64,000 nt of DNA, taken from the NCBI GenBank assembly GCA_963736005.1, contig CAVTNB010000001.1:928001-992000 (forward strand), read 5' to 3'. The notes below the pieces were generated by a model. That model was not told where the DNA came from. It ran no database searches and was given only the letters and a program-made list of their open reading frames with translations. The translations under genes and the position numbers were made by a program. Position 1 is the stretch's first letter. Every line of letters starts with the position of its first letter. Source of the stretch: an uncultured Pseudomonadota bacterium. Lineage in GTDB: Bacteria; Vulcanimicrobiota; Vulcanimicrobiia; Eremiobacterales; Eremiobacteraceae. Shown piece by piece: positions 1 through 64,000 of this stretch.

Positions 1-589
1 CGTACCCGGTGCCAGGGTTGCGCGGTCCTTCGAACGTACCGACGATGCCGTCGTTAGCAATGGCAGCGGCCAGCATCGGCGTTTCGATGTAGTGCTCGGT
101 GAACTCCGCTGCGGAACCGCGAAACATTGCTTGGGCCTGCGGCGAGAGCCGATCGAAGCGCGGATCCGCGTCAAAAAACGAATCGTAAATTTCGCGTGCA
201 TACCGACACAGAAGCTCGTCGAGCGAGGCGAGACCGCTCACATCGGATCGTGAGAATGCGCCGACCTCACGCGCCGTTTGTTCGCGGTCGCGTGAGAGCA
301 GGAGCGATCGGCCATCAAGCGTGGCGGTGAACGAACTTGGATTCTTCAAGTAGGCGTGGTACCCGTGAGACTCAAGCTCCAAGTCGTGCACGATGTCTGG
401 ATGCAAGAGGCTCACGACGTATGAGGCGGCAGACACCGTCCAGCCGGGCCAAGGATGCTCGCTCACCGCAGCACCTCCGATAACTTCGCTGCGCTCGAGC
501 ACGAGCGTCGCGAGCCCTGCCTTGGCGAGGTAGGCAGCAGCGACCAGCCCGTTATGGCCGGCACCGACTACGATCGCATCGTATTTCAT
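1..589 (-). CDS. Phytoene dehydrogenase-like NAD(P)/FAD-dependent oxidoreductase, 5' part (runs off the window start)
   Basis: Translated by hand from ATG 589: MKYDAIVVGAGHNGLVAAAYLAKAG..LER..IGGAA, an FAD-binding GxGxxG motif; RBS GAGGAG at 591-596. Confidence 0.85.
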   Translation of the reverse strand, partial: MKYDAIVVGAGHNGLVAAAYLAKAGLATLVLERSEVIGGAAVSEHPWPGWTVSAASYVVSLLHPDIVHDLELESHGYHAYLKNPSSFTATLDGRSLLLSRDREQTAREVGAFSRSDVSGLASLDELLCRYAREIYDSFFDADPRFDRLSPQAQAMFRGSAAEFTEHYIETPMLAAAIANDGIVGTFEGPRNPGTGY

Positions 590-630
590 GCTCCTCGGTT
601 GGGCGAGACAAGCTAGGAGACCTCGACGAC

Positions 631-686
631 GGGCGACTTTACAGTCGCCCACTACAGACGAGGGGCGACTTTAGAGCCGCCATTAC
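631..686. repeat. REP palindrome pair, family D (GGGCGACTTTACAGTCGCCC-ACTAC plus a degenerate copy)
   Basis: Hairpin followed by CTAC (GTAG on the minus strand); the motif recurs across the window. Confidence 0.8.
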
Positions 687-788
687 AAGGGGAGGGTCGG
701 CGTCACACTGTTTCTCATGGAAGTCTCACTCGGGTCTCAAACGAATCTCACGCCGATAACGTTACAATGGGAATCAGGAGCGGAACTC

Positions 789-2306
789 ATGAGCGCTGAC
801 GTCCAAGTGCCCGCCGAGTATCGTCCAGCGGGTACCGTTGACCTATCGAGTGCCCTCGACGAATATCGCGGGCCATGGAATTCTCGTCTCGCTGCTCACC
901 TGTTGCGGCGCGCGGGCTTTGGCGGTTCTCCCCAAGATATCGCAAACGCGACCGGCGCTGGAATGGATGCTACCGTCAGCCAGCTCGTTCATTTTGGACC
1001 CGATCAGCTGCCTGCGGCACCGTCGGGTGATATCACGTATCCGATGGGGCCGACGGCGGACAAAATGCAACGTCGTAACGCCTACATCCTTACGGAGATG
1101 TGGTGGCTCGATCGTTGCCTGCGTACGCAAGATCCGCTGCGCGAGCGCATGACCTATTTTTGGAGCAATCACTTTACCAGTGCCATTGGCGAAAAGGGCA
1201 TCACATCACAGATGATGGTCGATCAATTTGCGTTGTTCCGACGCTTTGCGCTCGGCAACTACGCCGATCTGACGCACGCTGTGACGACCGACCCGGCGAT
1301 GCTCCATTACCTCGACGGCATTGTCAATCGCGCGCAACATCCCAACGAAAATTACGCTCGCGAGCTTATGGAACTCTTCACCCTGGGCATAGGCAACTAC
1401 ACCGAGGAAGACGTTCGGCAAGGCTCCAGAGCATTCACGGGCTTCACCGTCTACCGCTTTGGCGGGCAAGCGGTGTTCAATCCCCAGCTCCACGACGATG
1501 GGGAAAAGACATTTCTTGGCCACACCGGCAACTTCGACGGCGACGACATTGTCAACATCATTATGGGGCAGCCGACAACAGCTCGCTTCATGGCGCGAAA
1601 GTTCTTACGCGCCTTCGTGTACGATGACCCCGAGCCCGAACTCATCGACGCGGTGGCGGCCAAGTTCCGGGAGAGCAATTACGACGTTGCGCGGCTCATG
1701 GGTCTCCTCTTGCGATCGAACGTTTTCTACTCGCCGCGCGCGTATCGCGCATTGGTGAAGAGTCCGCTCGAGTTAACGATCGGTGCATTGAAGACCCTCG
1801 GCGCTACAGAGGTCGGCGCTCGAACGCTCCAGGCGATGGCGCAAATGGGCCAAGTCCCCATGCAACCGCCAAACGTCGCCGGCTGGCCCGGTGGCAGTCT
1901 CTGGCTCAACACAGGTACGTACCTGGCGCGCCTCAACTACCTGAATCAACTCGTGTCGTTCAAGCCTGCGGCCGCCGATCAAGCGATGACCGCGATGATG
2001 TCGCAACCGCAGAGCCTTCCTCAAGGCATGGACCCAGAGATTTTCTTTGCCCCTGCCGGCCATATCGCGCCGCCTGCCGCTTGGGTTGCCGGCGCAAACA
2101 CAAGCGATCCGATGTCCGTGACGGATAGCGTCTTGAATATGGTGGTGCAAGACGACGCGACGGTAGCACAACAAGGCGACATCCTCAGCTATATCGTTCA
2201 CGACGGCGTAGGCAACCGCGTGGTGCTCAACGGCGAAAACTTCGAAGAGAAAGTACGCGGGGCGGTGAGCCTGGCAATGGCCTTGCCGCCGTACCAGCTC
2301 GCGTAA
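789..2306 (+). CDS. DUF1800 family protein
   Basis: AHLLRRAGFG, LRERMTYFWSNHF, PAMLHYLD, PNENYARELMELFTLG, PPNVAGWPGG motifs; ATG 789 has RBS AGGAG (ORF track starts at 717). Confidence 0.9.
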   Translation: MSADVQVPAEYRPAGTVDLSSALDEYRGPWNSRLAAHLLRRAGFGGSPQDIANATGAGMDATVSQLVHFGPDQLPAAPSGDITYPMGPTADKMQRRNAYILTEMWWLDRCLRTQDPLRERMTYFWSNHFTSAIGEKGITSQMMVDQFALFRRFALGNYADLTHAVTTDPAMLHYLDGIVNRAQHPNENYARELMELFTLGIGNYTEEDVRQGSRAFTGFTVYRFGGQAVFNPQLHDDGEKTFLGHTGNFDGDDIVNIIMGQPTTARFMARKFLRAFVYDDPEPELIDAVAAKFRESNYDVARLMGLLLRSNVFYSPRAYRALVKSPLELTIGALKTLGATEVGARTLQAMAQMGQVPMQPPNVAGWPGGSLWLNTGTYLARLNYLNQLVSFKPAAADQAMTAMMSQPQSLPQGMDPEIFFAPAGHIAPPAAWVAGANTSDPMSVTDSVLNMVVQDDATVAQQGDILSYIVHDGVGNRVVLNGENFEEKVRGAVSLAMALPPYQLA

Positions 2307-2322
2307 TGGTGGAGAAAAACCA

Positions 2323-3546
2323 ATGACCTCTCGACGCCAATTTATCCAACAAAGCGTCGGCGCATTCACCGGCTTCCTGGCCATCGATTCCATTTTCGCG
2401 CGGGCTGCGCGAGCCGCCGGCGCGGTCACCCCGCCCGGATCGGCAGCTGGTCGCACGCTCGTGGTGGTCAATCTTCAGGGCGGCAACGATGGACTCAACA
2501 CCGTGGTGCCCTTCGGAGACCCCGAATACTATCGCCTCAGGCCGAGCATCAACGTTGCGCAAGGCGACGTCCTGCGCTTCGATAGCGGCTTGGGCCTGAA
2601 TCCAAAACTCGCGGGCATCAAAGCACTCTACGACCAGCAGCGCGTAGCGGTTCTCCAAGGCGTCCATTACCCAAATCCAAATCTCTCGCATTTTCGCTCG
2701 ACCGAGATTTGGCAAACCGCTGCACCGGACACCATCATTGACACAGGCTGGGCGGGTCGCTATCTCGACGATTCTGGTTTGCCCAAGAGCAATCTCTTCA
2801 AGGGTCTGGCCATCGGACCGATCCTGCCGAAAATGATGGTCTCGAACAAGACCGACGTGCCAACCATTGAGAACTTGCGGACGAGCGGCTTTCGAGGCGC
2901 GCGCGACGAGCAGTCATCAGCGGATCAAATCCTCAATGGCAATTCAAACGCGTATTCGTTCCAAAGTCCATACTTGCATCTCGTTCAAGAAGTAGAGCAC
3001 GACGCGAATGCGAGCTCTGCCGAGCTTCCACATCTCGTGGCAGGCTACAAGCCTGCAATCGAATACCCGGCGACGCCGTTTGCGGCGGGTCTCAATCTCG
3101 CCGCCGCGGTGATCAACTCTGGCGTTGGCACGAAGGTAATCTATGTGAGCCTCGGTTCGTTCGACACGCACGCAGCGCAGCGGGGCACCCAGGATCGCTT
3201 GCTCGATCAGTTTGCCACTGGTATGAAGGCATTTTACGACGATCTTGCCGCCCACAACTTGGATGGTCAAGTGCTCACGATGACCTTCTCCGAGTTTGGC
3301 CGGCGTGTTCAGGAAAATGCCAACCGCGGAACCGACCATGGCACAGCGGCGCCGATGTTCCTCATCGGCGGCGGGGTCAAAGGCGGCATCTACGGCGATC
3401 ATCCCAGCTTGAGCGATCTCGACTTCGGCAATCTCAAGTGGCATACGGACTTTCGATCGGTCTATGCGACGGTGCTCGAGCACTGGCTCGGGGTCTCGTC
3501 TGCACCCGTGCTTGGAGGAGCCTTCGACACGCTGACGTTCGTTTAA
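2323..3546 (+). CDS. DUF1501 family protein with Tat signal peptide
   Basis: SRRQFI twin-arginine motif; GGNDGLN, SHFRS, FDTH, FSEFGRR, GTDHG motifs; usual partner of DUF1800. Confidence 0.9.
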   Translation: MTSRRQFIQQSVGAFTGFLAIDSIFARAARAAGAVTPPGSAAGRTLVVVNLQGGNDGLNTVVPFGDPEYYRLRPSINVAQGDVLRFDSGLGLNPKLAGIKALYDQQRVAVLQGVHYPNPNLSHFRSTEIWQTAAPDTIIDTGWAGRYLDDSGLPKSNLFKGLAIGPILPKMMVSNKTDVPTIENLRTSGFRGARDEQSSADQILNGNSNAYSFQSPYLHLVQEVEHDANASSAELPHLVAGYKPAIEYPATPFAAGLNLAAAVINSGVGTKVIYVSLGSFDTHAAQRGTQDRLLDQFATGMKAFYDDLAAHNLDGQVLTMTFSEFGRRVQENANRGTDHGTAAPMFLIGGGVKGGIYGDHPSLSDLDFGNLKWHTDFRSVYATVLEHWLGVSSAPVLGGAFDTLTFV

Positions 3547-3574
3547 CGATTGAGGACAGGAGCAGACTATAAAC

Positions 3575-3949
3575 ATGGAACGAAAGAAATTCATCACGAC
3601 CGCAATCGGAGCGAGCGCCATCATCGCCGCGGCAGGCGCGACGTTGGCGGCAACGCCCGCCCCCAATGCCACAGGGAATCCAGGAACCCTAAGCAATCCG
3701 TGCCTCCCCTCGCACGCTGGATTTGGGGGAGGACCGCGACCGGGCGAGAGCCCGAACCCAACCGCTGTGCTCGAGCATGCCGATCGAAACCTTGGGCGGA
3801 TCATTGAAATGCTCCAGCGCGATCCCAATGAGTACGCCGGTCACAAAACGCAGGCCATCGGGTACCTGCAGCAAGCTCTCACGCAGGTGCAAGCCGCTCT
3901 CCAATCGGCCAGCGGCGGCGCGCAAAGCCCGATCCAGTCCTCACCCTAA
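3575..3949 (+). CDS. Small exported protein with Tat-like leader
   Basis: MERKKFI plus hydrophobic stretch, Pro-rich linker, helical C-terminus; AGGAG upstream. Confidence 0.65.
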   Translation: MERKKFITTAIGASAIIAAAGATLAATPAPNATGNPGTLSNPCLPSHAGFGGGPRPGESPNPTAVLEHADRNLGRIIEMLQRDPNEYAGHKTQAIGYLQQALTQVQAALQSASGGAQSPIQSSP

Positions 3950-3955
3950 GGCAGC

Positions 3956-3981
3956 GTAGGGGGCGATTGGAAAATCGCCCC
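3956..3981 (+). repeat. REP family C (GTAGGGGGCGATTGGAAAATCGCCCC)
   Basis: GTAG plus GC hairpin; related copies at 14375, 19042, 31776, 32889, 38189, 41981, 60485. Confidence 0.8.
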
Positions 3982-4001
3982 TCTTTCATGAATACCCCTC
4001 C

Positions 4002-4469
4002 ATGATCAAGGCCTCGATCCGCACTTTGCGGCTGACAGATCTGCCCGTTTGGGCCGAACTGCGGCGCTCGTTGTGGCCGGATTACCTAACCGACGACGAA
4101 GTCCGAGACCACGCATCAACAGTTGCGGACCCCCAGCGGCTCGCCGCTTTTGTCAGCGAGGTTGAAGGCGATGTTGTGGGATTCATCGATGCAAGCCTAC
4201 GACAAGTTGCCGATGGGTGCGAGACAAGCCCAGTGGGATACATCGAAGGCTGGTACGTCAAGCCTGAGTTTCGAGGCAAGGGAATCGGCAGACAACTCGT
4301 TCACGCAGCTGAAGAATGGGCCCGCTCGAGGGGCTGCATGGAAATGGCTTCGGATTCTCTTCTTACCAATGTCGACGGCCAGCGTGCGCACGAACAGCTG
4401 GGCTACCGCGAAGTCGATCGCGTCGTAACGTTTCGCAAGCCGCTGCGGGAAACGCGACGGGCGACTTGA
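4002..4469 (+). CDS. GNAT acetyltransferase, AAC(6')-I-like
   Basis: GCETSPVGYIEGWYV, RGKGIG, EMASD motifs typical of AAC(6')-I proteins. Confidence 0.75.
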   Translation: MIKASIRTLRLTDLPVWAELRRSLWPDYLTDDEVRDHASTVADPQRLAAFVSEVEGDVVGFIDASLRQVADGCETSPVGYIEGWYVKPEFRGKGIGRQLVHAAEEWARSRGCMEMASDSLLTNVDGQRAHEQLGYREVDRVVTFRKPLRETRRAT

Positions 4470-4483
4470 CAGTCGCCCGCTAC
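4459..4483 (-). repeat. REP family D overlapping the GNAT stop codon
   Basis: GGGCGACTTGACAGTCGCCCGCTAC; TGA 4467-4469 lies inside it. Confidence 0.8.
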
Positions 4484-4504
4484 GGTTCGTTCGGGGATGT
4501 GCGG

Positions 4505-4861
4505 TTAATCTTTGTCTGCGTCGCCCTCGTTTGCGGGGACTTGGCTCAAGGGGTTGTTGGGGCAGCGTCGGCATGCATACGATGCGAGATGGCGAAAGAC
4601 CGGCCGGCTTACTTCGCGCCGCGCCGTCAGACGAAATCGCGTGTATGCGTCGTCGAATGCAGACTCAATCCGTGCGCCGTCGAAAAGGTCTCGGGTGAAA
4701 TGTTCGCAGCATGCTGAACACATTTTGTCGGTCTTAAAGAGTGGGCAACGAATGCCGTTCTCTGCATGTTCGCCGAAACGGTTCCACGCATCGGCGTTGG
4801 GCTCAACTGGGCCGTTGAGCAGATTTTCCAGTAGGTTTTCGACTGAGTCTTGCATGCTCAT
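4505..4861 (-). CDS. Hypothetical Cys-rich protein
   Basis: CPLF..CSACCEH..CRRCP; fills the gap between neighbouring genes. Confidence 0.45.
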   Translation of the reverse strand: MSMQDSVENLLENLLNGPVEPNADAWNRFGEHAENGIRCPLFKTDKMCSACCEHFTRDLFDGARIESAFDDAYTRFRLTARREVSRPVFRHLASYACRRCPNNPLSQVPANEGDADKD

Positions 4862-4909
4862 ACGACTGGACAAGGAGTGAATTTGTGTCTCGATCGGAAA
4901 GTGGACCGA

Positions 4910-5059
4910 ATGGATGAGCAGCAGTTCACAGTCGGACAGCTCGCCGGTCCTGGTACCTATCGATGCGAAGCGTGCGGAAAAGAGACGACAGAGTTCGCTT
5001 TGTCCTTCGAAATTGAGACATGTGCATGCGGCAGTGTAACATTTCGCCGGGTCGACTAA
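4910..5059 (+). CDS. Small zinc-ribbon protein
   Basis: 49 aa, AGPGTYRCEACG...CACGSVTF. Confidence 0.6.
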   Translation: MDEQQFTVGQLAGPGTYRCEACGKETTEFALSFEIETCACGSVTFRRVD

Positions 5060-5104
5060 TCCAAGGGCTTTTGCGCTGATTCACACCGTCTGGACCGCCT
5101 GGGT

Positions 5105-5908
5105 ATGACGCAGATCAAACTTCACACCTGGGGTGCGGGACCGCCCATCCTCTTGCTCCACGCCTTTCCTTTAAACGCCGGCATGTGGGAGCCGCAAGTC
5201 CAGGCGCTGTCGGCGGCGGCAACGCTCGTGGCGCCCGACCTTCCCGGGTTTGGAGATTCCGCGCAGGCGCCCAGCTTTGACAGCCTCGATTCATTGGCGG
5301 GTACCTTATATGACATGCTGCGCGCGCTCGGGATCGAGCGAACGGTGGTCGCAGGCTGCTCGATGGGCGGGTACTTGGCATTCGCGCTCTTACGCGCCGC
5401 CCCGAATTTCGTGACGAGGCTGGCCCTTCTCAACACAAAGCCCACTCGGGACTCCGAGCAGGCCCGCGCGAATCGCCTGGTCTTGGCGGAGCGGGTCGAG
5501 CGCGAAGGCTGCGCTTTTCTAGTCGAGGAGTGGGATCGAGGTGCACTGTCCCCGGTAACCCTTGCGAGCAAACCGGCCGTGGTCGACAGCGTTCGGGCGC
5601 TCATTCGAGAAGCGACCCCTCGCGGGGTGGCGGCTGCCCAACGCGCGATGGCCAACCGGCCCGATTCCTCGGCGCTGCTTCCACAGATTGGCATCCCCAC
5701 GTTGGTCATCCATGGGCTCGATGACCGCATCATTAGCGAGCAGGAAGCTCGCGCGATGGCGGACGGAATCAAGGGCGCACAGTTCGTTGGAATTCCCGAC
5801 GCGGCCCACCTGCCCAATCTGGAGCGACCCGAGATCGTCTCTGAAACGCTTGCACGGTTTTTCCCCTCGCAAGGGAGAAGCCTCGGCCATCGACCGTCCC
5901 CGCAATAA
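5105..5908 (+). CDS. Alpha/beta hydrolase (PcaD-like)
   Basis: LLHAFP, PDLPGFG, GCSMGG nucleophile elbow, AAHL catalytic His. Confidence 0.9.
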   Translation: MTQIKLHTWGAGPPILLLHAFPLNAGMWEPQVQALSAAATLVAPDLPGFGDSAQAPSFDSLDSLAGTLYDMLRALGIERTVVAGCSMGGYLAFALLRAAPNFVTRLALLNTKPTRDSEQARANRLVLAERVEREGCAFLVEEWDRGALSPVTLASKPAVVDSVRALIREATPRGVAAAQRAMANRPDSSALLPQIGIPTLVIHGLDDRIISEQEARAMADGIKGAQFVGIPDAAHLPNLERPEIVSETLARFFPSQGRSLGHRPSPQ

Positions 5909-5917
5909 GAGAATGCG

Positions 5918-7840
5918 ATGTGCACTTTCTGCAGAGTAGTCAGGTGCTGTGTGGTCGCCGCACTGTTTGCGTTGTTGTGCCTGCGATCAGTTGAGCGCGC
6001 TTGCGCGGATGAACCAAACGCAAATGCCACGTCATTGGCCACCGCCGCGAATCCGATGACGCTTGTGCTCGACGCCCACGACGCGTCGCGCGGGATCATG
6101 CTCGCGCACCTCACGATCCCGGTCGCTCCAGGACCATTCACCTTGGTTTATCCGAAGTGGATCCCGGGGGAACACAGCCCCACCGGACCCATCTATGACT
6201 TGGCGACTCTGCGCGTGAGCGCTAACGGCGCCGGCATTCCGTGGTCTCGCGACCCGGTGGACCTCTACGCATTCCACGTGCTGGTGCCGGCAGCGACGCA
6301 GACGATCGACGTCGATTTCGAGGTGCTCCTCAATGCGCCCAACGATGAGATGTCGACAAGCCACCTTGCGATCGTGAACTGGAACCGCGATCTCGTCTAC
6401 CAAAACGACACCGATACGGGCGACGTCTACGTGAAGGCGAGCATCCTCTTGCCGGAGGGCTGGGATTTCGCCACCGCGCTCCCCATCGCACAGCACAGCG
6501 GAAACCGCCTTGACTTCGCGCAGACGACCTTGCGCACACTCGTGGACTCGCCGCTCGATTGCGGCGCTTACGCGAAGCACTACGTCATCTGGTCGAACGG
6601 CCCGGCGGTCGCCAAGCTCGACCTGTTCGCAGATGCGCCAGAGAATCTAACCATTCCGCCAGATCTGCTGACCGCGTATCGGCGGATGGTCCCAGAGGGT
6701 CTCGCGATGTACGGATCGCGCCATTGGAACGTCCATCACTCGCTCGTCGCCTTGACCGATGCGTTTCCCGAGGATGGCATCGAACATCACGAATCGAGCG
6801 ACAACCGAGCTCCGTCCGATTATTTTTCAAATCCACAGCGGGCCGTTTTCGACGGTGATTTGATCGCTCACGAATTTTCGCATTCATGGAACGGCAAGCA
6901 CCGCCGGCCGGCCGACTTGACGACGGCGAACTTCCAGATCCCGATGCAAACCGATCTGCTGTGGGTCTACGAGGGCATGAACCAATACCTCGGAGACCTG
7001 CTCACCTTCCGCACCGGCATCCGCGATCGCAAACTCTTCCCAGAACTGATCGCAGCGGTGTACGCGCAGGAGGACGCGGAACCGGGGAGGTCGGCCGATC
7101 CCCTGATCGACACAACGGTCGCAGCGCCGTACCTCTACCTCGTCCAGGGTGCCTATCCGTCGCTACGCCGCACCACGGACGATTTCTATTCCGAGGGAGA
7201 GCTCGTCTGGCTCGACGCCGACACGATCATCCGCGAGCAGACTAAGGACGCGAAGTCATTAGACGACTTCCTTAGAGCTTTCGCGGGGCCGCCAGACGCG
7301 GGGCCTGAGGTCGTCACCTACAGTCGCGACGACGTCGAGCGGCTTCTCGGCAGTGTCGCCCCGTATGATTGGCATGGTTTCTTCCAGCGCACCGTCTACG
7401 AGGTCGCGGTGCATCCGCCAGCCGACTGGTTAGAGCGCTCGGGTTACCGGCTCGTGTACACTTCCACTCCTAATATCGTTGATGCGGCAAGCGACGAGAG
7501 CGACCAGAAGATCGATGCCTGGTTCTCGCTTGGCGTCAGGCTCGACAACGATGGCACGGTCAGCAGCGTGCGCAAGCCATCGCCCGCCTGGCAATCCGGT
7601 CTTGCGCCTGGCGTCAAGATCGTCGCCGTGAATAACAGGGAGTTCCAGCCTTCCCTCCTTCTCTCGGCGATCAGCGCCGCACAGCACTCAAACGCTTCGA
7701 TCGTGCTTCTCGGAGATGATGACACATGGTACCGGAGCTATGTGCTCTCGTATCACGGCGGGTTGCGCTACCCGCACCTCGTGCGCGCTGGAAACGCGCC
7801 GGACATGCTCGCAAAGATCACCGCGCCGCTCGGGCGTTAG
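5918..7840 (+). CDS. M61 family glycyl aminopeptidase with PDZ domain, secreted
   Basis: Signal peptide, PKWIPGEH, LVDSP, GIEH, AHEFSHSWN (HExxH), LWVYEG, C-terminal PDZ. Confidence 0.9.
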   Translation: MCTFCRVVRCCVVAALFALLCLRSVERACADEPNANATSLATAANPMTLVLDAHDASRGIMLAHLTIPVAPGPFTLVYPKWIPGEHSPTGPIYDLATLRVSANGAGIPWSRDPVDLYAFHVLVPAATQTIDVDFEVLLNAPNDEMSTSHLAIVNWNRDLVYQNDTDTGDVYVKASILLPEGWDFATALPIAQHSGNRLDFAQTTLRTLVDSPLDCGAYAKHYVIWSNGPAVAKLDLFADAPENLTIPPDLLTAYRRMVPEGLAMYGSRHWNVHHSLVALTDAFPEDGIEHHESSDNRAPSDYFSNPQRAVFDGDLIAHEFSHSWNGKHRRPADLTTANFQIPMQTDLLWVYEGMNQYLGDLLTFRTGIRDRKLFPELIAAVYAQEDAEPGRSADPLIDTTVAAPYLYLVQGAYPSLRRTTDDFYSEGELVWLDADTIIREQTKDAKSLDDFLRAFAGPPDAGPEVVTYSRDDVERLLGSVAPYDWHGFFQRTVYEVAVHPPADWLERSGYRLVYTSTPNIVDAASDESDQKIDAWFSLGVRLDNDGTVSSVRKPSPAWQSGLAPGVKIVAVNNREFQPSLLLSAISAAQHSNASIVLLGDDDTWYRSYVLSYHGGLRYPHLVRAGNAPDMLAKITAPLGR

Positions 7841-8343
7841 ACGACCTTCTTCCGGGATTTGAATTCCCACGGCGAGTTTTCTTCGCTTGCATGTCGCTGC
7901 CAACCGGGGAGCTTCTTCTTCCCAAACTTCGCGAGAATGTACACCCCGGACGCAGCCTTCCCCGCGCCGAAACCGGGCAGAGCTTTGAACCTCTCGATCA
8001 ACTCTTTGGGATTTGTCACGTCAGCCCACACGCGCGAACCATCGTTCCGGTAGTCGCGGGCGATGACTGCGCAAAGTGCACGCACCCGCGTGGCCATCAT
8101 GCCCGGGTAGCGGTGCAATGCCGGGGGTCTACGGAACACGGCCTTGAGTTTGGCAGGCGACAGAGCCGCAATTTTCTTGGCGTCGAGATGGCCGATGCGC
8201 TGGCGTAAGTCGTAGGGGCCAACAAACGCCTTCTCCGTGCGAACTTGCTGGTCGAGGCACAAACCGATGAGCAGCGCCGTGCCGCTTTTGGCAAGGAGCT
8301 CGTTCGCCTCTGAATTTGGCGTGAAAGGATAGTATGATTGCAT
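7837..8343 (-). CDS. HhH-GPD-type DNA glycosylase-like protein
   Basis: LLIGLCLDQQ, PALHRYPGMMA, ALPGFGAGKA helix-hairpin-helix. Confidence 0.8.
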   Translation of the reverse strand: MQSYYPFTPNSEANELLAKSGTALLIGLCLDQQVRTEKAFVGPYDLRQRIGHLDAKKIAALSPAKLKAVFRRPPALHRYPGMMATRVRALCAVIARDYRNDGSRVWADVTNPKELIERFKALPGFGAGKAASGVYILAKFGKKKLPGWQRHASEENSPWEFKSRKKVV

Positions 8344-8414
8344 ACCTGCGCGCCAGACGCTTTGGGGCTGAGCCTTTCATTTGCCTTTCAGCGCGGCCAT
8401 CTACAGTTTTACGC

Positions 8415-8882
8415 ATGGGTCGCTTGCACTATTGGGTCACGTGCGCCGCGGCAGCGAGCTTGGTTTTCGGGTGCACCCCGAGCGCGCCAAGTGCGCCGAA
8501 TGGCAATTCCATTGGAAACGGCGTCGTCGTTGGGGAAAGCCTTCTCAAGTACGGCCAGACCTCAAGCCAGTTTGGCATGGTCGGTGGCTTCAACCCGGCG
8601 ATCGTCGTGGTCGCGCATGGGACTACCGTCCAATTCCACAACGAAGATTCGTTCAGTCATACGGCAAGCATGGTGAATGGGCCACCCTTTCCCCCTGGCA
8701 ACCCGATACCGAACAGCGCTCTCACCCAGAGCGGCGCAGACGTTTCTCAACCAAGCTGGTCATCGGGCGCTCTCGTCGCAAATGCTTATTCGCAGCAGCT
8801 GCAAACGTCGACCATAGGCAGTTACTTCTTCGGCTGCTTCTATCATTATCCGATCATGAGGGGCGTCATCATTGTTCAGTAG
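8415..8882 (+). CDS. Cupredoxin (type-1 blue copper) lipoprotein
   Basis: Lipobox-like LVFGC; FNP, N-x-D-x3-H and C-x2-H-x3-M (GCFYHYPIMRG) copper ligands. Confidence 0.8.
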   Translation: MGRLHYWVTCAAAASLVFGCTPSAPSAPNGNSIGNGVVVGESLLKYGQTSSQFGMVGGFNPAIVVVAHGTTVQFHNEDSFSHTASMVNGPPFPPGNPIPNSALTQSGADVSQPSWSSGALVANAYSQQLQTSTIGSYFFGCFYHYPIMRGVIIVQ

Positions 8883-10026
8883 GTCTCGCGCCGTTGCGCT
8901 CTTCGGCGGCGTTCTCATCCTGATTGCCGCAAAGCCCGCTCTTGCAGTTCCGATCTTTGCGGAACGCTACGGCCTCTCGTGCAGTGCTTGCCATACCGCG
9001 GTCCCGGATCTCAACGCCTTCGGTAACGCGTTTCGTCGTCATGGCTTTGTCTTACCAAATGTTCCCATGCACAAGTCGTTTCCGCTGGCGCTGCGTTTTC
9101 AAGAAACCTATATGAAGGATCTTCCGCAGTCGGCCACGCGACGTTTCAACGCGCTTGCCATCCTCATCTCGAGCTTCAATTTCGGATCGCATCAGTCGTT
9201 TTCGTATTTTGGTCGTTATTTTTTCGGAAGTCAGGGCGCACCAGGCAGCCTCTACTACTCGTGGGTGCAGCACGTGGATCCCGCTACCGGGCTGTACGAG
9301 CGGATTGGCTTGTTCAGTCTGCCGCTTATCGCCAATCCGACACAGCGTCTCGACACTATTACTCCACAACCAGCATACACGTACGAGGTTGGCCACAGTA
9401 GCGCGAACCTGGCCGATCCGCGTTGGGGGCTGATGGTTGGGCAACGGACGAGCCGCCTCGATCTTGACCTTGCATTTTCCACCGATGAGTATCACGGTGC
9501 AGCGTACGGAGCTCCCACCCCGCCCGGCGACCTCGCCCAGCGCTATGCATATCCGGAGCTCTTTGCCACCGCGACGACGGCGCTCGGTAGTGAATTCCGC
9601 GTTGGCATGCTCTCTCTCGAAGGCACGCGCAGCTTCACCTCCCGATCCAGCGGCGCCAAGTTCTCCGACTCTTACTATCGCAACGGCTTGCAAGCGGGAT
9701 GGAGTTCCGGGCCTTTCGATTTGGCCGCCCAGCAGATTTGGGGCCACGACAGCAACACAGATGGCTTTGGAACGCAGCAGGCCTCCAGCGCTGGCTTCGC
9801 AACGTTTAAGTATCGGCCAACGTCGCATTCCTATATTGGCGTACGCTATGACGCCGCGGCTAATCCGTTTGCGACTCGCGATTGGGCTTTTTATGGCGCC
9901 GTGGCCGTTACGCATCAATCTCGCTTGGTCTTGGAACACATCATGCCCATTAACGCCGTGGGTGCACAACAGCAAACAAACGCACAGCTCTTGTTTGCCC
10001 TGCCGGATCCCAATTGGGTTAAATAA
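8872..10026 (+). CDS. Cyc2-like monoheme cytochrome c-porin fusion
   Basis: Signal peptide then AVPIFAERYGLSCSACHTAVPDLNAFGNAFRRHGF; remainder has alternating aromatic-rich beta-strand pattern. Confidence 0.75.
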   Translation: MFSRSRAVALFGGVLILIAAKPALAVPIFAERYGLSCSACHTAVPDLNAFGNAFRRHGFVLPNVPMHKSFPLALRFQETYMKDLPQSATRRFNALAILISSFNFGSHQSFSYFGRYFFGSQGAPGSLYYSWVQHVDPATGLYERIGLFSLPLIANPTQRLDTITPQPAYTYEVGHSSANLADPRWGLMVGQRTSRLDLDLAFSTDEYHGAAYGAPTPPGDLAQRYAYPELFATATTALGSEFRVGMLSLEGTRSFTSRSSGAKFSDSYYRNGLQAGWSSGPFDLAAQQIWGHDSNTDGFGTQQASSAGFATFKYRPTSHSYIGVRYDAAANPFATRDWAFYGAVAVTHQSRLVLEHIMPINAVGAQQQTNAQLLFALPDPNWVK

Positions 10027-10030
10027 GAAA

Positions 10031-10050
10031 GGGCGGCTTTACAGTCGCCC
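10031..10050. repeat. REP family D copy, possibly acting as terminator
   Basis: GGGCGGCTTTACAGTCGCCC just after the stop at 10026. Confidence 0.7.
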
Positions 10051-10117
10051 AGCATCGCTTGCGCCAGATGTTCTAGACATATTCCCACGCTGAGGGACGG
10101 CAATAGCTGAATTTAGT

Positions 10118-10146
10118 TTGACAAATGCTCTATTCCGTACTATTGT
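10118..10146 (+). promoter_or_regulatory. Sigma70-type promoter of the ytr-like operon
   Basis: TTGACA (10118-10123), 17 bp spacer, TATTGT (10141-10146). Confidence 0.7.
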
Positions 10147-10166
10147 ACTAGTGTACTAGTTCAATA
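10137..10166. promoter_or_regulatory. Probable YtrA-family GntR operator
   Basis: Three GTACTA repeats (GTACTATTGTACTAGTGTACTAGTTC) overlapping the -10/+1 region upstream of a YtrA-like gene. Confidence 0.55.
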
Positions 10167-10197
10167 GCGAATTAGTCAACCGCAGAGGAGCACCATC

Positions 10198-10314
10198 ATG
10201 AACACCACAGTGCGCGTCCTTCCGAACACCGAGCACAAAGCCGAAGACCACTCTTTCGTAGGCATTCCCACCAGCACGTCGACGGTCTTCGCAGGCTGGG
10301 GCCCGAGGCTCTAA
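10198..10314 (+). CDS. Unannotated 38-aa small protein, first ORF of the ytr-like operon
   Basis: RBS GAGGAG 10185-10190; MNTTVRVLPNTEHKAEDHSFVGIPTSTSTVFAGWGPRL; stop 5 nt before the GntR ATG. Confidence 0.65.
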   Translation: MNTTVRVLPNTEHKAEDHSFVGIPTSTSTVFAGWGPRL

Positions 10315-10319
10315 CCAAC

Positions 10320-10742
10320 ATGCCAGCCATCTTCACGGTCGACCCGCACACCGGGGTCCCGATCTACCTCCAGCTCATCGAGCAAGTGAAGCGATCGGTA
10401 GCCCTGGGTGTGCTTTCGGCCGGCGAGCGGCTTCCAACGGTAAAGCAGCTAGCGTTCGATCTCACCATTAATCCTAACACCGTTGCCCGCGCTTACCGCG
10501 AGCTCGAGCGCGACGGCATCATCGAAACAAATGTTGGACGCGGCTCGTTTGTCCGCTCGCAGGGCGCCAGCGCTCGCGCTGCAACAGCGCTCGCCGACGT
10601 TTCGGCCTCCGCTATCGATACAGCTGTCCGCGAGGCGAAGTCGCTCGGTTTGAAGCGAAATCAGCTACACGATTTATTCAAAGAAGCTCTCGACCGCTGG
10701 TATTCGCCAAACGGCGAAGCCGAGGAGCGAAACAACTCATGA
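10320..10742 (+). CDS. GntR family regulator, YtrA subfamily
   Basis: PIYLQL, GERLPTVKQLA, INPNTVARAYRELERDG; short C-terminal domain. Confidence 0.92.
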   Translation: MPAIFTVDPHTGVPIYLQLIEQVKRSVALGVLSAGERLPTVKQLAFDLTINPNTVARAYRELERDGIIETNVGRGSFVRSQGASARAATALADVSASAIDTAVREAKSLGLKRNQLHDLFKEALDRWYSPNGEAEERNNS

Positions 10743-11662
10743 CCGCAGATTCACCGAACCCCGTGATCAGTGTGCGGGGACTCAGCAAGCGATACGGCAC
10801 CACGCGTGCCGTCAACGATCTGAGCTTTGAGGTTTCCAAAGGCTCGATTTTTGGTTTGCTCGGCACGAACGGTGCCGGTAAGACGAGTACCTTCAAGTGT
10901 CTCTTGGGACTAGCACGGCCAAACGTTGGCGAAGTATTTTTCAATGGCCGGCCCCTCGCGCCAGAAATGTTCGAATCCATCTCATACGTTCCCGAGCAAC
11001 CCGCGTTGTACGAGGGGATGACTGGCCAGGAGCATCTTGACTGCGCGCGCCACGCCTTTCGCAACTACGATGTTGCCACCGCGAAGCACCTGGTTGACTT
11101 GTTTGGATTCGACGTCCGCAAGAAAGCCAAACAGCTTTCGAAGGGTCAAAAGAGCGCTTTGGCTATTACGCTTGCGTTTGCGATTAGGCCTGAAATTCTC
11201 GTGCTCGACGAGCCCTCGGCCGGTCTGGACCCAGTCCATCAACGCCATGTGCTTGATTTGATGATCGATGCCGCTGCTGGCGGCGGCACGGTTCTCTTCT
11301 CTTCTCACCAGATCGGCCAAGTCGAGCGCGCCGCCGATCATGTCGCCATCATGCATCGTGGCCAAGCCGTGCTTCAGGGTGACGTCGAACAGCTTCGGGC
11401 CGATGAGAAAGTCATCGAAGCCACCTTCGACGGCTCGGCGCCACTCATTGGAGGTTTGGAATCTGACCCTCATGTCCGGCGAGTAACGCGACAAGGTCGG
11501 TTGTTGCGGGTCTACGTTACTGCCGGTGAAAATGGCGTCGCCAGCATGGTGAATAGGGCGAGCCCGACCAGCTTGCGCGTTATGAATCAAAATTTGGAAG
11601 ATATCTTTTTAGCGGCGGTTGGCGACGAGGCGCCGGCCACACAAAGTATGGAGAGGGGCTAA
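10739..11662 (+). CDS. ABC transporter ATP-binding protein (YtrB-like)
   Basis: GTNGAGKT, LSKGQK, LDEP, SSH motifs. Confidence 0.92.
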   Translation: MTADSPNPVISVRGLSKRYGTTRAVNDLSFEVSKGSIFGLLGTNGAGKTSTFKCLLGLARPNVGEVFFNGRPLAPEMFESISYVPEQPALYEGMTGQEHLDCARHAFRNYDVATAKHLVDLFGFDVRKKAKQLSKGQKSALAITLAFAIRPEILVLDEPSAGLDPVHQRHVLDLMIDAAAGGGTVLFSSHQIGQVERAADHVAIMHRGQAVLQGDVEQLRADEKVIEATFDGSAPLIGGLESDPHVRRVTRQGRLLRVYVTAGENGVASMVNRASPTSLRVMNQNLEDIFLAAVGDEAPATQSMERG

Positions 11663-11664
11663 CC

Positions 11665-12495
11665 GTGTATTACAAAGAGTTCCTGCGCGTGCGCCGGCTG
11701 TTTGTCGGCTTTGCGATAACGATCGTGGCGATCATGCTTTTCATCCTGTTGTTGAGCGGTCACAGCCACGTTAATGTCAGCTCGATGGCTCCCTCGCACC
11801 ACGCGGGGATGGTTGCGGAAGCAGGGGCCAACGACAGAACAAACATCCGCGGACCGGGCATCGAGGTGTCGGACGCGGGCCACGGATTCCCATTTGCCGT
11901 CTTGTTTGCAATTGCGGCCGTTGCCGCGGCGATCTTCGCGACGATTTTGGGCTGCTTTTTGGCTACCGAAAATAACGGTCACCTCGAGATCGCTTGGACC
12001 CGACCCGCCTCTCGAACCCAATATGCGCTTGCGGCCGTCGTCGCCGACGTTATTGGCATCCTTGCCGCATTCGCGTTTGTCGTGCTGGTTGAGGCCGTGC
12101 TGTTTTCCTTGAAGGGTTGGTGGCACTTCGCCTACATGGATCCATCGTTTTACCCGACGCTTGGTCGCTTTCTACTGTATCCGCTGGCGTGGTACGGTTT
12201 GGTGGCCGGCATTACTGCCTCGATGCGGGGCGGCGGTCTCGCGGCTGGGTTGGCTTGGCCGGCGGCTTCGATTCTCATCGTGCTCTCAAGCTTGAATCTC
12301 CCGCCGGCCATCCATACTATCCTCGGGCTGCTCGACTATCTCAATCCCATGATGTATGGCACCTATGCAGCCGGCAATGAGGCGGCGCGACACGTCATGA
12401 TGATGTCGCCTGCCGACGCGACGCTTGGGTTAGTGGGCATTACCGTTCTTGGTCTTTGTGCGGCACTCGTCCAGTGGCGCAGATTGGAGGCATAA
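11665..12495 (+). CDS. ABC-2 type permease
   Basis: About six hydrophobic segments; follows the ATPase gene. Confidence 0.8.
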   Translation: MYYKEFLRVRRLFVGFAITIVAIMLFILLLSGHSHVNVSSMAPSHHAGMVAEAGANDRTNIRGPGIEVSDAGHGFPFAVLFAIAAVAAAIFATILGCFLATENNGHLEIAWTRPASRTQYALAAVVADVIGILAAFAFVVLVEAVLFSLKGWWHFAYMDPSFYPTLGRFLLYPLAWYGLVAGITASMRGGGLAAGLAWPAASILIVLSSLNLPPAIHTILGLLDYLNPMMYGTYAAGNEAARHVMMMSPADATLGLVGITVLGLCAALVQWRRLEA

Positions 12496-12498
12496 CTC

Positions 12499-12636
12499 AT
12501 GCAGCTCTTTGGAACAACCTTCAACATGGATCTTGGTAGCTTTCGACTGCGCATCGCATTTGGGCTTGACGACCGCAGCGCCGATGTTGGTCCGACCCGC
12601 GTCGAGGACTTGCCCCGGTTGGAGCTTACGACGTAG
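12499..12636 (+). CDS. Unannotated 45-aa small protein, last ORF of the ytr-like operon
   Basis: GGAGG 12486-12490; ATG 3 nt after the permease stop; MQLFGTTFNMDLGSFRLRIAFGLDDRSADVGPTRVEDLPRLELTT. Confidence 0.55.
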   Translation: MQLFGTTFNMDLGSFRLRIAFGLDDRSADVGPTRVEDLPRLELTT

Positions 12637-12642
12637 GTTTTT

Positions 12643-12690
12643 GTCGCGATAAATTCGAGACACTACACGACGATGAATTTATTCGCGCGC
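12643..12690. repeat. REP family A copies, one overlapping the AKR stop codon
   Basis: GTCGCGATAAATTCGAGACACTACA and GAATTTATTCGCGCGC. Confidence 0.7.
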
Positions 12691-13623
12691 CGTGATCGAA
12701 TCGATGGCTGCCAACACCTCGGGAGCAAGGTGCGCCTCGCCGGCGCGAACGTTGGTCTCCACTTGGCTCGCATTCATCGCTCCGGCGATAACGCTGCCGA
12801 TATACGGGCGGCTTGCCAGCCAGCCGATCGAAAGCTCCGTCATACCGTGGCCGTGAGATTGGGCTAGCGCCGCAAGCTTCTCGACGATGGTCCAGTTGCG
12901 TTCGTTGAGATTCGTTGTTTGCGCTTGCGGATTGTTTGTAATTCGCGCACCCTCGGGTAGCGGCTGACCCTTTCGATACTTTCCCGTGAGCAAGCCACTC
13001 GCCAGCGGAAAATATGGCAGGATGCTCAGGCCAAATGCTTGGCACGCTGGCACCAGCTCGGCCTCAATAGAGCGATCGACGAGATTGTACTGGTTTTGAG
13101 CGCTGACAAAATGGGTGAGGTTGCGAAGCTCTGCGACGTAGTGAGCCTGCGCGGTTTGCCAGCCCGAAAAATTCGAGTGGCCCACGTAACGCACCTTACC
13201 ATGATGCACGAGGTCGTTTAAAGCGTCCATCGTCTCTTCGATGGGCGTTCTTGGGTCGGGAAGGTGGATCTGATAGAGATCGATGTAATCGGTCCCGAGT
13301 CGTTTGAGGCTGGCGTCGATGGCCTTCATGATGTAGCCGCGCGAAGCGCCGCTGCGCATTGGGCCCTCACCCATTTTCCCCGCAAACTTCGTCGCGATAA
13401 GCACCTGATCTCGCTTGCCCGCCAGTGCTTTGCCGAGATACTCCTCAGAAACTCCACGCGGTCCATAGGTGTCTGCCGTGTCAAAGAGGTTGATGCCGAG
13501 CTCGATCGCTTTCTGCACGACCGCGGTTGCGGCTTCTTGATTGGCGCGCGGCCCAAAGTTGTTGCATCCTACGCCCACAATGGAAACCAACAGGCCCGAT
13601 CTTCCCAGATTGCGATACTCCAT
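12679..13623 (-). CDS. Aldo/keto reductase
   Basis: LGRSGL, FDTADTY, IATKF, SLKRLGTDYIDLYQIH, YFPLASGLLTGKY. Confidence 0.95.
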   Translation of the reverse strand: MEYRNLGRSGLLVSIVGVGCNNFGPRANQEAATAVVQKAIELGINLFDTADTYGPRGVSEEYLGKALAGKRDQVLIATKFAGKMGEGPMRSGASRGYIMKAIDASLKRLGTDYIDLYQIHLPDPRTPIEETMDALNDLVHHGKVRYVGHSNFSGWQTAQAHYVAELRNLTHFVSAQNQYNLVDRSIEAELVPACQAFGLSILPYFPLASGLLTGKYRKGQPLPEGARITNNPQAQTTNLNERNWTIVEKLAALAQSHGHGMTELSIGWLASRPYIGSVIAGAMNASQVETNVRAGEAHLAPEVLAAIDSITARE

Positions 13624-13664
13624 GGCAGCGCTTTAGCCACACGACGGCGGGATTCCGGCGCGGA

Positions 13665-14213
13665 CTAGCGGTCCACGCAACTGCGTTTGACATGCAGGGC
13701 GGCGAGGGGCGCGGTGAGATTGAGTTGGTCATCGCACAGGGCGCAAAACTCGTTCCCGGGGCCAAGAACCATTCGTCGCTGCCACAAAGATGCGCCGCCG
13801 GGGAGCGCTTGTTCTAAGATTTGGTACAGTTGCCCGTAACTGAGACCATCCGGCTTGTCGAACCAAAACGCATGCTGCGCCGAGAAGTTGACCAACCCAG
13901 AGCGGTGCCCATACACTCCGCCAGCTCCCCAGCTGGCGAAGACGGCAAGACGGTCGTGCGGCGTCTGCGCTGCGGCATGAACGGCAGCGTCATTGAGCCG
14001 ATCGAGCGCCGCCGAATTTTCCAGGACATACCAGTCCTCGTAGGCATGGGGTCGCGGAATCCAAGGCAGGTCACGAACGCGAAAGCTCTGCGACCTTACG
14101 AAACCTTCGATGTCTGCTCGCTGCAGAGCGCGATGAAATTCCGCGAGTTGACTTTCGTATTCGGCGCTGTCCGTCGCCGGAGCTTTGGTGTGCCAGAACA
14201 AATAGGCGAGCAT
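13665..14213 (-). CDS. Hypothetical protein
   Basis: MLAYLFWH, YEDWY, LWQRRMVLGP; co-oriented with the AKR gene. Confidence 0.7.
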   Translation of the reverse strand: MLAYLFWHTKAPATDSAEYESQLAEFHRALQRADIEGFVRSQSFRVRDLPWIPRPHAYEDWYVLENSAALDRLNDAAVHAAAQTPHDRLAVFASWGAGGVYGHRSGLVNFSAQHAFWFDKPDGLSYGQLYQILEQALPGGASLWQRRMVLGPGNEFCALCDDQLNLTAPLAALHVKRSCVDR

Positions 14214-14255
14214 TTCGCGGGGCGTTGCAGGGCGGGGAGCGCGGGACCTCCATAA

Positions 14256-14399
14256 GGGCGACTTAACAGTCGCCCACTACGGTGGAAGAGGACGACTTGA
14301 CAGTTGCCCACTATGGTAGAAAAAAATGAGGGCCGTGGCGGGAACGGCCCTCGGGGGACGGGCCCGTGGCAGGCGGGCGATTTTGCAATCGCCGCCTAC
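14256..14399. repeat. REP cluster (two family D, one family C)
   Basis: Copies at 14256-14280, 14290-14314, 14375-14399. Confidence 0.75.
14320..14352 (-). terminator. Intrinsic terminator downstream of the lipoprotein gene
   Basis: Minus strand GAGGGCCGT-7nt loop-ACGGCCCTC followed by ATTTTTTT. Confidence 0.7.
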
Positions 14400-14414
14400 G
14401 GGGCTTTGGGGGAA

Positions 14415-15485
14415 TTAGCGAACCACGTGCCAGTCGACGATGAGACCTTGCGAACCGTTGGCGTATGTGATGACGCCATTGCCGTACTGGTCCACCGTGA
14501 ACGTCGCGACGGGGTTGTTCGAGGGATCGGTGATCTGACCGTTGATGGCGACGGTCGGGGGCGTGCCGCTCGAGGTCACGACGATCGAGTCGCCGTTCCA
14601 GAGCGTCCCTGTAATGTTGACGGATACGATGTCGCAGTTCGAGTCGAATTCAACCGATCCTGAGACGTTGGTCGTGCCGAGCGTTGTGCCGCCCGAGACG
14701 GTGAAGGGCGGAGCAGACGACAGCGTCAGCGAGCCCATCGGTCCACGGATGAACGTGCCAGCGTGCGAGCCAGCGAACGTCACATCCCCAGAGCCATCCA
14801 GGGTTATCGTGCCATTGGACAGCACGCCCATGTGGCCGTACGAGTGAGAGAGGTTGGCATTGTTCACCACTCGGCCGGAATTCGCGGAGAGTGTGTAGAC
14901 GTTCGAGCTCTGCGGAGCAACGGTGAACTGCCGGCCAAACTCGATCGTGGCACTGGTCGAGGTACCGATGTACACATCGCTTGTCACGACGGCTGAGAAG
15001 TTGCCCGGTGCGCCGGTGATTGCATAGTTCGTTGCGCGCGTGCTGAGCAGCGTGCCGGAGAGATTGTAATTCTTCGCGGTGCGCACGATCGACTCGCTCG
15101 ATGAGCTATTCATGGTTACAAGAGAAACCACGTCGCGGGCGAGCTCCGTGCATCCATTGTCATAGAAGTATTTGGTTTCGTACTGGGTTTGGGTCGGGCT
15201 GATGATGGTCACCGTGTGCTCGATACCGTTTCTGCACGAGCCCGCGGATTGGGCTGTGGAGGCGGCGGTGAGCGCAACACCCATGTTGCCGTTGAACAAT
15301 CCGGCATCAAGTGTTCCGGCCTCGATTGGATCGAAAGCGGCTTCCGTGCCGCCCTGGGCGACGTCTTGCTTGGACACGCTTTGGTCAGTCGAGCCAGAAT
15401 TCGAAGCTCCACCGAGTCCACCAGCGCCGCTGCAACCGGCGATGGCGACCGATGCGAGAATCGCGAGAAGAATGCGCGTTCGCAT
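14415..15485 (-). CDS. Ser/Thr/Gly-rich lipoprotein, probably beta-rich
   Basis: Lipobox IAGC; low-complexity N-terminal linker. Confidence 0.8.
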   Translation of the reverse strand: MRTRILLAILASVAIAGCSGAGGLGGASNSGSTDQSVSKQDVAQGGTEAAFDPIEAGTLDAGLFNGNMGVALTAASTAQSAGSCRNGIEHTVTIISPTQTQYETKYFYDNGCTELARDVVSLVTMNSSSSESIVRTAKNYNLSGTLLSTRATNYAITGAPGNFSAVVTSDVYIGTSTSATIEFGRQFTVAPQSSNVYTLSANSGRVVNNANLSHSYGHMGVLSNGTITLDGSGDVTFAGSHAGTFIRGPMGSLTLSSAPPFTVSGGTTLGTTNVSGSVEFDSNCDIVSVNITGTLWNGDSIVVTSSGTPPTVAINGQITDPSNNPVATFTVDQYGNGVITYANGSQGLIVDWHVVR

Positions 15486-15667
15486 AGTTTTACTAACCCT
15501 TTCTCATGGACTTTTCATTCGCCGATTGTGTCAGCGGCATGCCGTCTTGGCATGCAGGTCCTTAAGGGTTAGGATACGATTCCGCCGGGTGGCGTGCATG
15601 AGGTGAAACTGAGGACACTATGAGATTTTGCCCAGATTTTGTCTGGGGCGCGAATTGATTCGAGACC

Positions 15668-16168
15668 TTACCGTAGCAGTTTCTCCATGGCCATTACGTC
15701 GATGAAGCGACCATCGAGCGTGCCTTGGTCCTCGAACGTGCCGACCTCTCGAAAGCCGCGCTTCCGATAGAGCGCTTGCCCGGCCTCATTAAAAGGAAAC
15801 GTGAAGAGGACGATTTTGTGAAAGTTGTGGCGACGGGCACGCCCCTCGATATCGTCGAGCAGGAGTTCGCCGATGCCACTGCCCCGCGCGGAGCGCTCCA
15901 CATAGACCGAAAGGTCCGCAACGCCGTCATACGCGCACCGATGCGAGTACGGGTTGAGCGCCGCCCAACCGACCACCTCACTCCCTCGCTGTGCGACGAT
16001 GACATCGTAGCGCTCCGACTGGCGCCCCAACAATTCGCGGACCTGTGATTCGGTCTTGCGATCGGCCTCGAGGGTTGCGATCCGATCCTCAATCCCCTGG
16101 TTGTATATCCGCGTGATGGCTCCCATGTCGGCATCGTTCGCCTTGCGGATAACCAGGGTCTCACTCAT
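15668..16168 (-). CDS. Phosphinothricin/arsinothricin N-acetyltransferase-like GNAT (ArsN1 family A-like)
   Basis: IYNQGIEDRIATLE, YSHRCAYDGVADLSVYV, LFTFPFN motifs. Confidence 0.75.
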   Translation of the reverse strand: MSETLVIRKANDADMGAITRIYNQGIEDRIATLEADRKTESQVRELLGRQSERYDVIVAQRGSEVVGWAALNPYSHRCAYDGVADLSVYVERSARGSGIGELLLDDIEGRARRHNFHKIVLFTFPFNEAGQALYRKRGFREVGTFEDQGTLDGRFIDVMAMEKLLR

Positions 16169-16778
16169 GCGCGCACGCCTTTCCCTGGACGGCCTCGAGC
16201 CCTTCGCGGATGATTATAGGAACCATGATCGCAGCGGCGATCGGATCTGCCCACCACAGACCGAAGGCAGCATTGAGGATAAGGCCGACGAGCGCGATGG
16301 CGGACAGATACGCGCAGAATTCGGTCTGCTTTGAGTCCGCGACAAGCGCATGGCTACCGAGTCCATCAGCCACGCGGCGCTTGGCCTGCCGCAGCCACAC
16401 CATTGCTCCAAACGATCCCAGCAAAATGACAATGCCGAAGACAGAGCGATGCGGCCGATCGTGCCAAACGAGGCTTGCGATCGAATCGTATGCGATGTAC
16501 GCGGCTAATGCGAGCAAGAGAGCGCCTACGATCTGCAGACTGAGTCGTTCTCGCCGCTGTTGTCGCTCATCCGCAACGCCGGAGATGCCCCACAGGACAG
16601 CACCGGCCGAGCCGGCTTCGATGAGGCTGTCAAGCCCAAAGCCAAGGAGCGCGATGCTACCGGCGGCGACACCCGCTGGAATGGCCAGGATCGCTTCGAG
16701 CAGTGCCAGGATGATGGAAAGGACGCTGAGCCGCCTGCCAACCCGAAGGACAGCGTTGCGCTCTGAGGCTGACAGCAT
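16161..16778 (-). CDS. Cation diffusion facilitator, transmembrane domain only
   Basis: ATG 16778 overlaps the upstream TGA; GSIALLGFGLDS, ALVADSKQT, WWADP. Confidence 0.8.
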   Translation of the reverse strand: MLSASERNAVLRVGRRLSVLSIILALLEAILAIPAGVAAGSIALLGFGLDSLIEAGSAGAVLWGISGVADERQQRRERLSLQIVGALLLALAAYIAYDSIASLVWHDRPHRSVFGIVILLGSFGAMVWLRQAKRRVADGLGSHALVADSKQTEFCAYLSAIALVGLILNAAFGLWWADPIAAAIMVPIIIREGLEAVQGKACAHE

Positions 16779-17782
16779 CAGACAAGCGCTTTGGCAAGTT
16801 CCGTGAACGAGCGGTCGTACCGATAGACGATGCCAAGATGCGAGTCGTCGAACTCTTCGTAGATATATTTGATGCCGAGTTCGTCGAGGCGCGAGCAGAA
16901 AATCCGCGCGCCAATATGCAAGTTCCACTCGTCTCGCAGCCCCGCATCGAGGTAGATCTTCTTCATCGAGCGCAAGGCGTCGGCGTGTTCGCGAGCCATA
17001 TGGACGGGATCGTTGGCTTCCCAGCGAGGCCACACGTCACCCCGAATCTCGCCGCTGGGGATCTGCACCGGCACGTCAATGCCCAGAGGCGCGTTTGGAT
17101 TCGGAGAGTAACATGCGGCCATGGCCAGGATGTTGAGCACGTCCATTGCTTCCTTGGTTTTTTTCGGAAGCGCTTCAAAGGATTGGAGGAAAGCTTCAAC
17201 GCCGCCGGCTTTTTGAATGCCTTGCGTAAATTTTGGGAAATCGGGCAGATAACAGTAGGCAAAATATGCGTCGCCCGCGTGCGAGCCAAGCGCCCCGAAG
17301 ATCTCCGGGTGTCGCATCGCAAGTCGCAGGGCGCCATAGCCCCCGCTTGATTTTCCGGTGACGCCGCGGTGGTCGCGCCCCGGCTTGGTGCGCAGCTGTT
17401 CGTCCACAAACGGCACGAGTTCTTCGGTGATGTAGGTTTCGTACTGGCCCGTTGCACTCGAATCGGCATACTGGCTGCCGCCAAGGCGCGTGAAGCAGTC
17501 TGGCAGCACGCAGATGCAGGGAGGCATAGCACCCTTATTGATGAGTCGATCCAGACGCCGGTCGATGCTTTCCGCCCAGGGGTCGTAGTTGAACATCATC
17601 CTCCCACTGCCCGTGAATCCCGACAGCCAATAGATGACCGGATAGCGATCCTTCGATCGGCTATAGGCTGGGGGCACGTAGCAGTAGAGGTCGCGATCGG
17701 CCGGATCGCCGAGCGCATTGCCCCTGAGCACGTTGGATTTGTGGGGCAGGACGAGAACTTCGCCGCGTTCTTGTACATTCAT
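16778..17782 (-). CDS. Putative esterase (Fes-like alpha/beta hydrolase)
   Basis: YVPPAY, RYPVIY, GKSSGGYG nucleophile motif, DAG..DE, DSH. Confidence 0.85.
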   Translation of the reverse strand: MNVQERGEVLVLPHKSNVLRGNALGDPADRDLYCYVPPAYSRSKDRYPVIYWLSGFTGSGRMMFNYDPWAESIDRRLDRLINKGAMPPCICVLPDCFTRLGGSQYADSSATGQYETYITEELVPFVDEQLRTKPGRDHRGVTGKSSGGYGALRLAMRHPEIFGALGSHAGDAYFAYCYLPDFPKFTQGIQKAGGVEAFLQSFEALPKKTKEAMDVLNILAMAACYSPNPNAPLGIDVPVQIPSGEIRGDVWPRWEANDPVHMAREHADALRSMKKIYLDAGLRDEWNLHIGARIFCSRLDELGIKYIYEEFDDSHLGIVYRYDRSFTELAKALV

Positions 17783-17857
17783 GATGACGATTTATACGAG
17801 CGAACCTGAAGGTCCGCTGCTTCGCTTCTCATTCAGGCAAGGTTATGAAGCGCGAGC

Positions 17858-19003
17858 CTACGGGTGATACGAAACGCGATAGATATAGCCTAGCTGGTCG
17901 TCGCTGATGTACAGCGAGCCGTCAGGAGCCACGGCAATGCCAACTGGCCGTCCGATATACTGCCCGTTTTGTAGCCAACCCGTCACGAAGTCCGAGTAGC
18001 CGGTTGGCCGTCCGCCCGAAAATTTGACCAGCACAACCTCGGCGCCGGTTGGAACGCTGCGATTCCACGACCCGTGGAACGCGACAAAAGCATCGCCTTT
18101 GTACGTAGGTGGAAATTGAGTACCGGAGTAAAACGCGATACCCAATGGGGCAGAGTGCGCCCGGAAATTTAATGCGGTTGGAGTATCGCCAACGCAGCTG
18201 GCATTGCCGTATTCCGGGTTGGGTAGCCTGTTCGCCGCAGCTGGATTCGGATAGCACTGCGGCCATCCAAAATGATCCCCCGAGTTGACAAGGTCGAATT
18301 CATCCGGGGGGAGGTTGTCCGTGACGGCTTGCGTTGGACCGATGTTGTCGCGCTGGTTGACGACCGCCCACAGTCGGCCACTCGAGTCAAGGGCCAGGCC
18401 GGACGCATTGCGCAGACCGCTGGCGTAGACCGTGCCAGTCGAGTCCTCGGGAGCGTAACGAAGAACTGTGGCATATCGCGCATCGCTCTCGTCGCAAATA
18501 TTGCAATCCGATCCCGACGAGACATAGATCGCGCCATCCTGTGCAATGGCGAGCGCCCGCCGGTTATGGTCACCACCTTGCGGCATGTTGGAGAACAGCG
18601 TTGTGGGCGTGTTGGAAGGATATGCATACTCGACGACGCCGGACCAGGTCGCTACATACAACTTGCCATGATAAAACGCAAGACCGTGCGGAAGGGAAAG
18701 GCCGCTTGCAAAAACTTGCGGTGTCGCGTCGAGCGCCGCGCCGTGCGGAATGACGACGACGGTTCCACGGTAGGTTTCTGAGACGAGGAGATCACCGTTT
18801 GGTGCAAACGCCATAAAGCGAGCGCCGGGCACGCGCTTGGAAACATAGGTAACGGTAAAGCCAGGAGGTGCGCTCAAGAAGTTGGGGCTTACGCCTGCCG
18901 TCATTGCAACCACATTTGGGCTGCTTGCACAGCTCATTGCAGCGAGAGCAATCAACAGGCACGCAACCAGTCCGTCGGGTGTCACCTGTTGCGCTGCGTT
19001 CAC
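17858..19003 (-). CDS. PQQ-dependent sugar/sorbosone dehydrogenase family beta-propeller, exported
   Basis: ASGLRN, GWP, AHSAPLGIAFY, AFHGSWNR, GRPVG, DGSLYISDD. Confidence 0.88.
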   Translation of the reverse strand: MNAAQQVTPDGLVACLLIALAAMSCASSPNVVAMTAGVSPNFLSAPPGFTVTYVSKRVPGARFMAFAPNGDLLVSETYRGTVVVIPHGAALDATPQVFASGLSLPHGLAFYHGKLYVATWSGVVEYAYPSNTPTTLFSNMPQGGDHNRRALAIAQDGAIYVSSGSDCNICDESDARYATVLRYAPEDSTGTVYASGLRNASGLALDSSGRLWAVVNQRDNIGPTQAVTDNLPPDEFDLVNSGDHFGWPQCYPNPAAANRLPNPEYGNASCVGDTPTALNFRAHSAPLGIAFYSGTQFPPTYKGDAFVAFHGSWNRSVPTGAEVVLVKFSGGRPTGYSDFVTGWLQNGQYIGRPVGIAVAPDGSLYISDDQLGYIYRVSYHP

Positions 19004-19041
19004 ACGCTGATTCTTATGCGAGGCGAAGTTGGCAGCCTTTA

Positions 19042-19069
19042 GGGGCGATTTGCGAATCGCCCCCCTACA
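19042..19069 (-). repeat. REP family C
   Basis: GGGGCGATTTGCGAATCGCCCC hairpin followed by CTACA. Confidence 0.75.
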
Positions 19070-19073
19070 AAAA

Positions 19074-19496
19074 CTATTTTGGGGTGAGGAGCGTTTTTAA
19101 GAATTCTTCGCCCGCGGTGTTCGCACCGATCGTGCGTTGACCGACATTGCTGTTGCCGGCCGTTCCCGGTTTTGGTTTGTACCGGCGCAGCAGCGACGAG
19201 CCTGCCTTATAGGAGGCGTCGATGAGGTCTTCTTGTGCCTGCGAGTTTCGAGCCGCAAGGTATCCCATGGCCACGCCCAAGATGATGCCCAGAGTCTGGA
19301 TCACAACGTACACGCCGTCGTGCACGTTTGGAGTGCGCGAGTTTGCGTACACAAACAGACCACAGACTCCGCCCAAAACTGTGCCCACGAAAAGTCCGAA
19401 CGCGATCGTTACGCCGGTCCGAAAAAGCCTCAGACGCGCGTCAAAATCGCTTTCCTGATTTTCGCCTAGTTGCCCGTGCACCCGGCTGGTAAGCAT
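19074..19496 (-). CDS. Two-TM hypothetical membrane protein
   Basis: Two hydrophobic segments; GGGAG RBS upstream. Confidence 0.7.
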   Translation of the reverse strand: MLTSRVHGQLGENQESDFDARLRLFRTGVTIAFGLFVGTVLGGVCGLFVYANSRTPNVHDGVYVVIQTLGIILGVAMGYLAARNSQAQEDLIDASYKAGSSLLRRYKPKPGTAGNSNVGQRTIGANTAGEEFLKTLLTPK

Positions 19497-19658
19497 GAGA
19501 ACTCCCCCACGTCAAGAGTAGGAAATCTACTAAAGTAATCGGCGTCGGGCGCTGTGGCACCCCTGCCAGCCTTGCGATGTGACAATCCTCACCTCAATTC
19601 GTCTCGGTCTGGGCCGGAGGGCAAGGACGAGCAGTGCGGGCGCGATAAGCATCGGCAT

Positions 19659-20804
19659 ATGATACATTCCGAACGCATGACCGACACGGTCTTAGATTTG
19701 TTGCGGCTGGACAGTCATTCAAGAGAGGAAAAATCTGTCGCCGAATACCTCGTCCGCTGCCTCCAAGAGCTGGGCTGTGAGGTCCGGGTGGACGAAGCCG
19801 GGACGCCGGTGCGGGCAAACACCGGCAATGTCGTCGCGTATCTCGCTCCAAGCTCATCAACTGCTCCGCCCTTACTTCTCTCGGCTCACATGGACGTGGT
19901 GCCTCCCGGCACGGGGGTGAAGCCCGTCCGCGAAACCGATCGGATTCGCTCTGACGGAACCACGATTCTAGGCGGCGACGACAAAAGCGGCCTCGCGATC
20001 ATCCTGGAAGTGTTGCGCTCGTTGCGCGACCGAAACGTCGCGCACGGATCCATTGAGATCGCCTTTACGATCTGTGAAGAGATTGGTCTACTTGGGGCAA
20101 AGAATCTGGACTACTCGCGGCTGCGTTCCAAGGAAGCGATCGTCCTCGATTCGTCCTATGCAACGCAGCTCGTCACCCAGGCGCCCTCAGCCGACCGATA
20201 TGTGTTCAGCGTGCATGGGCTCGAAGCACATGCCGGCGTGTGTCCGGAAAACGGCATCTCGGCAGTGCGCGTCGCCGCCGAAGCGATAGCCGCCATGCCC
20301 CTCGGTCGAATCGATGCAAGGACGACCTCAAATGTCGTTATCGCCGGCGGACCGACTGCGACGAATGTTGTGCCGAATCTGTGCATTGTGCGCGGCGAAG
20401 CTCGGGCGTTGGACGATGCGCGGCTTGACGAGGTCATGCGGCAAATCCGTGGCGCCTTTGACGACGCAGCGCAGCGCGCCAAGATAACGCTCAATGGGGA
20501 TGTGCACCGCGCTTGGATCGAAGAACAATGCTCGCGCGAATATCACAGCTTCGAAATCCGAAATGACGCGTCGATCGTGAAACTTGTCCAACATGCGGCT
20601 CGGACGCATGGGACCTCCGTCGAAACGGTGACCATCGGCGGTGGATCCGACGCAAATGTCTTCAACCGCCACGGCATTGTCAGCGTGAATCTTGGTACGG
20701 GGATGCGTGACATTCACACAGTGAAGGAGTGGATCGACCTGGAAGACTTCTATCGCTCCGCCGAAATCGTTCTCGAGTGCATCAAGGTGCGCGCCGCAGC
20801 GTAG
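19659..20804 (+). CDS. M20/M25/M40 metallopeptidase (peptidase T-like)
   Basis: SAHMDVV, LGGDDKSG, CEEIG, AHAG, GGGSDAN, IHT; start trimmed from 19554. Confidence 0.9.
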   Translation: MIHSERMTDTVLDLLRLDSHSREEKSVAEYLVRCLQELGCEVRVDEAGTPVRANTGNVVAYLAPSSSTAPPLLLSAHMDVVPPGTGVKPVRETDRIRSDGTTILGGDDKSGLAIILEVLRSLRDRNVAHGSIEIAFTICEEIGLLGAKNLDYSRLRSKEAIVLDSSYATQLVTQAPSADRYVFSVHGLEAHAGVCPENGISAVRVAAEAIAAMPLGRIDARTTSNVVIAGGPTATNVVPNLCIVRGEARALDDARLDEVMRQIRGAFDDAAQRAKITLNGDVHRAWIEEQCSREYHSFEIRNDASIVKLVQHAARTHGTSVETVTIGGGSDANVFNRHGIVSVNLGTGMRDIHTVKEWIDLEDFYRSAEIVLECIKVRAAA

Positions 20805-20819
20805 GCCAAGGCTAGATCC

Positions 20820-21557
20820 ATGCGGCCTACTTGGAGTCATCCTTCGGCTCGCGGCGCGGACACACCGGCCGTTTACGCGCTGTTGGCGGCCATGGGTATT
20901 GTCTTCATCATCGATTGGATCGCGCGCGGCGCGATTAGCCAATGGTTGCTGTGGCCGATTTCCAGCCTTTGGCTCAAATCGCTCGAGTTGTGGCGCCCAT
21001 TCACATTCCCATTCGCTCACATGTCGAACTTTTTGTATATTCTCACCGATGCGCTCGTGCTGTATTTCTTTGGAGGATCGCTGGAACGCGCCTGGGGGAG
21101 CGGTAGGTTCTTGTTCTTCTTCTTTGCCGTTGGCATCGTCGCCGGCCTCGTCGAGCTCGCCATCTCCCCCTGGACGGGCGGCACGATGTTTTTCGGCATG
21201 ATCGGTGGCTTCGTGGGGATGGTAGTGGCGTTTGCGGCGCTGAATCCCTATCAAACGGTCTTGCTTTTTATCTTCCCATTGCAAGCTCGATGGCTCGCCG
21301 TGCTCTCTATTGCGTACGAGCTGTTCGCCCGCACCCCCATCTATGGTGGTCCTTTTGAAGCGATTCTTGCCGTTGGCGCAACGGTTAGCTTTGCGTATCT
21401 TTTTGCGGTGACGAGGATCTCTCTGCGCCTACCATCCGGAGGTCCGACGTTGCGCGAGCGTCTCGAACGTTGGCAGCAACGCCGGCGCATGCGGCAGTGG
21501 CAGCGCCGTGTGTCACGCGCCGAGCGACCAGAGGATTTGTTTAAGGATAAGAAATGA
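20820..21557 (+). CDS. Rhomboid-like membrane protein, catalytic dyad not evident
   Basis: WRPFTFPFAH, FGGSLERAWG; GMIG in place of GxSG. Confidence 0.7.
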   Translation: MRPTWSHPSARGADTPAVYALLAAMGIVFIIDWIARGAISQWLLWPISSLWLKSLELWRPFTFPFAHMSNFLYILTDALVLYFFGGSLERAWGSGRFLFFFFAVGIVAGLVELAISPWTGGTMFFGMIGGFVGMVVAFAALNPYQTVLLFIFPLQARWLAVLSIAYELFARTPIYGGPFEAILAVGATVSFAYLFAVTRISLRLPSGGPTLRERLERWQQRRRMRQWQRRVSRAERPEDLFKDKK

Positions 21558-21561
21558 TGGC

Positions 21562-22515
21562 CTAGCGGCCGGTGCGGACGATTTCTTCTAGCTTGGCTCT
21601 ATCCAATTTTACCACGCGGCCCCGCCGCAGCTCGAGCGCGCCCATGTCTTCCAAATGCGAAAGCGCGCGACTGCCCATATCGCGGACTGTGCCGACGCGC
21701 GCGGCGAGATCCGATTGTGTGATGCGCTCCACGCCGCTTTCACCACCCGCCATACCTTCCTTGGAGGAGGCATAGTCCAGCAGCACGCGGGCGATCCGAG
21801 TAAGCACTCGTCCGAAGGCGAGATTGCCGGCTGCCCCGCTCAGACGGCGCTGTCGTTGCGCGAAAAATCGCGCCGCGCCCAAAGCTATCTCAGGGCTACG
21901 CTGCACCAAGCCACGCACGAATTGAGCAGGCAACTCAACAATCTCCACTTCACCGCGCGCTATCACCGTTGCTTCGGCGGTGCCTTCATCGAACACCGAC
22001 GATTCGTTGAACATGCTGTAGGGCGAAACGTCATAGAGAACGATCTCCCGGCCTTCGTCGGCGGCCCGGGTCACTTCAACAACGCCGCGCCGAACGATGG
22101 CAAGCGTCGGCCAGTTTGTGCCTTCTGCAACGATCACCATACGATCGTGATAGTTGCGTTCTTTCGCAGAGCGGTCGACTTCGCGCAAGAGGTCGACTGG
22201 CGCGTGGCGGAACATGCGGACTTGGCGTAGGAACGCGATGCGAGGCGTGTCGCCCTGCATGGCCGGATCTGGGAGTCTCGTGACGCGAATGATCCAGCGA
22301 CTATCACCCGCGTTGCGAATATCCCATAGGACAAGCCCTTCGCGTTCTGCCTCTAGATGCGTGCGGAGCGCTTTCGGTTCAAAGTCGTTGGTGAATTCAG
22401 CAGCTTGACCCGGACCGAGGCGGTCAAAGGAGGCCAGCACGCGATCGTGTCGCTGCCAAGAGGGAAGTTCGCGCAGGTCGACGCGCTCGACTGGCTGAGT
22501 AGAGGCTTCGGACAT
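21562..22515 (-). CDS. Crp/Fnr family regulator with N-terminal DUF2249-like domain
   Basis: N-terminal DLRELP..RH..VLASFDRL..NDFEPKAL; cNMP-binding domain; HTH ITQSDLAARVGTVRDMGSRAL. Confidence 0.8.
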   Translation of the reverse strand: MSEASTQPVERVDLRELPSWQRHDRVLASFDRLGPGQAAEFTNDFEPKALRTHLEAEREGLVLWDIRNAGDSRWIIRVTRLPDPAMQGDTPRIAFLRQVRMFRHAPVDLLREVDRSAKERNYHDRMVIVAEGTNWPTLAIVRRGVVEVTRAADEGREIVLYDVSPYSMFNESSVFDEGTAEATVIARGEVEIVELPAQFVRGLVQRSPEIALGAARFFAQRQRRLSGAAGNLAFGRVLTRIARVLLDYASSKEGMAGGESGVERITQSDLAARVGTVRDMGSRALSHLEDMGALELRRGRVVKLDRAKLEEIVRTGR

Positions 22516-22535
22516 CGCGGGGTTTGGTTCGAGGC

Positions 22536-24626
22536 TTACCAGTCAAACGCCTGGATTGCGGCCCAAGCATCGGGCCGAGTGCCGGCCCAGTCGAAGAAAG
22601 TTTCACCGATCGCACCGACAGACTTTGCACCGCCCAGCGACCATAGGATTTCTCGTCCGGATGGCGCTCCCGTGCCTTCCAGATCGACGCTTTGGCCCGC
22701 GACATCAACAGGGATGTCTCGTCCAGCTAGTTCGCGCGTGCGCGCTACGGCGCCGACGGCAGCTCCCGCCACTTCGCTGCGCGCGTACTCGTGGTGAACC
22801 GCCTCATCGAAATAATGCCAGTACTCCATGGGTTGCAGCACGTCGGCATATCTGGCGATGCGTGCGTAGGGGTAATCATCGTTCGTAAAGCCCATTCGCG
22901 GAGAAGCGACGGTGGCCACGATGAGGTAGTGCGGGCCGGCAGCCAAGCGGACGTCGCGAATATATTCGACCATGCTTTCGCGAGCGCTTGATCCGTCGCC
23001 CATATAATTGTCGCCGGTTTCGAGATCGAGCGCCAAGCCTTCGAAGCCGTTGCCACTTGGGGTCGTATAGGCCGCCGCGGCAATCGTCTCCGCGAGGTCC
23101 TGCGTGGAGGCCCGGCGCGGTACGGTCCATGCAAGGAGCTTGATATTCGCAGCCGTTGCCGAGTCAATCAGCCGATCGAGCCACGCGTGTGCTTCTTCGG
23201 TCTGAGCCATCGTGCACGCTCCGCGAGCCATGCGCAGTTCGATCACGTGAATGCCTGCGCGTTGTGCCTCAGCAACGACATCAGCGGGATCGTAGTGGTG
23301 AAAGTTTCGTGGATCGCCTACTAAAGAGGAGAAATAAAGAAACATCCCTTTGCCGCCAACATCGCTCGCGGCTGCTCCAGACAGCGCCGCAGGGGTGTTG
23401 ATAGCGGGCGTACTCGCCTGAATGGATTCGTTCGTCGTCTCCGCCACAACGGTATATCGGTAGTGCGAATCTGGAGCAACGTCTGTGTCGTGGAGCGTGT
23501 GCTCCGAGGCAGGCAGAGTCGCGATGAGAGCGGGTCGTTCGCCCTCATCGGTCGAGCGGAAAACTTCGTAACCGCTGACGTCCGCTGCTGCAGCCAATGG
23601 GGTCCAACCCACGTTGACGAGGTGTGGCCCGACCGGAGCTGCCGTGGCGTCGAACGCCTCGGCGCTCGCGTCAGGCGCCTCCAAGGTCTTCGTGAGCGTT
23701 TGATCTGGTGAAGAGATCGTAACGATCACGGGGCGCGCCCAGCCGATGGTCACCGTCGCCGCATCGCTCGCAACCGATGAGTGCTCGAGTTCGATCAATT
23801 GTCCGGTCGAGGTTGAAAAGGTCACATCACTCATCGATGCCGGGGCGTGCACGACGGCGACCCACGTGCCATCCGGGCTGATGGTCCACGGAGAGGAGGG
23901 CTGCTTCGCGACCACTGCTGGCATCGTGGATTGCGGCGGCGCAGCGTGCTTCGCTGACAGCGGTTTTTGTGGCGGCGAGCTGACGCCGAACACGGCTTCC
24001 AAAACGGAGGCGACGAAACGGCTGGTCACGATTGGTTTCGTCGAACGTGGTCGCGAATAAATTCGCGACACTACATTTGGGGTTAGGGGTCGCGAATAAA
24101 TTCGCGACACTACATTTGGCGGTCGCGAAGAAATTCGCGACACTACATGTGGTGGTCGCGAATATATTTGCAATGCGACGGTTGGTTTTGGTAGTCGCGA
24201 ATAAATTCGCGACACTACATTTGGGGTCAGCGGTCGCGAATAAATTCGCGACACTACATGTGGGTGGGCGTGATTGGCAATCGCGAATGTCTTGGCGGTC
24301 CGTTGCTCCAAAAAGTTCGAGCTCATCGCCACAAACAAGGGTAGGAGGAAGGCGATCGCGATCGTCCCCAAGATCGCTCGCGATAATGGCGCAGACGGCT
24401 CCGGCTTAGGAATCTCGACATATTCTTGTCGACGGCGCTGGAGCGTCGATGATGAGAGACCGTTCGATCGAAGCCTGCCTCGAGCGGCAGCCAGTCGCGA
24501 ATTTTCAAGCCGCCGGCGGCGGTCGACGGCTTCAAAAAGTTGGGCGTATTTCTGCTGGCGCTTCTTGAGCGCGTTCAACCGAAGCGTCTTCTTGCGCTGG
24601 CTACCGGATTGCGCTCGCTTGGTCAT
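22536..24626 (-). CDS. Membrane-anchored protein with REP-derived repeats, FN3 domain and glycoside-hydrolase-like C-terminal domain
   Basis: Basic N-terminus, TM helix, VVSRIYSRP repeats, W..GYEVFRS..YRYTVVA (FN3), LALDLE/PMEYW domain; start uncertain (24626 or 24674). Confidence 0.75.
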   Translation of the reverse strand: MTKRAQSGSQRKKTLRLNALKKRQQKYAQLFEAVDRRRRLENSRLAAARGRLRSNGLSSSTLQRRRQEYVEIPKPEPSAPLSRAILGTIAIAFLLPLFVAMSSNFLEQRTAKTFAIANHAHPHVVSRIYSRPLTPNVVSRIYSRLPKPTVALQIYSRPPHVVSRISSRPPNVVSRIYSRPLTPNVVSRIYSRPRSTKPIVTSRFVASVLEAVFGVSSPPQKPLSAKHAAPPQSTMPAVVAKQPSSPWTISPDGTWVAVVHAPASMSDVTFSTSTGQLIELEHSSVASDAATVTIGWARPVIVTISSPDQTLTKTLEAPDASAEAFDATAAPVGPHLVNVGWTPLAAAADVSGYEVFRSTDEGERPALIATLPASEHTLHDTDVAPDSHYRYTVVAETTNESIQASTPAINTPAALSGAAASDVGGKGMFLYFSSLVGDPRNFHHYDPADVVAEAQRAGIHVIELRMARGACTMAQTEEAHAWLDRLIDSATAANIKLLAWTVPRRASTQDLAETIAAAAYTTPSGNGFEGLALDLETGDNYMGDGSSARESMVEYIRDVRLAAGPHYLIVATVASPRMGFTNDDYPYARIARYADVLQPMEYWHYFDEAVHHEYARSEVAGAAVGAVARTRELAGRDIPVDVAGQSVDLEGTGAPSGREILWSLGGAKSVGAIGETFFDWAGTRPDAWAAIQAFDW
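24050..24258 (-). repeat. Intragenic tandem array of six REP family A units
   Basis: GTCGCGAATAAATTCGCGACACTACA at 24050, 24089, 24122, 24155 (degenerate), 24194, 24233; periods 39/33/33/39/39. Confidence 0.92.
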
Positions 24627-24942
24627 ATGTGCAACGGCCGCTTTAGAAACGAGAGAAAAAACTCGGCCGCACACGAGGCGCTGCCGGTTACTCTCTTTTC
24701 ATCGGCGGTAGCGCGGGGCGGGTGCAGTCGAACCGGAGGGCTTTATGTTAGAGGGCCACAGTTAAAGGTAGCGTGGGTGTTTCCTATTGACGACGCCCCG
24801 TAAGTGAGCACGCTCATAACGCGCAGGTCCACCAGGGTAAGGATTGGGCAAAGCGACGAGGGAGATTAACGGTCGATAAAAGCCGCACGCCTGGGACTTC
24901 TCTGGGAATGAATCGAGCGCAGGGCGCGTATACTATAGTGAT

Positions 24943-25665
24943 ATGCCCCCACTGCTCAAACCTTTCGCCGTAGCCTCCGTCGCCTGTTTGGTGCTCGTTG
25001 CCGTTGGGCTTGGTAGCTTTGCCGTGCCGTCCACGGCATCGAACGCCCGGACGAAGTCGACAGCGTCCGTTACCCAAACGAGCAATGTCGACAGCATCAT
25101 CGATCTCGTGCTGCATCGCAATCCAGATATCCGCTCGTACGAAGCACACACAGTTTTGGACATCCGACAGGTCAACTTCCCATACTTGCATCCGGTGCTC
25201 GACGGGCACGTCTATTACACGTGGCCCGGATATACCGTGTACGATTTCCCCCACACACCCGGATACTTAAAAGGAATAACCCGGCTCGAGGGCGCGATGG
25301 GCATGGCAAGCCGCTGGCGCCAATGCTACGACATCACGATCGAGCGCCAGCCTGAGGCATACGTGTTGCACATGGTGCCGAAGATTCTCGGCGAAGTTTC
25401 CGAAATGGACGTGACGGTCAACAAGAAAAGCGGCGACCTCGAACATTTCAACTGGTCGTATCGTGATTCCACAGACAGCATTTCGTTGACCCAGTATTAC
25501 AGCATGGTGAATGGCTACGACGTTGTCACGCTCCAAGAATCCGATATCACACGTCATCATATTCGCGCGAAAGCGCGGGGGACGTTCGACTCATTTCAAT
25601 ATAACGTTCCGGTACCGATGCCCACTGCGACGCCTTCCGATCCGCTCCATCAATGCGACAATTAG
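24943..25665 (+). CDS. Exported hypothetical protein
   Basis: Signal peptide; beta-rich; PT-rich tail. Confidence 0.7.
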
Positions 25666-25711
25666 CGATCGCCTAAAGGTTGGCGCCGCGCGGGTCGATA
25701 AGCCGCCTTCT

Positions 25712-26272
25712 ATGATGGACATCCGCGAAGGCTTTGTTATTTGGTTCACCGGCCTCTCTGGGGCTGGCAAGACGACGCTCGCTCGACTCCTCGATCCGCA
25801 GTTGCGAGCCGCTGGGTTAAAGGTCGAAATGCTCGACGGCGACGTCGTTCGCACGAATCTTTCCAAGGGTCTGGGCTTCTCCCGTGAAGACCGTGACACA
25901 AACATTCGGCGCATCGGTTTTGTGGCGAACTTACTCGCCCGCAACGGCGTTGCGGTGATCTGTTCGGCGATCTCTCCCTATCGCAGCGCACGCGACGAGG
26001 TTCGCCAGCTGGTCGGCGCCGGGCGGTTCATTGAAGTGTTTGCCGATTGCCCGCTCGACGTGTGCGCGACCCGCGACGGCAAAGTAGAAATGTACGCCAA
26101 GGCACGAGCGGGCGAACTGAAAGAGTTCACAGGCGTTTCGGATCCCTACGAACCCCCGCTCCATCCCGAGATTCACTTGCGCACCGAAGACGAAACACCA
26201 CACGAGAGCGCGCAAAGGATCCTCGCCTATCTGGCTTCGGAGGCCCTGCTTCCATCTAATGTCGCCCGCTAG
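25712..26272 (+). CDS. cysC: Adenylyl-sulfate kinase
   Basis: [41 protein letters not shown]. Confidence 0.95.
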
Positions 26273-27419
26273 GCTGAATCCACCCTATGGTGGTCGGCTG
26301 TCGGATCGCGAGTTGCGGGGCGTCGCACTCGAGCGCGCGCGAGAAGAAGCAACTGGCCTGCCGCGCATCCGCTTAAGCGACCGGTCAATCTGCGATGTCG
26401 TGTGCTTGGGCACGGGCGTGTACTCGCCACTCGATGGCTTCATGGGTAAGGACGACTATCGCGCCATTTTAGAGTCCATGCACTTGGCAAGTGGTCTTAT
26501 ATGGCCTATTCCTATTACGCTCCCAGTGGGCGATGAGGAACTCTCCGCTCTGCGCGGTACGTCGAAAGCCGCACTCATGGCCGGCGATACAATACTTGCG
26601 ACGATCGAGATTGGCGAAACGTTTCCTGCCCAGATCGAGCGCGAAGCGATGGCAGTCTATCGAACCTCCGATGTCGCGCATCCCGGCGTTGCTCTCATCG
26701 CGAACGCTCCCAAGACCTTGCTCTCAGGCGCGGTCAATCTACTCAGCGCGCCGGATTTTGGATTTCCGGCGGAGTATCGCACGCCTTCGGCGACGCGCGT
26801 CCTTTTCGAATCGCTCGGCTGGAAGACCGTCGTTGGTTTTCAGACCCGCAATCCGGTGCACCGCGCCCACGAATATCTGCAAAAGGTGGCGATGGAAATC
26901 GTCGATGGGTTGATGCTGCACCCGCTCGTGGGTCTCACCAAAGACGACGATATCCCGGCGGTGGTTCGCATGGCGTGTTATCGCACCTTGCTCGAGAAAT
27001 ACTATCCGCCCAAGCGCGCGATGCTGTCAATTTTTCCTGCTGCCATGCGTTATGCTGGACCCCGCGAGGCAGTGCTGCATGCAATCGCGCGTAAGAATTA
27101 CGGTTGCAGCCATTTTATCGTGGGCCGTGACCATGCGGGCGTCGGATCCTACTATGGTTCGTTCGACGCTCAACAAATCTTCGACGACATCGAGGGAGAG
27201 CTCGGCATCGTTATTTTGCGGTTCGACAACGCGTCGTGGTGCAATGCGTGCGAATCGATGGTGACGGACAAGACCTGCCCGCACGGGGCAAAAGATCGCG
27301 TCAGCTTGTCAGGCACCAAAGTTCGCGAAATGCTGCGAGCGGGAGAGCGGCCCCCGCAAGAGTTCTCGCGACCCGAGGTCGCTGATATTCTCATCGAGGC
27401 TATGGCGCAGGCGAAGTGA
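26259..27419 (+). CDS. sat: Sulfate adenylyltransferase
   Basis: [41 protein letters not shown]. Confidence 0.95.
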
Positions 27420-28357
27420 CCGCCAAGGTTCAGTTTCCTGACGAGCACGCAGACGGCGAGTTCGTCCGCCAAGAGGATGCCTTTCGCGGCTGGGTCTTGG
27501 CAAAGCCCGGCGCCCAATATCCAGTTGAAGCCGGGCGCTATCATCTGTATGTCTCCTATGCCTGTCCCTGGGCTCACCGCACGATCATCGTTCGGATGCT
27601 GCGCGGCCTTGAAGCTGCCGTTGGCATGACCGTGGTCGACCCGATCCGTGACGATCGAGGCTGGGCGTTCACTGGGGGACCCGGCCACACCAAGGACCCA
27701 ATCAATGGTTTCGCTTTCTTGAGCGAGGCGTATTTTGCAACCGATCCCGGGTATCGCGGTCGCGTGACCGTGCCCGTGCTCTGGGACAAGAAAACAAAGC
27801 GCATTGTGAGCAATTCCGACGACGACATCATGCGCATGTTCGAAACCGAGTTTGACGGCCTCGCAACAAACCAGCTCGACCTTTATCCCGGAGAGCACCG
27901 GGGCGAAATCGACGACCTCAACGAGCTCATATATCAGACGGTAAACAACGGCGTGTACCGGGCCGGGTTTGCAAGCACCCAGAAGGCGTATGAGAGAGCA
28001 GCTTACCGGGTGTTTGAAACGCTCGATATGCTGGAGGCACGCTTGGCCAAGCGTCGCTACCTCATTGGCAAGATTCCTTTGGAAACTGATTGGCGGCTGT
28101 TTGTGACGCTCGTGCGCTTCGATCCCGTGTACTTCGGGCATTTCAAATGCAACCTACGGGAGATCGCGCAGTATCCGAATCTGTTTGGCTATCTCAGGGA
28201 TCTGTATCAAATTCCCGGCATCGCCGAAACCGTGAACTTCGACCACATCAAGCGACACTACTACGTGACGCACACAGACATCAATCCGAGTGGGATCGTG
28301 CCCATCGGTCCGACGCAAGACCTTCGTGCTCCGCACGGCAGGGAAAGATTGACGTAG
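27416..28357 (+). CDS. Glutathionyl-hydroquinone reductase (YqjG/Xi-class GST)
   Basis: RYHLYVSYACPWAHR, TVPVLWD, NNGVYRAGFA, HFKCN, HIKRHYY. Confidence 0.92.
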   Translation: MTAKVQFPDEHADGEFVRQEDAFRGWVLAKPGAQYPVEAGRYHLYVSYACPWAHRTIIVRMLRGLEAAVGMTVVDPIRDDRGWAFTGGPGHTKDPINGFAFLSEAYFATDPGYRGRVTVPVLWDKKTKRIVSNSDDDIMRMFETEFDGLATNQLDLYPGEHRGEIDDLNELIYQTVNNGVYRAGFASTQKAYERAAYRVFETLDMLEARLAKRRYLIGKIPLETDWRLFVTLVRFDPVYFGHFKCNLREIAQYPNLFGYLRDLYQIPGIAETVNFDHIKRHYYVTHTDINPSGIVPIGPTQDLRAPHGRERLT

Positions 28358-28362
28358 GAATC

Positions 28363-28387
28363 GGGCGACGTTGCCGTCGCCCGCTAC
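28363..28387 (-). repeat. REP family D
   Basis: GGGCGACGTTGCCGTCGCCCGCTAC between convergent genes. Confidence 0.7.
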
Positions 28388-28406
28388 CTTTGTTATCGCG
28401 TGTGGG

Positions 28407-29405
28407 TTATGGCGTGCTGGTCTGCTGTGTGAAGCCAGCGGGAGGCCCGAACAACGAACTGTCGCCCGAACTGAGATCCTTGACGTCTCCCCGCTCGATC
28501 AGTGTTGAAAAGCCACCCGACATTGCTCCTTGTTGCGCCTGAGCGCTCCCATTGATGGTCAGGAGCTCCCACATCACAAGGCGGCCGGAGGGAGCCGTCG
28601 GACCGATGTGCACTCGCGTCGTGGCCTTCGGTACGCAGCCCGGCTTGAACGATGCAGTTTCGGGATTTGTATTCCTTGGCATCGCCATGTGAGGCAGTTT
28701 GGTAACGGAAACCGGCCAGTGTATGCTCGGCTCCGCATACCTTGACACGAACTCAGTCATGGTCGTTTGAAACGTTCCGTTGGTGCACGAGCCGGTGGCC
28801 TGTGACGAAACGATCTTGAAGGTCAATTGATAGCCGTCTGTATCGACACCCCCTAGATTCTTGGAACCGAGTGAGGTCGTGCTGACGGTAATCGTCACCT
28901 TTGACGTGCCTGGTTGGGATGGCGGCATCGTTCCTTGCGGTCCGGGTTGCTGCTGAACTGGCGGTACGTAGGTCTGCGCCGTATTCGGAGACGTGATCCA
29001 GTACGTCTTATTGGCGAAATTTAAGTGAATGTACTGAGCTTTGTCAGGCAGCGTGATCGTTCCGGTTTGACCGGTGATGTCGTCTTCGCGCTCCATGTTG
29101 GCGAGATAATAATACGTACTTGGCGTGCCGTTACTCAAGGAGCTCAGCGCGCTCTTCATCTGGTTAAAGGCGGCAAACAAGCCATGACTGCTGCTCGCCT
29201 TCGCAGGCTGTGCCGATTGCCAGTCGGCATCGAACGAGCCATTCTTGTAGCTGCCTGGTGCGGGCGCACTTTGGCCCATGACGATCTTAACTATTTCGTT
29301 GTAGCTGATGTCGCTTGACGCAGCCTGGACGGGGGTGAGCCCAGCACCAGCGACGAGGACGACTACAAAAAGAAGCGCAGCGCTGATGCAAACGCGAAAA
29401 ACCAT
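28407..29405 (-). CDS. Secreted protein (DUF4412-like), paralog of 38224..39376
   Basis: Signal peptide; C-terminal SLFGPPAGF; GSCTNGTF shared with the paralog. Confidence 0.7.
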   Translation of the reverse strand: MVFRVCISAALLFVVVLVAGAGLTPVQAASSDISYNEIVKIVMGQSAPAPGSYKNGSFDADWQSAQPAKASSSHGLFAAFNQMKSALSSLSNGTPSTYYYLANMEREDDITGQTGTITLPDKAQYIHLNFANKTYWITSPNTAQTYVPPVQQQPGPQGTMPPSQPGTSKVTITVSTTSLGSKNLGGVDTDGYQLTFKIVSSQATGSCTNGTFQTTMTEFVSRYAEPSIHWPVSVTKLPHMAMPRNTNPETASFKPGCVPKATTRVHIGPTAPSGRLVMWELLTINGSAQAQQGAMSGGFSTLIERGDVKDLSSGDSSLFGPPAGFTQQTSTP

Positions 29406-29482
29406 GTTGCCTCCAAATCAAGCAAACAAGTTGAGGTGTGGTTTTGGCGGATTGTCTTGCGCACCCTGCGTGCGCTACGCTA

Positions 29483-29614
29483 CTAGAACGCTGCGGTTTC
29501 GTGGATGCGGTCGAGGCGACCGTCCGAGCGAGCGGACTCGCTTGCGCGAAGCAAGGCTGGCACGAGGAGCGAGACGGATGCGGCAACGAGAGTAAATGCG
29601 ACGAGCCACTTCAT
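29483..29614 (-). CDS. Possible 43-aa membrane or secreted peptide
   Basis: MKWLVAFTLVAASVSLLVPALLRASESARSDGRLDRIHETAAF then two stops; no clear RBS. Confidence 0.4.
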   Translation of the reverse strand: MKWLVAFTLVAASVSLLVPALLRASESARSDGRLDRIHETAAF

Positions 29615-29716
29615 GGGTACAATGATACCTCTACACACAAGACTTAGGCTTGAGGCGTTTGTGACAGATTCAGGGCACGAAAGTGCCCTCGCGCTAGTGA
29701 GGCGGACCCTACAACG

Positions 29717-29740
29717 GCGGACCTAAAGGGTCGCTGCTAC
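29717..29740 (-). repeat. REP family B (GCGGACCTAAAGGTCCGCTGCTAC type)
   Basis: Degenerate copy; others at 17799, 31711, 39846, 41948, 51347, 57289. Confidence 0.7.
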
Positions 29741-29790
29741 GCGGGGCGAGTACCCAATCGTCCCCGGCAAAGCGGAGGTAGCCAAATCGG

Positions 29791-29982
29791 ATGCAGGTTG
29801 GGAAACGAGTGCGGGCGCTGCGCTCCATCGACCTCGGAGATGCAGGGAAGGTCGACAAAGGGGCCGTCGGCGTTCTCGAAAGCATGAACAACGGGCCTTA
29901 TATGCCATACCTGGTGCGGTTTCCCAGCGGAACCTTCGCCTTCGAGGAGGGTGAGATCGAAGAGGCGGAACCCGATTCCTGA
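29791..29982 (+). CDS. Small SH3-barrel-like protein
   Basis: 63 aa; VGKRVRA..G.VG...YLVRF pattern; GGAGG upstream. Confidence 0.55.
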   Translation: MQVGKRVRALRSIDLGDAGKVDKGAVGVLESMNNGPYMPYLVRFPSGTFAFEEGEIEEAEPDS

Positions 29983-30048
29983 AAAGGCCCTGAAAGGCAA
30001 AACGCTGCGCCGCAGGCTGCGTTCTCAAAGGGTGCCGAACTAGTAAGC

Positions 30049-30723
30049 ATGAGAGTTTTGCTCGTTGAAGACGATCCCAGTTTAGCGGCATCGCTGCGCC
30101 GCGCGCTCGAAGCGCAAAAGTTCTCCGTGACGTCCGTCGGCGATGGCGACAACGGGCTTCACGAACTCTGCGGCAATGATTATCAAATCGCGATCCTCGA
30201 CGTGCTACTCCCCAAGCGCGATGGCATCTCCGTGTGCGCAGAGGCACGCCGGCAGGGGATTTCGACCCCCATTCTCATGCTGACAGCGCGCAATGCCGTG
30301 ACGGATCGCGTCACCGGACTCAACAGCGGTGCGGATGATTACCTGCCAAAGCCATTTGCCTTTCCCGAACTGTTGGCTCGCGTTCATGCACTGCTGCGTC
30401 GCCCAAAAAACGAAGTCAAGCCGCGCGCGGTCAGCGTGGGAAAACTTTCCATCGACGTGCTGCGACACCAGACCACGTGCGATGGCCGAGTGCTCCATCT
30501 GACCCGGACTGAGTACCGGCTCTTACTCTACCTGATGGAAAACGCCGGCATCGTCCTTACGAAAGACGCAATTTTGGACCGGCTCTGGGGCGGCGAACAC
30601 GGAGGAAACTCCAACATCCTCGAAGTCTACGTTAAGATGCTGCGACGCAAGTTGACCGCTGCCTGTGGCGATCAGTTTATTCGCACGGTGCGGGGCGTGG
30701 GCTATACCATCGACAAAGCATGA
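30049..30723 (+). CDS. OmpR-family response regulator
   Basis: LLVEDD, ILDVLLP, GADDYLPKPF, LTRTEY, IRTVRGVGY. Confidence 0.95.
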   Translation: MRVLLVEDDPSLAASLRRALEAQKFSVTSVGDGDNGLHELCGNDYQIAILDVLLPKRDGISVCAEARRQGISTPILMLTARNAVTDRVTGLNSGADDYLPKPFAFPELLARVHALLRRPKNEVKPRAVSVGKLSIDVLRHQTTCDGRVLHLTRTEYRLLLYLMENAGIVLTKDAILDRLWGGEHGGNSNILEVYVKMLRRKLTAACGDQFIRTVRGVGYTIDKA

Positions 30724-31709
30724 TCGATAGACGGGGTGTGATGACCAATATCGGAGCACCCAGAGTGCGCCTCACCCTCGCGTATGCTGGACTCCTCGTT
30801 CTGCTGCTCGCCACGTTCTCGATCATCGTGTACGTGCTGTTGTCCATTGTCGTCCTCCAAGACATCGAGCCATTCCGAGACGATGCGGGGATCGTGGCGG
30901 CGGCGCATCGCATGCTGGAAGTGTACGTGGTGCGCTTGCTTATCGCGAATGCAGTCGGTCTCGTGCTTGTCGTGGCGATCGCCGCCTTTCTCGCGAAGAT
31001 CACGCTGCGGCCACTCGAACGCGCGATCGCGCTCCAACGCCAATTTACAAACGACGCCTCCCACGACCTACGTACTCCCCTCGCTGTCATCCGTACCGAA
31101 GCATCTGTCGGGCTCACCGATACGGCGCTCGGAACGGACTATGTGGAGCGGCTCCGCATCATTGACGAGCAGGCGCAGCGCATGCAGCGTTTGATCGACC
31201 AACTTATCACCCTATCGCATCTTGATGCAGATAGCGCGCTCGATCGCGAACCGACCGACCTTCGAGTCGTGGTGAACGGTGTCGTGCGAGATCTTGGCCC
31301 GCTCGCGGAGGCGCGCTCCGTCGATTTAAAGGTCTGCCGCAGCGAAAGTGCCGTCGTGATGGGCGACGAACTCAAGCTTTCGCAGCTGGTCGGCAATCTT
31401 ATCGATAACGCCATCAAACATGGTCGCGAACAATCGACCGTCGACATCTCCGTCTGGCAGAACCGCGACACCGCATACGTCGCGATCAGCGACGAAGGCC
31501 ACGGCATTGCCCCAACGGACCTCGAGCGGATTTTCGAGCGCTATCAGCGGGTCAATGGATCGGCGAGCAACGGCGTCAACGAAGTTCACGGTCTTGGTCT
31601 GCCCCTGTGCCGCTGGATCGCGCGCGCGCACGGCGGTGAGGTCTCAGTACAGAGCGCACTTGGACAGGGCAGCACATTTACGGTCCGCCTTCCGGCGATG
31701 ACCGCCTAA
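30720..31709 (+). CDS. Sensor histidine kinase with a very short extracytoplasmic loop
   Basis: Two TM helices; ASHDLRTPL H-box, NLIDNAIKH, DEGHGI, GLGL. Confidence 0.93.
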   Translation: MIDRRGVMTNIGAPRVRLTLAYAGLLVLLLATFSIIVYVLLSIVVLQDIEPFRDDAGIVAAAHRMLEVYVVRLLIANAVGLVLVVAIAAFLAKITLRPLERAIALQRQFTNDASHDLRTPLAVIRTEASVGLTDTALGTDYVERLRIIDEQAQRMQRLIDQLITLSHLDADSALDREPTDLRVVVNGVVRDLGPLAEARSVDLKVCRSESAVVMGDELKLSQLVGNLIDNAIKHGREQSTVDISVWQNRDTAYVAISDEGHGIAPTDLERIFERYQRVNGSASNGVNEVHGLGLPLCRWIARAHGGEVSVQSALGQGSTFTVRLPAMTA

Positions 31710-31710
31710 A

Positions 31711-31803
31711 TGTAGCGGCGGACCTTTAGGTCCGCCTGTAGCAGGCGATGTGAGCGTGGCGACGTCAGTCGCCCATGTAGGGGGGCGATTGGAAAATCGC
31801 CCC
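31711..31803 (+). repeat. Mixed REP cluster (B, D-like, C)
   Basis: TGTAGCGGCGGACCTTTAGGTCCGCC; GGCGACGTCAGTCGCC; TGTAG-G run-CGATTGGAAAATCGCCCC ending at the next gene's RBS. Confidence 0.8.
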
Positions 31804-31817
31804 AAAGGAGAACAAGC

Positions 31818-32123
31818 ATGACAGATACCGCTCAGGGCGCTTTTACTCGAAGGTTAACCGTCGTCGCGGCGCTCGCACTTGCCATGGGCGGCGTGTTGCT
31901 CCTCCCCGCAAGTCAGCCGGCTCGCGCGACCGTACCCATGGCGATCGAGCTCGCGGACAAAGTGCTCTCAACCCCGGGCGCGCTCGAGGACGAGAGTCCG
32001 TACAACATGATCGACGCCATCGGGCCGACCGGCATCACGCAGCAAGAGGCGACCCAAGAAGTCACCTCGCGCACGATGATGGGCGGTCTTCCCGCGCCCA
32101 ACGGCAGCGTCGGGGGGTATTGA
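31818..32123 (+). CDS. Small secreted protein
   Basis: AAGGAG RBS; signal peptide ending ARA. Confidence 0.7.
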   Translation: MTDTAQGAFTRRLTVVAALALAMGGVLLLPASQPARATVPMAIELADKVLSTPGALEDESPYNMIDAIGPTGITQQEATQEVTSRTMMGGLPAPNGSVGGY

Positions 32124-32881
32124 TCATGAAGAAATTGTTTGTGGTAGTTCTGCTGACTGCGCTGTGTGCCACGGCGACGGCCAAAGTCGCCGTCGGCGAC
32201 AGCTTCTTCCACCGCCTGCGCGTCGACGGCTTGGTCAGCGATGGGGTCACTTTGTACCATACCGGCGATTATCAGCAATCCATTCAAAAGCTCAATGATG
32301 CGCTCTCGCTGAGCAACGACAACGTCGAGGCGCTCTTCGACCTTGGGTTAGATCAATATGCGTTAGGGCAATATCAGGCAGCCGCCGACGACTTCCAAGC
32401 CTGCCTCAAGCTGCAACCTGATTTTGTCCCCGCGCAATTCAACCTCGGCGTGGCTGACATTGGACTCAACCAGCTCGACGCAGCGAAAGCAATCTTCCAG
32501 CAAATAATCGCGCAGCACCCATCATCGGTTCGTGCCCACTTCGATATGGGGCTGTCGACCTTTCTCGCGGGCGACGCGAGCCAAGCGGCGAACCAATTTG
32601 CGGTAGCGGCGCTCCTCCATCCGCAGTACGTGCAGGCGCACTATGACAAGGCGCTGGCCCTGTACCGAACCGGAAACTTAGTCGCCGCCGATCAGGAAGC
32701 CGGCGAGTCGCTCAAGCTCAACAACTCGTTTGCGAAGGCATACTTCCTGCGGGGAGCCATCCGTTTGCGACAGGGAAACGACGGTGATGCGAGAGCACAG
32801 TTCGAACAGGCGGCGAAACTGTCGACCGATCCCGTCCTCAAATCGCTCTGCGCGCAGATCATCGCCCAAATCGGGGCGTAA
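32120..32881 (+). CDS. Secreted tetratricopeptide repeat protein
   Basis: Signal peptide; about five TPR-like repeats (AQFNLG, AHFDMG, AYFLRG). Confidence 0.88.
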   Translation: MIMKKLFVVVLLTALCATATAKVAVGDSFFHRLRVDGLVSDGVTLYHTGDYQQSIQKLNDALSLSNDNVEALFDLGLDQYALGQYQAAADDFQACLKLQPDFVPAQFNLGVADIGLNQLDAAKAIFQQIIAQHPSSVRAHFDMGLSTFLAGDASQAANQFAVAALLHPQYVQAHYDKALALYRTGNLVAADQEAGESLKLNNSFAKAYFLRGAIRLRQGNDGDARAQFEQAAKLSTDPVLKSLCAQIIAQIGA

Positions 32882-33224
32882 CAAGAAAGGGGCGATTTTC
32901 CAATCGCCCCTTCACGTATCGCGAATAAATGAAATTTTAATTAAATGATTGCAGTTTGAGCTTTTTGCGGACTACCGATAACGTCGGAGACGAAATCAGC
33001 GCGATGTAGTAGGCGTGGAGCTCACGCGCGTTGAGCGTCGTGCGCACGAAGTCGGGTTTTGGCCAACCTCTGACTGCCGGCGCATCGCTGCGCAAGCTCC
33101 TTTTCTCGAATGGGCCGATTTCTCGCACGCTGGCACCCTCCCCCAGGCTTTCCCACTAACTCGTAACCTGGTCAATACATAAACGTAGAGACCAGAGATT
33201 TGGTGCCGTCGAAGCGTCGCTGCC

Positions 33225-34121
33225 TCAGGGACGATGCTGGCCGTACGCCGCTTCGTCAAAATACCAGTCTGGTAGAGTATTCGGAAAACCGAAGTCGGAA
33301 AAATAGTACTCGTAGTGCCCGCTATCCGAAAAGATAGCAATGTGTCCCTGTGCGTCGGCTGATGCCTGCTTGACCAGCCAATAGTTTCCGATAGGCGCAA
33401 ACTCAACATCCGCCACCGCGCGACCAACGAGCGGCCCAGCTCTGCCAGTAGCATCGGCGTGCGCTCTCCACACCTCGAACAGTTGGGTATCCACCCAAAG
33501 GTCCGTCCACGGATGTTTTTGCGGGTCGTGAATCGCTCGCAAGACCAGATGGTAAACTTGGTGGTTCTTGTACATTTCGATGCCAGCAAGCGACACGATG
33601 TAATACCGATCGCCGTTGACCGTTTGCAACGCGATGATCGGAGCGGCAGAGGTGCCCGGTGCCGGCGAGCCAACCGGCGGCGGCGCTGTCGTCACGGGCG
33701 CCGGAGTTGCGTAGAGCAGAATATTGTTGTCCGGCGCTGAGGGAAACGGATAACCGAAAAAAGTCTCGTAGGTGCCGTTGCGGTTGGGAACAACGTTTTG
33801 CATCAGACCCTTGCCATCGTTTCGGTACCAGATCTGATAGTCAAATTCGTAGCGCTTGCCGTGATGAACGAAAACTTCGTGCATCTTATAGTAGGTGTAC
33901 GGCGGATCGGGGTTCATTCGAAGCGCCGCCTCGGTGCGTTCGAGAATCTCATCAGGGGTCAGCGATTCCAGTGGTGCAGGAGTTGGACTTGGAGTGATGC
34001 GTGGTGAGGCCGACGGTTTCGGCTTGATGGCGTAGCTCTGCGGCTGCGCGAAGCCGCCACTTGCGGTAAAGATTACAACGAACAGCACCGCCGACGCGAT
34101 GACCACGAGGATCGCTTTCAT
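33225..34121 (-). CDS. Secreted hypothetical protein, possibly LolA-like fold
   Basis: Signal peptide, PT-rich linkers, DLWVD, YFSDF. Confidence 0.7.
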   Translation of the reverse strand: MKAILVVIASAVLFVVIFTASGGFAQPQSYAIKPKPSASPRITPSPTPAPLESLTPDEILERTEAALRMNPDPPYTYYKMHEVFVHHGKRYEFDYQIWYRNDGKGLMQNVVPNRNGTYETFFGYPFPSAPDNNILLYATPAPVTTAPPPVGSPAPGTSAAPIIALQTVNGDRYYIVSLAGIEMYKNHQVYHLVLRAIHDPQKHPWTDLWVDTQLFEVWRAHADATGRAGPLVGRAVADVEFAPIGNYWLVKQASADAQGHIAIFSDSGHYEYYFSDFGFPNTLPDWYFDEAAYGQHRP

Positions 34122-34285
34122 GAATGAGTCTTTAGTTTTTCATCCGCAAGCGCGGGTCGCCCTCTTGCGTCGCAGCGGTTATTGTGACGATGCCCGGCGG
34201 GATTTTAAAGCCCTACCCCGAACCGCCCGGCTGTCCGGTACGTTTTCAATCGGCCCAGCGTGGCTTAGCGTTTGGAGTCTCGAAG

Positions 34286-35616
34286 TGACGGCGACCATTT
34301 CAGCCATCCGTTCTGCGCTCTTGTTCTCGATCGCGGCGACGATCGTGTTTGCTTTGGCCTCCTGCGGGGGTGGCGGAGGGGGTTCAATAAATCCGCCGCC
34401 GACCCAGCCCCCGACGACCAATCCGTCGCCACTTCCATCGGGGTCTCCCTATCCTTCAAATAACGGTGACACCTTCGCGTATTCCGGAACCAGCACGCAA
34501 GTGGTCACCCGATCGGTCCCAACGCCAACCCCACCGCCTTCGACAGTCCAATCAACGGTGACCCAGAATCAAACCGTGATGACCGCGCAAATGTTTCACG
34601 GCAACCCTGCAACCGATTTCCACACGGTTGAAACCGACACCGCACCGAATCAAGCGATCACGACGACTTCCGACAACTATTTCGTTATCCCCAGCGGCAG
34701 CGGAAACGTCGTCCAGCTCGGTTTTTCCTCGGCCGATAGCAACGGCGTGACGCTCGATGTGCAATACCTTTCGGGCAACGGCATCATCGACCAATTGCCG
34801 GAAACCCAAGGCGGGAATTGGTTAAACAATGCATCCGAGTCTACGGTCGAAAATAACCCTGACGGAACGAGCTTGACGCAGACCATCAACGCTGACGGAT
34901 CCTACAATGAGACGCAAACTCTCGTCGTTGGCAACGGGACCATCACCGAAAACAGCGATGGAACCGGAACCGCGAACTTTCCCACGACTGTTTTTTTTGG
35001 TACCGGCACGGGGACGCTGTTTTCCGTCGGTGCGCAATCTGGCGGTCTCATTCCGATCACCCTCAGCGCGGTTGGAGCATCCGCTCCGACTCCGGCGCCA
35101 GTTTTGGTTCAAATTCCTGCCTGGTATCCAGCCTCGCCAACGCTTGCCAGTGACACGACGACCAATATGGGAACAACACGGATCCCGCGCGGCTGTGCTG
35201 CGAGTACGTACCCTGGCGTCGGGATTCAACTCCATGAGTCGAGAACGCGGCTCGACACAATTCTTGGCTATCAAGAGACCGAGACCCAAGATCGCTGGAT
35301 CGTGCCAAGCATTGGGCCCACGTGCGCCCAAATCGCAGATTCAGTCGTTCTCTTTTACGATTTCACCGGACAGACGACCACCGCCGTCTTTAACACTACC
35401 GGGGTCCAGACAACGTCGATAACAGAAGTGCTCGGACTCCAGTCGGCAACAATATTAGCCGCGGCCCGGCATCCACTCGATCTTCGAAGTCGCTCGGCAG
35501 CCTTTTCCGCCCGCCTAGAGCTTTCGAGGGAACGCATCGAGCGCTTCCGACAGGCTGTGCGGCGGCGTCAATTGCTTAGGTTGCAAAACTTTCTCCAGAG
35601 GAAGATCCTCCTATGA
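34286..35616 (+). CDS. Thr/Pro-rich lipoprotein
   Basis: Lipobox LASC then GGGGGGS; start uncertain (ORF track 34099); TGA overlaps the S53 ATG. Confidence 0.75.
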
Positions 35617-37660
35617 AGCGTTGCTTTGCCTTTCTTATTGTTGCCATCGTGCTCTTGTCGTCTGCGCGTTTGGCGAGCGCGGCCCAAACTTGGAGGTTAC
35701 CGGAACCGCTCAAACCAGGCGGTCTCCCTATTCTTCCGACGCTCGGAGGAACCAGGACACCGAGCTTCGATGACGAGGCAGTCCGCGGCGCGCAATACCT
35801 GGGACCTGCCCAACTTGGAAGGATGAGCATCGATGTCGTGATGCAAATGCGCGACGAGCAGAACCTGCGGCGTTATGCGCGCTTAGTGAGCGATCGCCAC
35901 TCTCTGTATTACCGCCATTTCTTGACTCCGCAACAACTCGGCGATGACTTCGGCGCAACGCCTGCCCAGTACCAGCGGGCAATGGAATACTTTTGGGCTC
36001 AAGGTCTGCTCGTGCGCACTTGGAACCAACGTCAGGTCTTGCGCGTTGTCGGACCACAAGCAAACGTGGAAAGGGCGCTCTCCACTCACTTTGGTTTGTT
36101 CCGAAAGCACGGGGTCACTTTTTACGCGCCGATAGCCGCGCCGCGTTTCATGACCTCCTTGAACGTGCGAGCGATCGGCGGGATTGTCAACTATCATCGC
36201 ATGCGGCGCCACATTGTGGTGAGCGGACCGTTTTATCCAGCCATCGGAATAGGCCCAGGACTTATCGTGGGCAGCTCGCCGTTCGATCTTGCCGGCGCGT
36301 TTGACTACACAGGTGCCTACCACATCAATGGGAGCTGCTGCCTGGGCGATGGTATCACGATCGGCATCGTCGGCACGGGACCCATCTCGAGTGCGGACGT
36401 TCCCTTTTTCCGATCCGTCTTCAACGTGGGCGGAACCGGCACGGTGACTCAAGTGAACGCGACGGATGCGATTTTTGGAGCCGGTTCCCTGGTTGCGTGC
36501 TGCTATAGCACGGGCTTGCAAACTCCGCCTGCAGTTACTGCTCCATGCGGCGGTCCCTTACCAGGGTGCAATCCCGAAGATATTGAGGCACAACTCGACA
36601 CGGAACAGACGAGCTCGCTTGCTCCCAATGCCTCTGTGAATTTCTATCTTGCCTACAATCCGAATGAGTGCTTCACAGCCGGCCCCTGTGCACCGGGCGC
36701 AGGTTCGCAGCAATTGGGCGTCGTTGAGTCCGACGATGAGCTCCAGCAGATTATCAACGACAACGTGGCAGATGTCGTGTCGGGAAGCTACGGCATCGGC
36801 GAACTCGACTATGCCGGTCAAAGCGGTGGTCTCCTCAATGCGAACGGAACCGGTGTCGAGCCGAATATTTTCGCTGCGCTCGCTGCCGAAGGCATTGCCG
36901 TTTTTCTATCATCCGGCGATACTGGGGCTGAAGGATGTCAAAGAGACCAAGTCTTCGCAACGGCCGATGTGCTGTGTGTTTCCTACCCTTCGGGTGATCC
37001 GAACGTGACGTCCGCGGGAGGGACGACAACGCCCATCGGCAATAACGGCCGCCTCACTGGCCTTGTGACTGCATGGGGCGTGCAGACCCAGTCCGGCGGG
37101 GCAGGCGGTGGCGGATTCTCACAAGTCTTCCCAAGACCGGGCTTTGAGCCGACAGGCCAATTCTGTGCGAACATGGCGGATAGCAACGGCGTGCAGTGCG
37201 ACAGCTCCCATCGTTTACAACCCGATGTGTCGTTGAACGCAGACCCCGCCACTGGTACGACAATTACGATCAACTGCGGCACCGGTCCGAGTTGCTCCGG
37301 ACTCGGAGGCGCTTTGATCGGCCTTGAAGGTGGAACGAGCGCCTCGGCACAGACATGGCAGCCATGTGGGCGCTGGTGCTTGAAGCCTGCAAACAAACGG
37401 TCAGCTGCGCGACAGCCTCAGGCGGTCACCCCTACCGCTTGGGTAACGCTGCGCCGCTCTTGTATGGGCTGTCGCAGAGCGTTCGATCTTCCGCATTCTT
37501 GGACATTACCTATGGAAACATCGCCGTGCCGTTGTCAACCAGTGGCGGCGACTACACGCAGCTGGATCCTGGCTTTCTGGCCGGCCCTGGCTACGACTTA
37601 GCCACCGGGCTTGGAGCACCGTTCGCCCGTAATCTCATCAAAGCCATCACTGGCATGTAA
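35613..37660 (+). pseudogene. S53 sedolisin/kumamolisin-like peptidase with apparent frameshift near 37350
   Basis: Pro-domain (YRHFLTPQQ), EAQLDTE, SSGDTG, PDVS, GGTSASA then frame change to DMAAMWALV...GYDLATGLG. Confidence 0.85.
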
Positions 37661-37679
37661 CGCTCTGAGGAGGTATCAC

Positions 37680-38054
37680 GTGAAGAAACTTCTGTTTCGT
37701 CCGCACTTCGCTGCAGTGGTTGCAACCTCTGGCCTCATCCTGACCGCGGCGTTGATCTTCGTGGCCAAAGCGGCTGACAATTGCGACATCGATTGGGGAT
37801 CGGCTCAATATCGCGGTGCAGTGTCGGATTGCGAAACAAGTGCGACGGTCGGGTTAGCGAAGGCGGGCTTCGACCAAATTCAAACCGGCGTTCATACCAA
37901 TCACACATCGATCTGGGGCTACCATGGCAATTACCGCGCCCTTATCTTATGCACCAAGGCAGATAGCGGCGCCACCTACGCTGAGATGGTGATTGGACCG
38001 ACGGGCAACGAACTCGATTCACTGTTCAAAGCCGTCGACACTGACTTTAAATAA
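37680..38054 (+). CDS. Small secreted Cys-containing protein
   Basis: GAGGAGG RBS, GTG start, signal peptide ending AKA. Confidence 0.7.
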   Translation: MKKLLFRPHFAAVVATSGLILTAALIFVAKAADNCDIDWGSAQYRGAVSDCETSATVGLAKAGFDQIQTGVHTNHTSIWGYHGNYRALILCTKADSGATYAEMVIGPTGNELDSLFKAVDTDFK

Positions 38055-38064
38055 ACGATAAGGG

Positions 38065-38215
38065 GGGCGACTTTTAAAGTCGCCCTTTCCGTCCGGCAGG
38101 TGGGTTTGCGCCCCCACCTTCTTCGGTCGTGGGTATTGGTGGAATCACGGGCGGGGGGTCGTTCATTGTAGCCTGGCCTTTCGTCAATGGGGCGATTTTC
38201 CAATCGCCCCCTACA
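38065..38215. repeat. REP cluster (D at 38065, C at 38189) between convergent genes
   Basis: GGGCGACTTTTAAAGTCGCCC; GGGGCGATTTTCCAATCGCCCCCTACA. Confidence 0.75.
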
Positions 38216-38223
38216 GCTAGATT

Positions 38224-39376
38224 CTATTTGTCTTGCGCGTAGCCGGCTGGGATGTCGAAGAGCGAAACATCGGCGGCGGTGAGCTGGCGTATGTTCCCGC
38301 GCTGGGAAAGTTGCAGGTAGTTTGCGGGCAACGCCTGCGGTCCTCCGCCACCTTGGAAGCGCTGCATCATCGCGGCCGGATCGATCGTGTTGCCTGACTC
38401 CGGTTTTTGTGCTGCGGCAATCGCGTCGCGCACGACGGTAACGAGTCGGTAGACGTACATCTGGCCGCTCGGTACGCGGCGTTCCAGAGACCTGGCGATT
38501 GATTGTTGCAGAGCAGCCGTTCGGGAGCGCCAATGTATCGAGTGACACTTCCTTCGACTGCGCCACAGGCTCTGGGAGCTGCGCGAGATATTCGAGCTTC
38601 TTTGCCCGAAAGGTACCGTCTTGGCACGTTCCGGAGCTGCCGGTGAGCGTCACGATTGCTTCGGAACTATACCCGACGACTGGCTGGCTGTCAACGGTCT
38701 GGGTATCAGCTTGGCCAATAGAAAGCATCGAGTTTGCCGTCGCCTCACCAGTTAATGTCGGCGCACCGGCTACGGTGTTTTGCTCGGTCTGAACCGGCGC
38801 GGTCATGTCGTAGGTGCGATACGTCTTAGCCTGCACATCGATAAAAACCACCTGATGCTGATCGGGTTTTGTAATAATGATCGAACTGGCGGTCTCAACG
38901 CGCGTCCAACCGTTGTAAAACGCGTAGCGGGTGAGCACCGGTGGCTTGGCCCCCGCAAGCTGATCCATCATGGCCTGCTGCTGTTTCTTGGCTTGTTCCA
39001 TTTGTTTCTTCGCTTGACTCATCGAGAAGATCGTACCAACGACCGGAATCATGTCGACTGCCATCTGTCCTAAGTTCGGCCCTCCCATCCCGACGTTCAT
39101 CCCGCCTGATGCATGTTGTGCATCTATGGCTGCTTGAACTTCATCCGCGAACCCTGTGATCGGGGGTGGTGTTGCCGTGCCTGCGAGGGTGCGATCGACT
39201 TGATCGAAGGCGATATTGAGTGGCGCTGGCGTCTGAGCCGCTGGTGTCAGCGTTGCCGCTGACGCCGGTTGTCCTGCGGCGCCTGGGCTCGTGGGATCGG
39301 CATTCGCCAGCGCCACCGTCAAGAGACAAAGAGCGGTAGCAATGGAAGCGATTCTCGCAAGCATGTACTGCCTCAA
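38224..39376 (-). pseudogene. Secreted DUF4412-like protein with apparent frameshift near 38476
   Basis: Main ORF turns to non-protein-like sequence after QVSGTP; another frame gives VPSGQMYVYRLV..SLFDIPAGY, matching the paralog C-terminus. Confidence 0.7.
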
Positions 39377-39735
39377 TTCACTGTTACAGCCACCGATACG
39401 GTTTGACCGTTCCCATCACTCACCTTGATGGAGCACGTACCCGCGGCGACTGCCGTTACCATGAACGCGTTCGTGGTCCCGTTGACCGGAGCAACGCTCG
39501 CAACGTTGACGTTCGTGGTCTGAGCGCTGAAAAACGAATTGCCCGATTCACTTGCCGTGATGGTCTGTTGGCTGGATGCGCCGCTTGTCTGCATTGTCAA
39601 ACTTTTTGGCACCGTCGTCAAGGGCGGAGTTGGGGTCGGCGAGGGGATGAGGTTGAGGGGGTTCAGAGCACCGCCCAGACCGCATCCGCCTAGCAGAAGC
39701 GCCGCCGCGAATATAGCGAAAAGACTTACTTTCAT
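39373..39735 (-). CDS. Small lipoprotein with Ig-like domain
   Basis: MKVSLF..LGGC lipobox, PSPTPTP, VTAVAAGTCSIKVSD. Confidence 0.75.
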   Translation of the reverse strand: MKVSLFAIFAAALLLGGCGLGGALNPLNLIPSPTPTPPLTTVPKSLTMQTSGASSQQTITASESGNSFFSAQTTNVNVASVAPVNGTTNAFMVTAVAAGTCSIKVSDGNGQTVSVAVTVN

Positions 39736-39845
39736 GTTGTCTACGGCCGGCTCACGCCAACCGTCCTCCCTGTCTCGACTATAGGGCCAGCCGCTTGGTG
39801 GCGACATCCGGGGAACCTCGCAACGTCGCCCGCAAGAAGAGCGTG

Positions 39846-39887
39846 AGCGGACCTAAAGGTCCGCTGCTACAAAGGTCCGCCGCTACA
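39846..39887 (-). repeat. REP family B plus tandem half copy
   Basis: AGCGGACCTAAAGGTCCGCTGCTACA-AAGGTCCGCCGCTACA. Confidence 0.8.
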
Positions 39888-39907
39888 GAGGCGGGGAACG
39901 CGCGTGA

Positions 39908-42900
39908 GTGCTCGATCTTTTCCCCCCAACCGAACAGCAGCTCGCCGTCATCAATCATCGCGGGAGCAACATGCTCGTGCTTGCCGGGCCCGGGACCGGC
40001 AAGACGGAGACTCTAGCCCGCCGCTTCGCGTCGTTGGTCGCTGATGGGGTACCGGCCAATCAAATCCTTGTCTTGACTTTTTCGCGGCGGGCCGCCGAGG
40101 AAATGCGGGATCGCGTTCTCTTGCGGCTGCGGCAGCTTCGCCGGACGAGCCTGGCAGTCTCGGAGCTCTTCGTCAAGACGTTTCACAGCTTTTGCGCGCG
40201 ACTGCTCGATGGTGATGACGTTCGAATGCCGAGGCGCGCCTTGCTGACGCCCGTGAAGGAGAGACTACTGTGGCGCCGACTGATGCGCGCAGGGACCCTT
40301 AATTTCGAATCGTTCGACAGGGGCGTTGCCGAGAGTCCGCAGTTCGCCACAGACTGCCTCAATATTATTGGCCAGTTGAAAGGGCGAGGAATCTCCCCAA
40401 ACCATTTCGCCAGCATTGCTCGCAGCGACCCCCGCTTGCGCGATGTAGCGATGGTCTTCGAACGCATGGAACGCGAGCGCGAGCGTTTGGATTTGCACGA
40501 TTACCGAGATCTTGTCAACGAGGCCGATCGCGAACTGCGAGCTGCCGACAGCAAGGCCGCCCGCTGGCTGCGCGGATCTCGCTTCCAACACATTTTAGTT
40601 GACGAGTTTCAAGACAGCGACCTCATGCAACTACGCTTGCTCGAGGCGATGCGTGCCGGGGTCGAGCCGGAGCCCTGCTTTTGCTTTGTGGGTGACAAGA
40701 ACCAATCGATCTATCGGTTCCGTGGGGCATCGCCGGACAATGTCACTCGCGCGGCCGATCGGTTCGCCTGCTCGACGCTTTTGTTGCATGATAACCGCCG
40801 CTCCGCACCCGTCATTCTCGCGGTAGCCAACGCCGATGACAAGCTCGATGACGCCTCCAAAACAAAAGCGGCCGATCCGACCAAGGCTGGCGGCATCCGT
40901 TTTGTGCGCCCGCTTTCGCTCGAGGACGAAGTGCAGTTTCTCTGCGAAGCCATAGGAGAAAAAGTCGCCGCGGGTATTGCACCTCGAGCCATTGCCGTCT
41001 TGCTGCGCCGAACGCGTCCGTATCAGCAACTTATCATCAGCGCGTTGCACGAAGCAGGAATTCCGGTTGCCGTGCAACCCACGGCAGGCTTCCATGAAGA
41101 TGCGCTCATCGATTCCGTGCTGACGGCGCTTCATCTTCTCGCTGCGCCGCTGGACTCGAGTCTGTGGCAGCGCTTGCTCAACAATCCGATTGTTGGCTAC
41201 CGCCCTATTGACGTCTGCTATGCCTTCGACGCCGGACGCCGCAATGGACTTTCCGACCCACACGCAATGCTGACGAGCAACCCACCGCAGGGCGTGCGAT
41301 CGATTCACAGTTTTCTTGACGCGTGGCGGCGCTGCGTGCACGCTTACGATCGCGGCGAGCCACTCGAACTGCTCCAGACAATCGTGCATCAACTCGATCT
41401 TTTACGGCCAGTCCGCGAGAGCTCTCGAGTCGACGGATTCGACCTCGATGCCTCACCGGCGCGACTGCAAACGTTGCTTCAGGCAGCGGACGACTATCGA
41501 GAGATCGAGAGTGGGCGGACGTCAGATATCATCGCAGAGTTTATGGAGCATCTCGATGAGACCGTCGGCTTGCTTGAAGACGCAAACCAGCCGCCGGGAA
41601 ACGCGGTCGCGGGCGTACGGGTCATCTCCATTCATGCTGCCAAGGGATTGGAATTCGATTTCGTCGCGATTCCTGAGTTGCTCGAGGGCATTCTGCCAGC
41701 GAGCGAGCGGCCCAATCGGCTGCTGTCGCGGCGCAGCATTGCCACGTTACGCAAGGCTGGTGCGGACATTTTTGTCGACGACGATGAAGCACGCAGTGAG
41801 GAACACTCGCTATGGTATGTTGCGCTGACCAGGGCGCGTTCGGAAGTTCTGACGACCGCCGCGCAAGTGGACGACGACGGCGTGGACCTGCAACCATCGT
41901 CATTCGCGAGGGCGATCGAAAAGGTCGAGAGCGTCGAGAGCAAGGAGAGCGGACCTAAAGGTCCGCTGCTCCACAGGCCCGGGGCGACTTTCCAATCGCC
42001 GCCTACAGCGGTAGTACCCATAAAGTTGCCGATTGAGGCGTTATCGCCCAGTAGCATCAGTAACTTCGTCGCCTGCCCGCGGCGCTTCTACTATGGAGAC
42101 GTGTTGCGACTTCCTCGACGCGATGATGACGCGACCCTGTATGGCCGGCGACTCCACACGATCCTGCGACGCTTTCATGAAATCGAGACTGATTTCGAGC
42201 ACGTCGACGATCCGCTGGTTGCGGCTGCGCGCTACGAACGCACGTTGCGACGAATCATCGTCGAGGAAGATGGTTTTGGCGAAGTTGGTTTGAGCCCGCA
42301 AGAGCGCTTCGAACGCGACGACCTTATGCAACGCCTTACTCAGTATGCCGGCGCGCTCGCGCGAGAAGCCGTGACAAGTCCTTTTCGAGTGCTGGCATGC
42401 GAGAGGTCTGTGGCATCGTCCTTCGACGGGTTGACGATTCGGGGAATGGTCGATCGCATCGATCGGCTCGCCAGCGGCGAGTTGGTCATTCGTGACTACA
42501 AATCGGGGCGCTGCAAAGGCCTCCTTGCGACCTCATTGCGCAACGCGTTCGAGCAGTTAGATTCGGGAGAAATGCTGCTTCGGGGACGCACCCGAGGGCT
42601 TGAACGTGCAGACCATTCTTTACATTCCGGGAGTCGAAGAAGCGTTTGGCGCGCGGGTGCGGCGGCTCGATTACCTCTACTTTCGAGGCAAAGGAGCTGA
42701 CGACAGCCAGCTCCGGTATGATAGTACTGAGATCCTTGACTCAGACGCGCCATCAACAGGCGCAAACGAACTGAGCCGACACGACATTGCCAGAGCTCGC
42801 CGAGACATCGCCGTGAGGATTGTGGAACTCTGCGGCGATGGCAGCATGGCCGCCTTCTCGACGGCGCTCGATGAGAGAACCTGCATGTTCTGCGACTTCG

Positions 42901-42938
42901 TACGTATTTGTCCGGGGGCTGGGGCAATCCCGGCATGA
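39908..42938 (+). CDS. UvrD-type helicase with PD-(D/E)XK nuclease (AdnA/AddB-like); apparent frameshift at 42561-42600
   Basis: AGPGTGKT, TFHSF, VDEFQD, VGDKNQSIYRFRGA, IHAAKGLEF, YVALTRA, GMVDRID, DYKSG; C-terminal CMFCDFVRIC in another frame ends in an ATGA overlap with the next gene. Confidence 0.85.
41948..42007 (-). repeat. Two REPs (B and C) in frame within the helicase-nuclease linker
   Basis: AGCGGACCTAAAGGTCCGCTGCTCCA and GGGGCGACTTTCCAATCGCCGCCTACA encode SGPKGPLLH..GATFQSPPT. Confidence 0.85.
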
Positions 42939-45900
42939 GCCTAGCCGGCACGATCGCGCTCACCAGCGCGCAGCGCAGCGTCGTCGAGCACCCGCTCGGC
43001 AAACCTGGAGTGGTCGACGCAGGCGCGGGTACCGGCAAGACCTTTACCATCGTCGAGCGAGTCGCCGCGCTTGACGAGAGCAAAACGTGCCCGGCAGACA
43101 AAATTTTGCTGCTCACCTTTGCGCGAAAAGCTGCTGCAGAACTACGCGCTCGGATCGCGCGGCGGCTCAACGATAGGACTCCCACCTGCTCGACTTTTCA
43201 TGCGTTCGCTTGGAGCATTTTATCTTCGCACGCGTACGACGTCGGGATCTCTCCGGAGACGACTATCCTCGAGGATGCTGACGCTCGCGTGGAGTTCCAC
43301 AAGGCTTTCGACGAATTCTTGAACGATCCCAAAGCAGCGGCTAGCGGGTTCCCATTGCGCGCCTTCAATGGCGAAGAAATCCGAACTGCGCTCTTTAGCA
43401 TCGATCAAAGACTCAAGCAAGATGGGATATCCATCGCAGCCTTTCGAGAGCGGGCCTTGATAGCGGCTGATGTTTTTGGCGCCGTTCGCTATCGCGAGTT
43501 ACTCGAGCCCTATCGCCGTGCACAGCAGGGGAAGACTCACAGGATGGCCGCGCAGACCGACGACGACGCACTTCAACAGGAGATGGCGTGGGAGAAAGCG
43601 CGCATCGAGGCATGTGCGGACATTCTTGCACGCTTCGCCAAGCGTCTTGACGCGCGAAACGCGCTGACGTATGCGGACATTTTGGTGCGAGCAGAGAGAG
43701 CGCTCCGCGAGAACGATACCCTACAAGTTGACCTTCGCCAGCGGTATCGTTGCTGCATTGTTGACGAGTACCAAGATACCGACCGTGCGCAACATCGACT
43801 GCTTGAGGCACTTTTTGGTCCGGGACTCGCATCGGTCATGGTGGTCGGGGATGCGTTACAAAGTATCTTCAGCTTTCGTGGAGCGCACCCGGAGAACGTT
43901 GCGGTCTTCGCACGCGCGCCTGAAGCCGTGCGTTATGCGCTCGTCGAAAACCGCCGATCTCGACAGGAGATCCTCGATCTCGCGTACGCGTCGGTCGCCG
44001 TTGCCCACAACGACGCGCAAGCGCTTCGCGGCGAACGCGGGCACGCGGGCGAGCAGATCGTCCACCTGACAAGTCTTTGGACGCCCGATGCCACTCGCTA
44101 TCTCCCCGCCGACGAAGCACGCACATTTGAAGCGACGGCAGTTGCACAGCGCATTCGCCAGTTGCTCGCAAGCGGGCAAACCGTTCGTGTGGGTGAGAAC
44201 AGCGAGCCCATATCGCCTCGTCACATCGCCATCCTCTCGCGCACGAAGAAAAACGTCCAGCCGGTAACGCGCGCGCTGCTCGACGCTGGGGTCCCGTTCA
44301 AACTCGTCGGCGGCGTCGGCTTTTACGAGGCGCCGGAGATTCGTGACGTTCTTGCCTGGATACGACTGCTCGCGAATCCATTTGACTCTCTGGCGGTGGC
44401 ACGGGCCTTGCAGTCCAGCGCGATCGGTGCTTCTGATGCCACCGTCGCTCAGCTGGCTCGTGGCAGCAGCCGAGACGAGACGGCATTTGCACGACGGGCA
44501 TTGATCGAAGACCTCCCCGAAAGCGGATTCGATGCGCCAGTCCGCGAGGCGGCGCTCAAAATGCGCAGCCTCTTGGATGCTCTCGCACCGCACGCCGCGC
44601 TGCCGCTCGTTGGCGCGCTTCGTGCAGTGCTGGAGGCAACCGGCATCGAGCGCGAGTACCGCGATGGCCACGGGCCGCGCGCCGAACAGGCTGTGGCGAA
44701 TCTCATGAAGCTTGAGGCGCTGGCGCGCTCGTTCGTCGCGCAATCGCCGGGCGCGCAACCTGCCGATTTCGTGAGCTTTATGAACGAACTCGAGCTCGTC
44801 GACTTCGACGAGCGAGAAGCTGACGTCTCTGCGAGCGACGCCGTTACGATCGCAACGATTCACGCGGCCAAGGGGCTTGAGTGGCCATTTGTGTTTGTGC
44901 TCGGGGTTTGGCCGAAGCTTCCCAACGAGCCAAGGCTCTTTATGGACGAGAAAACCGGGGCGCTCCTTTACGCCGAGAATCCCGACGGTTCGCGTTCGTT
45001 TCATTACGAGAGCGTGACTCGCGGAGCGGACGAGCAAGGTTTTGTCCCGCGCAAGGAGAGCGGCAAGGAAAACCCAGAAGAGCGTCGGCTTTTGTACGTC
45101 GCGCTCACCCGAGCTCGCGACCGCTTGTTCATCAGCGGGTTACGCTTTAAGCCTTCGAAGGCGCATCCTGATGGGAAGCCCCATGACTACATCCAAGAGA
45201 TCTACGATTGGCTGAGCGCACGGGGTTGGGTTGCAGACGAGTTCTTACCTCCGGATGACCCAACGGTAGTCCCAAAATTTTCATCGCTTGACCGGCCGCC
45301 AGCGACGCAAAGCTCTTCGTCTCAGCCAACACAATTAACGGGGATTGGCATGTCAGCATCCGCGCGAGAGACCACGCTTGCCCTTCCTTTGTCATACTCG
45401 CTCGTCGCTCGGTTTGAGCGATGTCCACGCCAAGCAACCTACAAACTCATGCTGCGCCTACCGGAAATCAGCGAGAACCAAAAACAAAAGCGGCGCGAGC
45501 TGCGCACCGAGGAATCGCTCGATCCGAGCGAGATGGCAGCTCCAGATTCGTTGCTTGGAGCAGGCGAATACGGTCAGATGCTTCACAAAGCGCTCGAGCT
45601 GTGGGCGGTCGACAAGCGCAACAAGGCTTCCGTGAAGAGCGCAGCAGCATACCTTGATGATGCCGCTCGCTTGCTCGCCGTCGCAATACCCAACAAGCAG
45701 CGCGATGAGGCCCAGTCGGCGTTAGAGAGGAGCATGCTCGAGCTGCGCGAGTGGCAACCCGTACACATCGAAGCGCCTTTTACCCTGGATTTCGGGGAAG
45801 AGGGGAGGCCGCTTTTGGTATCTGGGTACCTCGATCTCCTCGCGCGCACTACCGACGGTCAAGCGTGCTTGATCGATTACAAGACGGGCGACCAGACAGC

Positions 45901-46171
45901 CGATCATGCCTTGCAACTCGCGCTGTATAGGTGTGCCGCGGATGAGGTCTACGGAATGAAGAATCCAGCGTGTTTCGTCGGCCAAATTGACGGCAAAGAC
46001 TTTACCCTGCGGCGCGTTGAGCCTGTCGCGTCTGCGGAGTTGCGCGCGCGCATTCTTGCGGTCCGCGACGGACTACTTGCTCGCGAGGATCGCGCCATAG
46101 CGGGAGTTTGGTGTTGGACGTGCGGCTACCGCGACGCTCCCTGCCGCGATTATCGGGCGGCGCACAAATAA
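42935..46171 (+). CDS. UvrD-type helicase with PD-(D/E)XK nuclease (AdnB/AddA-like)
   Basis: AGAGTGKT, VDEYQD, QSIFSFRGA, IHAAKGLEW, EERRLLYVALTRA, GYLDLL, DYKTG, QLALY, CWTCGYRDAPC. Confidence 0.9.
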   Translation: MSLAGTIALTSAQRSVVEHPLGKPGVVDAGAGTGKTFTIVERVAALDESKTCPADKILLLTFARKAAAELRARIARRLNDRTPTCSTFHAFAWSILSSHAYDVGISPETTILEDADARVEFHKAFDEFLNDPKAAASGFPLRAFNGEEIRTALFSIDQRLKQDGISIAAFRERALIAADVFGAVRYRELLEPYRRAQQGKTHRMAAQTDDDALQQEMAWEKARIEACADILARFAKRLDARNALTYADILVRAERALRENDTLQVDLRQRYRCCIVDEYQDTDRAQHRLLEALFGPGLASVMVVGDALQSIFSFRGAHPENVAVFARAPEAVRYALVENRRSRQEILDLAYASVAVAHNDAQALRGERGHAGEQIVHLTSLWTPDATRYLPADEARTFEATAVAQRIRQLLASGQTVRVGENSEPISPRHIAILSRTKKNVQPVTRALLDAGVPFKLVGGVGFYEAPEIRDVLAWIRLLANPFDSLAVARALQSSAIGASDATVAQLARGSSRDETAFARRALIEDLPESGFDAPVREAALKMRSLLDALAPHAALPLVGALRAVLEATGIEREYRDGHGPRAEQAVANLMKLEALARSFVAQSPGAQPADFVSFMNELELVDFDEREADVSASDAVTIATIHAAKGLEWPFVFVLGVWPKLPNEPRLFMDEKTGALLYAENPDGSRSFHYESVTRGADEQGFVPRKESGKENPEERRLLYVALTRARDRLFISGLRFKPSKAHPDGKPHDYIQEIYDWLSARGWVADEFLPPDDPTVVPKFSSLDRPPATQSSSSQPTQLTGIGMSASARETTLALPLSYSLVARFERCPRQATYKLMLRLPEISENQKQKRRELRTEESLDPSEMAAPDSLLGAGEYGQMLHKALELWAVDKRNKASVKSAAAYLDDAARLLAVAIPNKQRDEAQSALERSMLELREWQPVHIEAPFTLDFGEEGRPLLVSGYLDLLARTTDGQACLIDYKTGDQTADHALQLALYRCAADEVYGMKNPACFVGQIDGKDFTLRRVEPVASAELRARILAVRDGLLAREDRAIAGVWCWTCGYRDAPCRDYRAAHK

Positions 46172-46182
46172 ATTTCGGGCCA

Positions 46183-46208
46183 GGGCGACTTGACAGTCGC
46201 CCGCTACA
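46183..46208 (-). repeat. REP family D whose GTAG supplies the cupin stop codon
   Basis: GGGCGACTTGACAGTCGCCCGCTACA; minus-strand TAG at 46204-46206. Confidence 0.8.
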
Positions 46209-46659
46209 TCTTCATTTTGGAGGCGGTCTTCGGGTTATCGCGGAGCGCCGCGAGCTCTTGACCTGTCAGCGCGCGTGGCCGATCCCGCTTCGCATCAACG
46301 ATGCACAGAAAACCGAACGGCTCGTCCGCGCTGTTGACGAATTGATGCGCAGTTTCGGGAGGCACGTAGATGTGATCGAACGGTTCGATCTCGACGACGC
46401 TGCCGCCGACGATCGCATAGCCTTGACCACGAACGCAGATCACCGAGTGAATGTGTTCGTGGCACTCCAGGCTCGTAAAGCCATCTTTGGCAACTTCGAA
46501 ATAGCGAACATCGAAATGTCCACCTTCTTCTCTCCCTTTGATGATATGGCGAGCCGTGTCGCGCCAGGAGCGGCCCGCGCCGTCCGAGTTTTCTGAGGCG
46601 TAGCTGGATGCCGCAACGCCTGACCAGCTAAACGATTTTTTGTCGAATTTCTTTTTCAT
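46204..46659 (-). CDS. Cupin resembling methylthioxylulose-5-phosphate methylsulfurylase (R. rubrum Rru_A2000-like)
   Basis: FSWSGV, VRYFEV..GFTSLECHEHIH, HQF, FGFLCIVDAKRDRP; family recalled from memory. Confidence 0.7.
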   Translation of the reverse strand: MKKKFDKKSFSWSGVAASSYASENSDGAGRSWRDTARHIIKGREEGGHFDVRYFEVAKDGFTSLECHEHIHSVICVRGQGYAIVGGSVVEIEPFDHIYVPPETAHQFVNSADEPFGFLCIVDAKRDRPRALTGQELAALRDNPKTASKMKM

Positions 46660-46677
46660 CGATTCTGCACGATCGCC

Positions 46678-47739
46678 TTAGGGATAGACAATCACTTTTA
46701 AGGCTTCATCTGGGCTTTTTAAGGCGGCATACGCCTTCGCCGCTTCGTCAAGGGAAAAGCGATGGGTGAAGAGCGGTTCGACGGCGAGGCCGCCGTTGAG
46801 CAACTCGAGCGCCTCGCGCGTATCGTCGGGTCCGGCCGAATAGCTCATGACGATGTTGACGTCTCGAAAGAAAAGATCGTTGACGTCGATGTTCCACGGC
46901 TCGCCGGGCGCAAGCGGCGTAAAGACCACAATGGTGCCGCCCCGCGCAACACATGAGCTGGCCGTTTCCAGCGCAGCTTTGGAACCAGGCGTCACAAAGA
47001 CGATTTCGGCGCCTTCGTCATTGGTCAGCTGCATCACTCGCTCGCGCAGAGGCGTGCTGTCGACGTCGATCGCCGCATGCGCCCCGAGACGTTCCGCGCG
47101 CTCGAGGCGCGCTGGAACGCGGTCTGCGCCGAGCACCAATTCGGCACCCTGCGCACGAGCGACGAGCATGTGCAGCATGCCCATGGCGCCAAGGCCGATG
47201 ACTAAAACCCTATCGCCTCCCCGCATGCCGGAGCGGCGCACCGATTTCACAACTGTCGCGAGGGGCTCGATGAGCGTGGCTCTCTCGTCACTGAGGGCGG
47301 ACGGTAGGCGCAGAACATCATGGAGCACGCTCGCCCGGGGGACGACGGCGAACTGCGCGAGCGCACCCGGCGCCAGGCGCGTTGCCCTCCACGTTTCGCA
47401 TTGGACGTAGTCCCCACGGCGGCAACGCCTGCACGTCATGCATGGCGCATGGTGATGAACGAAAACGCGCTCGCCAACGGCGAACGATGGCGCGCCGTTA
47501 GCGGGCTTCGCACCATCGCCGCATGCGGCTATTTCCGCGACCGGCTCATGCCCCAAGACGAAAGGGGCTTTTGCGTCAGCATACCACTGCAACGTCTCGC
47601 TCCCGCACAGTCCACAGGCCCGGATGCGGACCAGCAGTTCGCCTCTTTGGGGCGGCGCGAGAGGCAGGTCGCGGATGACAACCTTGCCTTGGCCTTCGTA
47701 GACTGCGGCTCGGGTTGTTCTTGGGAGGGATGCGCTCAT
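46678..47739 (-). CDS. Zn-dependent medium-chain (polyol-type) dehydrogenase
   Basis: CGLCGSE, LGHE, HHHAPCMTCRRC...C, IEP, GLGAMG. Confidence 0.9.
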   Translation of the reverse strand: MSASLPRTTRAAVYEGQGKVVIRDLPLAPPQRGELLVRIRACGLCGSETLQWYADAKAPFVLGHEPVAEIAACGDGAKPANGAPSFAVGERVFVHHHAPCMTCRRCRRGDYVQCETWRATRLAPGALAQFAVVPRASVLHDVLRLPSALSDERATLIEPLATVVKSVRRSGMRGGDRVLVIGLGAMGMLHMLVARAQGAELVLGADRVPARLERAERLGAHAAIDVDSTPLRERVMQLTNDEGAEIVFVTPGSKAALETASSCVARGGTIVVFTPLAPGEPWNIDVNDLFFRDVNIVMSYSAGPDDTREALELLNGGLAVEPLFTHRFSLDEAAKAYAALKSPDEALKVIVYP

Positions 47740-47741
47740 GA

Positions 47742-48785
47742 TTAGATCCAGGCCGGGGCGGCATCGCCTGGAATGAGCGCGTATTTGAACCCGGTGCGAC
47801 TGTCGAGCCGCGCAAAAGCTTCTGCTAGCGATGCCAGCGGCAACACCTCGGAAATGAGTTCGCGCGCGGGCACGATACCGGCAATCATGAGTTCGCGAGC
47901 CCTGCGGACATCCTCAGGCGTAAAATGAAAGCTGCCGAGACAGGTTAGCTCTTCGTAATGCATGCGCGTCGCGTCGAGTGGAACGTGGGTGCCCTTCGGT
48001 AGACCACTAAAAAAGAGCACGCGCCCGCCAGGGGCCACAAGGCGTACCGCCTCTTGCCAAGATTCGGGCGTCCCGCCGCATTCAATGACGGCCGGGAACG
48101 AAGCGGCCAGCTCCATTGGTACCGAGTCAAATCCCGCCGCGACGGTGCGCTTTGCGCCAAGTCGGGCCGCCAATTCCAAACGCTGTTCGTGGCGTGCCAC
48201 AACGGTCGTCGCGATGCCGGCATGTTTGGCGTAGGCAAGATGGAGCAGCCCGATACTACCAGCACCGACGATCGCGACGCTCTCGGGTACGGGCGAGCGC
48301 GCATCGGCCCGTTCGAGCACGCTCCATCCATGCACGACGCACGAGAAGGGCTCTAAGAACGCGGCTTCGATGTACGAAAGCTGCTGCGGCTTCGCAAAAA
48401 GATTGCGCGCGACGATGTGAGCGGGCAAGCGAAGAAAATCCGCGTACGCGCCTAGTGCCATTCCTTCGGTCAGTCGTTCGCAAAGATTCTCCCGATCAGC
48501 CTGGCAGCGCGGGCACGATCCGCACGGTGCAGTTTGCACCCACATGACGGCATCGCCGACGGCGACACTCTCGACGCCCTGGCCGACGGCCACAATATCA
48601 CCCGAGGCCTCGTGTCCGAAGGGGCCAAAGGCAAGCTTGGGGTGTCCGCGGCGGTACGTCTTTAGATCGGTGCCGCAGGTCAATGCTGCACGAATTTGCA
48701 CGATAACTTCGCCGCTGCCGGGCTGCGGCAAAGGCTGCTCGTGCCACTCGAGCGTCTTGGGCGCAGACAGTACGGCTTGGCGCAC
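47742..48785 (-). CDS. Zn-dependent medium-chain (polyol-type) dehydrogenase
   Basis: TCGTDLK, FGHE, CGSCPRC...C, LEP, GAGSIG; GTG at 48785 just after the upstream stop. Confidence 0.9.
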   Translation of the reverse strand: MRQAVLSAPKTLEWHEQPLPQPGSGEVIVQIRAALTCGTDLKTYRRGHPKLAFGPFGHEASGDIVAVGQGVESVAVGDAVMWVQTAPCGSCPRCQADRENLCERLTEGMALGAYADFLRLPAHIVARNLFAKPQQLSYIEAAFLEPFSCVVHGWSVLERADARSPVPESVAIVGAGSIGLLHLAYAKHAGIATTVVARHEQRLELAARLGAKRTVAAGFDSVPMELAASFPAVIECGGTPESWQEAVRLVAPGGRVLFFSGLPKGTHVPLDATRMHYEELTCLGSFHFTPEDVRRARELMIAGIVPARELISEVLPLASLAEAFARLDSRTGFKYALIPGDAAPAWI

Positions 48786-48787
48786 GC

Positions 48788-50425
48788 TTAGATTTCCCAT
48801 TCCCAGGGATTCCACAACACGCTCACAGCGTGCGAGGGTTTGAAATTCTTGAAATCTGTGTTCAGTGCGCTGATTCGCCTGACAAAGTACATGAAGATCG
48901 TTGGCTCTTCGTCGACGAGGATTTCCTGGATCCTATAGTACGCAGCTTTGCGCGTTTGTTGATCGTTCGACGCGAGTGCGATCTGCTCTTGAGCATCGAG
49001 TTCGTGGTTGCAAAAATGATAGAAGTTTTGACCAACCGGCGGGAACTGGTCGCACATGAACTGCGTGGAATCATCCGGGTCGGCGCCATTGAACCAACCC
49101 AGAAAGGCGACGTCAAACTTGCCGGTTTGCAGCGTGCCCCCGCCGCCGTAGGTGGCGAAAAAGATGGGGCCGGCAACGATCTTAATGGAGACGTCAACAC
49201 CGACGGCCTTCCAATTCTGCTGGACAAAGATGCTATCTGAGCCGCTGCCGGTTGGAGTCGTAACTAATTCCACATGCAAGCGCTGCCCATTGCGGTAACG
49301 GTAACCGTCACTGGCCAACGCCCAACCATCTGCTTCCAGCATGCGTGCAGCGAGCTGTGGGTTGTAATTGTATTGTCGCAGACTCGGATCGTGCGCCCAA
49401 AGAAAGGTGGGCTGATCGCTGTCTGCGAGTAAGGGGGTGTTGTGATAGACCTTTTTAAGCAGCGTGATTCTGTCGAGACCGTAGGCAAGCGCCTGACGCA
49501 CGGTCTTGTCTGCAAGCACAGGGTTGGTCAGATTGAGGGCGATCTGGTCGTAGGCAGTCAGGGGAGTGCGATATAGTCGGATGCCAGGGATGGTCTGCAA
49601 CGCCGGAGCGTACTCGTATGGCATCGCAAACTCAGCGTCGACCTCATGCGTTCGAAGCTGGGTCATGATCGTGTTTGCGTCGGGAATGAAGTGCCAGTCG
49701 ATTTCTTTGATTTTGGGTGGTCCGCGAAAGTAGGTTGGGTTTGCCACGAACTTGATCATGCTGCCGTGATCGTAGCGCTCGACGATGAAGGGCCCTGTGC
49801 CGATGGGGTGATTGTTGTACGGCACGCGGTTCATGTCTTGATACTGCGATAGGAGATGTTTGGGTATGATCTCGATTGGCGTCCCACCCATGGAAAAGAA
49901 CGCCGAGAGAAATGGCGCGTACGGCCGGTGAAGGTGAACGTGGATGGTCTGGTCGTCGATTTTGTCGATGCGGGTGATGTCGTCATAGCCGACACGGCTA
50001 GCGATGTTGTTTCTCGGGTTCATGATTTGGCGCCAGGAAAAAATAATGTCGTCGGCCCCGAAGGGGGCCGCGTCTTGCCACGTGACGCCTTTGCGAAGGT
50101 GGTACGTGATCTCGAGGCCGTCCTTGCTGATATCGCCGTTTGCAAGCGTCGGGACTCGCGTCGCAAGCTCGGGGACCCACTGGTTGTCATTGTTGAAACG
50201 AAAGAGGTATGCGCCCCACAAGAGAGAGAGGTCGACCTCCGCTTGTTGGTTCCCAACCATCGGGTTGAGGTTATCGGGTTCGTCGAGCGCGGCCACACGC
50301 AACACGCCGTGAATCGTCCACGGATTTCCCGGTTGGCTCGTGGTTGTCTGCGTCGAGATCTTGGTGCAACCCACGCACAGGACAGCGAGGACACCAATCG
50401 CGCAGAGGACAAGCGATCGCCTCAT
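48788..50425 (-). CDS. ABC transporter substrate-binding lipoprotein, family 5 (peptide/nickel)
   Basis: Lipobox VGC, ITYHLRKGVTWQD, PIGTGPF, VRQAL. Confidence 0.92.
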   Translation of the reverse strand: MRRSLVLCAIGVLAVLCVGCTKISTQTTTSQPGNPWTIHGVLRVAALDEPDNLNPMVGNQQAEVDLSLLWGAYLFRFNNDNQWVPELATRVPTLANGDISKDGLEITYHLRKGVTWQDAAPFGADDIIFSWRQIMNPRNNIASRVGYDDITRIDKIDDQTIHVHLHRPYAPFLSAFFSMGGTPIEIIPKHLLSQYQDMNRVPYNNHPIGTGPFIVERYDHGSMIKFVANPTYFRGPPKIKEIDWHFIPDANTIMTQLRTHEVDAEFAMPYEYAPALQTIPGIRLYRTPLTAYDQIALNLTNPVLADKTVRQALAYGLDRITLLKKVYHNTPLLADSDQPTFLWAHDPSLRQYNYNPQLAARMLEADGWALASDGYRYRNGQRLHVELVTTPTGSGSDSIFVQQNWKAVGVDVSIKIVAGPIFFATYGGGGTLQTGKFDVAFLGWFNGADPDDSTQFMCDQFPPVGQNFYHFCNHELDAQEQIALASNDQQTRKAAYYRIQEILVDEEPTIFMYFVRRISALNTDFKNFKPSHAVSVLWNPWEWEI

Positions 50426-51330
50426 CTCGACCCCCTTGGCTCAGCAACCTGAACGCCAGCGGCCCGCTCGTAGAGTTGCGCGACCGCGCTGTAATCGAAA
50501 GAACCCAAGCCTTGCGAGGATGCCTTGGTATATTCTTGATAAGCAAGCGTGGAGCTTGGCATGGCCACGCCAGTTGCTTTTGCGGCTTCAAGGGCGGCGC
50601 TCAGATCTTTGCGGAGGAGATCGAGGGCGAAGCCGCCTTTGTGCACGTCGGCAAACCATGCTTTCGGCAACCATTGTTCGAGCAGATAATTCGACGCGGT
50701 GGCCGTTTTTAAGACCTCGCGCAGCACTTCGATGTTGGCGCCGGCTTTTTTCGCGAAAACCAATCCTTCAACGTTGGCGAGCATGATGTTTGCAATGATA
50801 ATCTGATTGACGAGTTTGAATGTCTCGCCCATCCCAGCAGGTCCGACATGCGCCGGCTTCCCCATGGCTGACAGAACCGGTTGGGCGCGGGCAAACGTCG
50901 CTTCGTCACCTCCGACCATGATCGTAAGCTCGCCTGCCTTGGCGCGTGCCGGGCCACCCGATACCGGCGCGTCGAGCATGCGCAGATTGCGCTGTTGGAG
51001 ACGCTCGTGAAACGAGCGCGATGCGACTGGAGAAAGAGTGGACATGTCGACGACGATGCCGTCTTCGTGCAGCCCGATCGCCGCGCCAGTGTTCCCGAAG
51101 AGCGCTTCCTCCACTTGCGGAGCGTCGGGTACCATGGTGATCACGACGTCACTTCCGGCGGCAACATCGGCTGGGTTTTCATCTTCTATGGCACCCTGTG
51201 CGATGAGGCGAACGATAGGCTCTCGGTTGATATGCGCGCAGATGCGAAGCGCGAAGCCGGCACGCAACAGCGACTCGGCCATGGGTTCACCCATCGTGCC
51301 TACGCCGACAAAACCCACATTTTTTATCAC
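50422..51330 (-). CDS. Beta-hydroxyacid dehydrogenase (2-hydroxy-3-oxopropionate reductase family)
   Basis: GFVGVGTMG, VDMST, DAPVSGG, KLVNQ, KDL. Confidence 0.9.
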   Translation of the reverse strand: MIKNVGFVGVGTMGEPMAESLLRAGFALRICAHINREPIVRLIAQGAIEDENPADVAAGSDVVITMVPDAPQVEEALFGNTGAAIGLHEDGIVVDMSTLSPVASRSFHERLQQRNLRMLDAPVSGGPARAKAGELTIMVGGDEATFARAQPVLSAMGKPAHVGPAGMGETFKLVNQIIIANIMLANVEGLVFAKKAGANIEVLREVLKTATASNYLLEQWLPKAWFADVHKGGFALDLLRKDLSAALEAAKATGVAMPSSTLAYQEYTKASSQGLGSFDYSAVAQLYERAAGVQVAEPRGSR

Positions 51331-51346
51331 AAGGCTAGGGTTCTCT

Positions 51347-51441
51347 GCGCGGACGGTAAGGTCCGCTGCTTATTGGCTGGCTCGGCGCTGGCCCGTTCGC
51401 GAAGCCGCGCGAATAAATTCGCGCGACTACCTCGCGACTAC
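51347..51441 (-). repeat. REP cluster (B at 51347, A at 51406)
   Basis: GCGGACGGTAAGGTCCGCTGC; CGCGCGAATAAATTCGCGCGACTAC. Confidence 0.75.
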
Positions 51442-51503
51442 GTTGGGGTGGGGGATCAGCGACGCGAAGAAACGATCGCACGCGCATTAGGTCAATGAAA
51501 GAA

Positions 51504-52925
51504 TTAGCCGCCGCCGGCGCCCACTCGATCCGCCCTGGGCTCTACCATGAGCGAGGGATCGAGGATCTTTTCAAGCTCCGCCTCGCTGAGCTTGGTCCGC
51601 TCCCGCGCGACTTCGCGTATCGTCTTGCCGGTTGCGGCCGCTTCTTTGACGATCGCCGCGGCGGCGTCGTAACCAATAATGGGCGCGAGCGAGGTTCCAA
51701 TGGCTAGGCCGCGCTCGACCATTTCAGGACCGCGCGTCGTCGCCTTCAGGCCATCGATCGTTTGCACTGCAAAATTGCGCGCTGCGGCCGCCAGCAGTTC
51801 GATCGATTGCACGAGATCGTACGCGACGAGCGGCATCGTCAGGTTGATTTCGAAATTGCCGCTTTGACCGCCGACCGTGATCGCCGCGTCGTTTCCGATC
51901 ACTTGCGCGCAGACCATGAGGACTGACTCCGCGATGACCGGATTGACTTTCCCGGGCATGATGGAGGAACCAGGCTGCACGGCAGGCAGATCGATCTCGC
52001 CCAGCCCCGCACGAGGGCCCGAACCCAGCCAGCGCACATCGTTTGCAATCTTTGTCAGCGACACGGCGATGGTCTTGATGGCCCCGCTGGCCGCGACCGC
52101 ATTGTCCAGCGAAGATTGCGACTGAAAGTGATTGCTGGTTTCATGAATCGGCAAAGCGGTGAGCGTCGCCAATCGCGCAGTCGTTCGCTTCGCGAATTCC
52201 GGGTGCGTGTTGATGCCGGTGCCCACGGCGGTGCCTCCCAACGCCACCTCCGATAGTTCGGCCTGGGCCTGCTCCACGCGCGCGATGCCGCGCTCGATCT
52301 GACCCGCGTAGCCCAAGAACTCCTGGCCGAGACGAATTGGAGTTGCATCCTGCAAATGCGTGCGCCCGGTCTTGATGATGCCCCAAAATTCTTTTGACTT
52401 GCGGTCGAGCGATACTTTGAGGATGTGGAGCGCCGGCAGGAGCTCTTCTTTAATCGCGAGCGCCGCAGCAAGATGGAGCGCCGTCGGAATGACGTCGTTG
52501 CTCGACTGCCCGAAATTGACGTGGTCGTTTGGGTGCACCTTCTTCGCCTGGACGTCATCGCCGGCATGCGCGGCTCGATGGGCGATGACTTCGTTCGCAT
52601 TCATGTTCGTCGACGTGCCTGAGCCGGTCTGAAAAATATCAACCGGAAAATGCTCGTCGTGCTTCCCTTGTGCGACTTCCTCGGCGGCGGCGGCAATTCG
52701 GGCGGCGATCGACTTGTCGATGAGCCCAAGCTCGGCGTTGGTCTGGGCGGCAGCCAGTTTGATGAGGCCTAAAGCGCGGATGAACCGGCGCGGCAAGCGC
52801 ATGCTGCTGATCGGAAAATTGAGGACGGCTCGGTGCGTGCTGGCCCCATACATGGCCGATGCGGGCACCTGCATTTCGCCCATGGAGTCACGCTCCGTGC
52901 GGGTACCGATGCTCTTGTCCTTCAT
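51504..52925 (-). CDS. fumC: Class II fumarate hydratase
   Basis: FQTGSGTSTNMNANE, HPNDHVN, GRTHLQDATP, GSSIMPGKVNP. Confidence 0.93.
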   Translation of the reverse strand: MKDKSIGTRTERDSMGEMQVPASAMYGASTHRAVLNFPISSMRLPRRFIRALGLIKLAAAQTNAELGLIDKSIAARIAAAAEEVAQGKHDEHFPVDIFQTGSGTSTNMNANEVIAHRAAHAGDDVQAKKVHPNDHVNFGQSSNDVIPTALHLAAALAIKEELLPALHILKVSLDRKSKEFWGIIKTGRTHLQDATPIRLGQEFLGYAGQIERGIARVEQAQAELSEVALGGTAVGTGINTHPEFAKRTTARLATLTALPIHETSNHFQSQSSLDNAVAASGAIKTIAVSLTKIANDVRWLGSGPRAGLGEIDLPAVQPGSSIMPGKVNPVIAESVLMVCAQVIGNDAAITVGGQSGNFEINLTMPLVAYDLVQSIELLAAAARNFAVQTIDGLKATTRGPEMVERGLAIGTSLAPIIGYDAAAAIVKEAAATGKTIREVARERTKLSEAELEKILDPSLMVEPRADRVGAGGG

Positions 52926-53023
52926 TATACCTACTCCGCAAATGTCCGATGACTATAGGGGGAAGCATGCCGTTCGTCACTGCGCGCGACGTGCTCCTGG
53001 GAATGAGGGCGACAGAGGTCGCG

Positions 53024-54565
53024 ATGCGAGACACCGAGCCGAGCAATTCTGGGTCTTTGTTCGAGTTTAGCGAGCCTGGCGGCAGCAAACATTGGGTTGC
53101 CACGCCCGGCAAGCAGACGACGTTCCCTCTTTCCATCCGTAACGAGACGGGCGAGGGGCACGACGTCACCGTCATCGTCGAAGAGCCAGCGAATTGGGCG
53201 TGGGCCGATCCCCATCGGGTGACGCTCGATCCCGGCAATAGCACGACCGTTTCAATCGTTTTCGCCCCGCAAATGGAAACCACCGTGGCTGCTGGAGTGC
53301 ATCAGGCTGCAATCCGGCTGCGCGACTTGGAAGGCGTCATTTTTGCGGAGTGCGTGCGTCCATTTGAAGTTGAAGAACGCCAAGAACTCGCGATGACCGT
53401 GACCCTACGGGGTCCGCTGATGAGCTTCGGCATGGCTGAGGGGTTCGTGCTCCACTGCACGCTCGAGAATCGCGGGAATGTCGACGTCAGCGTGACGCCG
53501 GTGGGAGATCCGCATCCAGCCTTGACGTTTAGCAAGCGCACTGTCTCTGTGCCATTCCAAGGTCAAGTCGCTTTCGACATCGAGGTGCGGTGGAATGCCG
53601 CGCGCCGCACGAACCATCCCGATGTCGTGAGCTTGCGCGCGCGATATCGCGACGGAGAAGCGTGCGCCTCAATTCAATGGCGCTCCATCGGCGAGGCGCT
53701 GGAACCATTCATGCCGATCTATTCGACCGCGGATGAGGAAGACGAGCTGCTTTCGCTCTCATGGCTGCCTCAACCGGGCGAAGACGTCCTCAATCGCAAG
53801 GTCCCGGATTTCGTACCCGAAGAGTCTGAAACCGAGAGCATTCAGTTGGCGGCCTCGGTGCCCGATCAAAACGGTGCGGGAGAGGCAGCCATGGCGCCCT
53901 CAGCCGCGCCAACCGGACCACCACCCGAGATCGCAGCCGCCCGCCGCGCCGCTGCGCACGCGCCTGCCAAGCGGATCAGCCCATGGTGGCCCGTCTTTCA
54001 GTACCTCAGTGGCAAATGGCGGGCCAAGCCGCTTCCCATTCTCATGTTGATCATTGCGGCTGAGGGGTTCGTGATCGGCATGACGCAGGCGCAGCGCGAC
54101 TATTATGCATCTCCAGAGCTGACGAGCCGAGTACCCACGATCAACCGTGCGTTTAGCGCGAGCTCTCATGCTGCGTCGGCGCTCCTAGGGTTCGGCAAGA
54201 AGGCGATTGCCGTGACCATCACGGAGGGTGGCAAGCTCGCACGCGACCTTCACTTTGGCAAGCATGCGACCGCGGCGGCGCTTGTGTCCGGACCGCCGGC
54301 GCTGTGGGGCCTCTCGGCGCATTACGAGACTCCTCGCGCGATGGTGGTCTCGTTCAACGAGGTGCATTGCTCGAATCTCATGCTGCTCGTCGCGTCTGGC
54401 CGCAAGATCATCTACCACAAACATTTGACTGACACGACAGCGACAGTTCCGATTCCCACAGGATTGACCGAACCCGTGCGTGTGACGGTATCGGCGCAAG
54501 CGCCTGGAGGCCTCGAGCTGCGACAGCACGTCTATCTGGCGCCCCCCTTCGCAACCCGCGGCTAG
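53024..54565 (+). CDS. Membrane protein with N-terminal Ig-like repeats
   Basis: Two repeats of the IRNE/LENRGN Ig-like pattern, acidic/Pro linker, one TM helix; start uncertain. Confidence 0.6.
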   Translation: MRDTEPSNSGSLFEFSEPGGSKHWVATPGKQTTFPLSIRNETGEGHDVTVIVEEPANWAWADPHRVTLDPGNSTTVSIVFAPQMETTVAAGVHQAAIRLRDLEGVIFAECVRPFEVEERQELAMTVTLRGPLMSFGMAEGFVLHCTLENRGNVDVSVTPVGDPHPALTFSKRTVSVPFQGQVAFDIEVRWNAARRTNHPDVVSLRARYRDGEACASIQWRSIGEALEPFMPIYSTADEEDELLSLSWLPQPGEDVLNRKVPDFVPEESETESIQLAASVPDQNGAGEAAMAPSAAPTGPPPEIAAARRAAAHAPAKRISPWWPVFQYLSGKWRAKPLPILMLIIAAEGFVIGMTQAQRDYYASPELTSRVPTINRAFSASSHAASALLGFGKKAIAVTITEGGKLARDLHFGKHATAAALVSGPPALWGLSAHYETPRAMVVSFNEVHCSNLMLLVASGRKIIYHKHLTDTTATVPIPTGLTEPVRVTVSAQAPGGLELRQHVYLAPPFATRG

Positions 54566-54597
54566 GGTGCTACGGCCAGAGAGGCTTGCCTAGGCGA

Positions 54598-54665
54598 ATG
54601 TAGTCGCGCGAATTCATTCGCGTGTCAATTTGGACACGGTCGCAAATAAATTTGCGACACTACAT
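54598..54665. repeat. Inverted REP family A doublet (REPIN-like)
   Basis: ATGTAGTCGCGCGAATTCATTCGCG...GTCGCAAATAAATTTGCGACACTACAT between convergent genes. Confidence 0.8.
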
Positions 54666-55237
54666 TATGTCGGGAGAGGTTTGCCTGGGCGGCGGAAGGT
54701 CAAGACCTCCGTGCCGATAGGAAGCTTCGGTACGATCTCGCCAACAAACCCAAGCGCGCCCGCAAGAGACGGAGCATCCAGGCCCGATGCGGCTGCAACG
54801 TCTTCGTAGTACACACCGAAATGGGGGAGAGCGTGTGCATCGACGAACTCGGTCGCCAACGCATCGAAATCCTCATCATCCGATCCGCCAGCTTCAAGCG
54901 GCTGGCCTTCCCAGTATTTGGTAAACGACCAGGTGCCTTCTGCATCGCTGTACGTCAGCAACAGCGCCTCGGTCTGCAACAGTTCGGAGAGGCCTTCTGC
55001 CAGACCGCCGTCGTCCAGCGAACGGCTGTCCTCGAGCACGGTGACCCAACCGTCATGTTCTGGCATGAGAGCAAAGCTGCGAATGCGTTTGTGGGCCGTC
55101 GACGTGTCTGGGGTCGGCTCGAGTCCTCGCTCGCTTGTCGGCAGACGCTCGCTCTCGCTCATCAGCTCGATCAGTGCCTGGCGCACGCGGCTGAAATCAA
55201 CATCGCGAACGTAGACCGTGCTAAAGTGAAAGCCCAT
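54665..55237 (-). CDS. Acidic hypothetical protein
   Basis: 190 aa, starts 5 nt after the ProDH stop. Confidence 0.7.
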   Translation of the reverse strand: MGFHFSTVYVRDVDFSRVRQALIELMSESERLPTSERGLEPTPDTSTAHKRIRSFALMPEHDGWVTVLEDSRSLDDGGLAEGLSELLQTEALLLTYSDAEGTWSFTKYWEGQPLEAGGSDDEDFDALATEFVDAHALPHFGVYYEDVAAASGLDAPSLAGALGFVGEIVPKLPIGTEVLTFRRPGKPLPT

Positions 55238-55242
55238 CGTCT

Positions 55243-56132
55243 CTACCGTCCGAACAGATTGCGCATAACGAACCAGACATTTTCTTTGCGCTCTGCCAAG
55301 CGCCGATAGAAATACCCTGCCCAGTGCGTGCCGAATGGTACGTAGACGCGCATACGGTATCCTTCGCGAACGATAGCACGCTGTGCGTCCGCTCGGATGC
55401 CATACAGCATCTGGAATTCAAAGGCGTCTCGGCGGATGCTTTCACGATCGGCAAACGCTTTGACGGCGTCGATGAGCAAATCGTCATGGGTGGCGATGCC
55501 AGGGTAGGTCCCCGAGCTTAACAAGCGCTGTGCCAGCTGCATGTAATTGCGACGAATGAGCGGCATTTCTTGGATGGCGATTTCCTTGGGTTCCTTGTAT
55601 GCTCCCTTGCACAACCGCGCCCTCAGATTCCGTTTGATAATCCTCTCTACATCCTGGGCTGCGCGATAAAGATAGGCTTGAACGACCGGTCCCACGTGGT
55701 CGTAGGTTTCGAGAGCTCGATCGAGGATTCGATAGGTCGAGTCAACGGTAGCCGATCCCTCCATGTCGAGACGGATGAACATCGAGTGAGGACGCGCGCG
55801 CGCGATCACGCGCGCAAGATTGGCGACGGCGAGCTCCTCATCAATTGATTGTCCGATCGCAGAGAGTTTGACCGACACGTTGGCTTCGAGGCCATCGCCT
55901 GCAATGCGATCGATCGTCTCGCAATAGATCGCCGAATTCTTCGCGGCTTCTACTTCATGGTGAACGTCCTCCCCGAGAAAGTCGAGCGAAGCAGAGAGTC
56001 CCTGCGCGTTAAGCCTTTTGACGGCTTCGATCGCATCATCCACCCGCTCGCCGGCCACGAACCGGCGGGCAAGAAAAAGAGCCGCCGCTGCAGCCCAGGG
56101 TTGGCGTTGAGAACGTCGGCGAAAGTCGCCAT
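55243..56132 (-). CDS. Monofunctional proline dehydrogenase with apparent frameshift near 56070-56078
   Basis: LDFLGE, SVKLS, RLDME, QAYL, RLCKGAY, ATHD, EFQMLYG, YVPFG, RRLAE; ATG 56132 joins ARRFVAGE only if one base is added. Confidence 0.88.
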
Positions 56133-56137
56133 CGCGC

Positions 56138-56596
56138 CTATTTCAGATAGCGACGGCCCGCAGCCGAGACCAGCTCGGCTGGAGTTGTCCACACGATCGC
56201 GTGCACTGGGCCCGAAGTAATCTGAACTTGAACTTCAAGGTCTTGATGATCTCGATATGAGAACTGCGCAACGCGCTTCACCACGGCCTGGGTGCCATTT
56301 GAAAACTCAAGCGAGCGCGCCAGCACTTGCGCCATCTTGCTTTGGTATGCTTCATAGCTTGCCGACCCAAACGATGCGTCGATCGTGCTGCGCAGGTAGG
56401 CCTCGAGTGAGCTTTGATTCGGATAGGCCCACGCTTTTGTCTGACCGCCGGCAGAACCGTCGAAGCGAACGTTGTCGTTGACCGCGGGGGTGCTCGAATA
56501 CGGATTCGTCGCCGCCAACGACACCGCTGCACATGCTAACGTGGCAACAGCGGCTGCGCTGAGGGCGGCAATGGAGCGAACGAGTGGGTGCTTCAT
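56138..56596 (-). CDS. Secreted hypothetical protein
   Basis: Ala-rich signal peptide ending SLA. Confidence 0.7.
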   Translation of the reverse strand: MKHPLVRSIAALSAAAVATLACAAVSLAATNPYSSTPAVNDNVRFDGSAGGQTKAWAYPNQSSLEAYLRSTIDASFGSASYEAYQSKMAQVLARSLEFSNGTQAVVKRVAQFSYRDHQDLEVQVQITSGPVHAIVWTTPAELVSAAGRRYLK

Positions 56597-56609
56597 TCGT
56601 CGTGGTACC

Positions 56610-57239
56610 TCATGGTCCGTAGGTGGGAGTGACCGTTGGTTCTGCAGTTCCTAGAGGCTGGGGTGCCTGCGTGGAACCGAGATAAGGCGTCGGTGTGGCT
56701 ACAGGCGTCGCCGCCGGTTGCGTGGGCTGCATGGAATGTCCTATTGGCAGTCCTCCACACAAGGTTGTGAGGGAATTGCGTGCGTCGTAGTATGCCCGTT
56801 GGCCCGCGCTTCGTGAGTAGGTCGCAAGGTATCCCACGCCAGCCCAGACTGCAAGCATTTGTTCGTAGATAGAGGCTTTATTGTTCTCCACGGCCCCGTA
56901 GGTGATGTAGACTGATGGATGCGAACCGCATACGGTCGTGCGCTGCACCGCACCAATCTTTGCGTTCGGCAGTTGGCCGATCTGAGCAAGTTGGATTTGC
57001 GTAAAATCCGAGAGTGAACCTGTGAATTGCATCGCCGATACGCTGATGCTCTGGCCGTCGCTCGGATGAAGCCAGACACCGCGCCCGATCCCAAGGTTTT
57101 GGGTCTTGTGCCAGCCGGGTGGAGGCTGGAAAACATTGTTTGCGGCGCTTCCTTGCTGCCCGCCCACCGCCAACGCAATGCCAACCACCGCTGCGGTGGC
57201 GGTCGCGATAGCGATGAAGTTTCGAAGCCGATCTTGCAT
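56610..57239 (-). CDS. Secreted hypothetical protein with PT-rich tail
   Basis: GGGAG RBS before ATG 57239; signal peptide; PPPGW; two Cys. Confidence 0.7.
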   Translation of the reverse strand: MQDRLRNFIAIATATAAVVGIALAVGGQQGSAANNVFQPPPGWHKTQNLGIGRGVWLHPSDGQSISVSAMQFTGSLSDFTQIQLAQIGQLPNAKIGAVQRTTVCGSHPSVYITYGAVENNKASIYEQMLAVWAGVGYLATYSRSAGQRAYYDARNSLTTLCGGLPIGHSMQPTQPAATPVATPTPYLGSTQAPQPLGTAEPTVTPTYGP

Positions 57240-57262
57240 GCCGATCGCTCCCTTTTTGCGTT

Positions 57263-57314
57263 GGGCGACTTGACCGTCGCCCCCGACAAGCGGACCTAAA
57301 GGTCCGCTGCTACA
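57263..57314 (-). repeat. REP D plus REP B; B encodes the last codons and stop of the MOSC gene
   Basis: Minus strand GTA GCA GCG GAC CTT TAG = VAADL*. Confidence 0.85.
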
Positions 57315-58006
57315 TTTTGCGTTTGTTCGCGCCATTCGTCGCCGAGCGCGACTCTCCCCGGCGCACGAACGCTTGCATACACACCAAAGCATTGATCGTG
57401 ACGATCGACCAGACACTTGAGAAAGGAAGGATCGACTTCGAACGTCTCGGGATCGATGTTTGTGAAGATGCAGCGAATGTCGTGCTTGACGATTTCAATC
57501 TCGGCATCCCCAAGAGAGAATGTTCGTCCAACCCAATCGTTCTCCGCAAACGCCACCGCATCGTCACCATCGAGAACGATGTTCGGACGAAAGCGCAGGA
57601 CATTGACAGGGGCACCCATGTCGGATGCGAGTGCGCGAACGGATGCTGCATTGACGACGAGAAGTTCATGGGCGTCAAAGAACGGAGCGCTTCCTGGCAC
57701 CACAGATTGAATCGACATTGCGCGATCGAAGGTCGACGCGAGTTGAGCTGCTAGGTTCTCGCCGGCGCCGCACACGGAGCCGTCTGGGCCGGTCACGGTG
57801 ACCTTGCCACTGTCGGCATGAGCTTGAAACGCAAGCATTCGCGGGACCTGCCTGGCGGTCAGAGGTTTGCCTTTGCGACTCTCAAGGCCGTCAACGAGCA
57901 TGAAACTGCGGTCGAAGGGGATACCGCCGCGAGCAAGCTGCGTCGAGGTGAGCGCTTCACCAGCAAGCGACTTCACGGGATAGCGCCATAGATGAGTGAT
58001 GCGCAC
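57296..58006 (-). CDS. MOSC domain protein (YcbX-like)
   Basis: LWRYPVKS, DRSF, RFRPNI, RC, FGVYA. Confidence 0.9.
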   Translation of the reverse strand: MRITHLWRYPVKSLAGEALTSTQLARGGIPFDRSFMLVDGLESRKGKPLTARQVPRMLAFQAHADSGKVTVTGPDGSVCGAGENLAAQLASTFDRAMSIQSVVPGSAPFFDAHELLVVNAASVRALASDMGAPVNVLRFRPNIVLDGDDAVAFAENDWVGRTFSLGDAEIEIVKHDIRCIFTNIDPETFEVDPSFLKCLVDRHDQCFGVYASVRAPGRVALGDEWREQTQNVAADL

Positions 58007-58032
58007 GTCGCTTGAATCGTGCAGGACCGACG

Positions 58033-60093
58033 ATGCGATTTCCTGTTCGCTTTGTCCGCCTTTTGTTGGTGTGGCTTGTGCTCACGGCCTCGAGTTCGAC
58101 CGTTCCACCGAGTGCGAGTTATTCAACACAGCTCCCGGACGGGGCCCATATTCACATGCTTGCGCTCCCGCTTGGAAGACTCGACGGCGCCATTGTAGGC
58201 GCAGCGACCTTTGATGGCAGCGGAGAGCGGGTCGCATTTTTGGCGACTTTTCCCGGCGCGACGCTTTCGGGCGACTGGCGCGGGCTCGACCCCGTGCAAG
58301 CCTTCGTGCTCGATGCCAGCCGCCGGACGCTGACGCAGCTCACGATCGACGGCCAAGCGCGAACCATCCAGTGGGGAAGCGATGAGACCCTCTGGGTGCA
58401 AGACGGCAGTCGGCGCAATCAGTTCGCGGTGCCGCAGCCGGCACCCGTATCGCTCCCCGAACTGCGAATGGGAGATGCTTCTGCGGCCGCGACGGCAACG
58501 GTCATCGTGGAGGGCGGCGACGGGCGGTTCTTCGTGGCCAAGACTGATACCGGACATTACCTGCTCGAACAAATCGGGGCGAAAACGCTTCGCCTTGAGG
58601 GAACGGCCGCTAACGGGGCTTATGCCCTGGTGGGGAATTTTTTGGTCTGGGCGGATAAGTCCAAGGGAATCGGCAGCGAGATCACGCGCCAAGGCGCGCA
58701 AGACGCCGTGCCTCCATCGTTTGCGGGCTCTGCGTATGGCGATGTTCTTTCACCCATAGCTCCGCTTGGCCATGCGGTGTATCAGGGCGCATATCGCAAC
58801 GGCGCTGTCTACTTCGGCTTCACCTACGGCGTCCGTCGCATCGTCGCGCAAACCACAGATCTTGTCAGCTATTCATTCCCGCCGGTGCCAAACGACCTGT
58901 CGTACACTGTCGGTGACGGTTTTGGTGCGGGAGCCGGTGATCAATTGTACTTCGCGCGACCCGAAAGCAACGAAATCACCTTTTGGCGGTCGGGCAAGTA
59001 CGTGCAAGAATCGCTCGAGTTGCCTTCGCAGCAAGGCAGCGAGAATGCACTCGAATACACGATGCAGCATCTCGCGCCAGGAGATCCTCTCTGGCCCCCG
59101 CTACGGCCCGATGAAGATGCGCTCGATGCTGCGATCATGCAATGGCGCGCGTATCCGGTCGGCGACTCCGTGGGCGACGAGTGGATAGCTTCGTATTTGG
59201 GGCGGCTTCTGCTCGGCGATGCCAAAGGCAAGTTTCGCTTCGTGGGTACGCCGCAATACCCGTTTGCCGTTCTGGGGCGCACAGACGATGGTCGCCTTTG
59301 GGGAGCTAGCCCGCAGATAAGGCTCTTCGCTGGGTCTAACTTCGTCGATGCAATCTCCACATTATGGTGGAGTCGAGATGGCGTCGCCTGGCTCGAAGCA
59401 GCGACCGTGCCTGGAGATGCGGGTGCGGTCGGACTCGATCACCGGCGGGTGTGGATCGCCTACACTCATCCGTGGTTGGGTCGTGCGGAGATCTGGCTCA
59501 TGCGACTGGGTGACGAAAGTGGTGCGGTTACCGGAGGAACCTACGGCGGGGAGCAGCTTTTCTTTGCTTCGCTGCCGAGTGGTTTCTTCTTGGTGTGGGG
59601 CGCGACGCCGGGCCGGCGCCTCAACAGCGATGAGGGACCACTGTCGGCATATCGAGTCGATCAGGAAGCGCTCTTCGTCCTCGGCGAGGGTACGTACAAC
59701 GTTTTCCAGCAACAGATCCTCGATCCAAGTAGCGACCCGTCTCTGCCGGCAGCCTCCTTCAACGTGCACGATGCGGCTGCGCTCGCGCAGCCGACGCTTG
59801 ATACCCTCGCGTCGTTACCAAGCGAAACGCACGTCACGCTCGCAACGAACATCGATGGATTGCAAGTGGACACCACAAGGATCACGGTGATGAGCTTGCA
59901 GCAGGAGCGGGCATTCGAAATCAAATACGCGGGCCGGCCCTACCCGCTTGCCATGATCTCTGCTTCCCTTGCCGGAGACACTGCCGTGGTCAAGCGATCG
60001 CTGGCGCGCGGCCCTCTGATGCAAACCGGTTCAACCGAGCGCTGGTCGCGGCTCGACGGACGCTGGCGGCGACTCTCGATACAGCCTTTTTAA
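58033..60093 (+). CDS. Large secreted hypothetical protein, probably beta-propeller
   Basis: Signal peptide; DGRLW and WSRDG motifs. Confidence 0.7.
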   Translation: MRFPVRFVRLLLVWLVLTASSSTVPPSASYSTQLPDGAHIHMLALPLGRLDGAIVGAATFDGSGERVAFLATFPGATLSGDWRGLDPVQAFVLDASRRTLTQLTIDGQARTIQWGSDETLWVQDGSRRNQFAVPQPAPVSLPELRMGDASAAATATVIVEGGDGRFFVAKTDTGHYLLEQIGAKTLRLEGTAANGAYALVGNFLVWADKSKGIGSEITRQGAQDAVPPSFAGSAYGDVLSPIAPLGHAVYQGAYRNGAVYFGFTYGVRRIVAQTTDLVSYSFPPVPNDLSYTVGDGFGAGAGDQLYFARPESNEITFWRSGKYVQESLELPSQQGSENALEYTMQHLAPGDPLWPPLRPDEDALDAAIMQWRAYPVGDSVGDEWIASYLGRLLLGDAKGKFRFVGTPQYPFAVLGRTDDGRLWGASPQIRLFAGSNFVDAISTLWWSRDGVAWLEAATVPGDAGAVGLDHRRVWIAYTHPWLGRAEIWLMRLGDESGAVTGGTYGGEQLFFASLPSGFFLVWGATPGRRLNSDEGPLSAYRVDQEALFVLGEGTYNVFQQQILDPSSDPSLPAASFNVHDAAALAQPTLDTLASLPSETHVTLATNIDGLQVDTTRITVMSLQQERAFEIKYAGRPYPLAMISASLAGDTAVVKRSLARGPLMQTGSTERWSRLDGRWRRLSIQPF

Positions 60094-60096
60094 AGG

Positions 60097-60465
60097 TTAC
60101 GTCGATGGGGCGGTGACCGTGATCGTGCCCGTCATCGAGGGATGAATCGAGCAGGCATACGTATAGGTTCCGGCTTTGGAAAATGTATTCGAGAAGGTCT
60201 TACCGCTGTCGAGATTGCCCGAATCAAAACCGCCTTTGCCTGACATCGTGACCGTGTGGGCGTATGGGTCGTCATTCTTCCAGGTTACCGTCGAGCCGAC
60301 AGGCACACTAAGACTGCTCGGCGAGAAAGCATTGTTCGAGATGTCGATGAGGTAGGGTGACGCGGCGGGCGCGGGTGTCGGGGAGGCGGCGCCAAGGTGA
60401 CCAGCTGCTGCCACCAGGATGATTGCCGCGAGAAGAGCGTACGGGAGTCCGCGGAATCTTTTCAT
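60097..60465 (-). CDS. Plastocyanin/amicyanin-like blue copper protein
   Basis: Signal peptide; FSP, VTWKN..AHTV, YACSIHPSMTG. Confidence 0.9.
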   Translation of the reverse strand: MKRFRGLPYALLAAIILVAAAGHLGAASPTPAPAASPYLIDISNNAFSPSSLSVPVGSTVTWKNDDPYAHTVTMSGKGGFDSGNLDSGKTFSNTFSKAGTYTYACSIHPSMTGTITVTAPST

Positions 60466-60651
60466 GTGAATCTCCGATCTAGTTGGGGCGATTTTCAATG
60501 TCCCTATGTTGGGTCGATTGTCCAATCGTCCCCTTCACGCCCGCTATATTGGCAAGGTGTTTTCAGCGTGATTTCAGGTGTCGGCTCGCACGAGGGGCAA
60601 GCGGCGGTTCTCGCCAGGCGGAGTGCCGCCGACCTGCCAAAGCCCGGCATC

Positions 60652-61827
60652 ATGGGCAAAAAAGGAGCTTCACAACTCGCATTGCGGTTCGTGCTTCTCG
60701 TTGGCGTCGTGAATTTGTTTGCGGATTTAACCTACGAGGGAGCGAGGAGTGTGAATGGGGCGTTCCTTGCGAGCCTTGGAGCGAGTGCAGTCGTCGTCGG
60801 CTTTGTTGCCGGCTTCGGCGAATTAATTGGTTACGGTCTACGTTCTATCACGGGTTTCTTTGCCAGTAAGACCCATCAGTATTGGACTTTTGCTTTTGTC
60901 GGGTATGCAATTAATATGCTCGCCGTGCCTGCGCTGGCTCTTGCGGGCAACTGGCCAACAGCTGCAGCCCTCATGATCCTAGAGCGCACGGGCAGAGCAA
61001 TCAGGAAGCCATCCGTCGATACGATGCTTTCTTTTTCTGGCAAGGAAATAGGAAGCGGGTGGGTATTCGGGTTGAACGAGTTCTTCGATCAGTTCGGAGC
61101 GACGGTGGGGCCACTCGTTGTAGCCTTCGTCTTACTCGTCAAAGGCAGTTATCGAAGTGGTTATGCCGTTTTGCTGGTTTCCGCTCTGCTGTGCCTCAGC
61201 CTAGTCGTCGCAGCCCGGTTACTCTTCCCTAAACCTCAAGACTTGAACAGACAACAAGCAGTCGGCCTAGAAACCAGAGGATTCTCTCGCGCGTACTGGC
61301 TCTATGTATTGGCGGGCGGTCTGCTCGCGGCTGGCTTCGCAGATTTTTCCCTGATTGCTTTTCACTTTGAGAAGACTGCTAGCGTACCGATGCAATGGAT
61401 TCCGATTCTTTATGCGATCGCTATGGCGATGGCGGGCCTCAGTGCGCTTCTGTTCGGCAGATTACTGGACAAGCTTGGATTGAGGATCTTGCTCATTGCC
61501 TTGTTTGTGGGAGCATTCTTTGCTCCGTTCGTATTTTTAGGGAGCTTCGTTTTGGCTTTCATCGGCATGATGCTTTGGGGCATCGGTATGGGGGCACAAG
61601 ATTCCCTGCTCAAAGCGGTTCTGACGAATATGGTGCCCCAAGGGAAGCGGAGCACAGCCTTCGGAGTTTTCGACACCGGCTTCGGAATTGCGTGGTTTTT
61701 CGGTAGCGCAGCAATGGGCATCATTTATACAAAATCAATCCCCGCTCTGATTATTTTTTGCATGCTCCTGCAGATTGCGGCTTTGCCAGTTTTTGCGTTA
61801 GCGACAAGGCAACAGAAGGCAGCTTAG
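60652..61827 (+). CDS. MFS transporter
   Basis: About twelve TM segments; ADLTYEGARS, ERTGRAIR, GRLLDKLG. Confidence 0.9.
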   Translation: MGKKGASQLALRFVLLVGVVNLFADLTYEGARSVNGAFLASLGASAVVVGFVAGFGELIGYGLRSITGFFASKTHQYWTFAFVGYAINMLAVPALALAGNWPTAAALMILERTGRAIRKPSVDTMLSFSGKEIGSGWVFGLNEFFDQFGATVGPLVVAFVLLVKGSYRSGYAVLLVSALLCLSLVVAARLLFPKPQDLNRQQAVGLETRGFSRAYWLYVLAGGLLAAGFADFSLIAFHFEKTASVPMQWIPILYAIAMAMAGLSALLFGRLLDKLGLRILLIALFVGAFFAPFVFLGSFVLAFIGMMLWGIGMGAQDSLLKAVLTNMVPQGKRSTAFGVFDTGFGIAWFFGSAAMGIIYTKSIPALIIFCMLLQIAALPVFALATRQQKAA

Positions 61828-62231
61828 CCTCGCCAGGCGTCTTTGGTCCCAAAGCGCCTGCGTTGTTCGTCTTCGACAAAGGCGGCAATTTCTGGAATAC
61901 CATCGCGATCCGCGCCGACGAAACTTAGCCCTCCGAAGTAATGCATGCCCTGCGGATCCCTGTGGCAATAGACGACGTGCGCCGGGAGGTTGTGGTGTGC
62001 GCCCGCGGTCAGCGGCACGTGCAGCGACACGCGCTCGCGCATCGGCAGCGGAAAGGAACTGCGTACGCGAGCTCCCCCGGCAGAGAGATTGGCTAGTTTC
62101 ACGGGCTCGCGGTGCTCGCCCGCCATCGTCACGATGGTAGAATCGGTCATGACGATGCGCGGCCAGCGCCGCGGCATTCGGATTTCTTGGCGGCGCACAA
62201 ACAGTTTGCGGAAAGCGTCAAAAAGCTGCAT
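61824..62231 (-). CDS. Stand-alone PilZ domain protein (c-di-GMP receptor)
   Basis: RRWPR (RxxxR) and NLSAGG (D/NxSxxG). Confidence 0.8.
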   Translation of the reverse strand: MQLFDAFRKLFVRRQEIRMPRRWPRIVMTDSTIVTMAGEHREPVKLANLSAGGARVRSSFPLPMRERVSLHVPLTAGAHHNLPAHVVYCHRDPQGMHYFGGLSFVGADRDGIPEIAAFVEDEQRRRFGTKDAWRG

Positions 62232-62285
62232 GAGCGAGAGGAAAAAGGTTTCGGTGACATCCGTGCTTCAACCTATGCGCGAGAT

Positions 62286-62822
62286 ATGAGTATCGAGCTC
62301 GTCAACACGCTCGCGGCGTGCGCCACCTTTCTGGTTATTTTGGCGTCGGCGGTGGCAGCCGTCATCCAACTGCGCCACTTGCGAGCCGGCAACGATCTGC
62401 AGGGCCTGCTTAAGGTGCTCGAGATGGCGTACCAACCAGCCATTCAGGAGGCGTTTGATTTCTTGACGCACGACTTCCCCACCAAAATGCAAGATCCAAA
62501 CTTTCGGCGCGAGCTCCTCATGCATCCCATCGACAGTCATGTGCATAAAGAGCTCATCGCAATGGAATACTACGAGCGCCTTGGCTCGTACGTCAAGAAT
62601 AACATGATCTCGGCAGACTATTACTTGGATTGCAGTTCGCCGGACTTATACTGGGAGGCGCTCGCGCCGGTCATCTGGGCAATGCGCAAGATGCACGGCA
62701 AGTCAGCCTACGAAAACTTTGAGTACCTCGTCGTACTCTCCCAAGACTGGAACGCGCGCCATCCCGACGGCAACTACCCCAAGAGCGTGCGCCGCCTGGT
62801 GTTACCGCCCTTTGAGGTCTAA
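62286..62822 (+). CDS. DUF4760-like membrane-anchored protein
   Basis: N-terminal TM then QL; YYERLG, YENFEYL. Confidence 0.65.
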   Translation: MSIELVNTLAACATFLVILASAVAAVIQLRHLRAGNDLQGLLKVLEMAYQPAIQEAFDFLTHDFPTKMQDPNFRRELLMHPIDSHVHKELIAMEYYERLGSYVKNNMISADYYLDCSSPDLYWEALAPVIWAMRKMHGKSAYENFEYLVVLSQDWNARHPDGNYPKSVRRLVLPPFEV

Positions 62823-63319
62823 ACGCGTCGAAATTTCAAGAAAAGCGTCATCACCCACATTCCCACGAAGACCAAATAGGCGACGCTGATCCCCCAGGCA
62901 AGTGCCGATGGAAACCTCGTTTGCACCGAGATATTCGCGCTGAGGCAGAGCTGGAATATCATAAGCAGCAAGGCGAGCGTGCCGGCGCCGAAAATCGCGA
63001 AATGGTCGATGAAATATTCCGTCGTCGCTGCGCGTCGTTGTGGCGCAAGCCAGTAGTTTTTATTCGGTAGATTGATCATCGCAGGCGGCAAGATCCCGAT
63101 GAGGCGCGGGACCAGACCATACACGGCGGTCACGCCTAACAAGACGACGACATACAGTTCCAGGAAGAGTTGCTTCGGTTCCCAATTGTTCGGTATGCCG
63201 GCTGCATTAAAATGAGAGGCGACCGTTTCGGGAAGGCGAGGCGCATAATACGCAATTTGCACCGCGGCAACAGCTAAGAGCGCGACAATGATGATGGCTG
63301 ATTTTCGCACGCCGCTCAC
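62819..63319 (-). CDS. DUF1648 family membrane protein
   Basis: LPETVASHFNAAG.PNNW; INLPNKNYW; four TM segments. Confidence 0.8.
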   Translation of the reverse strand: MSGVRKSAIIIVALLAVAAVQIAYYAPRLPETVASHFNAAGIPNNWEPKQLFLELYVVVLLGVTAVYGLVPRLIGILPPAMINLPNKNYWLAPQRRAATTEYFIDHFAIFGAGTLALLLMIFQLCLSANISVQTRFPSALAWGISVAYLVFVGMWVMTLFLKFRRV

Positions 63320-63335
63320 GTTCGCTACCCGACTT

Positions 63336-64000
63336 ATGTTTTTCCTTACCTGCGCCGGTGCTGCGCTCAGCCTTGGTTGCGCGCGAGAGGGTGGAATTGG
63401 GCGTCACTCGACGTATCCATCGGGTTCGATTACCTTCAACCTGTCCGAAGATCCGCACAGCTTGAACCCCATTCTTGCCCGCAACGACGACGAGCGTCAA
63501 ATTGCCCATCTCATGTTCGACATGCTACTCGACGTCGACGACCGCGGGCACCTCATCCCCGCGCTGGCGCTTGAGGTTCCGACGCAGCGCAACCGCGGCA
63601 TCAGCCCCGATGGCCGCACGATCACGTATCACTTGCGTCATGACGTGCGCTGGCAGGATGGACAACCACTCACGGCGGCCGACGTCATTTTCACATGGCA
63701 AGCGATCGTCGACCCCGACAATGACGTGCCAAGCACTCGCGGCTACGACATCGTCGATCTTGTCTTCGCTCCCGATTCGTACACGGTCGTGTTCCGGCTC
63801 AAACGCGCATGGGCCCCGGCGGTGGCGACGCTCTTCACCTATGGCACGAACCCGATGCCGATTCTGCCGGCACACTTGCTGCAAAATCAAAACCTTCGGC
63901 GCTCGGACTTCAACCTGCATCCGATCGGTTCGGGGCCTTACAGGCTCGTTCGCTGGGATCGAGACGACCGCTTGGTGTTGTCGGCGAACGATTCGTACTT
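63336..64000 (+). CDS. ABC transporter substrate-binding lipoprotein, family 5 (runs off the window end)
   Basis: Translated by hand: LSLGC, DPHSLNP, ISPDGRTITYHLRHDVRWQDG, PIGSGPY. Confidence 0.88.
   Translation, partial: MFFLTCAGAALSLGCAREGGIGRHSTYPSGSITFNLSEDPHSLNPILARNDDERQIAHLMFDMLLDVDDRGHLIPALALEVPTQRNRGISPDGRTITYHLRHDVRWQDGQPLTAADVIFTWQAIVDPDNDVPSTRGYDIVDLVFAPDSYTVVFRLKRAWAPAVATLFTYGTNPMPILPAHLLQNQNLRRSDFNLHPIGSGPYRLVRWDRDDRLVLSANDSY

Follow-up and report, generated by a model that had tools for sequence, protein, structure and literature searches.

We present a string of three genes, coding for a cupin and two zinc-dependent medium-chain dehydrogenases (MDR1 and MDR2), in the window, i.e. 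the whole 64-kb stretch of DNA analysed here. Judging from their sequences, we lean with modest confidence to the view that they constitute a version of the MTA-isoprenoid shunt that is independent of the RubisCO-like protein (RLP). The families of the proteins, the order of their genes and its conservation, the phyletic complementarity of the dehydrogenase pair with the RLP, and the absence of other known sinks for MTRu-1-P are all established directly. A literature search found no published description of such a dehydrogenase-pair route; the known MTA-isoprenoid shunt and what the cupin does in it are documented in a published account (PMC5893883).

The gene string and its proteins

The genes of interest and those preceding them are listed in Table 1. 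The sequence-only reading had placed the three genes 18 nt (cupin/MDR2) and 2 nt (MDR2/MDR1) apart, and this spacing proved exact. The motifs that it had quoted are likewise present in the translations, namely ALTCGTDLK in MDR1, CGLCGSE and VHHHAPCMTC in MDR2, and VRYFEV, TSLECHEHIHSV and FGFLCIVDAKRDRP in the cupin, while the two dehydrogenases, which it had called divergent, indeed share 31% identity.

Table 1. Genes of the string and the gene upstream of it (window coordinates)
Gene	Coordinates	Strand	Length and supporting matches
Cupin	46204..46659	-	151 aa; Pfam Cupin_2 E 4.7e-10
MDR2, Zn medium-chain dehydrogenase	46678..47739	-	353 aa; Pfam ADH_N + ADH_zinc_N
MDR1, Zn medium-chain dehydrogenase	47742..48785	-	Pfam ADH_N + ADH_zinc_N
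Family-5 solute-binding protein	48788..50425	-	Pfam SBP_bac_5 E 4.8e-80
HIBADH / tartronate-semialdehyde-reductase-like dehydrogenase	50422..51330	-	Pfam NAD_binding_2 + NAD_binding_11
Aspartate ammonia-lyase / class II fumarase-like gene	51504..52925	-	Pfam Lyase_1; NF008909 542.6 bits (cut-off 510)

The open reading frame listed for MDR1 spans 47742-48815 (357 aa) and leaves room for a start at 48800 (ATG) or 48815 (GTG). We favour the GTG start at 48785, which comes 2 nt past the stop codon (TAA) of the solute-binding-protein gene upstream, because the alignments with homologues start at residues 9-12. The solute-binding-protein gene is part of the same string and has no adjoining permease genes; locus comparison shows that none but the closest relatives keep it here. 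The HIBADH-like gene, which shares 4 nt with it, is kept upstream of MDR1 throughout the family, and its product attains a top NCBIfam score of 255 bits, under the cut-off of 340. The fumarase-like gene lies 173 nt upstream of the string and is a neighbour kept in close relatives; it is probably a separate transcription unit. A scan for promoters and terminators gave counts close to the shuffled expectation.

Both dehydrogenases display the hallmarks of zinc-dependent MDR proteins (CG(S/T)(E/D), GHE, CxxCxxCx7C and G(L/A)G), with a Cys/His/Glu motif for the catalytic zinc, a four-Cys lobe for the structural zinc and a GxGxxG motif, and their matches to the Pfam ADH_N and ADH_zinc_N models range from E 1e-20 to 5e-23. 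Among solved structures, those of threonine, sorbitol and ketose dehydrogenases are nearest to them. No named MDR equivalog (threonine 3-dehydrogenase, galactitol-1-P 5-dehydrogenase, IolM and others) was matched above its NCBIfam cut-off, the top scores being 150.5 bits for MDR2 (cut-off 458) and 128.2 bits for MDR1 (cut-off 380). Within MDR2, which bears the motifs CGSE and HHHAPC, the latter, WY and others are invariant across 76 orthologues, and a conserved Asp ends beta-2 in at least 95% of them. MDR1, with its TCGTD motif, has Ala-Arg where the beta-2 acid would be, and 25 of its 30 orthologues have Ala or Gly followed by a basic residue at this position. By these sequence features, MDR1 looks to be of the NADP(H) type and MDR2 of the NAD type.

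No NCBIfam model was found for the cupin. A search of the PDB recovered 3jzv, described as 'uncharacterized protein Rru_A2000' (E 5e-25, 91.5 bits, residues 8-146), together with 3ibm (1.3e-25) and 3kgz (2e-23), in keeping with the likeness to Rru_A2000 put forward in the sequence-only reading. In an alignment of 26 family members 28 columns do not vary, and the window cupin retains them all, including RYFE, LE-H-H-H, HQF, GFLC and RD-P; the same motifs are common to it and 3jzv in a pairwise alignment, and we take these invariant residues to be catalytic. The proposed kinship with Rru_A2000 stands at the level of the family and fails at that of the clade: a cupin from the same phylum that adjoins an RLP matches 3jzv with 167 bits, as against the 91.5 bits of the window cupin, and in our tree the RLP-adjacent cupins form a separate long-branch clade (SH-aLRT 99). 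Given this difference in clade, the substrate or chemistry of the window cupin may differ from that of the RLP-linked versions.

Phyletic pattern and gene neighborhoods

The DeepYkr RLP is an MTRu-1-P 1,3-isomerase that usually adjoins the cupin. The suggestion that the dehydrogenase pair replaces it finds support in comparative genomics. Among 201 Eremiobacterota genomes we found the cupin in 124, of which 108 carry MDR1 and MDR2, 13 an RLP, none both the pair and an RLP, and three MDR1 only and no RLP; two of the genomes tallied, G128 and G178, are unpublished and have both cupin and pair, and without them the pair is seen in 106 of 122. In this phylum the pair and the RLP exclude each other as partners of the cupin. 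MDR1 and MDR2 occur together in 125 of the 128 genomes having either (three have one only), neither is found in any of the 28 genomes with an RLP, and the pair stands without a cupin in 17 genomes. As kin are not independent, the evolutionary events must be fewer than such counts suggest. MtnA is present in 194 of the 201 genomes, and only five of these MtnA genomes are devoid of the pair, class II aldolase and RLP alike. The class II aldolase is absent in 99 of the 125 pair genomes and present in 26, compared with its presence in 64 of the 76 non-pair genomes.

The pattern repeats in Nitrospirota, where the cupin is found in 28 of 101 genomes and an MDR2 orthologue in 26 of these 28; all 26 genomes with the MDR2 orthologue carry the cupin, and the two cupin genomes without it have an RLP adjoining the cupin. 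It is also seen in 10 genomes of other phyla: RuBisCO and RLP are absent in all five with adjacent MDR2 and cupin, an MDR2 orthologue is found elsewhere in the genome in all three RLP-less genomes with a lone cupin, and both RLP-bearing genomes hold only paralogues of MDR2 with 30-32% identity; MDR1 orthologues were recovered in five of the five genomes of other phyla tested. A strict rule that pair genomes have no protein of the RuBisCO superfamily was rejected, as 8 of the 26 Nitrospirota pair genomes code elsewhere for a higher-scoring RuBisCO-family protein (160-331 bits).

The cupin has MDR2 as its immediate upstream neighbor in 59 of 100 loci, which span Eremiobacterota, Binatia, Nitrospirota, Limnochordia, Chloroflexota and others, the adjacency being maintained over at least six phyla. 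In metagenome loci centred on MDR2, many of them on incomplete contigs, the cupin is found in 54 of 80 and MDR1 in 56 of 80. In Binatia, MDR2 and the cupin occur without an adjoining MDR1, and genes for a transaldolase-PGI fusion and rpiA come after the cupin. Other cupin contexts are connected with sulfur or SAM, namely metK-ahcY-cupin, the cupin followed by a MetE-like gene, and the cupin followed by a rhodanese gene.

The genomic link to MTA salvage that the sequence-only reading had asked for holds at the level of gene content: both MtnP (345.7 bits, cut-off 306) and MtnA (362.8 bits, cut-off 279) are coded by the host genome, the reading frame of the latter being shifted once close to its 3' end in the present assembly. 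The link does not extend to gene position beyond a riboflavin cluster of a sister family: mtnA and mtnP are absent from the 64-kb window, neither adjoins the pair in any of the 80 metagenome loci, and among genome loci mtnA is near the pair only in four sister-family loci, with the order ribD-ribE-MDR1-MDR2-...-ribBA-ribH-mtnA.

Could the dehydrogenases simply be generic ones for threonine or alcohols, and the cupin likewise generic, with chance or inheritance alone accounting for their adjacency? The top NCBIfam matches are to models of threonine 3-dehydrogenase, with scores of 126-150 bits where the cut-offs are far higher. Moreover, no riboswitch or other regulatory RNA was detected in the 64-kb window at the Rfam gathering thresholds, and in eight related loci the SRP RNA was the sole Rfam match, with no SAM or FMN riboswitch linking the genes. 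Nevertheless, the maintenance of the adjacency across those phyla, the repetition of the co-occurrence patterns in two phyla, and the family-specific motifs conserved in the 76 MDR2 orthologues render this explanation highly improbable.

Another alternative is that the pair acts on ordinary pentose or pentitol phosphates, e.g. along a nucleoside-ribose or arabitol route that leads from ribose-1-P via ribulose-1-P (MtnA) and D-arabinitol-1-P to xylulose-5-P, with the cupin a frequent neighbor that has a separate job. According to PMC6685057, arabitol-phosphate dehydrogenases of the MDR type interconvert arabitol phosphate and xylulose-5-phosphate, and Bacillus methanolicus has two MDR genes and an MtnA-like gene in an arabitol-induced operon, from which it follows that a similar gene set can serve ordinary pentitol catabolism. 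The location of the sister-family pair inside the riboflavin cluster, by genes whose products use ribulose-5-phosphate, the genes that the cupin precedes in Binatia, and the 17 genomes with the pair and no cupin are compatible with such a role. However, it would leave unexplained the exclusion of the pair from the RLP genomes (0 of 28), its anticorrelation with the class II aldolase (26/125 versus 64/76) and the confinement of all 26 Nitrospirota MDR2 orthologues to cupin genomes, and the annotated loci show no sugar transporter, kinase or sugar regulator near the pair. On balance we regard it as decidedly unlikely.

The proposed route and its relatives

In the RLP-independent shunt that we favour, MtnP and MtnA would supply MTRu-1-P from MTA and would likewise convert 5'-deoxyadenosine to 5-deoxy-D-ribulose-1-phosphate. 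One dehydrogenase, probably MDR1 with NADPH, would reduce the C2 ketone of MTRu-1-P to yield a 5-substituted D-arabinitol-1-phosphate, and the other, probably MDR2 with NAD+, would oxidise this pentitol phosphate at C4. The product, when renumbered, would be 1-methylthio-D-xylulose-5-phosphate, or DXP itself in the case of the 5-deoxy sugar. The cupin would then strip the methylthio group, whereby DXP is released to the MEP pathway and a methanethiol equivalent becomes available for methionine. The above interconversion by arabitol-phosphate dehydrogenases of the MDR type serves as a chemical precedent for the scheme. We infer in this scheme the substrates, the polyol-phosphate intermediate, the assignment of enzymes to steps, the cofactors, and the thiol or reductant of the cupin. 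The host codes for DXR (390.9 bits, above the cut-off of 315.7), and the MEP pathway is thus available downstream. In the host assembly, which is 84% complete, there is no match to PF00016 (RuBisCO/RLP) or to PF00596 (class II aldolase, MtnB or Ald2); RuBisCO-family matches were found in two of 15 other genomes of its family, both being form-I-like (~450 bits) and not RLPs.

A different division of labor is conceivable, in which the cupin enolises MTRu-1-P (or MTXu-5-P) and beta-eliminates methanethiol in a LuxS-like manner, and MDR2 with NAD(P)H reduces the resulting 1-deoxy-2,3-diketopentose phosphate to DXP; MDR1 would then be accessory, and neither RLP nor thiol reductant would be needed. 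This is consistent with the adjacency of MDR2 and the cupin being the most conserved one (the above 59 of 100 loci, including those of Binatia without an adjoining MDR1) and with the window cupin falling outside the RLP-linked, glutathione-dependent clade, and the exclusivity of RLP and MDR2 fits it equally well as the two-step isomerisation. There is also an engineered precedent in YajO and RibB, where a RibB-type diketone is reportedly reduced to DXP. Yet MDR1 accompanies MDR2 in 125 of the 128 genomes having either, elsewhere in the genome if not adjacent, and a strict need for two enzymes would suit the two-step isomerisation better. Furthermore, the Asp of MDR2 is of the NAD type, which is commoner in oxidising roles, and there are the 17 genomes with the pair but no cupin. 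We deem this alternative unlikely.

The two-step route can be set beside several known systems. With the shunt of Rhodospirillum rubrum and Rhodopseudomonas palustris (MtnP, MtnA, DeepYkr RLP and the cupin methylsulfurylase Rru_A2000/RPA2170, which acts on MTXu-5-P) it shares MtnP, MtnA, a same-family cupin, the downstream DXR and MEP pathway, and the expected end products, DXP and a methanethiol equivalent. It differs in that the RLP is absent, with two zinc dehydrogenases in its genomic and phyletic place, and in that the window cupin belongs to another clade (91.5 bits versus 167 for RLP-linked cupins). The cofactor motifs of opposite kinds in MDR1 and MDR2 recall the carbonyl shifts effected through polyols by paired dehydrogenases, an NADPH-dependent reductase and an NAD+-dependent dehydrogenase. 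APDH of E. avium and AtlD of B. methanolicus, compared here by description, share the zinc MDR fold of the polyol-dehydrogenase branch and the proposed geometry of ribulose-1-P, arabinitol-1-P and xylulose-5-P; the substrate proposed here, however, is 5-methylthio or 5-deoxy, not 5-hydroxy, and no PTS or sugar regulon is found near the pair. The DHAP shunt (MtnP or MtnN-MtnK, MtnA, Ald2) has the same first two steps and branch point, MTRu-1-P or 5-deoxyribulose-1-P, and also handles both MTA and 5'-deoxyadenosine. In contrast, its aldolase splits the sugar into DHAP and an aldehyde, whereas here, with no class II aldolase found in the host, the carbon skeleton would stay intact as DXP. Finally, the engineered 'nDXP' routes (YajO and RibB mutants), said to make DXP from ribulose-5-phosphate after laboratory selection in E. 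coli, resemble the present one in deriving DXP from a pentulose phosphate via a reductase with DXS bypassed, but involve unlike protein families and laboratory-selected activities.

DXS-less genomes and biological implications

DXS was not found in the 84% complete host genome; with the DXS of a same-family genome as query, the best host match is a split transketolase with 27% identity. DXS is absent in 54 of the 201 Eremiobacterota genomes, DXR being near-universal, and 47 of these 54 carry the pair. The cupin was ruled out as the explanation for the loss of DXS, as one genus and one family are without both.

We also entertain, as a long shot, the idea that in the DXS-less Eremiobacterota, including the host, most or all DXP comes from the MtnP-MtnA-MDR1-MDR2 series, whether the cupin takes part or not. 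In that case it would be the ribose of SAM by-products (MTA and 5'-deoxyadenosine), rather than pyruvate and glyceraldehyde-3-phosphate, that supplies the MEP pathway, thiamine and pyridoxal. If true, the series would be one of the missing 'alternatives to Dxs' that PMC10663253 points out for 181 species.

Should the RLP-independent shunt be real, the NADPH/NAD+ dehydrogenase pair acting via a polyol phosphate would represent a second, unrelated solution to the RLP step. The route would be widespread, as the gene set is detected in Eremiobacterota, Binatia, Nitrospirota, Kryptonia, Limnochordia, Chloroflexota and Acidobacteriota, and it would fill an annotation gap, given that in 99 of the 201 Eremiobacterota genomes nothing else recognisable would deal with what MtnA produces. 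It also predicts that the pair alone should convert the radical-SAM by-product 5'-deoxyadenosine to DXP, amounting to direct salvage. The pair offers a concrete, testable candidate for how the MEP pathway may operate without DXS in some bacteria.

Gene string and cupin family

Three closely packed genes encode two Zn medium-chain dehydrogenases, MDR1 (TCGTD motif) and MDR2 (CGSE/HHHAPC motif), here termed the pair, and a cupin. Their tight spacing, recognized in the sequence-only reading, is borne out by the ORF coordinates, and all the motifs it cited for the dehydrogenases and the cupin were found in the translations. Pfam searches confirmed the domains of the gene-string proteins. MDR1 and MDR2 share 31% identity and neither matches an NCBIfam equivalog at or above its cut-off; the window cupin has no NCBIfam model. 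The HIBADH-like gene, the third dehydrogenase of the cluster, is kept directly upstream of MDR1 throughout the host's own family. In the window a solute-binding-protein gene is wedged between the two, a position kept only in the closest relatives, and no ABC permease or ATPase genes occur near it. The UvrD/PD-(D/E)XK genes are the same neighbors in most relatives of the family. Four further ORFs have no Pfam or NCBIfam family, a sub-threshold ASH-domain match in the 568-aa ORF being the sole trace among them.

Features of the gene string and of its surroundings in the window
Feature	Coordinates	Strand	Remarks
HIBADH / tartronate-semialdehyde-reductase-like dehydrogenase	50422-51330	minus	255 bits, below the 340 cut-off
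Family-5 solute-binding protein (peptide/nickel/opine-type)	48788-50425	minus	4-nt overlap with HIBADH-like gene
MDR1, first Zn medium-chain dehydrogenase	47742-48785 (or 48800 or 48815)	minus	
MDR2, second Zn medium-chain dehydrogenase	46678-47739	minus	2 nt downstream of MDR1
Cupin	46204-46659	minus	151 aa; 18 nt downstream of MDR2
Two tandem UvrD-helicase/PD-(D/E)XK-nuclease genes, AddAB-like	39908-46171		930 and 1087 aa; converge on cupin
Four ORFs	52859-54565, 37976-39376, 39373-39807, 54665-55237		144-568 aa

Among solved structures, the window cupin matches 3ibm (1.3e-25), 3jzv (5e-25) and 3kgz (2e-23), with the next match at 2.6e-5, and it retains all 28 residues that do not vary among 26 aligned members of the family. 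The depositors titled 3jzv 'uncharacterized protein Rru_A2000'; this is the cupin methylsulfurylase of R. rubrum's MTA-isoprenoid shunt, in which a RubisCO-like protein (RLP) isomerises MTRu-1-P. The proposed kinship with Rru_A2000 thus stands at the level of the family, but the window cupin falls outside the clade of the characterised enzymes: it scores 91.5 bits against 3jzv, as opposed to 167 for an RLP-adjacent cupin from the same phylum, and in a tree of 100 cupins with an unresolved backbone the RLP-adjacent cupins form a separate long-branch clade (SH-aLRT 99).

Phyletic patterns of the pair, RLP and aldolase

A single sample of 201 Eremiobacterota genomes, including that of the window and two unpublished ones (G128 and G178, each of which has the cupin and the pair), was used for every feature search. 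We recovered orthologs of the cupin in 124 (dropping five weak matches, E 1e-8 to 1e-12), of MDR2 in 125 (E <= 1e-55, 37-73% identity) and of MDR1 in 128, and MtnA in 194; both dehydrogenases occur together in 125 genomes and MDR1 alone in 3. RLP-type matches (44-180 bits) are present in 28 genomes, ten with only form-I-like matches being set aside, and none of these 28 has either dehydrogenase. The suggested co-occurrence of the pair with the cupin in RLP-less genomes was likewise recovered: the 124 cupin genomes have the pair in 108 cases, RLP in 13, both in none and MDR1 only in 3. RLP adjoins the cupin in six to seven of those 13, with Pfam confirmation for three loci. Kin among the genomes do not count independently. 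By genus, the cupin occurs with RLP in about 8 and with the pair in about 30. Class II aldolase is found in 26 of the 125 pair genomes versus 64 of the 76 others. Just 5 of the genomes with MtnA have neither pair nor aldolase nor RLP, and completeness is 64-75% in three of them. The pair therefore occupies the place held by RLP or aldolase in other genomes.

Accordingly, we lean towards the reading that MDR1 and MDR2 replace RLP via a pentitol phosphate, the cupin then yielding DXP. The mutual exclusion with RLP, the aldolase depletion and the strict co-occurrence of MDR1 and MDR2 favor this reading over its rivals, though they are also compatible with an unlikely alternative, wherein the cupin of the window's clade itself eliminates methanethiol to leave a diketone that MDR2 reduces.

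The window's own genome (2.84 Mb, 6 contigs), whose closest relatives with a name belong to Eremiobacterota (synonym Vulcanimicrobiota), encodes MtnP (345.7 bits, cut-off 306), MtnA (362.8 bits, cut-off 279) and DXR; at 84% completeness, neither RuBisCO/RLP nor class II aldolase was found in it. Its mtnA, outside the window (G000:C3:83368-84280, locus L002), follows ribBA-ribH and is broken by one frame shift near the 3' end, which could be a sequencing error in the long-read assembly or a real lesion.

In Nitrospirota, the cupin is present in 28 of 101 genomes, among them all 26 with MDR2 orthologs (E <= 1e-89; a further set, at 34-37% identity and E 1e-60 to 1e-70, seems to be paralogous and was left uncounted), and both cupin genomes without MDR2 have RLP beside the cupin. 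Counting against a strict exclusion rule, 8 of the 26 MDR2 genomes encode, at another site, a RuBisCO-family protein of higher score (160-331 bits). In other phyla, PF00016 is absent from 5 of 5 genomes with adjacent MDR2 and cupin. A lone cupin without RLP occurs in genomes of Kryptonia, Thermodesulfovibrio and Blastocatellia, each of which encodes an MDR2 ortholog elsewhere (40-43% identity); in Anaerofustis and a cyanobacterium, which possess RLPs, the relatives of MDR2 are no more than paralogs (30-32%). MDR1 orthologs lie elsewhere in the genome in all five cases tested (three Binatia, Thermodesulfovibrio, Blastocatellia).

Gene-order conservation and neighborhoods

That pair and cupin adjoin by chance is a further and very unlikely reading. 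A pattern scan covering a single genome for each species gave 355 cupin-relative loci, of which the best 80 were combined with 20 more taken from the phylum; of these 100 loci, 59 place MDR2, and 3 RLP, no more than 1.5 kb from the cupin. The MDR2-cupin pair ranges across Eremiobacterota, Binatia, Nitrospirota, Limnochordia and other Bacillota, Chloroflexota and Bacteroidota-labelled bins. In the reverse test, starting from MDR2 on metagenome contigs, many of which end inside the cluster, the best 80 of 164 loci include 54 with the cupin and 56 with MDR1 directly upstream. Two public MAGs with proteobacterial labels (L006, L007) contain the complete cluster, its proteins being 72-97% identical to those of the window; these labels look wrong, as both loci group with those of Eremiobacterota.

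The link of the pair to MTA-salvage genes, as originally envisaged, holds in part. In a sister family of the same phylum, the pair lies inside a riboflavin cluster, ribD-ribE-MDR1-MDR2-...-ribBA-ribH-mtnA (L124, L126, L127, L128), which is its only positional link to mtnA; neither mtnA nor mtnP occurs in the best 80 of the 164 metagenome loci. The cupin has three other recurrent contexts. It follows asd-metK-ahcY in Thermodesulfovibrionia (metK-ahcY-cupin, with genes for SAM synthetase and SAH hydrolase: L054, L056, L075, L078, L079, L083); it precedes a short MetE-like (Meth_synt_2) gene in some Eremiobacterota (L015-L018, L021); and in the sister family a rhodanese of two domains comes after it (L099, L114, L115). 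These neighbors point to SAM or sulfur metabolism. In Binatia (e.g. L042, L047, L051), a radical-SAM/DUF3463 gene lies upstream of MDR2-cupin, with a transaldolase-PGI fusion and rpiA downstream.

Proposed mechanism and the DXS question

From Fischer projections, it follows that shifting the carbonyl of D-ribulose-1-phosphate from C2 to C4 gives D-xylulose-5-phosphate after renumbering, and D-arabinitol-1-phosphate would be the common intermediate. Under the usual rule for Rossmann folds, Asp as the last residue of beta-2 denotes the NAD type; at least 95% of 76 MDR2 orthologs keep this Asp, and hence MDR2 is likely to be NAD-type. At that position, 25 of 30 MDR1 orthologs have Ala/Gly with Arg, His or Lys as the next residue (2 have Asp and 3 Gly/Ala-Leu-Glu), a motif by which MDR1 is predicted to be NADP-type. 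NADPH reduction followed by NAD+ oxidation is the classic means of driving a polyol-type isomerisation in one direction. We infer the assignment of enzymes to steps, the intermediate and the thiol partner of the cupin alike.

MDR-type arabitol-phosphate dehydrogenases reducing xylulose-5-phosphate are described in PMC6685057, as is a B. methanolicus operon in which two MDR genes accompany an MtnA-like one. The latter speaks for the pair acting on ordinary pentitol phosphates, which we likewise hold to be unlikely; around the pair in other lineages, housekeeping genes were found and no sugar transporters, kinases or regulators. A search of the full-text literature, with most subscription journals outside its coverage, returned no description of a dehydrogenase-based bypass of RLP.

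DXR is present in 196 of the 201 Eremiobacterota genomes and DXS above cut-off in only 147. DXS is lacking in most of the host's own family, in nearly the whole of three other families and in a few isolated genomes outside them. In the window's genome (84% complete) DXS was not found: the DXS model scores best on a split transketolase, and when DXS from a same-family genome served as tblastn query, that gene was again the only hit (27% identity). In five genomes without DXS, looser searches yielded no match exceeding 100 bits. According to PMC10663253, Dxs alone is missing in 181 species, and the paper does not settle on a substitute. The 54 DXS-less genomes have the pair in 47 cases and the cupin in 32, and the 147 DXS-bearing ones have the pair in 78; the pair is absent from seven DXS-less genomes, including one genus also without MtnA. 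A tie of the pair to DXS loss is suggestive, as a bold reading of an association that is not clean. Were the pair to act on 5-deoxyribulose-1-phosphate, it would form DXP itself, which would account for the presence of the pair without the cupin in 17 genomes.
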